Positions 1 through 64,000 of a stretch of DNA of 64,000 nucleotides are shown piece by piece. Within the stretch, counting starts at the first letter, position 1, and the number at the start of each line of letters is the position of its first letter. A program made the position numbers and the translations under genes. The notes below the pieces were generated by a model. It did no database searches. It was not told where the DNA came from and was given only the letters and a program-made list of their open reading frames with translations. Source of the DNA: Stegostoma tigrinum (Eukaryota); contig NC_081367.1 in assembly GCF_030684315.1 (NCBI RefSeq), positions 11,886,792-11,950,791 of the forward strand. Reading direction: 5' to 3'.

Positions 1-415
1 TTTGAGTTTGCTTTTTAAAAATGTTAAGAGGATCTTAATTAATGTTCCTACTAATAAACCGGGCCAGGTGGAATATGGTGGCCCACCACTTGTTCGAGTG
101 AGCTAATCTCAGCCGCCTTACCCACCAGAGACTGCATTTAACCTCAACATTATCACCTTCGGAAGGAAAATAAGCATCCTGGATTTGTCTTCCGGATCAC
201 ACAGCTGAAATACTGACTGATTATTAGGCACATGCACAATGTGTGTACGGTCTGGATTGTACGTGGCTTTGATTTTTTTTTCCCCTGTGTCCAAGTAACC
301 ACTGATGTTCTCACAATTCAGAATGGTGTTTAGACAGTATTAATAATTCAATTATATATTAAAGAAAACATTTCTCATTTATTACTTGTGTTTAACTGAG
401 AGTTTTAAATTACAG

Positions 416-490
416 AAATGTGGATATATTTTACTCAGATTGTTTTGTGAACCAGATGCCCTGGAGTTTGAAAAAAACCCCTGTGACATT
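416..490 (+). CDS. SP100/SP110/SP140-like nuclear body protein, bromodomain exon (third from last; gene extends upstream of the window)
   Basis: ttacag|AAATGT...GACATT|gtaagt; 75 nt, phase 0/0; KCGYILLRLFCEPDALEFEKNPCDI resembles the bromodomain helix Z of SP140 (KCEFLLLKVYC) and TRIM24 (KCERLLLFLYC). Confidence 0.85.
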
Positions 491-1034
491 GTAAGTATTT
501 GACATCAGTCCCTGTCGTTCAGTTGGTTATTTTAGTGCCAGTTGTAACAAGCAGAATTGCTCAGTGTGTGTGACCCAGCATACATGCTAAACATTATTAA
601 TAAATAAAGATGAACCAACTGGGTGTTAGCCCTATTATGTACACTATGCTAGAACTGGTGCATGCATTAATTGTGTAATACACCTGGTCCGTGAACCTAT
701 TGACGTGTTAGAGTTCAAGTAGGTGAAATAGAATTCAGTCATATTTGCTAACCAGGTTTTTGTGAGGAACATTAGTTACCTCTATCATGGGCTGCTGTTG
801 CTGTCCCAGCCTGAACTTGCATTGGTAAAAATGACCAGAATCGGAAAAACTCAGTGACGGTCTTTGCAACTCCTGTTCCTGCTGTTCCGTGGGACCTGAA
901 AATTCAGTGTACAGTATTGTTCCTTTCCTTGTTTATAGTTGTAATGTGGATTTCCACTTAATCCCTATTTGTATATTTTCCAGCTGAGATCCCTTCATTC
1001 TTAATAATGTGATGCTAGTGTTCCCAATAGAAAG

Positions 1035-1385
1035 GTGATGACAGTGGCATAGCAGTAAGATCACTGGACTAGTAACCTAGAGGCCCAGGCTATTGCTTCA
1101 TAATATGGCAGCTGGTAGCATTTAAGTTCAATTAATAAAACATCCAAAATCACAAGTTAATTGCAGTAATGATGCCATCATCACCAATGGGAAAAACCCA
1201 CCTTGTTCAGTAGTATCCTAAAAAGCTGCCATCCGCAGTTTAGTCTACAAGGGACTCCAGACCCATAGCAATATGGATAACTTGTAAATGCCCAGGTGAA
1301 AATATCCAAACCAACCACATGCTTCAAGTAATTTGTTTTATGTGAAAGTTGCTGGCCTTGCCAGTATTGTCCACATCCCATGATA
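1035..1385 (+). mobile_element. tRNA-derived SINE (decayed)
   Basis: Same head and 3' tail as the copies at 13770-14070, 20335-20570 and 32170-32530. Confidence 0.65.
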
Positions 1386-1839
1386 GATTAGAGTAAAAAA
1401 GTGATTGTTGTGTCTTAGAGATTACAGATTCAGTTTCCTTACATTTTCATATACGTCATGGTCATTCACTCTTGTTGTTTGGTGTCTAGTCTTCCCAGTC
1501 CCAATTTATCATTCCTTCTACAGTGTTGTACATTCATAGATGTTTATTTTCACCAACCGCTAATCTCCCCATCACCAGCCACTTTGCTGAAACAGCAATG
1601 GGGTACTGTATTAGAGTGAGCAAAATACTTAGTCCATATTGATTTTAAAATTTGTGCATTTTCAGGTGTCCACACAATTGTTCTTTCTCTGTCTACTCTG
1701 GCAGGTTTCATGTGGTGTTCTATTCATTCTTGGTTATTTGCAACGTCTTGTACAATAAGAATCTGTGCTTATTTTTTTACATAAACTCAACTGGGATTTC
1801 CCTGTACATCCCTGCTTATTGCCATCTGCATTTTCACAG

Positions 1840-1983
1840 GTTCCAAATTATGGTAATATAATTGAAAGCCCGATGTGGTTCTGCAGGGTGAAGGAGAAGC
1901 TGGCCACGAACAAATATCACCTCGTGGGTGGTTTTATCGATGACATCAGGCTAATCTTCCATAATTGTGCCAGATTCAACCAG
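1840..1983 (+). CDS. SP100/SP110/SP140-like protein, bromodomain exon (penultimate)
   Basis: ttttcacag|GTT...CAG|gtaatc; 144 nt, phase 0/0; VPNYGNIIESPMWFCRVKEKLATNKYHLVGGFIDDIRLIFHNCARFNQ. PMW and Y..V.GF..D.RLIF.N are SP-family-type bromodomain signatures. Confidence 0.9.
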
Positions 1984-2359
1984 GTAATCAACAAAGCAGT
2001 ATGGCTTCACCAGCACAGACTCTCTTGATTGTGGTGGTGACCCCTAAAGAGAGTTGCACATTAATTGCTGCTCCACGTCTGTGCTATAAAGATCCCCTGT
2101 GGAAATTTTGGGACAGTGTCTTCCTCACTTCCTTCTTTTCCCCTGTTTGCTCATTTTATGGTCGCCGTATTTAAGGGAGGATATAAATGTGTTGGAGGCA
2201 GTTCAGTGTGTCCCCTAGGCTAATACCTGGAGTGGGTGGGTTGTTTGTTTTATCAAAGCTTGGACAGACAAGGCTCATACCCACTGGAGTTTAGAAAAGT
2301 AAGAGCCGATTCGGTTGAAACATGTAAAAACCTAAGAGGTCCTACTAAGATGTGGAAGA

Positions 2360-2900
2360 GAAAATAAAAAACAGAACAACTGCAGATGCTGTAAATCGGA
2401 ATCAGAAACAGAGACAGAAATTGCTGGAAAAGCTCAGCAGGCCTGGCAGCATCTGTGGAGAGAAATTAGAGTTAATATTTTGGGTCCGGTGATCCTTCCT
2501 CAGAACTAATGATAGCCTGGAAAATGTTGGTTTTCGTGTAGAAGATAAGGGGTGGAGGACGGATAAGGAGTAAACAATGGGTTACGATAGAGTCCAAAGA
2601 AAGAGAAGAAAAGTTGGACAAAGGAGTGGGTAACAGCCTGGCGAGGAATATTAATGGCTGTTAATGGAGACTATTATTGGTGAGCAATGGGTAATAGTGG
2701 ACTGAGTGATAACAAGGCCTAGTATGTGTTCCCTGGCCAATATCTCTGCCTCAGGTGTGCTGCAGGGCTCCAGCGAAGCCCAGCATTAGCCAGAAGACTA
2801 ACATGGCATGTCAGTTTCTATCGGAGGACCCTGCTGCCTTCTGGACTCAAAATTCAATAACTTTACAGCTTGAACTTTCCTATGTCCTAGCCCTCACCCC
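2360..2900 (-). mobile_element. Penelope-like element 3' fragment
   Basis: gctggaaaagctcagcaggcctggcagcatctgtggag terminal motif; reverse complement of the element at 51090-52030. Confidence 0.7.
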
Positions 2901-3039
2901 ACACCAGACCACCTCCTAAATGCAGGACATTGCAGTATGTTTCAAATTCACAGCGTTCATTTTTTTTTAATCTGCTAGGTTTTGGCCAGGACAAGTGGGT
3001 TTGAGAAATTGGAAAACAAACTAGGGAAGGGACTTGCAC

Positions 3040-3360
3040 TCTTGACCTGGGTTTGAGAAATTGAAACACAGAGAGACAAGAATATGAGTGAGGATAGGGA
3101 GCTGAAGAAGTAGAGAGGGTGACCAAAAAGACAATGGGAGAGTGTGAGAGAGGGTCTGATCAGGAGAGTGTGAGAAGAGGCTGAGATAAAGGATTGAGAG
3201 AGGGTCAACAGGGAGGAGGTTGTGATAGAGAGGAGGGACTAGAGGGGAGTAGAGAAGAGAGTGAGACGGGCAGGTTGGAGGGGAGAAGGGCTGAACGATG
3301 GGGACAGGGAGAGACAATGAGAGAGAAATGTGCTGGGGAAAGGAAACAGTGAGAGAGAGG
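3040..3360. repeat. purine-rich (GA/GGA) low-complexity tract
   Basis: Irregular gagagg/ggag runs; source of three spurious minus-strand ORFs. Confidence 0.7.
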
Positions 3361-3468
3361 TGACCTTTTGTTGGGATGAGAAGAAAGTGAGCAATGTTAC
3401 AGTTTCTGTAACTGAAGTAGGTTAGAGATCCTGGACAGTTTACTGATGGCTTCTCTTCTTATTACTAG

Positions 3469-3588
3469 GGAAATGAACTTGAAGCCATTGGAAGAAAATT
3501 TAGTGATGAATTTGAAGAGGTTATGGTGCAGGTATTTGATATCGGTAATGATTGTCTTAATATCCCACAAGTGGACAAATGGGATTAA
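3469..3588 (+). CDS. SP100/SP110/SP140-like protein, terminal coding exon
   Basis: ttcttattactag|GGA...TAA; GNELEAIGRKFSDEFEEVMVQVFDIGNDCLNIPQVDKWD*, similar to the SP140 C-terminal helix ([21 protein letters not shown]). The protein ends just after the bromodomain, as in SP proteins. Confidence 0.85.
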   Translation, partial: GNELEAIGRKFSDEFEEVMVQVFDIGNDCLNIPQVDKWD

Positions 3589-3686
3589 ATGAAGAACTAC
3601 AATGTGTTAATGTACCAGAATCTTAACTGCACTTTTTGAACTCCATATTTCAATATAGATATACATATATTTTCTGTATCTTTTAT

Positions 3687-3692
3687 AATAAA
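3687..3692 (+). terminator. polyadenylation signal of the SP-like gene
   Basis: AATAAA about 100 nt after the stop codon, followed by a GT/T-rich tract (3720-3750). Confidence 0.6.
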
Positions 3693-4429
3693 ATAGAAAA
3701 CTAATGATTGAATTCAACGTTGTCAGTTGTTTGCATTTTATTTTTAGGAACATGTTTGCTTGTAGATATTTGTGCATTGTGCATGCCTATACATGCATGT
3801 GTAAGTATACAGAGATGGAGAAATCAGGTATTATTGGGTTGAATCTTGCATGCAGACATACCATGTAGCTAATTGCTGCATGTATTTGCCCATGCAGTGA
3901 GATATGCTGCTCCCAGGTAATGAGGGTCCTGTCTCCAACATTAATCCAGCTTCGGTCTCAGCAACTTGGTGAAGGTGCCATACTGGCTGACTGACCAGCG
4001 CATTACATCAGAAAAAGGAGTGCCTGCAGGACTCCAAAGCGTTTCCCATCCCTGACCCACACCAATCATTTAACTTCTCATAGTATTCAGTGCAGACCAT
4101 TGTTAACCTTACATGACAGATGATGAAGCGTTGCCCTTAATGAGGCAAGTCGAATCATTAACAAGGAAGTTTACAAGCAATGAACACCTCCTGAATTGGC
4201 ACTTGCCCATGAGAAACTAACCTATCACTTGGCAAAAACATAAAAAGATGCAGTAAGGGCTTTCGTGACACAGTGCAAGTGTCGCTATCTGATTCTATCA
4301 CAAAGTTCATGTTGTTCAAACTCCAAAAAATTCCATATGGGTGTGGGTGTATGTGTATATACAGTGTTCATGTGCATGCAAATGTGTGAGACATCCCTGT
4401 ATAAAGCAAGAAGGATTTGCATAAATACA

Positions 4430-5660
4430 GCCCAGTTTGGGCCCTACCAGAGTCACTCACCACCTGACCTCATTACAGCCTTGGTTCAAACATGGACAAA
4501 AGAGCTAAATTCTAGAGGTGAGGTGAAAGTGACAACCGTCAATCAAGTGTGGCATCAAGGAGCCCTAGCAAACCTGGAATCAATGGGTTTCAGGACACAA
4601 ACGCTCTGGAGATTGGAATCATACCTGATTCATAGGAAGACGTTTGAGGTTGGAGTTCAATCATCTCAGATCCAGGACATCTCTGCAGGGGCTCCTCAGG
4701 GTTGGGTCCTTGGCCCAACCATCTTCAGCTGCTTCATCAAGGACCTTCCCTCCATCATAAAGTCAGAAATAGGGATATTTGCCGATTTATTGTCCAATGT
4801 TCAGCACCATTCGTGATTCCTAGCTAGTGATGCAATCCATGTTTAAATGCAACAAGATCTGGACAATATCCAGGCTTGGGCTGACAAGTGGCAAGTGACA
4901 TTCACGCCACACAAATGCCAGTCTATGACCAACACCAATAAGAGACAATGCACCTACCACCCCTTGACATTCAATGGTGTTACCATCACTGAATTCCCCC
5001 CACTATCCACATGCTGGGTGTTTTCATTGACCAGAAACTCAACTGGACTCACCACATAAACACAGTGGCTCCAAGAGCAGGTCAGAAGCTAGGAAAATTG
5101 TAGCGAGTAACTCACCTCCTACTCCTCAAAGTCTGTCCACCATCTACATGGCACAAGTCAGGAGTGTAATGGAATATTCCCCACTTGCCTGGATGGGGTT
5201 AGCCCCAACAACACTCAAGAACTTGACACCATCCAGGACAAAGCAGCCCACTTGATTGGCACTACATCCACAAGCATCCACTCCCAGCATCACTGACACT
5301 CAGTAGCAGCAGTGTGTACTATCTACAAGATGCATGATAGAAATCCACCAAAGATCCTCAGATAGCACCTTCCAAACCCATGACCTCTTCCATTTAGAAG
5401 GACAAGGGCAGCAAACGTATGGGAACAACATCACCTTCAAGTTCCCCTCCAAGCCTCTCACCATCACATCCTGGAAATATATTGCTGTTCCTTCACTGTC
5501 TCCGGGTCAAAATCCTGGAATTCCCTCCTTCATAGCATTGTGGGTCAACCCACAGCAGGAGAACTGCAATGGTTCAGGAAGGCAGCTCACCACCACCTTC
5601 TCAAGGGTAAATAGGGATGGCCAAGAAATGCTGGCCAGCCTTACAAATGAATAAAAAAAA
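4430..5660 (+). mobile_element. CR1/L2-group LINE, 5'-truncated (RT fragment and 3' UTR)
   Basis: RT motifs VWHQGAL, GAPQGWVLGPTIFSCFIKDLP, FAD, QQDLDNIQAWADKWQVTF; frameshifted; ends gaataaaaaaaa. Confidence 0.88.
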
Positions 5661-5779
5661 GTATATTTCATGATCTTCAGTTTTCTGAAAGCTTGGTATA
5701 ATGAAATACCTTTAAAATGTAGGAAATACAGTAGGCAGCTTTTTGGCAGCAGTGACATGCCAGTGACCAAGTCATCATC

Positions 5780-6830
5780 CGTTTTGGATTTGGATGAAAG
5801 CACCAAAGACTCTGCTTGCGATAGACACAAAGAGAAGTTGGCAAGTGAGTTGTGAAGAGAGCCTACAAAAGGATATAAATAGGATAAGTGGGGGGGTGGG
5901 AATCTGGCAAATGAAGTACAACCTGGGAAAGTATGAAATTGTCCATTGTAGCAGAAAGAATAAAAAGAAAGCCTATTACCCAAAGGTGAGAAATTGCAGA
6001 TTTCTTCAGATACAGCAATTATATGGGTATCCCAATAGATTAATAACGGAAGGTCAGTGTGCAGGTACAGCAAGTAATCAGGAAATCTGACAGAATGATA
6101 TGTTTATGGTGAGGAGGATTGGCTGCAGGAGGTTATGCTTCAGTTGTACAGGGCATTGGTGAGACTGCATTTGAAGTACTGTGTACAGTATTGGTCACCA
6201 TGCTGATAGAAGGATGATTAGTGCATTGGAAGCAGGTTAGAGAATATTTACTAACTTAATATCTGGAATGATTGGATTGTCTTGTGAAGAAAGACTTGAC
6301 AGGCAAGGCCTGTAGCCCCTAGAGTTTAGAAGAGCCAGAGGTGACTTAATTGAGACATATAAGATCTTGAGTGGTCTTAACTGGTTTGATGTGGAAAGAA
6401 TGTTATCGCCTGTCGGAGAATGTAGAACTAGGAGCCATAATTTAAAAACAAGGGGCACCATTTTAAATGGATGTGAGGATGCAGGGAGTGGATGCTCGTG
6501 GATGTAATGACAATTCAGCAGACTATACCCTGGATGATGTCAAGCTTTTTGAATGTTGTTGGGGCTGCACTCATCAAGGCAAGTGAGGTGTATTCCAACG
6601 CACTTCTGATTTGTGCCTTGTTTTTTCTTTTTTGGAGAATTGTGACACTGTGGAATTCCTTTGCTCAAAAAGCAGTGGATGCAGAATGTTTAAATACTTT
6701 TAAGGCAAAGGTAGATAGATTTGTGATTACCATGGGGATGAAAGATTATTGGGATATACACAAATGTAGAGTTGAGGTTAAAATCAGATCAGCCATGACA
6801 TTATCGAATGGTGGAGCAGGCTGAAATAGT
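5780..6830 (+). mobile_element. CR1 (HER1-like) LINE 3' fragment with a small antisense LINE insert (about 6470-6620)
   Basis: LQKDINR...WQMKYNLGK, LYRALVRLHLKYCVQYWSP-like nucleotide motif, RIVTLWNSF. Confidence 0.8.
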
Positions 6831-8175
6831 CAATTATTCCTTTATTTGTATGTTCACATATTTTTGTGATGTCGAATGAGGGATAGATATTAGTCAAAAA
6901 TCAAATAATTCAACTGCTTTTCGTAATTGTCTTGGGATACTTTCCATTTGTTTGCGAGAGGGAAGATGTAGCCTTTGTTTAACCTTGATCCCAAAGATGA
7001 AACCTGTGACAGTATTTCACTTCCTCAATACTGCACTGGAACATCAGTCAAGATCTGCATGTTCAATTCACTGGCACGGGACTTGAACACACCAAGTTCA
7101 GTGCTACCCACTGAACAGGAGTTGACACAAAGCATATAATTCTGTCCTCTTTAAAACTATTTCAGACATGAGGACCAGTTCAGTGTTCAGACTCTGCACA
7201 AAGGTGCAACAAAAGGATAATCACCTGGGAGGCAGCCGATTAATTGGCCGCATTTGTATTAGTGTCCAATTAAACGGAGGAGGGAGTTCAGGTTATCACA
7301 AGCCTCTCCAATGGCGATGAGCAGCACCCATTGTGAGAATAGCTCTGCTGAAGGATGGACAGATGGAAATGCAGAGAGACAGCTGTTATTGGATTCTGTG
7401 CAGCAGATGCAAGGTTCACTACATATGACTTTGGGAGGCATCAATCTCCTCCATTTCAATCACTCAGTGGCAATGCTTCAAGATGGGCAGACATGTCCTG
7501 CAGGTATGCTCTTCAACAGCCTCAAATGTAACCAGGCTCCAGCTTCCCAATGTACAACCTCCTTCTCTTACCTGCCAGTTGGTCTCAATAATTGAGATTC
7601 CAATGGGGTCTTGAAACAGGGATTAATTGTTCATTTAGGCACCATTCACAACTCTTCATTTGGCTCCTCAGATTTGTATCAATAACAGAAAATGTTATCA
7701 CCACCTCTTGATTTGTAATGGCATTACCCTTTAAGTGCCCCCACTATCAACATTCTCATGGGTATAATTGAAACTGAACAAGACCAAATGTAAATATTGT
7801 GGTGCAACAGCTGGTCAGACACTGAGAAGTTTTTGGTGAATAGCTCATCTTCCAACTCTCCAAATCTTGTCCACCTTCCTTACATCAGGGATGTAATGGA
7901 ATACTGTCCATTTGCTTGGATGAGTGTAGCTTAAACAACACTTGAAAACGTCAAAACTGTCTACACAAAGCAGTTGGTTTGATTAGCACCCTATCCATCA
8001 TCTTCAACATTCACTTCCGCCTCCTCTGACAGCATCTTCTGAATCCGTTACCTCTAGCAGTATATAACAAAGGCAGCAGATATATGGGAACACCATAAAG
8101 TTCCCCTCCCAGCCACTCACCATCCTAACTTGGAAATATACTGCTGTTCCTTCACTATCAATGCATTAGAATCCT

Positions 8176-8372
8176 AGAACAAAAACAAAGTTGCTGGAAA
8201 AGCTCAGCAGGTCTGGCAGCATCTCTGAAGGAAAAAACAGTTAACATTTCACGTCTGATGACCCTTCCTCAGTTCTGAGGAAGGGTCACTGGACTCGAAA
8301 CATTAACTCTGCTTTTTCCTTCATAATGCTGCCAGACCTGCTGAGCTTTTCCAGCGACTTTGTTTTTGTTCC
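8176..8372. mobile_element. palindromic mini-element made of two inverted Penelope terminal repeats
   Basis: About 95-nt arms aacaaaaacaaagttgctggaaaagctcagcaggtctggcagcat / atgctgccagacctgctgagcttttccagcgactttgtttttgtt, centred near 8272 and inserted in a LINE 3' fragment. Confidence 0.8.
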
Positions 8373-9099
8373 TGATACACGGCTTCCGCGGTTCTTTCAG
8401 TTTTTATTAAAATCGTAGAGCTCCCCTGTTTCCGCCCCACTCCCAACAGCAGTGTGGATGTTCCTATGACACATACACTGCTGAGGTTTGAGAAGATTCC
8501 TTCTTGATGGCAATTGGAGATGGGCTGCAAACGATGGCTTAGCTGGCGACACCGTTGAATTAAGTTAAAATCTTCTGGAGGCTATAATACATAAAGGAGT
8601 TGGCCCAAGGAGCAGCATTTCAAGATTGTCCCCTACCCCAGCACGCCTCCAAAACTGCTTTCACAGCACCTGACCAGCACTGGTGCAGGTGGACTCTCAT
8701 CAGTAGTAGCCAGTCTGGAAGCAGTACCTTTCCAACCAACTCAGCACACGGTCTTATATCTGAAACTAACCGTGAAAATGAAAAGCAAGTGTTCTCTGTA
8801 ACATGGTGGTTGAGTTGTGGGGGTGGCTGTGATAGACAATTGCATTTTTATGCTGGGGGCTGCAAATTGAAAGCAACTCCCTTTATTGTGGGAAGGTGAG
8901 GGTTACTCAGTATTAATCTACAGAGTTCCATTTAAGAAATGCTGTGCTTTTTTACCTGTGATAAAATTAACTAATGTTCAGGGAATTTTCCAACATTTTG
9001 CACTCCCAGTCATATGCAAGCTTCAGAGGGTATTTGTGAGCATTAATTTCAATCTTTGAATATTTTGGCCAGTTATTACTTTAACGCTACTAGTTTGAC

Positions 9100-12000
9100 T
9101 GGGGACTTCCAGCTGTTAGTTGAATACTGTGCTAACCTGAGCCCATTGTTTCAATTTGATGCATCGTTGACACGGTGAGACTTCATTGTAAGGACTTCAG
9201 TCTCTGCTTTTCAGTTGATCAATGTTGGCATTAAAAGTAATTAAATAAGTAAAAGTAAATAATCCTCCAGTAGAGGATTAATGGGCTTGTCTTTCTAGAG
9301 CAATGCCATGTTTCTTTCGAGTAATTATAATTTCAAATATGTTCTATGATTAGTGGACCAGTCAGGACCCTTTACACATTATCTTAACTGTTCCACAGCC
9401 TGATGTGTAAGTGACTTTCTACAGGCACTGGTTAGAGCACAAAAATTGGCTACCAATTTTAGGCAAGCCCTTGGAGCTACCACATTAGACCATCTTATAG
9501 TCTTGGAATTCATGCCCACCTTCATGCCATTCTTACATACCTTGGCATTTAAAAAGAGTTCAGTCAACAGCAAAAGATTATTACTCATGGGCAACAATGA
9601 GTTTGGGCTCATGATCTATTGAGAGGATCCCCAACCTCAAAGGGATATACATAGCATCTACATCCTACGGAATATAGTCCGTTGATAGGACCATAGCAGT
9701 TGATCTTGCTAGACCCTTAAAGAATTTGTTACGGTCCTGCAGCCTGAACCCATTAAAGTGAACTTAAGAACCTGTGTGTTCAGAAGGATAACAAAATGTG
9801 GAGCTGGATGAACACAGCAGGCCAAGCAGCATCTTAGGAGTACTGTCCACTTCAAGCTAAGGCTTCTTAATTCATTGGCGGAATGAAGGCATCCCTGGCT
9901 AGGTCAGTTGTTAGTCATCCCTAGTTGCCACAGAGAAAATTATGGTTGTCTCTGGAACCACTTTCCGTGTGGCACAGGTAGAACGTCAATATTATGAGGG
10001 AGGGAGTGCTTGATTTTAATCCAACAGTAAAGAAATGTCAATTTTCAAGTTAATTTGATATGAGAAAACCATATCAGTGGTGTTTTTCCAATGTATTTGC
10101 TGTCCTTATCCTTCTGGTTAAAGGGATCGCAGGTTTTAAAGTGCTGTTGACGGAGCCTTATTGAGCTTCAAGTGCACCTTTATAGATTTAAGCACATTGT
10201 GGCCCTGTGTATGTTTAGGTTGGTGAATGGACTGCTGATCAATCAGGAGATACCAGTTTTGTAACTGTCCTAGAACAGCTTGGTTAAGGGTGCTCCTAGT
10301 TCCCAAGCTCAGGCCTTCGATAGAATTGCTGGACACTGTCAGGACCCACCCAGTGCCTTCAGGTTTTTTGCTATCATTTTGAGTGAATCAGATTGGCTGA
10401 AAACTAGCATCTGTGATACTGGGGACCTCAGGAGGAAGCCAAGATAGAACATCAATTTGACATTTCTGATTGAAGATTCTTGCAGATACTTTTGCCTTGT
10501 CTTTTGCACTGAAGTGCTGGGCTCCTGTATCATTGAGGTTAATACTCTCTATTTATGGAGTCTCTATTTACTGTTTGATATTTAATTGTCCACCACCATT
10601 CATGACTGGATATTGCAGTACTGTGGAGCTTTGAGCTGATCCATCAGTTGTGGGATCTATCACATTCTGATTCTGTACCTTGGGAGGCAGTAATCCAGCA
10701 TTGTGCCGTCAATGGTTTGACACATCAGTGTTAGGTATGTTTGGTAGTGGTCTTGGTATGTCATTCTGCATTCTTCATTGAAGCAGGGGTTATCCACAGG
10801 TTTGACCATAATGGAAAGGTGGGGAAGTAAGCTGGATAATAAGTTTAGAGATTGTGACCCTGTTCTACAATATTTTTCAGAGCCTCAATATTACCCTTCT
10901 GTGCAAAGCAAAACTGTAAAACTTGACCAAGACTTTATGCAATGACACCAACATTAGTATCCTCCATAGATCATCCGGTGAACTTACCTAACACCTTATT
11001 CACTCTAGCTATTGATTCTTGGCATTGCTGTTGTAACTTCAGAGTGATCTGTGCTAAAATGAACAGATAACTTCCTTCTCCATTTTTTAAAGTAGAAAAT
11101 GATCCAAAATATATCAACAACTCCTTGGCACATCGAAGATAGTTGAACCCAGTGGGAAAAATGGGGTCTCTGAGCTGTTGGTGGGAAATGCAGCATGATA
11201 AACAAGGCTCCGTTGGAGATTTGAGGTAACACAAATTCAACGTATGAAAACTGGTAACAGTGAACCAATGGGATGGCCACTGAGTCTTTTCATTTTGCTC
11301 TAAAATGGTCTTTTTCTCACTCTTTCATTGAACGAAAGCTGTTTAAAGACATAAAACGGAGAGTGTGATGTCCAGTCAGATATGCCAATGTTTGGTTCCT
11401 GTGGAAACTTAAATACAATTAAAAATGTAACTTCCACAACATTTTGTGAAAACATAGGTATCTCATGTAATAGAAACAAAAAAAATGACATATTTGGTGA
11501 CTGTAGAGCTGTTACCCTGACGATCATCTCTCCATTTAACCAATGATACTTATGACAATGTTAAGCTCCCTATGGGATCACTTTCCACTCGCTTATAGCC
11601 ATAATCAAATCAAATAAAGCTCGATACAAAAGATGTGGTTTCTTGGCAATTGAGGGCGTATTTGGGTGAAAGCAAAACTAATTTTTTTTATATAAGATTG
11701 ACTGTGTTCACACCTTAATAGGCAACCTGCCCAGTCCTGGTCGGATGTAATATCAGATTTTCTATCACAAGAGACACCTATCACGTCAATAGGCTGAAAG
11801 GCTAGATTGGTTTATTCCATACTTGTCATTGTTAACAGATTACACTAGATTTTTTATAAAATTCCAGCTTCATTCATGTTAATGTATTTATAAAAAGGTT
11901 TACAACCCTCCTCCTGCATTCATCTCAGAAGCATTGACGATTACTCCTTTACGATCAAGGTATGACAACTTAATTTTGACAACTATAGATTAATGTAGTG

Positions 12001-13200
12001 AATTATTACTCCATTATCACACAGTATTGAAAAAAGGCATGTTAATTTTAACTGCCATGAATTGCATTGTGATGAAGCTGTGTCTGTCTAATGTATATTA
12101 GGCCATTGTGCGAAGGGTCTGTTTGTTTAATGCACTACAATGAACAGCAGAGTTGAGAGGCTCATCTGATCATTTAGGGGCTTTCTCTACTGGCTTAGGA
12201 GGAAGCATCCTGGTGCAGAAAGCACTTATCAAGCTCAGTGACCAGCAGCAGAGTCGCAGTCACAGTCCAGAAGCAGTCAGCTTCCACATCAGTGTACTGC
12301 CTGACTCTTTAGATCATAAACAGCTGCACAAAACTCTTACAAAAGAACAGACAGATTGGACGACACTCGTAGACACTTTCCGAGTTACCTCCTCAGTGTT
12401 TGCGAATTTAAAAAAATTCACAAACAACTGACATTATCGTGCATATCATTAAAGTGGTGGATTTGAAGTAGATAAAAGATGTGATTTGACCCCTGAAGGA
12501 GGCACCCTGACAGCTGAGATTCCACATTTTAAGGGGTTTGATTGGATAAGATTCAAGGGTCCCAAAGTTGAGATCCTGCCCACATAGGATTCCAGTGGAT
12601 CTGACCTGCTCTACACAGGGATCTCAATGAGTAGAAATTTGCAGAAATTTGAAATGGATTAAATCTCTATCCATAAGAGGTCCTGAAGACAAAGAACTAA
12701 TTGATGAAGTTCCCTCTTTTGGGCTTGTACATTCTCAATGTGTTAATCCAGCTAAAAGCTCAGAGAACCTGTCAGTAAAGTCCCAGGTTTGAACCTTGAG
12801 CTACAGCAATGTGGAGCAATGGAAAAATCATATTCTTGATATCTAGTTTTATTACAGCTCCTAGAAGAAACTACCATTTCAATGAAATTAGTGTAAATAA
12901 AATTAATTCTTAAGCACACTCAGCTAATTCAGTACCTAACTGAATGAGAGATAGAAATAAAAGAAATTACAAAATGTTGTTTGGAGTCAGCCAAATTTGG
13001 AGAGAATAGCAAAATTACCCACCTCTTTCATCACACCCTCAGCTACAGACAGAAGTGTTTTACGAGCGTCTCGGTTCACTATACTCTGTTAATCTGCTGC
13101 TCATAATAAAGTTTGCTGCTACCATCCTCTTTGAGTGTAGGAAATTAAGGGGACTGCTTGGTTTAGTATGCTAAAGGAAATCATGTCTAGGTCCAACCAT
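9100..13200 (+). pseudogene. possible heavily decayed leucine-rich-repeat transmembrane gene, interrupted by TEs at about 9780-10860
   Basis: One frame (9212-9619, five stops) gives LRR-like strings; SWHCCCNFR at about 11017-11043 resembles LRRCT PWxCxC; hydrophobic stretch at 12039-12098 followed by RR is in frame with ORF 12153-12431. Recognised by eye only. Confidence 0.35.
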
Positions 13201-14099
13201 GTAGTTAACAAGATATAGTTTCTTGCATGTTAGCAACTAGTCACAGGTTAAAATGAAATGATAAACTTTATTACAGAGATTTTGAGGAAGAATAGATGTT
13301 AGGCTTCACTCCTTTGAGACCCTAAGTTGTATTGCCCATTAGTCTCTTTGATATCATATCAATGGATGGCACCCACAGCATTCCCCAGCTCTTTCAGACC
13401 CTCTCAGTCTCTTATGCAAAATGTTATCCAGAACTGTACATTCACTTCTTGCTTCTGAATATCATAGTTGCAGAGTCATAGAGTAATACTTCATGGAAAC
13501 AGATCCTTCAGTCCAACCAGTCTATGCTGGCCATAATCCCAAAATAAGATAGTCCCACCTGCCTACACCTGGCCCATATCCCTCCAAACATTTCTTATCC
13601 ATGTACTTATCTAAATGTCTTTTAGACATTGTAAATATAGTCGCATCTACCACTTCCTCTGGAAGTTCATTCTACTCATGAACCAAAGGTTATACATTAC
13701 CCAAATGTACTTCTGTTTTCTACGTGTCTTGGCTATATAGCAATATGATTGTGAATGCGACAATTTGAAGGGAGATAGTTGCATTGCGGTAATATCACTG
13801 AACTAGTAATCTAGAGACCCGGGTTAATGCTGTGTAGACTTTGGTGAATCCCACTGTTGCAAACGATGACATTTGAATTTATTTTTTTTAAAAATCTGGA
13901 ACAGTTAGCTGCCGTAAGGTACCCGTCTGATTCACTAATGCTCTTTAGGGAAGGAACAGTGCCCTCCTTATCTGGCCTTCATGTCACTTCAGAATCATAG
14001 CAATGTGGTTGATCTGAGCTGCCATTGTGCAAATAAGGATGGAGAATAAATGGTGACCTTGCCAGTGATAAAAAGTAAACTGTTGGTCAAAGCAGGGGA

Positions 14100-15520
14100 A
14101 AAATATAGATGTTGCAACTATAGATTTATCAGATACAACAACAAGAATCAAATATATCATAAAGGACAAAATTAATTTTCATAGAAGAAGCATGGATTAA
14201 TAAGAGTCAACTGAATCTGTCATAAAGACAAATGTAACTAATTTAATTGACTTTTTGATGAGGTAACAGTGCAGATTGATATAGGTAGACCAGTATATAT
14301 CATAAATATGACTTTTAAAAGTCAGTTATACAGTGCTATATAACTGACTTATTCAGCAAATAGAAGCACATAGAATTAAAGGGATCGTAGTATCTTGGGC
14401 ACTTAACTGAGAAGTTGGCTGGGTGGTTGGTTTGTGAAGCAGTGCAATGCTGTCAGCTTGGGCTCAATCCACACGTCAGCTGAGCTTACCATGAAGGACT
14501 CTCCTTCTCAACTTCTCCCCTCGTGTGAGGTATGGTGACCCTCAGGTTAAACCAGCACCAGTTGGCCTCTCTCTAATGAGGAGTAGCCATGGTGTGGTCA
14601 GACTACGGCAACGTGAGTGGTGAATGGTTGCTTTTTTGGCTGGAACAAAGTATATGATGGAGAAACCAAACATTGGTATGAAGACGATTGTTCTTGTAAA
14701 TCGTCTGGACCTGGTTTTAAGAAGTGCAGTTTTGATATTTGTGGATGATGCAAGAACTTGGTGACATGGTAAATTATGTGGAAGATAATGGCAGACTTTG
14801 GGACCAATTAGGACAGTGATTTTGACAGATGAATGATAGATCCAACTTAATACAGGTAGGTATTAAGGTGATACACTTTGGGGATTAAAATGAAGACAGT
14901 ATAATATAAATGTACCCCTGTGAGGGGAGTGAGGTATTCTAAAATCTTTGATGGTGGCAGCACAAGTTAATAAGGTAATTAGGAAAGGACATGGGTGAGG
15001 TGACTTTGTACATAGGGACAAATACAAGGAAATCACCCTTCACATATCACTAGCTGGGCTTCAGCTGGAGTGTTGTGTCTTGTTCTGGGGATCACCCTTT
15101 AGAAAGGATGCCAGGGCCTTGCCAAAGGAAGAGACAATTGTACCTAGAATGTGGAACTTTAGCAATGCTGAAAGATTTCCAAAGCTGGAATTGTTGTTCT
15201 AGGAAACAGATGAGATTAAGAATAGATGTAATTATGATGATCAAAATTACAACAGATTTTGCAGGAGCAAGGAGGGAGAAATTTTATTTTTCTAGCAAAT
15301 TAGTTACCAGAGGTGGCAGTAGAGGAAATATTAAAAGTTCTTTTCATGTTACGTTTTGGATTGCACAAGTGTACCTGAATCACATGTACCTCAAATAGTC
15401 ATTGCAAGTTTACATGGAAAAGGCTGTGATATGAGACTAAATTGGACACACTTTCCAAGAGCTGGCAGAGATGTGCTAGATCAAATGACTTCCTTCTGTG
15501 CAACAAGATTCTATAATTCT
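14100..15520 (+). mobile_element. highly decayed CR1 RT fragment with a short repeat inserted at about 14400-14610
   Basis: Remnants of QHG, LIDFFDEVT and QLECCV motifs; the insert is a reverse-complement match to 21460-21660. Confidence 0.55.
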
Positions 15521-15750
15521 TAAGGTTCCAGAAATCCTAATGTTGAATCCTTCTCAAGCTTGGTGAATTTTATGTATGGAAGCTCTCCGTTGTTATTGGA
15601 CTGGCTCTTGGTTTGTTTACTGGCTTCAATCCTAATTCCAGATGTCATCCTGGGTCTCGTCCTAATTCATACATCAGTCCCAGTTTGAGTACATATCTGG
15701 TTGTTAACAAGCTTCGTTTCATGCATCAGATCCTTGACAGGCTCTCGTCA

Positions 15751-15987
15751 AGGTTTCAGGACAGACTCTGTTTCATGTGACATTTCAACTTTGGGTCGAG
15801 TTGCTGATTCAGGAGCTGCACCTGGATATGATTTAATTTCAGGCTGTGCTTCAGGAGCTGTACCTGATTTGGGTTTAATTTCTAGTTCAGGTTGAGAAGC
15901 TGCTGCAGTTTTGGGTGTAATTTCTGGTTCTAGTTCAGGGAGCTGCTGCTGGTTTGGCCGAGTGTTTGGCTCAGGAACTGCTGTCTT
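15751..15987 (-). repeat. degenerate 42-bp tandem repeat forming a stop-free Pro/Glu-rich antisense frame
   Basis: Minus strand reads PELEPEITPKTAAA/SQPELEIKPKSGTA/PEAQPEIKSYPGAA; no start codon at its 5' end. Confidence 0.55.
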
Positions 15988-16060
15988 TCAGTACACTTTC
16001 AGATCAGTGCAATGTTGAAGCCTCTATAGACAGTTTACCTTCTGTCCACTCATCCACAGA

Positions 16061-16207
16061 ATGTCAAGCTCTGATAAAACTCCCGAGGTGGATCTCAGAC
16101 ACATCTTGAAGATGAACAGGACTGAGATTTCAATGGCCATCGATGACCTCTTCCCATTTCTACATGGACTGGTGGATCACAATGTCATCACAGAGCAAAT
16201 ATTCAAG
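16061..16207 (+). CDS. AIRE: AIRE exon 1 (CARD/HSR N-half)
   Basis: ATG...AAG|gtatga; [49 protein letters not shown] vs human [38 protein letters not shown]. Confidence 0.93.
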
Positions 16208-19200
16208 GTATGAAAATGGGTCAGTGTTCAGCCAAGCGATGTGAAGTCATGACTATAGACTGATACAAATCAAACTATTACTGTGTGTTGTAGAAACACA
16301 GAAGGTTTCAGGACTGGAAATGTCTATCAAGTAATGACCTCTGTACAGGCTGATGGATTAATCAACAGCAGTGCCCTGGCTCAGATATCAGGTATCAAGT
16401 CTGTATTGAAAGAGCTCGAGCTCTCACTTGGATAGATAACTCTAGGACAAAACCTGTTCGAGAGAAAGAACATTGCAGAGAGAATGTGAGGATCAGAACA
16501 TGAGATTGAAAGAGAACATCAGAGAGAGAGAAAGAATAAGAATGTGAGTAAGATAGTAACAGCAAGAACAAGAAGAGTGAAGAGAAAATGAAGTTGGGAA
16601 CATGAGAAATGATGCAACTGCTAGAGGATTTGAAACTGAAATTAAATAAAATGTTCTAAAATAGGAAGAGAGCAAGCTAGGAAAAGGTAGTTGAGAAAAA
16701 AATCATGTGTGAAACCACAACCAGCATGAAGTAGTCCACAAATGAAAATATGAAAGTATGTGAGCGATCGCAAAGAGACCAGTACTTGGCAGAAATGTTT
16801 GACTTTAAATATGAGTAACCATTTGAAGGAATTGTTTCTATCTTTCTGTCATACAGTCTCAGCCTCTTATTTCTGGAATCACTGAAATACACTCACACTT
16901 AAGGTTTTGGCAAAGATTTGCAGCTTGGGTTGTGGGTGAGCTTGTTGACTTGCTTGCTGAGCTGGCATGTTTTCATTCAGATGTTTGGTCACCATGCTAG
17001 GTAACATCATCAGCGATCTTATTCTACTCCGCTTGGAATTTATACTGTCTGGTCTGTTATGGTGACTTGTATCATTTCCAGTTCTGTTCCGTATGGGCTT
17101 GTATACAAAGTCCAATTCGATATGTTTGTTGATTGCATTAAGGGTTGAGAACCATGCTTTTAGGAATTCCCATGTGTGTCTGTATTTGGCTTCGGCTACT
17201 AATCGTTATGTTGTCCCTGTTAAACTGATGGCCTTCATTGTCTGAGTACTGATATTAGGGAAAGTTCATTGTGTAATTTGCTGCTAGCTGATGTTCGTAT
17301 ATTCTGATGGCTAGTTTCCTTCTTGTCTGTCTAATGTGATGATTGTGGCAGTCATTGCATGGCATTTTGTCAACTATGTTGATTCTGCATGTTGTGAAAA
17401 TGGTGTCTTTAATTCTTGTGAGTGTTTATTGTAGTCGGGTTGTGGGCTTGTGGGCTACCATGATTCCTAGTGTTCGTGGGAGTCTCATTGTCAGTTCTGA
17501 TATGTTCGTGATGTGGGGCAGTGTGGCCAGTGTGTTGGGGCATACTGTGTCCTCTTGTTTTTGTCTGTTTAGTAGGCACCTGCAGATGAAGTTGCAGGGA
17601 TATCCGTTTGTAGCAAAGATTTTGTGTAGGTGCTCTTCCATTTTCCTGCATGTTGCTGAGAGTCATAGCCAATTTAAATAGTGTCCTAATGCAGCTTTGT
17701 TTGTGGACATTGGAGTGCTTGCTGTGAAAGTTGGGGATTTGGTCAGAGTGGGTTTCTTTCTTGTGTATCTAGGTTTGGAATTCCCCGTTGGTCATCCATT
17801 CAGCTCTGACATCCAGAAACAGAAGCTGATTGTTGTTTTCTTCTTCTGTCATGAATTTGATCCCCACGAATATGTTGTTCATGAGGTGGCAGGTACATTC
17901 TAGTTCGGTGCATTTAATGATGACAAATGTGTCGTCCATGTACCGGACCCATAGTTTAGATTGAATGAGGAAAAGGGTCGTGTGTTCTAGTCTTTGAATG
18001 ACCGACTCACGCTGGCCACACTGCTCCATATCAAGAGCATATCAGAAGTGACAACGAGATTCCTACAACCCTTACGAATCATGGTAGCCCACAAGCCCAC
18101 AGCCCCTCTACGATAAACACAAGGATTAAAGACCCCATTCCTACAAGATGCAGAACCAATGTAGTCTACAAAGTACCAAGCAATGACTGCCACAAGCATT
18201 ACATTGGACATACAAGAAAGAAACTAGCCATCAGAATACACGAACATCAGCTAACAGCTAAACAAAGAACTTGCCTTAATATCAGTACACTTGGACAATG
18301 AAGGCCATCAATTTGACTGGGACACATAACCATAGTAACGCAAGCCAAACACAGACATACACAGGAATTCCCAGGGGCCTGGTTCTCAACCCATAATGCA
18401 ATCAACAAGCATATAGAATTGGATTCATATAGAAATACATACAGAACAGAACTGAAATGACACAACTCACCATAACAGACTGGACAGTATAAACTCTAAG
18501 CAGAGTAGAATAACATTGCTTCATCGGAGGCCTCACTGATGATGCTAACTAGCATGGTGACAAAACGTCTGAATGAAAACAAAGTCAGCTTGGCAAGCAA
18601 GTCAACAACCTTACACACTCAGATTAATGACAAGTTACTAATTGATTTTCAACAGGAAACATTACAGCTGAAGGAACAGAAGGGTAGCAACAAGGCCGTG
18701 TACACTGTCCTCACATGGATCCTGGAGAAGAGCAATGGATCCATCAGTGAGTTCTGGAAGAATCTCTTCAAAGATTACAATCTGGAGCGGTACCCCAAAC
18801 TCCAGCCAGTTTACCACAGCTTTCCAAAAGGCAAGTGAAGAGATTGATACGTCTATCTGCCACAGGATGGACAGGAAACAATCAGTGTGTGTTAAGTTTC
18901 TTACAATCTAGGAGACTGTGATAACAAAACTACAACAGATTGTGAAGAGAATTGACAGGGATACAATTACAGGGTAACATTTGTGTACGTTGATTTATTT
19001 TTCACTGTTTATTTCTCTGCATTTGTCTTTTTCACTCCCTTGCTATTACCCTCTCTCTTGAGTTTTGGGTGTCCTCTCGACAATTTTTCTTACTAGCCTT
19101 TGTGGTTTTGTCAGTCGCACTCCCTTAGTTTCCTGTTTCTGTTCTTGTGAACTTGCTTCTGTCCTTTGCCATTGGTTGCTTTTAATTGAGAACAGGGTAA

Positions 19201-22200
19201 TTGTGATTCAATAGCCTTTTCTATGTCTCACCCTATTTCCATCAAGAGCAAGATAAACCAGGTTCCCAATTCTCTATCATTCATTTTACAATATCACAGA
19301 AAATCAAAATGATTTGCTATGTCTTATTTACTGTCAGTATATGCAGGTCTGTATTTTTTTAAAATCATGTGAGCAGAGTGTGCAACAGGAGACTGAGGGT
19401 GAAATAGTTCAAATATGGCTATTTTGTTGCACTTTGACTGTTTGCCTATCTCTTTCTTTTTTTTAAATATAAATTCATTCAAAGGATGTATGAACCACTG
19501 GCTAGGCCAGTATTTATTGCCCATTCCTAATTGTGCTTCAGAAGGCAATGATGAGCTGTCTTTTTGAACCGCTGTAATCCTTGTTGTGTAGGTACACTCA
19601 GAGTGCTGTTAGGAAGGGGAATTCCAGGGTTTTGACCCAGCATCAGTGAAGGAACAGCAATATAATTCCAAGTCAGGATGGCATCTAATTTTGAGGGCAC
19701 TTATGTGTTCCCATGCATCTGCTGCCCTGTCCTTTTAGGTGCTGGAGGTCACAGGGTTAGAAGCTGCAGTCTAAGAAACCTATGTAAATTGTTGAAATGC
19801 ATCTTGTATTGTACGCACTGCTGCTATGTGCATCAGTAATGGAGGAAGCAAATGTTGACATTAGTGATGGAGTGCCAATCAAGAATGGATTGTTGTTTTC
19901 TGTTTGGTGTTGAGCATCTTTAGTGTTGTTAGAACTACCCTCATCCAGGCAAGTGGCACATATTCCATCAGACTTCTGATTTGTCGGTGCAGCAACAATA
20001 TTTGCATACAAATATTTACTGTTCCGGTTTAGTTTCAGGTCAATGGCAACTCCCAAGGTGTTGATAGCAAGCTGTCTGTCCTGTAATTGCCTTCCTAATG
20101 CATTATTTATCCACATTATTTATAAGTTTGTGAAATAACAGCAGAGTGAATTTTTACTGTTGTTATTAAACTTCAAGACACATGTCTCAATAAGAACCTG
20201 AGCTATGTGGTGTGTATTATGTGAGCTAATATTTGTAGGACAGTAAATATTCAGATCATATCATTACTGACAGTGGTGTTTCACCAAAGAAACATCAGTG
20301 AGTGCTTGTTGTGTAGATGTGGGAGTATAAGGAGGTATGGGTAAGCAATGGCCTAGTGGTATTATCACTAAACTGTTAATCCAGAGACCCAGGTAATGCT
20401 CTGGGGTCCCAGGTTCAAATCCCACCACAGCAGATGGTGGAATTTGAATTCAATAAGATATCTGGAATTAAGAATCTAATGAAGAACATGAATCCATTGT
20501 CAATTGTCAGAAAAGCCCATCTGGTTCACTAATGTCCTTTAGGGAGGGAAACTGCCATCCTTACCTTTACAGGACATTGATTAGACTACTTTTGGAACAC
20601 TGCATTCAGTTTTGATCTCCCTATTATAGGAGAAGTGTTGTGAAATTTGAAAGGGTTCAGAAAAGGTTTATGAGAATGTTGCTGGGGTTTGAGGTATAGA
20701 GAGAGGCTAAACAAGCTGGTACTATTTTCCATGGAGCATTGGAAGCTGAGGGTTAACTTAAGAGAAGTTTATAAAATCATGAGGGGCATGGATCAGGTGA
20801 ACATAGGAAGTCTTTTCACCGGTGTAAGGGAGTACTAAACTGGAGAGTATAGATTTAAAATGAAAGGGAGAAATATTTAAAAGGGATCTAAGGGGCAACT
20901 TTTTCACACAGACAGTGGTGCATGTATGGAATGAAACTGCTCGAGGAAGTGGTGGAGGCTGGTACAATTTAAAAGGCATCAGGATGTGTACATGAATAGG
21001 AAATGTTTAGAGGGATATGAACCTAATACTGTCAAATGGGAATAGATGAATTGAGGATATCTAGTTGGTATAAATGAGTTGGACCAAAGGGTCTGTTTCC
21101 ATGCTGTACATCTCTATGACTCTATGACTCTAACTGGGTCAATGTGTCATTAATGGTGGTGGGCTTTCAACCCTGCCTGCCTCAGCATGCAGTCTCAGGC
21201 CTGCTGGTCAGGAGTTGGCATCTCTCACTACAGACATCACTCACATTCTGTCATGAAATTCAGGTGGACTGGCCTTCTGGGCAGGAGGCAGCACTGGGAC
21301 ATTAGGAAATGGCCCCACTTGCAATCCGAGGATGAAAATCCAGGCCTGTCTCTCAATTTATATCTGTCTTTGTTAAAATCATGGTTCTGATTGGATCTGT
21401 ATCTGGTATTGTGTAGTTTTCCTGCCCCTGCTACATTTGGGCTATGTCAAATTTAACAACCTAAGGTTACCATACTCCCATGATACCATAGGGCTGCTCT
21501 CTCAATAGACTCGTGGTGGTTTAACCTGAGGGTAACCACACTTCAGGTGAGGGGAAAGGTTGAGAAGGGGAGCACCTCAGCCCATGCAGTGGTTCAACCC
21601 ATTGCAGTTGGCATCACCTTACATCGCAAAACAGCCATCCAGCCAACTGAGCTAACTGACATCCTAATGTTCCATTTATCGTGTGGGTCCCTCTTTCTTT
21701 CTCTGTCTTTTATATAAGAACATAGTTTATTTAGGTGACGTTACAGCACCATTTACATCCATTGACATACTGTTAGCCAGAGAGACACTAGCCACACTAC
21801 TAGGAGGACCAGGAGCACCGACCCTGAATGCCAACAATAACATCAGCAAGGAGAGCTGACTGAAACTACTAGACTTATGCCTCACAATGGACTTCATGTT
21901 CAATGGTCAAGTATACAAACAGATCAGTGGCACACCGATGGGATCACCCATCTCAGGTCTCACTGCAGAAGCAGTGTTGCAGAGACTGGAATACACAGGC
22001 CTTCCTATAATCCAACCGAAACTGTGGAGAAGATACATGGGTGACATATTTGTAATAATCAAATGCAGAAAAATAGGAGAAACCCACCAACTTGTTCATA
22101 TCATCTTCATAAACAGAACATTTACTAGAGAGGAACGAAACAACAAACAGCTCCCATTCTTAGACGTAATGGTAGAGAGATTTACAAACGGTGAATTTCC

Positions 22201-24153
22201 AGACCCAAGTGTGCAAGAAGGCCACACACACGGGCTAAATCCTTAACTTCAATAGCAACCACCCCACCATACACAAACAGAGCAGCATTAAGACACTATC
22301 TAAACGAGCCTTATCACATTGCAACACCCCAGAACTCCAGAGAATGGAAGAGGAACACCTGCACAAAGTATTTATTGACAACAGATACCCAAGAAGTTTC
22401 ATCTGCTGATGCCTACAAAACAAACAACAGTCAGAGGCCAGAGTACAATAGAAGACACTAGCAACGCTAACCTACCTCAAAAAAAAATCAGAAATGACAA
22501 CCAGACACCTTAGACAGCATAGGATCATGATTGCACTGAAACTTGCATCAACACTGCATCAAAAGCTATCAAAGACTAAAGACTTCATACCAACAGTACA
22601 CAGGATTAACATGTGTACAGAATCCCATACAGTGAGTGCAATAAACATTACATTGGACAAACAGGGAGGAAACTGACAACCAGGATACACGAACACCAGC
22701 TGGCGTAAAAAGACACTAACAATATTCACTTGTCTCAATACACACAGACAACGAAGGACATCAGTTCAACTGGGACAAAGTGATGATACTGGGACAAATG
22801 AACAACAGATATGCAAGGGAATTTCTGGAGGCCTATTTCTGAACATGGGTTTCCATTAACAAGCACATAGAAAGAGAGCCTGTATACAGATTGCTGCTGA
22901 GAAGCAGAACCGGAAGCGACAAGTGACACCAGAGAATCACACTAACTTGGAACAGAACAGAACACCTATGCTTCAATTAGAGGTCACACTGATGATGTTG
23001 CCTAGAATGGTAACAAAACATCTGCACACCACAGAACAACCGGGTTGGCGAGCAAACAAACAACCATAAGCATCTGTATCCAAATGAACGGCTGGGATGT
23101 AAATGGTTGCCCCTGTGCTTATGTTGACCATTGTCTGTTCACAGACTTGTTTCTGGTAATTCCCACACCTAGTTTGGTCTCCCAACTGAAACTTTCAGCA
23201 ATTCCTATCATGGGCACTGCCCCTGGTGGCCCAAATATTAGCAACTTAATTCTTCTGCTGCAATGCAATAATAGCAGAGACTCATTTGAGGTACCACTAA
23301 TAGTAATATTAGCCTGGTGTTTGCAGTCAGAGGAAGCCGAACCATATGCATATTAAACATAATCATGATTAGCCTTTTCCTCTACTGCTCAGAGCAGATA
23401 GCTACAGACAGGCGCAATTGGTGTTGGCTAAGTGAAACACAAATGAACTTGAATGATTACTTCTGCTGCTGGGTGAATGAGGAACAAGTAAATAAAACAG
23501 AAGGATCTCACTAGATGAAACTAGTAGGGAGGAGGGATGTTCTCAAAACTAAGACTTAGTGAACTGTAGGATCCTTTTCCTTGTATTGTCAGTCAACGGT
23601 TGTGCAGCCAGAACACTTCATAGATCAAACTTGCAACAATGCCTCCAACCAGAATTGGTCATCCTAGTAGGTTGATATTTTTATAAGACTGCAGCAGGAA
23701 AGTGAAAATAATTCACTGTTCTGCTTGGAATTTACAGACCTTGACCTTAATAAACTGAGACGAGGAAGGAAGACCCCCAGAATGTCTCCCAATCAGATAA
23801 CAACAAGGCCTCCGCTAAAACGAAAATCTCCCGAGGAGTCACCAGTCAGTGCTGCCGGCATGAATACAAAATGTAGCAATAATAGGGAGACACCAGGTAA
23901 GATAACATTCTATAAGGAGCCCTCGAGTGCAGCATTAAACAGTCCATTCGGCAAAATCAATGAGTTCACGTCATTCCAAGTTCAAATATACAATTTTTAA
24001 GTCCTATAGCTGTAGTACTGATGTCTCTACACTCAAATAGATCAAGTACAGAAACACACACCCCAAATACTGAGGCCTGTACACATTCAAAGGTATTCAC
24101 ACAGACACATGTTCAATCATTCTCACGCAGACACGCAGTACTGAGACCTGAGT

Positions 24154-24216
<63 letters not shown>

Positions 24217-27200
24217 CTGAGATAGCCTGTCTCATAACCATAACACACTGTGAATGAGCTAAATGTCCTGACAGTAGGACTACACGCTTCACTCAGGAAG
24301 AGACCCTAGCTAATCTGACTGGGCTACAGCTTCAACACTCCTTTCAGTGCCGGAGTTCATCAGTGAGCACTGCCAGGAGTGCAGGAAAGAACACGAGGAG
24401 GACCTTGTCTGTGCCAGGAAGGTTAAGCCCTGTTGGTTTAGAGTGGTGAGCAATTCCAGATCCCAGGAAGAAGGGCGAGAGGTTGATAGTGTGAATGGAA
24501 GGAGGCTTATATCTTGGATGGGTAATGGTGCCCCTAATGCATGCTGAACACCCCTCCCAAATGAAGTGCTCCCCTTCCTTACATCCTTTCCACATGAAGG
24601 CTGTTAACAACAGCCTGCTTGACCATCCATGCCGAACATATTTTGGCACCAGCAGCATGTTCTTTATGTCTTGTTAAAATGACCTTTATTTAATTATCCA
24701 AATATGACAGGTGGGCTGCCAATTTCAGCACCTGTTCACTTGGCACTTTTCCTTCATGGATGAGAGGGTCACAGGCTGGGTCAGCATTTATTGCCCATCC
24801 CAAATGGCCCAGAGAGCAGTTAAAAGTCAAGCACATTGCCATTGGCCTGGAGTCTCACATGCCATACCCGGTATTTTTGGCCAATCTCTATCGCCGAGGG
24901 AAATTAATAAACCAGATAGGCTTTAAACAGCAATAAATGCATGGCTACTCATGGGCTTAAGTTTTAATTCCAGATTTTTGTTGAATTCAAATTTCACCAT
25001 TTGCTGTGGTAATATTTGGGCTCTTGTCCCCAGAATATCACCCTAAGGTTCTGTCGAAGACCCTAGATTAAATCACACACCAAAGGCCCAGACTTCAAGG
25101 CAAAGAGATTTTATTCGTGATATCAATGAGAGTCAACGCTGACAAAAGATCAGGTCCGAAGACTCCGACAAGTACAAAAAAGAAGCAGAATTTATACAGT
25201 GGTACAAACAAGTTAAAACAAACTGTAATTGTACTGTATTTTTAACAAGGCAAGGTTTTTACTTAGGAACCAGATATACATTAATTAAAGCAGAATGCGA
25301 TGAAGATAAGATTGTGCAGATGTTGCGAGCTCCAGCTTTTTGCTGTCTGTCCTTTGTGACTTCTCAGAGTAGGGAAAGGCAGGTTGCAGATACGACAATA
25401 TGTACTGTTTCATAAAGCTAAAGTTTCCCTACTTTGTGCTCCTAGTCATATATTATTTTAACTCATTACTACTCAGCCTAAATTAAACAGTCTCAACATT
25501 CAAGTACTCCACAGGTTCTGAATTAATACCTCAGTGCCATTACCATGATGGCACATCATTGGCAAAGCTCAAGGATAGGTTTGAATCAGGGGATGGTTAC
25601 AGAACACGGGGCATTTATTCTGAACATCAAGCCTGTGCTGCTTCTCTGAAAATGTGGTTTGGCCAGTCCCAATCCTCCGTGTTTTCCCCATATTCCTGCA
25701 TTTTTTTTTCTTCTCTTCAGGCAGTTATCCAATACTGTAATTGTTTTTCCTTCATCATGCTCAGGGTCGGGATGTTAAGGCCTCCCTGGAACTGGCCAGT
25801 CGATGGTAGAGGGGCACCTACCTGCCTTTACTGGTATTTTATCTCTGGCAGGCAAGGAGTGGATGGCCCAACTGATCATCGTGTCACAGATTCAGCATGG
25901 AAACAGACCCTTTGGTCCAATCAGTCCATGGCAACCATAATCCCAAACTAAACTAGTCCCACCTGCCTGCACTTGGCCCATATCTCTCTAAATATTTATT
26001 ATTTATGTACTTACCTAAATGTCTTTTAAACACTGTAATTGTACCTGCATCCACCACTTCCTCTGGAAGTTCATTCCACACACGAATCACTCTGTGTAAA
26101 AACAAAATTGCCACTCACATATTTTTTAAATCTTTCTTTTCTCACCTTAAAAATATGCTCCCTCGTCTTGAAATCCATGGACCAGTTCAGGCCCTTGGTT
26201 GGCCAGATAAATGCCAGTGAAGATATCTGGATTGTCCAAAACTGATGCTGAATTGAACAACCTTGTAAGTCAGAAATTCATGGGCTATCAACTGAGCCAC
26301 TCATAGGAGCCATCTAGTAATACAGCATAAGACCTAGAACACTACAGCACAGCACAGGCCCTGGAGCCCACGATGTTGTGCCGAACATTTACCCTAAACC
26401 TAAGGTCTATCTAACCTCCACCCCTACCTTATACTATCATCCATATGTCTGTCTAATAGCCGCTTAAATGCCCCTAGTAATGGGAATGACAATACCTGGA
26501 TACTTGACTTAATGCTTTCCAGCAATATGACATTAACCATATTGCTTTTCAGGAGCAATATTGAAAGGAAGAATCGCGAGAAAAACAGAGAACACTAACA
26601 TTGTCAGAGTGCCGCAAAGAAGTGGTAAGTAATCTCGAATTCCAGCATGGTTGGATCAAGTGACAGTGTCAAGGATCTTCAGGAAATGGGGCTGTTACAT
26701 TTTGGCTCACCCCCAAACATTGTACTCATGCCCAGCTTGGAAGGCACATTCCATAAGCAGAGCCACAGCTCTATCGAAGGACTTATCCCACCCAATGCCT
26801 TTGAGCTCAGATTTTCAGTTTCTGCCCATATGGAGCATGTTTTCAAAGGGGCAGGAATTGGATCCACTCAGAGGTGTTTCCTTGACCACGACCGACCTTC
26901 TGACCTGAGGACTTTTAACTGATTTTCATGAGTTCCTGGGTCTTCCATGCAGCAATGACATCGTACTCTGCGTATGAAAGATATGTTACTTTGTGTCAGT
27001 GAGATGTGACTAATTGCCAGTGGCAATTTTCTTTGTGTCATGAAAATGTAATTCTGTCTGTGAAATCTCTCTGTTAGTGAGATGCTATTCTGTGTATTGA
27101 AGAAATATAAATCTGTGAATCAGTGAAACATTACTCTGTGTAAAATGAGATAACACTCTGTGTAGTGAGATGTCTCTCTATGTATCAGTGAGATATTACT

Positions 27201-30200
27201 CTGTGCGTCGGTGAGATATTATTCTTTGTCAGTGAGATGATACTCCACGTGTAGTGAGATTAGATTAGATTAGATTAAAGTGTGGAAACAGGCCCTTCAG
27301 CCCAAGAAGTCCACACCACCCCTTGCAGTCCATCCACCTAGACCCATCCCCCTATAACCCATGCACCCCTGAACACTACAGGCAAGTCACTCTATGTATC
27401 AGTGAGATGTTACTCTGTGTGTCAGTGAGATATTACTCTGTGTGTCAATGAACTGGGACTTTGTTAATGAGGTGTGAACAGAGGATTTAGGAGCAGGAGT
27501 AAATCATTTGGCGCTTTAAGTCTACTTTACCATTCAACAAGTTTGTGCTTGAACCAGTTTTTGCTTCTTAGAGTAAGAAAATCTCTTTCCATTTTAAGAG
27601 TGGGTTTTCTCAGTGTTAACTGGCTTCCTTGTATCTGCCACGTATCAATTCATCTTGTAACCTTGTGTATTTCAAATGGAGAACATCTCATTCGTCTAAA
27701 CACAAGGGATTACAGGCACAACATTTTCAACCTTTCTTCTGAGAAAAGCCCTCCATCCCAGGTATGAATCTTTTCTGAGATAACACAGGAAGTTGACGTC
27801 AACTTTCCTGCTCTTCTGATGCTGCCTGGCCTGCTGTGCTCCTCCAACTCTACACTGTGTTATCTCTGACTCCAGCATCAGCAGCTCTTACTATCCCTGA
27901 GTGAATCTTTTCTGAATTGTTTCTAACACAATTGCATACATTTTTTAAAGAAAAGGAGTCCAAATCAGTGAGCAGTGTTCCAGATGTGGTCTCACCAAGG
28001 CACAGTAAAGCTACAGTGAAACTTCCCGACTTTAATATTGAACTCAAGGATGGTCACTGCACTTTACAGGAAGGATGTAATTGCTCTGAAGGTAGGGCAA
28101 AGAAGATTAGATTAGATTAGATTCCTTACAGTGTGGAAACAGGCCCTTCAGCCCAACAAGTCTACACTGCCCCTTGAAGCATCCCATCCCGGACCATTCC
28201 CTATAACCCACACACCCCTGAACACTATGGGCAATTTAGCATGGCCAATCCACCTAGCCTGCACATCTTTGGACTGTGGGAGGAAACCGGAGCACCCGGA
28301 TGAAACCCACGCAGACACAGGGAGAATGTGCAAACTCCACACAGACAGTTGCCCGAGGCTGGAAACAAACCCATGTCCCTGGCACTGTGAGGCTGCAGTG
28401 CTAACCACTGAGCCACCATGCTGCCCATAAAATGATTTACTAGAATATTTCCTGGGCTGGAAAATTATAGCAACAATGAGAGGTTGGGGTTGTTTTCCTT
28501 GGAACAGAGAACAGTGATTCTCTGATTGAGATATACAGAATTGTGAGGGATGAAGATAGAGTAGATGAGAGGATTCTGTTTCCATTGGCAGAGAGTTCAA
28601 AAGTCAGAGATTGTAGATTTAAGCTTAGTGGCAAAAGGATTAGAGGAAACACGAGGAAAAACCTTTTTGTGCAGGGGGTGGTGGGGATCTGCAATTTGCT
28701 GCCTGAGTTGGTAATGGAGACAAAGAACTCTTAAAAACATACCCGGATCTGCACCTCAAGTGCTGTAAGCTGCATGACTATAGGCTATGTGCAGGAAGAT
28801 GCAATTAGAAAGGGTATTTGGAAGCCTTTGGATTGTCATGGACAAATTGGGCTGAATGGTCCCCTGCTCTGCTGTATCTTTTCAATGGCTGTAGGTTCTA
28901 TTCACCATGAAATAAGTGCCAACATTCCACTTGCCCTTCTGATCACTTGCTGACACTGCATGCTAGTTAGGAATCATGTACCAAGACACTAAAATTTTCC
29001 TATACACAGAGCTCTTTAATTTCAGTTGTTACAGATAATATCCTCCTTTTCCATTCTTCCTGCCATAATGGAGATTACACTATTCCACATTATACACTAT
29101 TCACTTGTGGATATCCTTTTGTAGATGTGTTATCCACCCCACTCCCCCACCAACCTTGAAAATTTATTTTCCTTCCTAACTTGACGGCATTGATAAACTT
29201 AAATGCTGGTCTCAAAGCCCTTTGGTTTACTGCCTTTAATCTCCCCCGTTTCCAATCTGCTTAGACTCTCCCAGATTTTTGAGAACATTGGAAGGTTATA
29301 ATCAATGCCTCTACAAATTCAAGAGCTACTTCTTTTGAGATTGAAGGATGCAGGTCGTCTGGTTTTGGGGACTTGTCACCCTTAAGGCCCAAAAGTCTTC
29401 TTTGTTGATAAGGATTGTTTGACGTTCCTCTACCCCTTTTACATCTTAATTTTCAGGTTTCTTTGAAAAGCTTTTCAAGACTTCTGCAGTGAAGAGAAAT
29501 TCAAAATGCTTATTGCTATCTCCCTATTTTCCTTTATCAGTTCTGCCAGATTCCACCTAGAGGAACAAAACTAGTCTCAGTCACTTTTTTTTCTTATTCA
29601 AATACCGTGGAAACTCATGCTGTCTGTTTTTGTACCTGGCTATCTGTTTGCCATTCTTTGATTCCTCTGTCTGTTTATTTTTTCGCCATTCTTTGCTGTT
29701 TCTTAAAATCTGATCAATTTTCTGACCTACCACTAACCTTGACAGATTTGTACAATGTTTCTTTAAATTTGATGTGATCCTCAACTTGTTTATTTGCCCA
29801 TGGATGATGCATCCTTGCCAGAGATTCTCCTTTCTCATTGAGTTAACTCTTAGTTGAGCGCTATTAAGTATCTCCTTATTCTGTTATTCTTATTTTTGTA
29901 ATTGTGTACATCAATAAAATGTTTCCTAGTTCAGTGAAGTGTTGTACTGTTTGTTTGGTGGTTGTGCCTGAAATTTTTCGTATGTACTTATTTTAGTATT
30001 TCCTTTTAATAAGGAACACAATCAGTTCAAAGAGACAGCAATCCTGCAACCAATGAACTTTCTGCCTCGAATGCTAATGTTAAGGGAATTCTCATCAAGC
30101 AAGTCTTAGAATCAGGTATTAAACTAATCACAATGCACACTCAGGATGGGGACCAATATGCGAATGGAGCTGAAATGTAACTTTGTTTTTCCTCATTTCT

Positions 30201-33200
30201 CCATTTTGTAACTATGAATAGTACCCAGGTACTCTGTACCTCAGATGGTGCCATGTGTGGTTACATTATTACACTGTAACTAATCTTGTAACTGAAAAAG
30301 CTGCACCTAAGTACCTTTACTACTAAGATGGTGCTGTAAGTGGCAACTTATAAACGTTACACTGTACTCATGTGAGTACATGTGACAATAAAGCTAATTC
30401 AATTCAGTGCTCTCGCACTATGAGCTAGAAATATGAAAAGAAACGTAAATTGGGGTGAGATTTATCAGAATCCACCCATTTGTAGATTCGTAGAACGATA
30501 AGATGGATAAGGAGGCCATTCGGTCCATTATAACTCGACTGGCTTTTGGAAGGTCAATACAATTGTTCCCAAATCTCAATTCTCTTCCAGAACGCATCAA
30601 ATTTTCTGCTTATCCACTTTTCTTTAGAATGTTGTTATTGAATGTACTTCCACCACCATTTCATGCAGTGCATTACAAATCACAAGGACGTGTATGTAAA
30701 AAGTAAAACAAGAGAAGGCAGACTTGTATTTGTGCAGTACTGATGAAAGGTCATGACTGGAAAGTAAATTCTGTATCTCACACCATGGAAGTAGCCAGAC
30801 CTGCAGAGTATTTCCAGCATTTTTTGTTTTTATTTCAGATTCTAGGCATCTGTAATATTTTGGCTTTACGTTTATAAACCATCGTTGACAACCAAAATAT
30901 CTTCCAAAAAAAAGTAGAACCAAATAAATACTTCTGAAGTTTAGTAATTATTGTAATTTTTAAACATACAAGCCAATTTGTTCAAAACAAGTTCTCATAA
31001 ATAGCAATGTGTGATATACCAGATAATCTATTACTACGATGTTGATTCAGGGATGAAATATCATCCAAGACATTAGGGAGACACCTCCTCTCTTCTTTGA
31101 TACAGTACTTTGGGACTTTTTGACACAAACCTGAGAGGACAGACAGGACTTTGATTCACTGTTTCAACAGCTCCAACATTGCTATTCTCCTTTAGGACTT
31201 CATTGAAGTGTTGACCTTGATTTTTGCATCCGATTCCTGGAGTGGGAATTGGCCCCATGAGCTTCTGACTCAGAGGCAAGAGTGTTAATGACTGACCCAT
31301 AGCTGACATGACAAAACTGTTTTGCAAAAAGAAACTTTGCTCACTTCCTCAGTGAGTTTTGTGGCTTGGTGGATGCAATGGTAGAATTTCTATACCATCT
31401 TGCAACCTCAGTGTACCACTGAGTGTCACCCTGTGACTTCCAAAGATTGTGCATAACAGGCCATATTCCCTTCCTGAGCCACCTTTCCCGGGCTCGGTAT
31501 GAGTTTAACTCAAGATGACGATAAGGTTTCATTACAATTTGTGACATTTAAAAGGCCCAACAGTGGCTGGTCAGTGTATTCATTTTTCTTGAGATGAAAT
31601 GTTACTAATCTGGAATTTGAAGTGTTCAGAATTATGAAGATTTTTTGATAGAGCTGATAAGGAGAAATTGTTCCAGTGGCTGGTCACAGTATTAAGCTGA
31701 ATAGAGACCTTACAGAGTGGAGCACATACACCCACAATGCTATGTTAACTCTATTATTATAGAATTGCAGATCTCTTCCTTGAGGCTGTTTCCCACTTGA
31801 CATGCTCAATATCTGTCTGATATGAAGCTGAAAAAAGTAAAAGCTTCCACCTCACTGTAGAGTTGTTAGGACAACCCACATCAAACAAACTGCTCAAAAT
31901 GCTGTTCACCTTTTGGCACTTGTAACAAATTGCCCCACAGCTTCCGTCGTAATCCTCAAATTCTAAACAATTAACAATGTCATAAATAAAACAACCCACT
32001 ATACTCTAAAGAAAATGCCTGTCTCATTTCTCAACATTATTGGATCCATGAGAAAAGCTCCAGATCCAAATCCATCTGCTGTCCCAAAACTGGACAGTCC
32101 TTTGTTGAGCCACACCCTCAGTGTACCACGTTCCAATTTGCCCATACATTTTTGAAATATATAAAAATTGGGGGAGGAGATGGCCTAGCGGCATTATCTC
32201 TAGACTATTAATCCAGGAATCCAGCTAATGATCCTGGGATCTGAATTCAAATCCTGCTACAGCATTAAATTGAATTCAATTTGTAAAAAAATCTGAAATT
32301 AAGAATCTATCAATGACCATGAAACTACTGTCAGGAAGAACCCATCTGGTTCATTTATGCCCTTCAGGGAAGAAAATCTGCCATCCTTACCTGATTGTGA
32401 CTCCAAACCCAAAGCAATGTGGTTGTCTCTCAACTGCCTTCTCAGATGGCCCAGCAAGTCAGGGCAGCTAGGGACAGGCAATAAATTCTGGCCAGACAGC
32501 GACACCTGAATGCCATGAGTGAATAAAAAAGTGTATAGTTTACAAACAGGCAACCAATAATGGTGAACATATCACTCTGGCCACCTTCAATGATGGACAT
32601 AACAATTGACAAAAGAACTAATAAAGAACATATGCTGCCAAAAAGGGTGATCAGAGAAGCAGATTCAGTAATAACTTTAAAATGAAATTGGATGTACTTG
32701 TAAAGGGAAAATTTGCACGGTTACACGGAAAGAACAACAAAGTTGTGCTAATAGGAGACCATTTTCAAAGAGCCTCCATGGGCATCCTGGTCCTAATGGG
32801 GTTCTTTGTGCTGGAGGATTCTAGATTTTGTCCCAGGGCGATCTGAAAACTGGAGAGGAAAACTGACGGCAATGAAAAAGGTTAAAAATTCAGTAAAACA
32901 AACAACTGTATCCTCCCTCAATTTCTCAATTCTCTTGTCAAATTATATAAACATTTTCTTGGAGAGATATATGACCCATACAAAGAGATCATAGAAACAA
33001 CGTTTGCAGTGATTCATGTAAGAATGTACAACAAGCAATGAGTCCTATCACTGAAATAAATTTAAAAAAAACAGGGATTTAAGTGAGGTTTTCAAAGTTA
33101 GTAATAATTTTGAGATTTTTTCCATCTGTTCACAAAATTTATCAAGTGGTTCTGATGTGAGAATTATTGCTGGAAGAATGAAGAGAAAAACTAGTTCAGA

Positions 33201-36200
33201 CATGAAATAATACAGAAGTTGCCTATCAGCCCACTGAGTCTGCTGTGACTCTTTTGAAGAGTAAACCAGCTGATCCCGCTTTCTAACTCATTGTCCATAT
33301 CTTTGCAATTAGTTTTGTCTACAAGTATTCATCCAATTCACTGCTAAAGGCTAGTCTTGAATTGTAGTTCCTAACATCAAGACAGCATAAAAAAAACATT
33401 TTGTCTTGCTCTGAGCAGCTCCTGGCTTGACCATTGATATAATGTATTTATTGTGTGTAGCCAAATAATGTACATGCTAAAATTCTGAATACTCTGAAAA
33501 TTATTTCAGCTCAGTTTAAGATTTTCAAAGCTTTGGTTCTTTAGCCAATTTTATTAAGCCCATGCCGTCCAGTTTATTGACCTTTGAACTGTTGGAACCA
33601 ATTTTTCTTTTTGTTTTTATCTTCAACTTTTCTTAAACCCTAGTAAAAGCCTGCTCGGCACTCTCTGTTCAAGAAAGAACAATTCCAACTTCTCCAATCT
33701 ATGCACAGAACTATATTGTAGTTCGTGAAACAGTTCAATTTTTCTCTTGCTTTACTTCAATGGAAGGGTTTATTTCTCAGCTTCTCAGGAGGCAAAGATG
33801 AGGTCTGTTACAGGGGAAGGCCTTGGTGGGTTGGCATACAGGAAAGCACTGATGAGCTTCCAAACTGAACTGCAGCATGCATTTGAGGCTGGATAGACAG
33901 CCTCCTGCCTTTGGAGTATGGAAGAGGGTATCAAATAGAGCTTGTCCTCTTCATAGTCTCTGGTTATCCTGTTATGGGAAGAATATTTTTAAACTGGAGG
34001 GGGTTCAGTAAAGATTTACCAGGATGTTGATGGGAATGGAGGGTTTGGTATATAAAAAAAAGGGAAAGGCTGGCACTTTTTTCACTGAATCGTAGCAGTT
34101 TGAGGGATGGCCTTATTGAGGTTTATAAAATCATACTGGGCATAGAAAAGGTGAACGACAAGGGTCTTTTCCCTCAGGCAGAGTAATTCAAAACTAGGAG
34201 GCATCATTTGAAGGTGAGAGGCAAAAGATTTAAAAAGGACATGAGGGGCAACCATTTTTACACAGAGAGTGGTTCATGTGTGGAATGAACTTCCAGAGAA
34301 AGTGATGGATGCAGGTACCGTTATAATGTTTAAAAGATATATGGATAAGTTCATGAATAAGGAAGGTTTGGAAGGATATGGGCCAAATGCAAGAAGTTTA
34401 GTTTTGGAACATGGTCAGCGTGGTCTTGTTGGGCCAAAGGGTCTGCTTCTAGCTGTTTGATTCTATGGCTCTATGACGCTGCTCCATCTCCCTATCATCC
34501 TGCAGACCCTAAGACACTGCCACTGTAGAAAAGCAAGAACTTTATGCTAAACTTTTGAGTCACAAGTTAGGCCCCAAATGATCTTGTAGAAGATGCTAAA
34601 CTTAGAACTGAAGTCAATATTGAGTAGGATAGTAAAATATTTTGGGAACCCATACACAGCTTAGTAAATGTTCAATGCAATTTAATGGAGACAAACGTAG
34701 TGCCATGTAAATTGGTAAGAAAACCGAGGGGAAGCAAATTAGATTAAGTGATATAATTTTCAAATGGGTGTAAGGCACAGAACCCTCAGGGTTTATGCAC
34801 ACAAATCTTTGATGTGATAATATGATAAAACTTTAGAACACAAAAGCAAAGATGTTGAACTAAACATTTATTAATCATTAGTTTGGCCTCGAATGAAGCG
34901 CTGTGTCTAATTTAGGAAGGATGTCAAGACCTAGGAGAGCAGTACTGGGGATATGTAACTTGAATTCAGATGAAATGTTAAGGGAAACAGGGAATGTTCT
35001 TTTTACAGCAGAGAAAGCTAGAGAGAGGTTCATAGGAGAATCCAAATCATGAACAAGTTTTTACAGAGCAAATAAGGAGAAACCTTTTTGAGTATCAACA
35101 GGGATATATCATGAAGATACTTGATGCAAGAGGCGAGATGAGAGTACTTTTCAGAAGTGTGTTTTGATGGATGATGGAAGGAGGGAAAGATTGATAGTAG
35201 GGTAGGTGAATGAGTTTAATTGGATAACTCCTTCGAAGGGCTGACACAGAAATGATGGACTGAATTGCCTCCTTCTGTACTATGGTTCTGTAATAGGTGT
35301 TGTGAAGGATATTGACATCTGATGTATTCCATTCAGGAATTTCCAAAAAGGGAATTAAGGATACTGGAGAAACACATGCTCTCAGTAAGCCTGACGATCC
35401 CGGAGGGAAGAGTCGGAGTAAGGCCTGGAAGTTGGGCACTCGCTGCAGAGGAATACCCCAGGCGCAGGTATTGCAGAGCATCAGGAACAACACTGACAAC
35501 CCATTTATACACAGCCTTTGATCGCGGTTGAATTTGGGGTCTAATTGTCTGAGGCCACAGATACCTCAGCTGGGTGAAGGGAGGTTGGAATACACAGCAG
35601 ACCACAGCAGCAAGTGTAGACAGTTCTGGCTGTGTTGTATAGCTGGACGATGTTACAGATGTGGAGATAGAAGACCATGAAGACTTTGAAACATTGAGAA
35701 ATGTTAGTTTAAAGGTTTGGGGGGTGTGGTGCCAGGAAATTAATGCAAGTCCAGACCTCTTTATGATTTTGAAAACTTCTATCAAATTGCCTCTTAGCCA
35801 TTTTTAGTTTACAATGAGTTCAAACCCTATATTTCCAGGGCTGAGCACACTGAGGGCACTCAGGATATTGAGGAGGGCTTGAGAGCGCAAAGGCTTTGCT
35901 TGTGAACAGAAGGAAAGGCACGAGCGCAGGCCATGCCTCAGATTGCTAGTGGCTAAGTCAAGAAACCAGATACTTTATTGGATTTATTTTGGAGCAGTGT
36001 CAATCATAATGACCAGTGATAAATAATGAGATCCATAAAAGTTAGGTATGAGTGAGAATTACAAGGTCGTTACCCCGGTTCCCTCCAGGCCTGAGTTTAC
36101 TTCTGGTTGGCTCTCACACCTTTTCCTAATTTCCTGTCTGAACAGAAAAACGATGATGAGTGCGCAGTGTGCAGAGATGGAGGTAAACTGATCTGCTGCG

Positions 36201-39200
36201 ATGGTTGTCCAAAGGCTTTTCATTTAGGCTGCCTTGTACCTCCCCTCACAGAAATACCCATGTAAGTACTGGAGCTGTGGAAACAAATCATCACTTCATC
36301 GAACTCAGGGTTGCTGTGGCTCAACAAGGGGCACCTCATCTCAGAGTCAGAAGGCTGTGGGTTTGAACTGTGCTCAGGAATTGAGAGCACGTATTCTGGA
36401 TTGGTATTTTAATGCAATTTCTTATTGTTCTTCACTACCATTTGGATGAGACTTTAAACCAAAGTCCCTGTGTGTACCCACAATAGGATATTTAGAGTCT
36501 TGTGACACTAGTTAAAACAGCACAGTACTCCCTAGTATCCACCCAACATTCATAAGCAGTTTATTTGGTGTCTGTTGGTCAGTAACTCAGTAAGGCTTTT
36601 TCAACAGCACTTCCCAAGCCCATGATCTCCACCACCCAGAAGGACAAGGGCATAGCAGATTTGGGTAATACCACATTGCACAATCCCATGTGAGTCCCAA
36701 ACTGTTCAAATTTAGAAATGTCTCCCTTAATGACACTGCATCCAAAATGCTGGAACTCTCTTTCTCACAGCACTGTGGATCCACCCTGTACCAGTTAGAC
36801 TGCAGTGGTTGAGGAAAGCAGGTCATCACCTTGCTGGCAATTAGAAATGGGTAATAATTGCTGGCCTGGCCAGTGAAGCCCACGTTTCATGAAGAATTTT
36901 GTTTATTGCTTGTAGGGCCTTTCTCTGCAAATTGATTGCCATGTTTCCAATAGTGACCATACTTCAAAATTATATCCTTAGTGGTAACCAATTTGAAACA
37001 AGCTGAGGTTGTGAAATAACAAGGTGTAGAGCTGAATGAACACAGCAGACCAGGCAGCATCAAAGGAGCAGGAAAGCTGATGTTTCATGCCGGGACCCTT
37101 CCAGACCCAAACCATCACCTTTCCTGCTCCTCTGATGCTACCTGGCCAGCTGTGTTTGTCCAGCTCCACACCTCGTTATCTCATGCTCCAGCATTGGCAG
37201 TTCCTAGTATCTCTGAGGTTGCAAAAGATGTTTTAAGGTACAGACTTTATTTTTCCTATCATTTCTGATCAATATCTTGTTGAAGCTTGTGAGTGTGTGT
37301 ATGCATCAATATCAAGACAGAGTGGAATTGTTTGGGTCCAGTTTCCCACAGTTCGATGCCATGCCTGTATCCAGTGTCTATGATAACACATAGAGTCATA
37401 GAGATGTACAGCATGGAAACAGACCCTTCAGTCCAACTAGTCCATCCCAACCAGATATTCTATATTAATCTACTTCCATGTGTCAGCATTTGGCTCATTA
37501 TCCCTCCAAACCCTTCCTATTCATATACCCATCCAGATGCCTTTTAAATGCTGTAATTATACCAGCCTCCACCACTTCCTCTGGTGGTTCATTCCATACA
37601 AACATCACCCTCTGCATGAAGAAGTTGCCCCTCAGGCCCCTTTTATATCTTTCCTCTCTCACCGTAAACCTATGACACGGACGTGTCGGTTTTGGACTAA
37701 GGTGGGCAAGGTCAGAAATCAGACAACGCCAGGTTATAGTCTAACAGATTTTATTTGAAATCACAAGCTTTTGGAGTGCAGCTCCTTCGTAAGATGAAGT
37801 GAGAGAGAAGCACTCAGACACAGAATTCATGGGCAGAGAGATAAAAACATCGTACAAATGGTATGAGTGGAGTGTCGACTAATGAGTCTGGGCAGGTGAT
37901 CAAAAGTGTCAGACAGTGTGGGTTAAGTGTCAACAGCTGAATAACAAGCGAAGGGATGACCTATAATCTGATTAAATGAGGCAGAGATATAATTACAAAA
38001 AATTAAAAATAAGGTGGTGCTGGAGGCAAACCAAATGAGTACAATAACATGATAGGTATAAGGGTTGTATGCTGAGGATCTAACCAAAATAATAAGTAAT
38101 CCAAAACTGAATAACCTAATTATGTTCGAGAGATCATAACAATTTATCAAGGTAATGGTGTCAAAATATGACAGTAAGGAAGATTTTACAGACACAGAAC
38201 AGTGTGTTGGGGTCACATATAGTGCGACATGAACCCAAGATCATGACTGAGGCTGTTTTCATGGGTACGGAACTTGGCTGTCAGCCTCTGCTTGGTGATT
38301 CTGCGTTGTTATGTATCATGAAGGCCACCTTGGAGGACACTTTTCTGAAGATTGGAGGCTGAATGTCCTTGACCACTGAAGTTTTCCCTGATTTTGAGGG
38401 AACATTCCTGTCTGGCCAATGTTGCTCAGTGTCGATTTGTCCCTAGTAGCATTTGCATGGTTTCGCCAATATACCATGCCTCGGAGCATTCTTGCCTGTA
38501 GCATATGAGATGGACAACGTTGGCCTAGTCACGTGAGTATCTGCCGTGTACATGGTGAGTGGTGTTCCCACATGTGATGGTTGTGTCCGTGTCAATGATC
38601 TGACATGTCTTGCCGAGGTTGCCATGGCAGGGTTGTGTGGTGTTATGGTCGATGTTGTCCTGAAGCTGGGTAGTTTACTACGAGCAATGGTCTGTTTAAG
38701 ATTTAGCGGTTGTTTGAAGAAGTGGAGGCGTGGGGAAGACCTTGGTGAGATGCTCGTCATCATCAATGACATGTTGAAGGCTGTGAAGAACATAGCACAG
38801 TCTGTCCACTCCAGGCAAGTACTGGATGACGAAGTGTTCTGTATTGGTCGTATTGTGAGTCTGTCTTCTGAGGAGGTCATTGCAGTTTTTCTGCGTGGCA
38901 TGTCAGAACTGGCAATCATTTAATCAGGTTATAGGCCATCCCTTTGCTTTTTATTCAGCTGTTGACACTTCACTCACACTGTCTGACACTTTTGATCGCC
39001 TGCAGCGACTTATTATTCAACACTCCACTCATTCTATTTGTATGATCTTTTGATATCTCTGCCTGTAAATTGTGTCAGTGTGTTTCTCCCTCAGTTCACC
39101 AGTTTAAGGGACTACGTTCCGAAAGCTTGTGATTTCAAATCAAACCTGTTGGCCTATAACCTGGTGTTGTCTAATTTCCGACCTTAAACCAATGCCCTCC

Positions 39201-42200
39201 AGTTTTTGACTCCCCTACCCTGGGGAAAAGACCTTGGTTATTCACCCTATCCTTGCCCCTCATGATTTTATAAACCTCTGTAAGGTCATCCCTTAGCTTG
39301 TGATGCTCCGGGTAAAATAGCCCCAGCCTATTCAGCCTTTCCCCATGGCTTAAGTTCTCCATCTCTGGCAACATCCTTGTAAATCTCTTCTGCACCCTTT
39401 CAAGTTTAACAACGTCATGCGTATAGCAGGGAGACCAGCCCAGTTCGTCCCCTCCCCCCACTGCACCACACAACCAGCATCTTCCCCTCCACCCACTGCA
39501 TCCCAAAACCAGTCCAGCCTGTCTCTGTCTCCCTAACCTGTTCTTCCTCTCACCCATCCCTTCCTCCCACCCCAAGCCGCACCTCCATTTCCTACCTACT
39601 AACCTCATCCCACCTCCCTGACCTGTCCGTCTTCCCTGGACTGACCTATCCCCTCCCTACCTCCCCACCTATACTCTCCTCTCTACCCATCTTCTTTACT
39701 CTCCATCTTCGGTCCGCCTCCCCCTCTCTCCCTATTTATTCCAGAACCCTCACCCCATCCCCCTCTCTGATGAAGGGTCTAGGCCCGAAACGTCAGCTTT
39801 TGTGCTCCTGAGATGCTGCTTGGCCTGCTGTGTTCATCCAGCCTCACATTTCATTATCTTAGACCAGAATTGAATGTGATATTCCAAAAGTGGCCTGAAC
39901 AATGCCCTGTAAAGCCACAACATGAAATCCCAACTCCTATATTCAATGCACTGACCAATAAAGGCCAGGGCACCAAACGCCTTCCTCACTACCCTGTTTA
40001 CCTGCGACTCCACCATGAAGAATGCCCACTCAGGAGAGGTGCTAGAGGACATACTGTGACCATGGAATTAGTTATTCAATTCAGCCAAGACCATCTCCTC
40101 CAATGTGGTGCGGAGTCAATGAATTATTTTTGATGTACGGTCATGGTTGCTATGTAGGTGAATATGACTGATAATCTGCATTCAACTGGATTCCAAAAAC
40201 ATTAATGATCTATTTAGTTTATTTACATGGTGTTGGCTTTAATGGATAAGTAATGGCTAGTATACAAGGTGACTTTCTTTGCCCTTTCTTCAACTGGCAC
40301 AATGACTTTTCCTGCTTGTACCCAAGAGTGTTGTGTTGTCTGGTTCCACTTTAAACAAGTTACAGACAACTCTGACCAGAATGTTATGAATGTCCTACAA
40401 CACCAAAGCACTCAATTCAATATGGACACAACCTGGCACTAATACAAAACATCTCAACTTTATTAAGAACAAAGTTACAATAGCTTTTAATACTAAACAT
40501 AGCTTCTGCAATCCTGTTTGGCCCCACAAGGTTACAATATTTCCCAAGTCTCTTGTAAATTTGTGCAGTCGCTCTCTCTGTGGCCCTCTCCCTCTGGGTC
40601 TGCGAAGTTACTTTTCCTCTCTCTCTCTGGATGGTCAACTGGTCTCTGTCTTTTGTCATGCTGATCTCCTCAGAAGGCTTCATGATTCCAAGAACAGTTC
40701 CTCAGAGCAATTTGCAGGTGATCCTTGTTCTTATACTTTTTAGTTGGCTTTCTGGAACTTTCTATAGTTCTGGCCAATTAGGGAGACACACTTAATAGTT
40801 TGAAACAAGAGTCAATCATTTAGATGGTAAGCTACTGTTAGTTCCTTTATGTAGCAGGACCTACATAACTGACATCTACTGCTACAGTAGACAGACCTCA
40901 GTTTAACATCTGATGCAATAGATGGCACTTCTGACTATACTGGAAAAGAGCCAGTTTAAATTATGAGCCAATGTCTTGGTGCCACTTCATATTAGTCCGA
41001 AACCTCCAGCATCCCAAACAAGCTACCTGTTTCCATGTACAAGCACAGTCAGTGGGAATAAGTTTAACTCATGGAATTGCTGTAAAATTCAAAATGCCTA
41101 TTATGCATACTGTCCAATTTTGCAATCCATTTCCTTCATTCAGATTTTGTGGGATATTTGACTTTGGGGTGCATCACAACCGTGATAAACAACTTCCTAT
41201 GTTGACCCGCACTACAAAGCTTTCAGTTCTAATCCCATTTTTGTTATAAAACTCTCAGTTACAATATTCTTTTACATTGCCAATCCTCATTATAAAGCTC
41301 TCAGTCATAATATTCTCTATAACACATTCTACCCTCATTGTAAAGCTGTTATAACAGCCTGTTACAAATTTAAGCTTCATCATATAGATTCCAGTTTATA
41401 ATATAATTATATACGAAACCATAACACTCTTATATTTGCATCTTAAACCTTCATCTGTAGATTTATAATAATGTATTTGCTCTCCCAATGTATTCCTGAT
41501 GACTTGTCTGAACTACTCGATCACAAATTATGATTTTGTTTCTTTATCTGCTCAGTGGTACCTGGAGATGTTTATCCTGCATTAACAAAGGTGGTGACAC
41601 CCGAGCTACATTATCCTCAGCATCCGAGAAGGATCAGCAATCGCAGAGCACAGCAGGAGTCCAAGTAAGTCATGTCCAACTGAGGTCACCATCAACCCAC
41701 TCAGTTCTACAGAACATAACTTCAAAGCAGCTGAAGTAACATCTGTGACCAATGAGTTAACTATGTTTAGTGTCATACAAAGAGAAAGCACCAGCAAAAA
41801 ACTGCCCAAAGCAACCCAAGATTGGCATCCTTAGTGAACCAAATAGTACGGCCACATAAATATAGATCAAAGGCCTCCTTTTTAAGCCATTTCATTCACA
41901 ACTGTCCTATGATTAGAAAAATCACAATGGCAGTGATGCCTTGCGGTACAATTGGTACCAGTGCTAAGTGAAACCAGGTTTCACCTAAATCCATTTTCCT
42001 TCAATGACTGCCCAATGACACATACATTTCCATCTCAAAAATACTTCCCAATAATACCTTTAACTTCCACTTTACAATAATATCCTTACCTTCATCTCTA
42101 AAACACCACCAAGTTAAAATCTCACTTCCAAACCCAGGACACTGCTCAATAATCCCTGTCTATTCCATTTCTAGAACTCAGGGGCCAAGTATAGAAAGAA

Positions 42201-45200
42201 GAGGAGGACAGAAAACAGAGAGTGGGAATAAAGGGTAGTAATTTTGAGTGACAGAGATGGAAAGTCATTTTCTTGAAGGATGAGTGAGCTCACTAAGATG
42301 TTGAACATTTGTATTAATAATTTAGGTTTTGGAATCACAAATCCAAATTTGCAGAGGACACCAAATTTGTCAGATAGTCAATAAAATATAATGCAAAATA
42401 ATATATTCCCAATACACTTGTGGAATGAGAAAATAATTGGTAAACAAATTTGAATAGAGTTAAGTATGAGATACTAATACACTCTGGTAAGAAAATTAAT
42501 GAAGTCTCATAATATTTGCATAATAAGAATCTATCACATTCTCCCCATGTCTGCTTTCCTCCGGGTGCTCTGGTTTCCTCACACAGTCTGAAAGATGTGC
42601 AGGTGAGGTGGATTAGCCGTGGGAAATGCAGGGTTACCGGGATAGCATAGGAAAGTGGGTCTGAGTGTGATATTCTTCAGGGGGGCCGAATGACCAGCTT
42701 TCACACTGTAGGGATTCTATGATTCTATAAATAGGATGGATGAGGAGAGAGACCTCGGAGTGCAAATAAACAACTTACTAAAAGCTGTGATGTAGGTTAT
42801 TAGGCTATTTTTAAAAATAAAGCAAATTAAATGCTAAAGTTTCTTTCCAGAGATTCAAAATTGAAAACTGGAGAAGATATAAAAACTTGAGGTTCAGCTA
42901 CCTTTATAGGTATGGAGAGTTCAAGGAAAACTCATAGATCCAAGTCTAGAAATGGAAGCTTATGCCTCTAAAGAAAGACTGGAATTCTTTTAGGCTATTT
43001 TATAATGATTAAATTAGGAAAGGTTTTAGTTGAGTACACACTGATATAAAATTTCCACTTTTGCTGGAGAGCAAAACTAATGACCATTAAAATGCGAGTC
43101 ACCAAAAAATCAAATAGGGAATCCTGAAGGAACTTATGTCCCCAGAGTGATGACAATGTAAAACCCCATTAGCACAGGGAGTAGTTGAAACAAATAGTAG
43201 AATTGTGTTTAAGGAAAAGCTAGACAAGAATATGATGACTGATTGTGTTATAACAGCAAAGAAAGGAGAGGTTTCAGTTTGAACACCAAGGATTAGTTTG
43301 GTGAATATCTTGTTTCTCTGATGTGTATTCTATGAAATTATACTAATTATATCCTCATTTTAATCTTTACAAATATTGCTCAAAACTGCTGTTATTGACA
43401 GCTACTGAACATTAGTTAATGCGTCACATCTCAATGCTAGCTACCTATATCTTCATCTGTGTACTTATCATCCCAACATTCATATCTCCAAGATACATTG
43501 ACTAACTTCACTAACACTTCAGAAGTTAACCAAAAATTTTGCCAATAACTTGAATTATTTTCCTAACAATCTACCTCAATCAATCCAGAAGAAAGCTGCC
43601 TTGGTCATTTCACCAGATCTCCCTCATCATTCAGCTGCACTCCCCTTATTCCCCCATCACATTTCCTTCAGCCCTGATCCTACCCTCTGCTCCTGTCACT
43701 ACACATCAGTATTTTGCACTCCAATTCTTCACACAACATGGTCTTCTCTTTCTGGCTGTTTTCCCTCCAATAGCTTCCTTCCCATCCATTTTGCTGGAAT
43801 TGGGAATTGCATTTTGTCAGGGATTTGTTTTATAAATTTGTGTTGATGCCTCCTCACTTTCCTATACAGTGATTGCTTGTTTTGTGCACTAGGTGGTCTT
43901 ATATCAGCAGAAGTTGGTGGGAGAGTTGGAGCAGCTGCTGAGATCATCACCATTTGCCAACAAAGAACATCCTCCTAGCATTGGACTACCATCCACAGCA
44001 ATAACCACAGCACCATCTTCAACATCCTCTTCAGCTGCATCTTCCTCTTCAGCTTCTTTTACTGCCAATCAGAAACAGCGGGTAACACAATCCATCACAT
44101 GATGTTTGCATTTATTCCTGTGCCAGTCTTCCCCATACTATCACAATCTCAGCTCCAAGGTTCTCCCATGTCTTAACCATTCTGCAATCGCGCACACAAC
44201 TTGGAATTTCCAAATCTCACCCATTCGGCCGCACCCGCCCCCCCCCCCCCCCCCCCCCCGCAACCCCCGCACCCCATTTTCATCAACACAGTTCGGGATC
44301 AATGTTCCTCATTGTCTTGGAACTCACTCTTCTCTCCTTCATGATCAGTCTGGATGCCCATTCCCCAATCCCACCATAGCAATCTTAAGCTTTGGTTCCC
44401 TTCTGAACTCATCAGATGACATTCTGACATCTATTTATTCCCCCTCATCCATCTCATAACTACATTTTGGGACGTCTGTGTTTTCCTTTTGTCCCTCCAA
44501 TATGATATTTTCCCTCTCCTTCTGTTATTGATGACATAAGACACTGCCCTTATTTGAACAATTGTAACCTTCATACTGCATCCTATAGTTTAGTTCTCAA
44601 TGTTTCCTCTTCTTTATCCAAGTACCCGCTTCTCCATCCATCTCTGCTTCATTTCTATCCACCCTGTTACCCTATACCTTTAATATTCCTTCTTTTCTTC
44701 CCTCACTGCTATCCTAGTTCCCTCTCTTTTCATAATTGCAGCCCTTCCCCCTTTTCTTTATCCCCTTTCTCTTTAAAATCAACTTCCGTCCTTTCTGCAT
44801 CCAGCTGCCCCAGGCTAAAGGCAGGAAGTTTCATTCTTGTTCTGTCATTGCTCTGTCTGGGACGAGTAATGCTATTCCTAATGCCACGTGTTTATATTTT
44901 CAGATCTTGTTGCAGACCCGTGAAAATCAGCCCCTGAACCCCAGCTGTGGTGTGTGCAAAGCTGGAGGAGATCTGAAATGCTGCACCCAATGCCGTGGAG
45001 TCTTCCATTCCCACTGCCATTTCCATGCCGCCCCTGAGGACATGAGGTATGTAATCAGAGAATCTAGGACAGCATTTGGAGAGGTTAAAGTAACTATATA
45101 TCATTAACTCAGTGAGTCTGATGTTAGGTCCAGACTAAAGTAGATGCTGAACTCTCAATGAGAAATTGAAAGCAGGAAGCTTCATAATTTCATCTGCATT

Positions 45201-48200
45201 ACAGGACGGGGAGATGTATCTCCTGTACAAACACAACAATGCTGAACAAATCTACTGAGCCTGAGTTACAACTGAAGTCGCCGACCACACAAACAGCTAT
45301 GGTAAGTCAGTGTCCTTTTATGACCCAGTACGACTTGTAACTGTTATTCAGGTATTTATTTAGCTGATAGCTGGATTCTCAGAGTACTGTTTGCATATGT
45401 TTTAAAACCCATAAAAAGTTATCCTGACTTCAATTCCTGATCAGTACAATGTATACTGGGTGGTCTCTACTATCTTATTCAGTTGCTCACACTTTAGGTT
45501 TGTATCTGGGCAGAGTGTTAGGAGAATGTTGAGCGGCAGGATCTCTGATGAAGGGTCTAGGCCCGAAACGTCAGCTTTTGTGCTCCTGAGATGCTGCTTG
45601 GCCTGCTGTGTTCATCCAGCCTCACATTTTATCATATCGGAGAAGGATCGGATCTTGGTTTAACATCTCATCGAAAAGGCACAGTCTTTAACAATGCTGA
45701 ATGCTGTCTAAATTACAATGGACGTGCTATTCTAGATTCTGTAGTCTGACCTTCGGCCTGGGGCATGAGCCCCATAGCTGTCTGGCTCAGACTGCTGTAG
45801 TAGAGGCCAAACAGTTTGTATAGAACTGAACAGGAATTGTAAACCTTTAAGGAATAATAGCAAAAAACTTCTGAGTAAAAGTTCAAGGAAAGAATGAACA
45901 ACAAATCTGTGATTGTCAGCTGATTAGCAATTCAGAATATGAATTACATGTCCAGAAAATCCAGAATTGATTAACACTCATTTCAAAGCTTTTTCTTCGA
46001 TATTGTAATGAGAATTGTAAATCCTGATCTACACACTTTATGTAGCATTCAAAGCATTGGCATTCCAGGAACGCATAAAAGAAAGCAGTTTTATACTTGA
46101 CATACCAAGGTGTAGAGCTGGATGAACACAGCAGGCCAAGCAGCATCAGAGGAGCAGGAAGGCTGACATTTTGGGCCTAGACCCTTCTTCAGAAATGGGG
46201 GAGGGGAAGGGGTTTCTGAAATAAATAGGGAGAGAGGGGGAGGCGGATAGAAGATGGATAGAGGAAAAGATAGGTGGAGAGGAGACAGACAACTTAAAAA
46301 GGCAGGGATGGAGCAAGTAAAGGTGAGTGTAGGTGGGGAGGTAGGGTGGGGATAGGCTACTCCAGGAAGGATGGACAGGTCAAGGGGGCGGGATGAGGTT
46401 AGTAGGTAGGAAATAGGGGTGCGGCTTGAGTTGGGAGGATGGGATAGGTGAGAGAAAGAACAGGTTAGGGAGATGGGGATAAGCTGGGCTGGTTTTGGGA
46501 TGCGGTAGGAGGAGGGGAGATTTTGAAGCTTGTGAAATCCACATTGATACCATTGGGCTGCAGGGTTCCCAAGCTGAATATGAGTTGCTGTTCCTGCAAC
46601 CTTTGGTGGAATCGTTGTGGCACTGCAGGAGGCCCTGGATGGACATGTCGTCTGAAGAATGGGAGAGGGAGTTGAAATGGTTTGTGATTGGGAGGTGCAG
46701 TTGTTTAGTGTGAACCCAGCGGAGGTGTTCTGCAAAGCGGTACCCAAGCCTCCGCTTGGTTTCCCTGATGTAGAAGAGGCCACGACGGGAACAGCAGATA
46801 CAGTATACCACATTAGTAGATGTGCAGGTGAACATTTGCTTGATGTGAAAAAGTCTTCTTGGGGCCTGAGATGAGCGTGTTGGGGGAGGTATTGGGGCAG
46901 CTGTAGGACTTCTTGCAGTTGCAGGGGAAAGTGCTGAGTGTGGAGGGGAGTGGACAAAGGAGTCCTGGAGAAAGTGGTCCGTCTGGAAAGCAGATAAGGG
47001 TAGGGAGAGAAAAATGTCTTTCGTGGTTGGGTCAGATTGCAGATGGTGGATGTGTTGGAGGATGATGCGCTGGATCCGGAGGTTGGTGGGATGGTACGTG
47101 AGGACGAGGAGGATTCTGTTTTGGTTGTTATTGTGGGGAGGGGGTGAGAGGGATGAGTTCCGGGAAATGCAGGAGACCTGGTTGAGGGCGTTCTTGACCA
47201 CTGAGAGGGGGAAGTTGCGGTCCTTGAAAAATGAGGACATCTGAGATATACAGGAGTGGGATGCCTCATCCTGGGAGCAGATGCGCTGGATGTGAGGGAA
47301 TTGGGAATAGGGGGTGGCATTGTTGCAGGAAGGTGGGTGGTAGGAGGTGTATTCTAGGTAGCTGTGGGAGCCGGTGGGCTTGAAATGGATATGGGTTTCC
47401 AGGTGGTCGCCAGAGATGGAGACAGAGAGGTCCGGGAAGGAGAGAGAGGTACCAGAGATGGCTCAGGTGAACTTAAGGTTGGGGTAGCAGGTGTTGGTGA
47501 AGTGGATGAACTGTTCAAGCTCCTCGTGGGAGCAGGAGGTGGCACCGATACAGTCATCACTGTAACTGAAGAAGAGGTGGGGTGTAGGGCCAAAGTAGCT
47601 ACAGAAGAGGGATTGTTCCACGTAACTTACAAAGAGGCAGGCATAGCTTTGTCCCATGTGGATACCCATGGCCACCGGCTTTGTCTGTAGATGTGGGAGG
47701 AATTGAAAGACAAGTTGTTGAGGGTAAAAACCAGTTCAGCCATACAAATGAGGGTGTCAGTGGAGGGGGACTGGTCGGGCCTGTGGGACAGGAAGAAGCG
47801 GAGGGCCTTTTGGCCATCTGCACGGGGAATGCAGGTGTACAGGGACTGGACGTCCATGGTAAACATGAGGTGTTGGGGACCGGGGATTTGGAAGTTCCGG
47901 AGGAGGTGGAGGGCATGGGTGGTGTCACGGACGTGGGTTGGGAGTTCCTGGACCAAAGGGGAGTAAATGGAGTCGAGTTTTATACTTAGTCAGGTGTGTC
48001 ATCATGCCTGGGTGGTGTATTTATCTTCTCAATTAGTCATCTTCAACAGTGTCAGAACTTGTTGGGGATGGTGTATGATAAATCAAACCACAACATTCCT
48101 CAAGCTGTCACAATTCTGAACCACCAAACTGCTGAATTGTGAGTGACTGTCTAATTGACTGAATTAGCTTAAAATAATACTGGGTTTTTGCCCCTTGAAC

Positions 48201-51200
48201 ACAAAAATAACTAGATACTGTAATCATGAAAGAAACATAGTCAGAGGAACACAGTTCTGAATCACTGGTCCAAAATCACAAAACTAGTTTTTCCTTTCTT
48301 CAATTATACCTTGATGTTATTCGTACAGCAATGGTCAGTCTTTAGTTCACTAATTAATCTTTCTTTTACTCTCGACTTTAGCATTCTTCCTTTCAATAAT
48401 TCCAAATGTAGGTCTTCCCTGATCCTTTAACAGAGAAATTGCTCAGAGAGGTTAACTTTTCAGACTAGAGGAACATAGAGAGAGAGAGAGAGAGGGGGGG
48501 GGGGGCGGGTGTGGGGGGGCAGGGGGAGACAAAAAAATATGTTGATGCTGCAGGCTTCCGGGGCTTCCGTCATCTGTGGTTTCATTCCCCTCACTGGCTC
48601 TGTGTTAACCTGCAGCCAGCCCAATCAGAACATTGTCCCTATGCTGAACCCTCTTGTGCACACGACAGGGTGCCAATTAAAAAGCCAATCAAAATACTGT
48701 CTCCAGGCAGAATTGCCTGGAAGCACACAATAGGGGATGCCTATTTGTCTGGACTGCTCTCTCATTTCTCTCAGGAAGCAACATTTCAATCACTATCACA
48801 ATTCACACTCTGCTCCAGATAACATGTTTCTCCAACTGCAAACATCTTCATACAAAGTTTTCGATTTTCACCTTCAATCCAAAATAAAGCAAAATGGTCT
48901 TTAAAACAGTTCCTTGGGATTGAAGATGACCTTTTATGGCTTTGAGGGTCCTGAGTGTACTCAAAGAGAGCTTGGCCTCCATTTCATCCAATCAGGGACA
49001 CTCCTAACAGTTGGCACCTTCAAGGATGTTTCTTCTCAAGTTTGAGTTATCATGAAATCCCATGGATTAATGGGGAAATTGCATTTGTTTCAAGGAAGCT
49101 TCAGGATATCTTTAACTGACCAGAGCTGAGCTTTCTTTCTTGACAGAGCAGTGAGGGATTCACCCTGGTTCATTGTAGCCCTGGGATGTCAACCTTGGAT
49201 TGAATAGGAAGTCTCTGTTGAGTAGCTGTTATCCCCACAGCGGGTAGGAACACAAGAGACCAAGTACGAGTCAAAGTGTTAAAAACAGAGTAACGCACCA
49301 TCTATGAATCCAATTTAAAAAATCTTCTGCTCAATTGCACTGGTCTTCTCAGTTCAATTTGCCAGAAATTGGCTAAACCGTCAGAAGAGATCAAATAATT
49401 TCAAGTGCAAATTATGTTCAACACAACATCAAAGTTCTGCGATTTTTGTTTTGTGCTAGCTGAAAGAAAATTGCACTCAAAACTGGCCCTGCCAAGAAGA
49501 CTAACCATGTCCCATTGGGCTCTCAAGATTAAGCTGCTTTTAGAGGCACAAACACGAAAAGCACATTTTAAAAATGTATTTCTAAAATGACTATTTTTTA
49601 AAAAAATACTCTAAAACTGACTATTACACAAGAATGATATATACATCAAGCAATTTACTTTTACAAAGAGTCATACTGTACAGAAACAAATCCTTCTGTC
49701 CATCCAGTCCATGTCAAACATAATCCCAAACTAAACTAGTCCCAGCTGCTTGCTCCTGGCCCATAACTCTCCAAACCTTTCCTATTCATGTATCTATCCA
49801 AAGGTCTTTTAAATGTTGTAATTGTGCACACATCCACCACTTCCTCAGGAAGTTCATTCCAAATGCAAGCCACCCTCCATGTAAAAAAATTCCCATCATG
49901 TCTTTGCCAAATCTCTCTCCTCTCACCTTAAAAATTTGCCCCCTAGTCTTGAAATCCCCAGTCCTATGGAAAAGACAACTGCCATTCACCCTTTCTATAC
50001 CACCCATGATTTTATAAACTTCTATAAGGTTAGCTCTTAACCTCCTATGCTCCAGCGATAAAACTCTCAGCCTATCCAACCTTTCTTTATAGCTTGACCC
50101 TTCCATACCCAGCAACATCCTGATAAATCTCTTCTGAACATTCTATAGGTTAATAATATGCCAAAGGTTTTTAACAAATTACAGTCTATTGTACTGCCTG
50201 TTTGAGTTGGTTCATAGCAGATTTTATATTCATCACTATACAAATTAGTTTGATCAAAAACTTGAGTAAAAAATATCTTCTGAATACAAGAGAACTTTGC
50301 ACCGAGATCATCGATTGTGCTCAAGGCTGAATATCCTGTGTGCATTGTTTAATTTTTTGGCTTCTCTTGGTCTTTCTCTTTAGGCTGTTGAACATGAAGC
50401 AGAAGTAGATTCATTTATTAATGAGCAGCTCTTCAACAAGGAAGAGTTTGACTCAATTCTCCGAGAGGTGAGTTTGTAATAAATCCAGGGAGTACAAAAA
50501 GGATTAACCAAACATGGAGGGGACTGTAGGTCAGAGACTGGCCTTTCACACTCTGGGACATGACAGTACAAGGGTAGAGAATAGGCAGTGTGGGATATTG
50601 AAATTGTAAATGTTGTTTCAGAAGCACAGACTTCAGGAGCAGGAAGGATGAAGGGAGGTCTAATCAGATTTCGATGCCCTGTTTGTCTGAAAATGTCATA
50701 TGCCAGAAAGCCAGTTGGTGAAGGATACAACTGAGATCAATTGTATTCATGTTAATTAAGTCTCCCAACGAACGGAAATTGAGAATGTACTTATCGAGGC
50801 TATATTTTAAAAAGTTTTTTTAAATTTTATTTCCTTTTAAAACATTTTTTACTATTGGATATTTCACCATCCAGCACATCAACAGGAGTTAAAACCGAAA
50901 GATATTGTAAATCAGAAGCAAAAACAGAGGTTGCCAGAAAATCTCAGCAGGTCTGGCAGCATCTGTGAAGGGAAATCAGTTAATGTTTCAGGTCCAGTGA
51001 CCCTTCCTTGAATCTGATGGCAACTAGGAAAATGTTGGTTTATGCGCAAAATATAGGGTGGTGTGTGGGGTGGGGGGGGGGGGGGCAGCATCCATAGTCA
51101 TAAGATCATCAGCCACCATTTCCACCACCTCCAGTGATATGCCACCACTAGACACATATTCCCCTCCCCTCTCTTGTCTGTCTTCCACAGGGAGCATTCC

Positions 51201-54200
51201 CTCCAGGACACCCTGGTCCACACTTCCTTCACTCCAAATACCACCCTCCCTGCCTCACAGCACCTTCCCCAGCATCTGCCAAAGGTGTAACACCTGCCCA
51301 CTTCCCTCCTCCCTCTTCAGACTCCAAGGGCCCCAGAACGTACCTTCCTGGTGAAGCAACAATCAACCTGCAATTCCCACAATCTAGTCTACTATATTCA
51401 CTGCTCACAATGTGGCCTCCTTTACATTGGGGAAACAAAGCGTAAGATGTTTGCAGAACATCTATGTTATGCCGGCAAAAAGATCCTGAGCTTCCAGTTG
51501 CCTGCCACTTTAATGCACTGCCCTGTTCCCTGGCCAACATCTCTCTATCAGGTTTGCTGCAGTGTTCCAGCGAAGCTCAGCACAAGCTGGAAGAACAACA
51601 CCCCATTTTCTGCTTGGGGACCCTGCAACCCTTCGGACTCAATATTGAGTTCAATAATTTTAGGCCCTAAACTCTCCAGGGCCCAGCCCCCAACCCCACA
51701 CACCAGGCTTTGTTATCACACAGTCTGCCATTACACACTGCCAATTGGGAGCCACTAACAGTCTCCATTAACAGCTATTCATCCTCCTAGCCAGATCGTT
51801 ATCAACTCCTTTGCCTGGTCCAACTGTTCTCCTCTCTCTTTGGGCTCTATCCCCACCCATCGTTTACTCTTTATCTCCTCCACCCACCCTATTGTCTGCA
51901 TATAAACCAACATTTTCCCAGCTACCATCAGTTCTGATGAAGGGTCACTGGACCTGAAACGTTAACTCTGATTTTGACTTAACAGATGCTGCCAGACCTG
52001 CTGAGCTTTATCAGCAACTTCCGTTTTAATTTGTGACATCAAAACTAGTATCTAGCCCAGTCTCAGTAAGCAACCAGGAGGACTCCTGTTCCAAAACTCT
52101 TCAGTGGCCATTATTTTATTATGCAATTTATTCAAGATATACCTTCCACTTACAAACTTATGTTTGTTGGGATTACTACTGTGAGATCTCTCTTGTACAT
52201 TAAAGGGCTCTTCTCCAGCAGGAGACTGTTTTCTGACACAAATGTCACTTCCAGTTCCACTGTTAATGCTGCTACTGTGCCTTCTGATACTCCACCCTTC
52301 TATTTCTTTCTGCCAGCTTACAGGCCTTAATTCTTAGCTATCATCTTGATCATCCAGTGTTTAAATTTAAAAACCAGGATTTAAACTTGCCAGTACCTTT
52401 TATTTTGCACTTCCCACAATTGTGAGCTCTCTTCATGCAGTACACCTCTCTGGAATAATTGCCTGTCAGGGGCAATTGGCCTTTGATTGTTATAGCTCTG
52501 TCCTGTGTTTCATGATGATTTACATTATTTTTAATCAACCCTTGATCTACCATATTATGTTCCTTAGCACCTTCTTCACAAGAATCATGACCATTGAAGG
52601 TTCAAGGTATCTAATTCACTTCTATCAGCTGTATAGCTTCTGAGATTTTGCAATTAATTCTGATTAATCATGAAGGATAAAGCACGGCAGTTTTTTTGCT
52701 ATATCTATTAACTACTAAGTTACCACATGATTTATTATGGTATTAAGGTTTTACCATTCCCTTCTATAAAGTACAAAATCACTTGCATTAAACTCAGTCT
52801 CCATCAGCCTGTGCAACACTAGAGTTCCCCTTTCAATTGTCTTGGAGATCACAACTTTGATGAAAATTTGTGACCCTGCATGGAAAGAATCTAAATGTTT
52901 AGAAAAACATTCAACTAACTGTAGTACCTTCTGGAGCAGGAGGACTATATCACAGCACAGAAGGCAGCTTGGAATTTTGCCCAAAACCTAATTGAATCAT
53001 CCCACAACCATCGGAAGGTTTTTGCATAGATTTCCTGTGACAAAGCGATTGTCATTTTGCAATTTTGTTGATCACCTAAAATTGTATATGTGTCATATCG
53101 TCAATCACCATATCGTTCCTTTCACAGAGCCTATTGCTGAAAGGACTTTCAGTTTGGTATTCAGAAGTGGCTGTGAACTCATCAGTGGCAAATTCCCTTC
53201 CATTTCTGCAAAGTTGTACTGACCTGCTTTTTTGTACTTATAGGTAGTTCATGAGTTAATTATATTTATGCCAAAGAAAAATCAGCCAGAAACATCACTG
53301 GTACCTCAGATAGAACCAGCAACTTATTCATATGAGACAACATAACACAATACTGCAACTTAAATGCTAGTACTGATTCAGGGAACTGTAAACTTAATTT
53401 TGTTAATATTTTGTACAATTTGTCCAAATTCAAACTATATTCTTCCATGGAAAAAAAAGTTTTCCAAAATCTATCAAAACTTAACTTTCCCTCAGATGTA
53501 TATAATGGGTCATTTTTCTTATGAATTTCACCCAAGAACTTAGTAGAAAATGCAAATTTTTTTAACATTGAAGTGATGGACATTCATGTCGCAAAATACT
53601 TCTCATTTTACGTGTTGTAGAACATGGAAGCACTAAAGTAATACCTTGTTTCTTTTTTATGAAGGATGTAATCCATGTACCCACTTTGTTCTTCCACTAA
53701 TTAAATGGTTCAGATGCCAACAACATTGGGAGAGTGGTTATACACCAACAATTTATACTTGACTTTCTGCTATTTTTCACAAAACTAATTATCATTTTAG
53801 TTTTTCAATTCTTCGTCTTTCTGCTTTCAGTCTTATATTCGAACAGGCCAGTTGGTGAAGGAAAAAATTGAAGCTGGTCAATACAAACTTTTATAAGTAT
53901 TTATTTACAGGTTTACATGTTTCACACATGCATATCTTGGCTCGGTATGCACTATTGGGTGGCACGGTGGCTCAGTGGTTAGCAATGCTCCGTCACAGCT
54001 CCAGGAACCTGGGTTCACTTCCAGCCATGAGTGACTGTGTGGAGTTTACATGTTTTTCCTGTGTCTGTGTGGGTTTCCACTAGGTACTCCAGTTTCTTTC
54101 CACGGTCCAAAGTTGTGCAAGGTTAGATGGATTGGCTCTGCTACAATGCCTATAGTATCCAGGGATGAGCAGGCCAGGTTGATTAGCCATGGGAGATGAA

Positions 54201-55980
54201 GGGTTATTGGGATAGTGTAGGGGAGTGGATGTGGTTGGGCTGCTTTTTGGATGGGTGGTGTGGATTCAGTGGGCCAAATGGCCTGCTTCCTCATTGTAGG
54301 AATTCTATGATTTTCAATCTGTGTCTGTTTATAAGTGCACAAATGAATTCCTAATAATTGTCCATCACCAGTGTGCAATTAAGCACAAGTAATAAACAAG
54401 TAATAGTACTGTCGGAATCACTGGACTTAAAAGTTATTTGTCATTGCTCAACAGTACATCCATGTGCTTTTGTGCAGCTTCTTGAATTTCATCACCGAAA
54501 TAGAACAGTTGAGGATGCACCTCTCCAGTCTCCCTTACGCAGTTGATGTATTTCCTGCATGGCTGCACCCCCCCCCCCCCCCCCCAATCATTATGGCTGA
54601 TCTTATTGAGATTCAGCTCCACTTACCCACCCACTGACCATAACCCTTAATTCCTTCACTGTACAGGCCAGATAAGAATTCATTTCCTAATCTCCATACT
54701 AGTACCTAGCTAGCACCATTTAATAGCAATCTGATTGTTACAGTCTCTTTGCATGGCCCAATACTTTTGTCCATGTCAATATCTTGAGCTTTGACAGGAT
54801 TTCTCTTGATGTTCTGCCATTGACTTGCTATTCGCCACAGCAATGGACACAGTCTAAGATAATCTTCAGGCTTCTGGAAATGCTTCCCTACTTTCCCCTT
54901 AAAAGTTCCAATAGTCTCTGGCAAATAATTCCATGCCTCAGATACTATCCGAGTAAAGAAAGATTTTCTAACCTGTATCTCCAAAGCAGGTAATCTTCCC
55001 TGTTCACCCAATCAAAACATTTTCTTGTTCAAATGGATAACCCCCTACCAATATCAAATGACTCTTCTCATAACTGGAAATTCCCAACTGATTTCATCCA
55101 GGTGAGTTATAACGTGAATGTTCTTTACAAAATACCCATGCTTTAAAAAAGTTACTACAGCCATCCTCAGCAGTCAATGTACTGCCTAGTAGTGTTGCAC
55201 ATATATGTTTTTATTTGCACCTTCATGCTTTGTTCCTAATTGTCAATGCTTTTGACTTTATTTATAGATCTAACTATTTTTGGGGGAATGCATTTTAAAT
55301 CCCTCCTCATGCTCACCAGCACCTTTCCATCGAGTGTACAATCCAATGCTTTGTTTTTCATCCCTCTAATTGTGTCTGCACGTTAGATTTCATCTGTCCC
55401 TTATCTGTCCAATCCATTAATCTGTGTTTTCTTGAAATATTACATTTCTGCTTGCTGTTTGTTAATTCCCTGAACCAGCTCCAGCATTCCCCATCATTGC
55501 CACGCCAATTCCAAATACAACAGCAATTCGCAACATCATCTGTTCCTTGTTGTTGTTTGCAAGCTGTTCCGTTAGTCCCAAATTTGTCTTTCTGTTCCAT
55601 GCCAACCATTGCAACTTTGTTGTTCAAATGTTTGTTCCTCATTCCCATGACTGTGAGCCTTTTCTATTGCATTCATACCAATTCATATCAACTATAATCT
55701 AGGTTAGATAGCTGTTTCCATCTACAGTGTAAATGCCTAATAGTTTAAAGATCAACATCATGCCCCCTTTCCACTGTCTTTCTTCGACCAGCTCAGTTCC
55801 TGACTTTTTCCTCAATGCAGGCCCGGCAATGATCATGTAATCAGGAATACCAAAAGCATAAATCAATACTTTTAACTTTATTCTTTGATTTTGTCATAGA
55901 GCTCGATCGATGGCATCTTGCAGTGGGCTTTGCAAAACATTCCCAGGCCCGTGTCTGAGAGCCCTGGCCTTAATCATTAA
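16061..55980 (+). CDS. AIRE: Autoimmune regulator AIRE, spliced CDS of 13 exons (1605 nt, 534 aa)
   Basis: join(16061-16207,18656-18830,23738-23896,26553-26624,30014-30115,35337-35467,36146-36261,41556-41664,43893-44081,44904-45046,45205-45301,50384-50467,55900-55980). Phases chain without frameshift; domain order CARD-NLS-SAND-PHD1-linker-PHD2-CTD; no bromodomain. Confidence 0.95.
16890..18610. mobile_element. Penelope-like element with inverted duplication (minus copy about 16890-18005, plus copy about 18010-18610)
   Basis: RT motif [12 protein letters not shown] on the minus strand; GIY-YIG motif [17 protein letters not shown] on the plus strand; 16941-17534 is the diverged reverse complement of 18010-18609. 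Confidence 0.88.
18656..18830 (+). CDS. AIRE: AIRE exon 2 (CARD/HSR C-half), GC donor
   Basis: ttttcaacag|GAA...AAAG|gcaagt; 175 nt; [10 protein letters not shown]...[26 protein letters not shown] matches human [26 protein letters not shown]. Confidence 0.93.
20335..21130 (+). mobile_element. tRNA SINE (20335-20570) joined to a CR1 3' end (20570-21130)
   Basis: tRNA-like head (tggcctagtgg...ggttcaaatccc); CR1 tail ending (ctctatga)n. Confidence 0.8.
21730..23070 (+). mobile_element. Penelope-like retroelement (RT + GIY-YIG), decayed
   Basis: [47 protein letters not shown]; degenerate hammerhead-like ctgatga at about 22989. Confidence 0.88.
23738..23896 (+). CDS. AIRE: AIRE exon 3 (NLS region)
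   Basis: tttacag|AC...CCAG|gtaaga; [14 protein letters not shown]...PLKRKSPEE vs human DVDLSQPRKGRKPP...PTKRKASEE; phase 1/1. Confidence 0.92.
24156..24214. repeat. (CA)n microsatellite
   Basis: About 29 perfect AC units in AIRE intron 3. Confidence 0.97.
25052..25513 (-). mobile_element. solo LTR, 462 bp
   Basis: TG...CA ends; perfect 5-bp TSD GGTTC (25047-25051, 25514-25518); minus-strand TATAAA (25191-25196) then AATAAA (25110-25115); splits a SINE at about 24770-25560. Confidence 0.8.
26553..26624 (+). CDS. AIRE: AIRE exon 4
   Basis: gcttttcag|GA...AGTG|gtaagt; 72 nt, phase 1/1; [24 protein letters not shown] vs human GSQLKAKPPKKPES...RLPLGN. Confidence 0.82.
26975..27450. repeat. degenerate ~23-bp minisatellite interrupted by a SINE tail (about 27260-27385)
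   Basis: Repeated tcagtgagat(a/g)ttactctgtgtg-like units. Confidence 0.75.
28105..28428 (-). mobile_element. HE1-type tRNA SINE, full length
   Basis: Minus strand ggcagcatggtggctcagtggttagcactgcagcctcacag..., internal gtgtggagtttgcacattctccc, (aatct)n tail. Confidence 0.88.
28900..29880 (-). mobile_element. decayed CR1 ORF2 fragment
   Basis: Minus-strand remnants such as [15 protein letters not shown] and YLNKKK, typical of CR1 ORF2. Confidence 0.55.
30014..30115 (+). CDS. AIRE: AIRE exon 5 (SAND N-part)
   Basis: ttttaataag|GA...TCAG|gtatta; [34 protein letters not shown] vs human SVQRAV...AVEGILIQQVFES. Confidence 0.9.
32170..32530 (+). mobile_element. tRNA SINE, full length
   Basis: ggaggagatggcctagcgg head; 3' tail agggcagctagggacaggcaataaattctggccag...gaataaaaaa shared with the LINE at 4430-5660. 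Confidence 0.82.
33960..35290 (+). mobile_element. two CR1 3' fragments (33960-34480 and older 34600-35290)
   Basis: [18 protein letters not shown] motif and CR1 3' UTR ends; the last ends about 50 nt before AIRE exon 6. Confidence 0.75.
35337..35467 (+). CDS. AIRE: AIRE exon 6 (SAND C-part)
   Basis: ccattcag|GA...GCGCAG|gtattg; 131 nt, phase 1/0; [44 protein letters not shown] vs human [23 protein letters not shown]. Confidence 0.85.
36146..36261 (+). CDS. AIRE: AIRE PHD1 exon (human exon 8 equivalent)
   Basis: tgtctgaacag|AAA...CCCAT|gtaagt; 116 nt; [38 protein letters not shown], nearly identical to human PHD1. Confidence 0.96.
37020..37170. mobile_element. palindromic mini-element from inverted Penelope terminal repeats (second family)
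   Basis: aggtgtagagctgaatgaacacagcag...aggagcaggaaag / ctttcctgctcct...ctgtgtttgtccagctccacacct. Confidence 0.72.
37676..39180 (-). mobile_element. Penelope-like element with ~260-bp inverted terminal repeats
   Basis: 37721-37979 is inverted relative to 38917-39172; GIY-YIG-related remnants ([17 protein letters not shown]); imperfect 14-bp duplication acc(g/t)taaacc(t/a)atg at 37661 and 39181. Confidence 0.8.
39439..39860 (+). mobile_element. young Penelope terminal-repeat fragment
   Basis: Homologous to the reverse complement of 46110-46520; flanked by agaccag duplication; CpGs intact. Confidence 0.85.
39767..39796 (+). ncRNA. minimal hammerhead ribozyme motif (Penelope type)
   Basis: CTGATGA-A-GGGT(CTAG)GCCC-GAAAC-GTC: conserved core, stem II, palindromic ACGT stem III, GUC triplet; stem I only about 2 bp. 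Confidence 0.7.
41556..41664 (+). CDS. AIRE: AIRE exon (human exon 9 equivalent; end of PHD1)
   Basis: tctgctcag|TGGT...CAA|gtaagt; GTWRCLSC supplies the last Cys pair of PHD1; phase 2/0. Confidence 0.92.
42170..43340 (+). mobile_element. old CR1 RT fragment with HE1 SINE 3' part inserted (about 42536-42727)
   Basis: KFAEDTK motif (aaatttgcagaggacaccaaa); HE1 internal cctccgggtgctctggtttcctc. Confidence 0.65.
43893..44081 (+). CDS. AIRE: AIRE exon (human exon 10 equivalent; Ser/Pro-rich linker)
   Basis: tgtgcactag|GTG...CGG|gtaaca; 189 nt, phase 0/0, open, contains LEQLL. Little sequence similarity to human, so it is assigned by position, size and phase. Confidence 0.7.
44904..45046 (+). 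CDS. AIRE: AIRE PHD2 exon (human exon 11 equivalent)
   Basis: tattttcag|ATC...ATGAG|gtatgt; [26 protein letters not shown] vs human [26 protein letters not shown]. The start could alternatively be 44916. Confidence 0.9.
45205..45301 (+). CDS. AIRE: AIRE exon (human exon 12 equivalent; end of PHD2)
   Basis: cattacag|GACG...ATG|gtaagt; TGRCISC completes PHD2; phase 2/0. Confidence 0.88.
45545..45574 (+). ncRNA. minimal hammerhead ribozyme motif, identical to 39767-39796
   Basis: Within an ~88-nt Penelope tail (45542-45629) identical to 39764-39851. Confidence 0.7.
46099..47975 (-). mobile_element. Penelope-like retroelement, 5'-truncated (RT + GIY-YIG + terminal repeat)
   Basis: [52 protein letters not shown] in frameshifted ORFs; 12-bp TSD agttttatactt at 46087-46098 and 47976-47987. 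Confidence 0.92.
49670..50145 (-). mobile_element. CR1 LINE 3' fragment
   Basis: [30 protein letters not shown]. Confidence 0.85.
50384..50467 (+). CDS. AIRE: AIRE exon (human exon 13 equivalent)
   Basis: ctttctctttag|GCT...GAG|gtgagt; [16 protein letters not shown] vs human HEPALHRDDLESLLSE. Confidence 0.88.
50900..52030 (+). mobile_element. Penelope-like element (GIY-YIG fragment) with inverted 5' copy of its terminal repeat
   Basis: [21 protein letters not shown]; 50922-51062 is inverted relative to 51885-52027. Confidence 0.85.
51930..51967 (+). ncRNA. minimal hammerhead ribozyme motif (second Penelope family)
   Basis: AGTT-CTGATGA-A-GGGTC(ACTG)GACCT-GAAAC-GTT-AACT: 4-bp stem I (AGTT/AACT), 5-bp stem II, GUU triplet. 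Confidence 0.65.
52080..53900 (-). mobile_element. decayed LTR-retrotransposon gag(-pol) remnant
   Basis: Minus-strand [18 protein letters not shown] and [32 protein letters not shown] resemble retrotransposon gag; many stops. Confidence 0.55.
53957..54312 (+). mobile_element. HE1-type tRNA SINE, full length
   Basis: ggtggcacggtggctcagtggttagc A box, gggttcacttcc B box, tail attctatgatt. Confidence 0.88.
55900..55980 (+). CDS. AIRE: AIRE terminal exon (C-terminal activation tail)
   Basis: ttttgtcatag|AGC...TAA; [26 protein letters not shown] vs human HTFDGILQWAIQSMARP. Confidence 0.95.
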   Translation, partial: SSIDGILQWALQNIPRPVSESPGLNH

Positions 55981-56229
55981 TGGAGGCCTTCTTCTGTGGA
56001 GAAGCTGATCTAATCTGAATAGAAAGGTGCGCTGTGCAAAATCCAGCAGGTTTAGGACTAACAGTTGGGGAAGCAGCAACTGGTGACTAGATATAAATTC
56101 TTATAAGTCTATGTATGCTCCTCCCAAACTGATGAACACCAAAGGCAGCTGAAGAGGTCAATCCTGAAGGAGCAAAAGATGGATGGGTGAGATGGTGGAA
56201 ATATGGCGACTTTCCTTGGTTTCTTCCTA

Positions 56230-58400
56230 GAGACAACTCATTGTGAAGGTGTTGCTAGGTAACAGTGATCATGACAGGATTGAATTTCGCATTCAGTTTG
56301 AGGGAGAGAGAATGGATCCAATACTAGAATTTTAACCTCAAATGCGGGAAACCATGTGAGGATAAAAGCAGAGCTAGCTAAAGTGAATTGGAAAATTAGG
56401 TAAAGGGTAAGATCAATGGAGATATTTAAGGGTATCTCAGAATCCAGAGGATAGTTACATTCCGATGAGAAAAAAAATGGGAGGATGTCCTGTCCACAGT
56501 TGACAAAAGCAGCTAAAGACAGTATTAAACTCAAAAAAGGGCATCTAATTGCTCATGGATGGATTATAGGCCCAAACAATTGGACAGAAAATAAAATCAA
56601 AGAACGATTAGAAGATTCACGAGGAGAGAAGAACTTGAGTGTAACTGAAAGTTATCTGGAAATACTTTATTTTAAAATGTAGTAAGAATTTCTATAGACA
56701 TTTTAAAAAGAGTGAATAAACTGAATGTGGGTCCTCTGGAAAGTGATCCTGGGGTTTAATAAATGAAAATAAGGAGGTGGTAGCTGAATTTGACAGATAT
56801 TTTGCACCTGTCTTCATGTAGAGGATACAAGTAACATCTAAGAAATAGCTGTAAATCAGGAAAGATAAGGGAGGGATGAATTCAATAAAATTATTATCAT
56901 AAGGGAAGTTGTAGTGAGTAAATTGTTGGAACAATGGACTAACATGTCATTCATGCCTGGTGGATTCCATCATATGATCTTAAAAGAAGTGGCTAATGAG
57001 GAATTTGATGCATTGGATCTGTTTTCCAAAATTCCTAGATCTGGAAAAGGTTCCTTTTGTTGGGATAGAAAAACAAACAGAATGCAGAAACCTACAGGCC
57101 AGTTAGCTCAACATCTGTTTCAGGGACAATGTTAGAAGCAATTACTGAAGACATGATAGCAGGATGCTTAGAAAAATTCAAGGTACTCAGGTTTGCACAA
57201 TATAATTTTGTATAAAGAGAAATCAAGTGTAGCTAATTTATTGGTGTTTTTATGGAATTAACTTGTGCTTGGATAAAGGGAACTGGCGGGTGTGCTGTTA
57301 TTAGATTTGCAGAAGGTATTTCAGATGAGGCCACAGCAAAAGTTGTTTCAGAAATTAAAAGCTAGTGGTATGGAAGCAATATATTGGCACAGATAGAAGA
57401 TTTGCTAGTAAACAGGAACAGAGAATACATATTTTCCAGCTGTTGAGATGTAATTAATGATGTGTCACAGGGATCAGTGCTGGTGCCTCTTCATTTTACA
57501 ATTTGTAGAAATGACTAGGATGAAGGGACCAAAGATTTGGTTGCCACGTTTACAGGGAAAAAACAATAGTTGGCAAACTAAGCTGTGAAGACAACATGAG
57601 GAGGCTAGAAAGCAATATAGTTAGGTTAAGCTAGTGGGCAAAGATCTGTCAAATGAATGATACATGGGGGAATGTGAAATTGCCCATTCTGGCAGGAAGA
57701 ATAAAACAGATGTATTATCTAAGAAGTGAAACATTGCAGAGCACTGACATGCTGAGAAATCTGGATGTTCTGATAATGAATTGCAAAAGGTGAAGTGCAG
57801 GGAGAACAATTAATTAGGAAGGCTAATAGAATGTTATTGTTTATTGTGAGGGCACTTGAAAACAAAAGTAGAGAGGTTATGTTTTTGTTATACATGGCAC
57901 TGGAGAAACCACCTCTGGAATACTTTATACAATACTGGTCTCCTTATTTAAAGAAGCATTGGAAACAGTTCGGAGACTTATCTGGAATGTTCAGAAGTCT
58001 AATGAAGAAAAGTTATGATGGAGCTGTGTATAATGTTGGTTCGGCCACAGCTGGAGTATGTGTGCAGTTCTGGTCACCACACTATAGGAAGAATATGATT
58101 CCAGTGGAAATGGTGCAGCGGAGATTCACCAAGATATCATCTGGATTGAAGTGATTCAGCTATGAGGAAAGGCTAGATAACAGAGTTGTCCTCAGATGGT
58201 TTTTCTCAGGTTTTGCCGCCACACTGAGACTGCCAAAAGCAACTCCAGACATCACCGTCACTGAAGCCGAGCCAACAGAAAATGCTGATGGAGATCTGAT
58301 TATGGTATAAAAACTTATCAGGGGGCAAAGATAGACTAGGTAGGGAAAACTTCCCATTTATAGTGCAGGGGTCAATAACCAGACGCACAGTTTTAATTTT
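56230..58400 (+). mobile_element. long decayed CR1 ORF2 (endonuclease end + RT)
   Basis: GNSDHDRIEF, LDLQKVF, VSQGSVL and LEYFIQYWSPYL motifs; starts about 250 nt after the AIRE stop. Confidence 0.8.
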
Positions 58401-60048
58401 AAAGTTTGCTTATGATATTTCAGTTTCTATTTTAATTCCACATCTATGTCCCAATTATTTCTTTCATTGTCACAAATGTTTAAGTTATAAGTGAAAAGTT
58501 CAGTGTGTTTCACTTCCTGGTTTTCTGCCTATTAGCATATTTCAATATTATTGGTTATTTATGCTGCTTTATGGCATCACTGTTGCTGAATACCTGCAGA
58601 TTCCTTTGACCTGACATCAAACTCAGAACAACAATGGGAAAGGGAAAATTCACACTGTAAGGATTGCTTTGCTCTGGAGGAAGGCTTCTTTCAGATCAGG
58701 GATACAGACTGCGAAATCTGGGTCCATATAATTTCCAAATTGAGGCTGAAAAGAGAATTGGAAATGTTTGCAGAATAACCTTGAATAAATTGGTGTGATA
58801 GTACTGTTTCAACTACTTTGATGAGCGAGATTCAATATTGAGACATCAAACTGATTTCATATAGAACTCTTTCAGCCAAAGACAGATAATTTAATCTAGT
58901 GACTGTGGGCTAAAGATTAAAGGACAATGTATGACCTGATGTCTTACCTGGTCCCAAAGTGTGAAAGCACTGTGTCTGACACATCAATATTTCACAAAGT
59001 CCGTTTGATTATCCTTACCTGTTATTCCAGTTGTAAATTGGAAGTGTCATGTCCTAATTGCTATTATTTTCTTTTCTGATGCAGCTACACCTGTACTGAA
59101 GAGGAGTGAACAGGACATTGTTTTGCTAGTGAGGAAAATGCAACTGTTGTTCAATGACAAGCTCAAGGATTGTACTTTAGTTTGCATCATTAGCTGCACT
59201 GCACATATACATTCAAAGGGAAGCTGCTTTTTATTGAATTATGTACAGCACATGTAGCTGATTTAATTTTTGACTTTAAGCTTTGTTATTTAAGCACCTT
59301 TAGAACAAGCAGATGTTGCTGAGAGACACGTCATGATTGTTTGCTACAACATTGTTATCTGCTCCTCCTTGTTTGGCGTATTATTACAGGAAAAACAGTA
59401 CAAAATACCTGGTTTCATTCTTTGATGTGGCTGACTTTAGTGTAACAAAACACTCCATAGGACTTCACAGAGAAAGTAAGGGGCAGACACTGCAGAATGG
59501 ATTTCATGTTCTTATACTGACAAGCCAAGAATCCAATCTCCACTCACCACATGAACCACCCTGGCTTTGGTGGGAGACGTAACTAATACCAGTAATGTGG
59601 AAGTAATGGGTTTCAAGTCATTTCAAAAGTAGTGGATGAAGAGCTCTGGTGCACAAAGTGGTAGTGGATTGTTGAGGGTGGATCTCAATGTAATTGCATG
59701 GGAAAAGGTATAGAGGTAAAGATGTTTCCAGAGATAGGGATACATCAAATTTACATTTGCATAGTGAGAGTCAGTGTAACTCAGTAATGAGGATTCTGAA
59801 GTTGAGACAATAGAGCAAATGTAGTGGAGGGTGAGAAAGAATGAATAAAGTAAAACTTTGTGCAATTTGTAACTTTTGGAAGGATAGATAATGGGTTGTA
59901 ACTTGAGATGTAGCTGCCTTCTCCTCCCTTTCCTCATCTTTGATGACATAGGTGATAATCTTTCCTAAAATGATCTGCTCATCTATCTTCCATAAAATAA
60001 GCTTTTTCAATTAATTCTTCTTAATCTCTACTTTCCTGGCTCAGTTTC

Positions 60049-60256
60049 TGAAATAACTACAAATAGGCCAATATCCCATCACCAGATTGTCCTTTATTTA
60101 TACATGAACAGTCCTTGACTTTAATACTGCCTCATACAGGCATCAGAGTGTCAGCATCCTTTTTCTATGTCAGCAACGGCTCCTGATTGGACCAGATTTA
60201 CAGCCCCAATCAGGGAACTCATATTCTATGAGGTCCAGCTGGCCGAACTCATTACA
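60049..60256 (-). mobile_element. short solo-LTR-like element
   Basis: TG...CA ends, CCAAT motifs, minus-strand AATAAA near 60113; no clear TSD. Confidence 0.4.
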
Positions 60257-60999
60257 GTACAGTATCTATTATCTTTATGCTTACCTGTGGAAGTCTTGGG
60301 ACATGATAAATACACTATTAACACACCAAATGTTGTAATTGTTTTAGTGTAACCATACACAAGTGATGTAGGGGAGGAGAAAGGAGGAGAAATTGAATAA
60401 GATCTTTACACAGGATTGAGTCAACAAACAGTGGCCTTCTGCACAAGTAATTAATTGTATTGTTCTGAAAGATAGCTTTGACAGGCTGTTAGGGAGAAAG
60501 TTTCAATAATTCAGCAAGAATTATTCTAGTTCACAATATTTTTACCTTGTAATTTGCATTACATTTAGCATTTATACATAAATATATTTTGGTTAGTGTT
60601 TGCAATTGACAACCATGATTAGGTTTGCCCAGAGCAACTGAGGGTTGGAGATCCTACTTCATGTCAACTGAAAGTATCTATTCGGTGGCTACAGGTGTTT
60701 TTGCATTGAAATAAAGGGGAAGGAAGAAATAACAGATTGGTTTAGTCTAAATTAATTTCATTTTGTTTATTAATTAATTTGGTGAGTAATTTACAACATT
60801 ATGTTTTTCGTTCATTTGTATCCTTCCTCATGCAGATCAGTTTGTCTCTTGGTTTGGACTTCAGGGAACCATGATGAGGTCAATTCTGAGGTAGTCACCA
60901 CAGTGTGAGAGAGAGAGAGAGAGTTAGTACCATTTTGATGGCGATGACGACCTCAACAGTGACTGGAGTGATTGAGCTCATAGGTAGCTACAAAAATGT

Positions 61000-61500
61000 T
61001 GGGCTGTTAAAAGTGTAGTTGCAAGTGAGCTGTGAAAAAGCTTTTTCAAGGGAGAGGTAAAAACAGAAATGAATTTGCAAGGGGGCAGGGCATGTGGCTG
61101 ACAGTCAGAACTGGAAAATGATCAGAGATGGCGCTAGCTGTGATTGACATGATGGGATTAGGGACATCACTTGAGATGTCAAGCGGGTGTATGGCTTTGA
61201 GTCCCCATATGGCAGGAGGGATTAAGCGTGAATAAGAAGGTAATGAGCTCAGAGAAGTGGCACACAACAAATTGCACTGAAAGTCGAATTTATCAAGGAT
61301 AAAAATGTTGCTCAGTGATGAAAGTAGTGAATATGCATGCGTGAGAAATGCTTTATGGTTCTTGGTGGGTGGGAGAGAACAACGATTTGCATTGAAAGAT
61401 GAAAAGAATGGAACAAGGAGAAGAAAGTATTGAGGAACAGTGGAACAGACCAAGGTGCAGTTTGATGATATGAGCCACAGCCTGGAGAAGGCAAAGTGAT
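61000..61500 (-). mobile_element. decayed L2-like LINE endonuclease fragment
   Basis: PLDISS...ISDHFPV resembles the APE-type SDH motif. Confidence 0.45.
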
Positions 61501-61964
61501 AGAAGATATAACTAGTGAGGGCAGGCTTAATTTAGAAAGAAGCTGTCATTCCCCTGTCAGCAGGTTTACCTGACCATGATAATAATGCACAATTAGCTAA
61601 AACATGTCAAGCAATGTTACCTCTAAACTTTGAGGGTCCTCTCATGGCTATTGGTATGCAATTTTCTGGACTCAAAAAGTAGCATTTTCTCATGTGCATC
61701 AGTGAACTTCAACTCCGAATATATTCTCCTCTTTTAAAAGCTGCAACTATTTTTTTCCTCATTTCCCATGCACCATCAAAAAACAAAATACTGTTCTTAC
61801 TGTTAGGCTTGGAAAAAACTTTGAAGAACTTCTACAGTGATGTTCTACAGGCTGAGATGACAACAACAATCATCACCAACTTCCTAAATACTTGATATTA
61901 CTTCGACCAAGATAGAACTTTCCTCCCAATTCCCATTGACTGGTTTTTCTAATTATTGCAATGA

Positions 61965-62190
61965 TGGTTGAAACAGATTATTGCATTTATGACTACTGTG
62001 ATGTTTCTGATGATTTTGCAGGTGATTTTACTGAAAATTAGAGTGACTGTGTCGCTGATGATAGCGTTGATAACCATTGTGACATTGCTGATGATTATTG
62101 TGATGTTTCTAATGATTACAGTGATGATTTTACTGATTTGTTTGCAGTGATGATTTTATTTATGATTACAATGATGATTGACGATTACTG
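61965..62190. repeat. degenerate (GAT/TGA)-rich low-complexity repeat
   Basis: Repeated gatgatt/gtgatg units; gives a spurious hydrophobic ORF at 61968-62150. Confidence 0.7.
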
Positions 62191-62489
62191 TGCTTCCCCC
62201 TCACCGACAACGTAATGAAAATTGTAGTTACGTGCTTGGTGTCCACGAGATCGGAACTAACAACATGCCATTGGGTTGAGTCAGAACATTCTGCTATCTA
62301 GGATCCATGGTGACAGATATGATTGTCTCAGTGAAGATCTAGGCACACACATTGAAATGCAATACTGACTTACAAACAAAACTGGCACATAAATTGACTC
62401 CCAGGACCAAGATGTTTACATGGCATGTAAACAAACTGATCCAAATCTGGATTCATGATCCAGATTTCTGACGGATTTGCAGATTGCAT

Positions 62490-64000
62490 TGTATATTTGC
62501 TGATGAGGCAAATACAGTTAGAGGAACAAGTTGTGAAGAGGATACAGAGACTCTGCAAAGGGATATAGAAGGATGAGTGATTTAGGAAAATGGAGCATAG
62601 TGTGGAAAAATCTGACACGTCCACTGTGGCAGAATTAATAGAAAAGCAGATTATATAAATGGAGAGATTGCAGAATGGTGTCACTAAAAGGATCTTGGTG
62701 TTCTTGTACAGGATTCACAAAAGGTCATTATGCAACTACAGCAAGTGATAAGGAAGAGAAATGAAATTTTGGCCTTTATTGCAGGGAGTTGGATATAATA
62801 ATCAGGAAATCTTCTTACAGAACTGGTGAGATTGGAGGAATGCATGGCTGAGAACACACTTAGAATACTGCTTACAGTCATGATATCCTTACTTAAGATG
62901 GGACAAATTTACATTGGAAGCAGTTCAGAGCAGGTTCGCTAAAATGACTCCCAAAATAGTTGCCTATTGAAAAAATATTGAGCATCTTAGGTCAATGTTC
63001 ATTGGAGTTTAGAAGAATGGCAAGTGATCATATTGAAATATACAACATCCTTTATAGGCTTGACAGGGTAGACGCTGAATATTTCTCCTTTGGGGAATCC
63101 AGACTGAGAAATGCAAGTTTAAAAATAAGGCATCTTCAATCTAAGATGCAGATGATAAGGAATTTCTTTTTTCACCGAACCCTCAGTTTTTGGAAATCAC
63201 TGAGTTTTTGATTTACAAGTAAGTCAAGGGTTATGTGGAACTGGCAGAAAGTGGAGTTAAGGCCATAGACAAATCAACTATGAGTTTCTTCAATGGCGCA
63301 GCAAGATTGAAATGCTGAATAGCATATTTTCTTTTATTCCTTTAACTCACGTGGATGTTACTGGTTAGGCTAACAATTATAATTGCCCTGGAGAAGTTGG
63401 TGGTGAGCTGCCTTCTTGAACGACTGTAGTCCCTGGGATTTAGGACCATTCAAATGATATTAGGGAATGAGAATTTCACACAGCGACAGTGATGGAATAG
63501 CAATATCATTCCAGGTCAGTTTGATGTGTATCTTGGAGAAGAACCTTCAGGTGATGGTATTCCTTCACATCTCCTGCTCTTGTTCTTCAAGGCATTAAAA
63601 TTCATAGGTTTAGAAGGACTGTTGGTGAGTTGGTGCATTTTGTAGATTACATATTGCTGCAAATTTCCACTGATGCTAAAAGGACTGAATATTCAATATG
63701 TTAGATGTTGTGCTAATTAATGGGCTGCTTTAATAAAAGTAAAACATAGCTGATGCTGGAAATCTGAAACAAGCACAGACAATACTCAAGAAACGCAGCA
63801 GGTCTGGCAGCATCTGTGGAGAAATAAACAGAGTTAACATTTTGAGTCCAGTATGATTCTTCTTCAGAACTTTATCCTGGATGGTGTCAAGTTTCTTAAG
63901 CGTTATTGACGCTGCACCAATCCAGACATTTGGAGAGTATTACCCCACTTGTGCCTCACAGATGGAGTTGCATTGGAGAAATCGAAGATGCATTACTCTT
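62490..64000. mobile_element. CR1 fragment (+, 62490-63320), antisense LINE 3' end (63340-64000) and Penelope tail (63740-63870)
   Basis: LQRDIE and LEFRRMASDHIEIYNIL motifs; gcagcaggtctggcagcatctgtggag terminal motif. Confidence 0.7.

Follow-up and report, generated by a model that had tools for sequence, protein, structure and literature searches.

AIRE of the shark Stegostoma tigrinum carries an SP-type SAND motif in an otherwise degenerate SAND domain

The stretch of DNA analysed here (the window; 64 kb, G000:C17:11886792-11950791 in genome-search coordinates) harbors the AIRE gene of Stegostoma tigrinum on the plus strand. A tblastn search with 10 cartilaginous-fish AIRE proteins revealed exons from 16061 to 55977 in the order CARD, basic segment, exon 5, exon 6, PHD1, PHD2 and C-terminal tail. 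Most exons were 85–97% identical to whale-shark AIRE, the closest match. The first and second halves of the CARD/HSR are encoded by exon 1 (16061–16207) and exon 2 (18653–18829, ends approximate), which were also detected by an HSR match. Exon 3 (23737–23898, ends approximate) encodes the basic segment and is followed by exon 4 (26552–26626, ends approximate), by exon 5 (30014–30115) with the N-terminal part of the SAND domain, by exon 6 (35337–35467) with its C-terminal part, and by the PHD1 exon (36146–36261), which was assigned by tblastn and protein models. The remaining exons (41557–55977) comprise the end of PHD1 (about 41557–41667), an exon at about 43893–44084, PHD2 (about 44901–45047 and 45200–45298), an exon at about 50384–50470 and the C-terminal exon (about 55909–55977). 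The architecture CARD/HSR-SAND-PHD1-PHD2-C-terminal tail without a bromodomain identifies the gene as AIRE, and all 10 matches of a homologue search were AIRE-type proteins, 9 of them so named by the first name given in the source. Mammalian AIRE is the orthologue, and its exons for the CARD, SAND, PHD1, PHD2 and C-terminal tail follow one another as in the shark. The introns of the gene contained high-copy repeats.

An SP140-like gene with the domain order HSR-SAND-SAND-PHD-bromodomain (exons scored singly) is located head-to-tail upstream of AIRE on the same strand (G000:C17:11858938-11888774). Its HSR, two SAND domains and PHD (E = 4.5e-7) lie before the 64-kb stretch (G000:C17:11858938-11885150), and its bromodomain exon (1834–1983; Pfam bromodomain, E = 8e-12) lies about 14 kb before the start of AIRE. 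The domain scan of this region covered 143 of 171 candidate frames. A reverse-transcriptase fragment (PF00078, E = 7.8e-7) was present at 4244–4813, between the bromodomain exon and AIRE. The domain order is that of an SP140-like protein, with two SAND domains, which are likewise found in the SP140-like proteins of horn shark, catshark and chimaera. The motifs of the two SAND domains are KNWK and RYWK, and the first SAND has the sequence GGKARSKNWKLSIRCKG. In the SP family and in AIRE alike, the SAND domain is flanked by HSR and PHD, but AIRE has PHD2 instead of the bromodomain and one SAND instead of two. The SP140-like and AIRE records of chimaera and of horn shark were on contigs of identical size, with consecutive ids in chimaera, which is indirect evidence that the linkage of both genes is conserved in these species.

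Exon 6 was assigned by splice sites, block scores and coverage by a contig from a run that may be RNA. It comprises 131 nt, is preceded by a pyrimidine tract with an AG acceptor and followed by a GT donor, and leads from phase 1 to phase 0. In the neighbouring SP gene, the second SAND exon is preceded by the same phase-1 intron. With 44 codons, exon 6 is 3 codons shorter at its end than the SP SAND1 exon with 47 codons. In the closest protein models the PHD1 exon directly follows exon 6 with no linker exon, and the galeomorph shark AIRE models run straight from SAND into PHD1 (35464–35469, 36146), without a linker of the tetrapod type. The PHD1 exon (36146–36261) encodes DGGKLICC, as in whale-shark AIRE, while at least 90% of the aligned rows have Glu at the variant column. 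This column corresponds to E307 in ape numbering, a residue which we take to have a role in histone H3 binding.

None of the sequencing runs recorded as RNA contained this stretch. A 622-nt contig (depth 8.36) from run X1, which derives from a related organism, aligned to 35333–35463 and showed 5 differences to exon 6 (record letters 470–600 used). A contig of equal depth from the same run differed from exon 5 at 30044. Both exon 5 and the intron ahead of exon 6 end in TCAG, which explains why the alignment starts at 35333. Among the joints listed for the run contigs, beyond which there were 426 more, neither the exon 5-6 joint nor the exon 6-PHD1 joint was present. If the run is indeed RNA, its contigs fit a spliced exon 5-6 transcript. 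Exon 6 was present in 9 of 10 cartilaginous-fish AIRE protein models, which are gene models and not cDNA. The AIRE model of Scyliorhinus torazame (P0006) has unrelated sequence instead of exon 6 and the PHD1 exon, and this gap is either a model error or a real loss.

A preliminary description of this DNA had placed a KAWK motif of the SP type at the KDWK position of the SAND domain of AIRE. Translation confirmed that KAWK is encoded at 35420–35431 (plus strand), within the segment 35402–35458 in exon 6. By alignment it occupies the column of the SAND KNWK/KDWK motif, and the KNWK of the intact chimaera orthologue aligned to KNW[KR]/KDWK of five solved SANDs, so that the proposed position was also verified. 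Compared to the K-[DN]-W-K recognition-helix motif, K, W and K are kept and position 2 is Ala. For 198 non-AIRE SAND stretches 39 motif types were listed, and KAWK was not one of them. The Pfam SAND profile (PF01342) matched exon 6 alone only weakly (14.1 bits, E = 0.039), under the 22-bit cut-off; the match of exon 6 reached 21.3 bits (E = 0.59) in a genome-wide profile search, and comparison to the SP140 SAND gave E = 0.074. The match is nevertheless not due to chance, since orthologous exons are present in 9 cartilaginous-fish species and the chimaera orthologue aligns to solved SANDs.

The S. tigrinum genome also has SAND exons with KDWK, presumably of DEAF1. The best SAND match of the genome, L001 (G000:C36:16880822-16881010), was a KDWK SAND encoded mostly in one exon. 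The SAND domains of GMEB1 (1OQJ, aligned here) and DEAF1 (KDWK) have their motif in the same column as AIRE, but these proteins are more distant, having no HSR and no linkage to AIRE in the S. tigrinum genome. The SAND domains of SP100, SP110 and SP140 (PDB 8J70, 8J71, 1H5P, 1UFN) resemble shark AIRE in the motif and the residues that follow (SP140: GGHARSKNWRLSVRCGG). Unlike these, shark AIRE lacks the W-x-T-P-x-x-F block and the leucines of the last helix.

We compared the state of the domain to 207 SAND stretches in representative proteins, of which 198 non-AIRE stretches were profiled after removal of 9 AIRE-like ones. This sample leans to SP-type SANDs because the chimaera SAND was the query. 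Block scores were computed without the mouse and cattle rows. In exon 6 of S. tigrinum the motif block was kept, with a score of 6.8 (non-AIRE median 13.1, 5th percentile 4.2), and the strand block was degenerate, with a score of −26.1 (non-AIRE median 24.4, minimum 2.7). The degeneration of the strand preceding the motif had been pointed out before, and we indeed found T, L and P at columns occupied in non-AIRE SANDs by W (95%), P (94%) and F (99%). Eleven well-conserved columns chosen from the non-AIRE profile (C, I, W, T, P, F, W, K, I, L, L) were defined as the core. S. tigrinum AIRE kept 3 of the 11 residues (the 11th column is beyond exon 6), other elasmobranch AIRE proteins 3–5, those of bony vertebrates 4–7 and chimaera AIRE 10, while 195 gap-free non-AIRE rows had 8–11, partly by construction. 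S. tigrinum AIRE thus does not have the conserved core of a folded, DNA-binding SP-type SAND. With 3 of 11 core residues the SAND domain is likely unfolded, and the loss of most of the core makes it likely that the protein cannot read DNA sequence.

A SAND domain that still folds in sharks, be it alone, upon binding or against PHD1, could bind DNA with some specificity via KAWK. The motif block still has its K, W, K, R, C and G, four sharks reached 27.9–36.5 bits with the Pfam SAND profile, so that 4 of 6 elasmobranch AIRE records passed the 22-bit cut-off, and the replacement residues are common across elasmobranchs. The strand-block residues are fairly conserved among elasmobranchs (majority fraction 0.71 versus 0.85); the domain could thus be changed and yet folded, which speaks against a mere basic patch. 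However, W-18, P-15, F-12, I+4, L+11 and L+14 were replaced or absent in S. tigrinum, with Pro in the column that is 99% Phe, and no sampled non-AIRE SAND had fewer than 8 of the 11 core residues. From these sequence comparisons we regard a folded shark SAND as rather unlikely. In an AlphaFold prediction of whale-shark AIRE the CARD had pLDDT values of about 95–98 and PHD1 of about 83–90, and the SAND region had values of about 45–54 without secondary structure. The chimaera control likewise did not fold (mean pLDDT 52.7); only its SAND hairpin was confident (86) and its PHD1 failed. Searched with the chimaera model, Foldseek returned nothing at E ≤ 0.001, and its 29 weak rows included no SAND. 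Both predictions were built on one 74-row alignment, and due to the failure of the control they do not settle the fold of the shark SAND.

Whole AIRE proteins were scored with the Pfam SAND profile, which gave 72.9 bits for chimaera, 56.6 for coelacanth, 53.9 for turtle, 30.4 for orangutan and 32 for whale shark (P0001, the closest whole protein). Heptranchias (20 bits) and skate (14.5 bits) had lower values, and both models lack exon 5. The preliminary description had called the strand ahead of the motif more degenerate than in human AIRE; taken as a whole, the shark SAND is as degenerate as the mammalian one, to go by whale-shark and orangutan AIRE. Compared to chimaera, five elasmobranchs were identical at 4–6 of 15 positions in the strand block and at 10–11 of 17 in the motif block, and four bony vertebrates at 11–12 of 15 and 7–9 of 17, respectively. 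Mammalian AIRE keeps the strand block and lacks the Trp, and shark AIRE shows the reverse. These block scores and identities support the earlier suggestion that the SAND domain decayed differently between lineages. Judged from the sequences, the decay is complementary: sharks lost mainly the strand block, and bony vertebrates mainly the Trp helix. Five squamate AIRE models (P0043, P0094, P0098, P0105 and P0109) lack the half of the SAND that exon 5 encodes and have no precomputed SAND match, possibly due to a further lineage-wide loss of the SAND or to model gaps.

Among 127 AIRE records examined, 125 had a match to exon 6. The Trp of the motif was present in 13 of 14 cartilaginous-fish records with exon 6 (8 of 9 species, including a single chimaera species) and in none of 111 bony-vertebrate records with exon 6. 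The bony-vertebrate set was taken from the best 120 of 778 matches; it is rich in turtles, basal ray-finned fishes and mammals, and no bird, frog or percomorph name was among these best 120. P0103, one of the two unmatched records, has exon 6 and no Trp. KAWK or KTWK was found in AIRE of whale, bamboo, epaulette, horn and smooth-hound sharks, KIWK in Heptranchias, KNWK in the chimaera Callorhinchus and KTLK, with the Trp lost, in the skate Rhinoraja. A further homologue search for sharks and rays returned 5 records, all of them already in the set. Mammalian AIRE lacks the Trp, and among cartilaginous fishes the Trp is widely shared but, as seen for the skate, not universal.

The motif may persist merely because shark proteins evolve slowly, without any function. 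The loss of the Trp in the skate and of most core residues would agree with such a neutral relic, as would a substitution map of human AIRE, the available part of which reports the SAND's C-terminal half to be mostly tolerant (10.1101/2025.11.18.688830). Within the same exon, however, the motif block is clearly better kept than the adjoining strand block (10–11 of 17 versus 4–6 of 15 identical to chimaera), which suggests selection, and of the 19 residues of the segment 13 also occur in the SP paralogue, 10 of them with different codons. We consider neutral persistence unlikely. The designation of the motif as a fossil, used in the preliminary description, understates its conservation.

The 13 of 19 residues common to SP SAND1 and the AIRE segment are accompanied by a DNA identity of only 32/57, and these values together with the 10 of 13 differing codons indicate that the likeness is old. 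AIRE was nearer to SAND1 than to SAND2 in three SP proteins (chimaera 13–16 versus 8–10 of 25 residues). Adjacency, shared residues and similarity to SAND1 substantiate the proposed tie between AIRE and the neighbouring SP gene. Instead of being ancestral, the motif could also have reached AIRE through gene conversion, with the adjacent SP gene as donor. The two genes lie next to each other, and in a tree the row sister to the AIRE clade was chimaera SP SAND1 (support 0.84). A recent conversion was rejected because of the differing codons, and chimaera AIRE keeps AIRE-type residues of coelacanth and mammals (12 of 15 in the strand block). An old conversion in the chondrichthyan stem is possible, but altogether conversion appears very improbable. 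The tree (70 columns, midpoint-rooted, 194 of 198 non-AIRE rows, deeper nodes weak) grouped 16 AIRE SANDs in one clade (support 0.977) with chimaera basal.

AIRE of the chimaera Callorhinchus milii (XP_007904521.2, P0266) shares the GKSRSKxWK…RC.G block with whale-shark AIRE (11 of 17 identical). Unlike the shark protein, it has an essentially canonical SAND with KNWK and 10 of 11 core residues, and its 72.9 bits (P0266 / P0011) were the top Pfam SAND score among 18 AIRE proteins scanned. A mis-joined SP exon was rejected as an explanation, since the RefSeq and UniRef models agree and the row falls inside the AIRE clade. Chimaera AIRE is, by its sequence, the best candidate for a DNA-binding AIRE.

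To define the register to mammalian AIRE, we used orangutan AIRE (P0117, 545 aa) as a stand-in for the human protein; G228, F236, N244, R247 and R257 match the human numbering. RNLK of coelacanth, RNPK of lungfish, RSLK of turtle, RSPK of marsupial and KTAK of sturgeon aligned to KNWK without gaps. Placental AIRE has an insertion of 2–3 residues inside the motif, which makes the Trp column ambiguous in placentals. The closest shark models also differ from mammalian AIRE by lacking the SAND-PHD1 linker. Orangutan K243–A246 aligned with K-S-R-S ahead of the motif. The first Lys of the motif is matched by R247 and the last by K253, and this last Lys is the sole invariant column in 74 alignment rows. 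The basic residues K243, R247, K253, R257 and K259 of mammalian AIRE align with K/R in shark and chimaera. KNKA had been taken as the mammalian counterpart of KDWK, but in our alignment it lies 4 residues upstream of the KDWK column. NKAR 244–247, to which KDWK is said to have changed in AIRE in the part available of the study presenting the substitution map (10.1101/2025.11.18.688830), lies 3 residues upstream. The same part lists F236, N244 and R257 as less tolerant and neutral median scores of 0.61–0.85 for NKAR, which do not favour a key role of R247 in that assay. In the non-AIRE profile, the column aligned with F236 has 99% Phe and the one aligned with R257 has 57% Arg. R247C is reported to be dominant negative in the accessible text of PMC7118133.

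According to the portions available of three sources, KDWK mediates DNA binding by SAND domains and is lacking in AIRE (PMC5021326, PMC9440513, PMC2225445). Two of these, in the same portions, attribute the missing specificity of AIRE to the absent KDWK (PMC9440513, PMC2225445), and one cites in vitro DNA binding by the AIRE SAND (PMC2225445). DNA binding of AIRE through the SAND is called controversial in the available part of 10.1101/2025.11.18.688830. Elephant-shark AIRE is noted in the accessible part of PMC3964593, there without domain detail, and the parts available of two reviews (PMC8773594, PMC5816566) contain no such comparison of the SAND across lineages. Our literature search, which did not cover comparative AIRE work (Saltis 2008), found no paper that deals with the SAND motif of AIRE in chondrichthyans or with the adjacency of SP and AIRE genes. 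It also returned no paper for KNKA together with AIRE and the SAND domain, Bottomley 2001, which possibly bears on the register, not being covered, and none for the structures 8J70/8J71. Since AIRE sequences are in public annotations, a specialist may already have noticed the motif.

On balance, we think that the KAWK segment probably represents an inherited SP-type motif that is now a constrained, largely unfolded basic patch with non-specific affinity. AIRE would have arisen when an SP140-like gene whose SAND was complete underwent tandem duplication, the AIRE SAND corresponding to the first SAND of SP. The jawed-vertebrate ancestor would have had an intact SAND, as still present in chimaera. 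Elasmobranchs would then have lost mainly the strand and core block, and bony vertebrates the Trp and the last helix, with basic residues retained in both. In S. tigrinum, where the core is likely lost and, going by the closest models, the segment rich in K/R lies directly beside PHD1, the basic patch would add non-specific affinity for DNA, nucleosomes or a partner and would not read sequence. Conservation of the Trp would not be expected of a patch that acts by charge alone and counts against this reading.

It is conceivable, and we put this forward tentatively, that AIRE began as an SP140-like factor able to read DNA, that the chimaera SAND is still folded and sequence-preferring, and that sequence-independent targeting came later, through separate decays of the SAND in elasmobranchs and in bony vertebrates. 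Early AIRE may have bound DNA, and the chief support for this comes from chimaera AIRE, not from S. tigrinum. If true, the lysines of the motif survive as human R247 and K253, and R247C would strike an old DNA-contacting face. By the corrected register, the human residues to mutate or interpret are R247, K253 and R257 and not N244–A246. The tandem arrangement of the SP140-like gene and AIRE points to the origin of AIRE. Cartilaginous fishes and bony vertebrates form a natural series on the question of whether the AIRE SAND binds DNA, with an intact domain in chimaera, the motif without the core in sharks, and the core strands without the motif in bony vertebrates. KAWK, the shark motif, is by itself less informative than this series and chimaera AIRE, in which most of the value lies.
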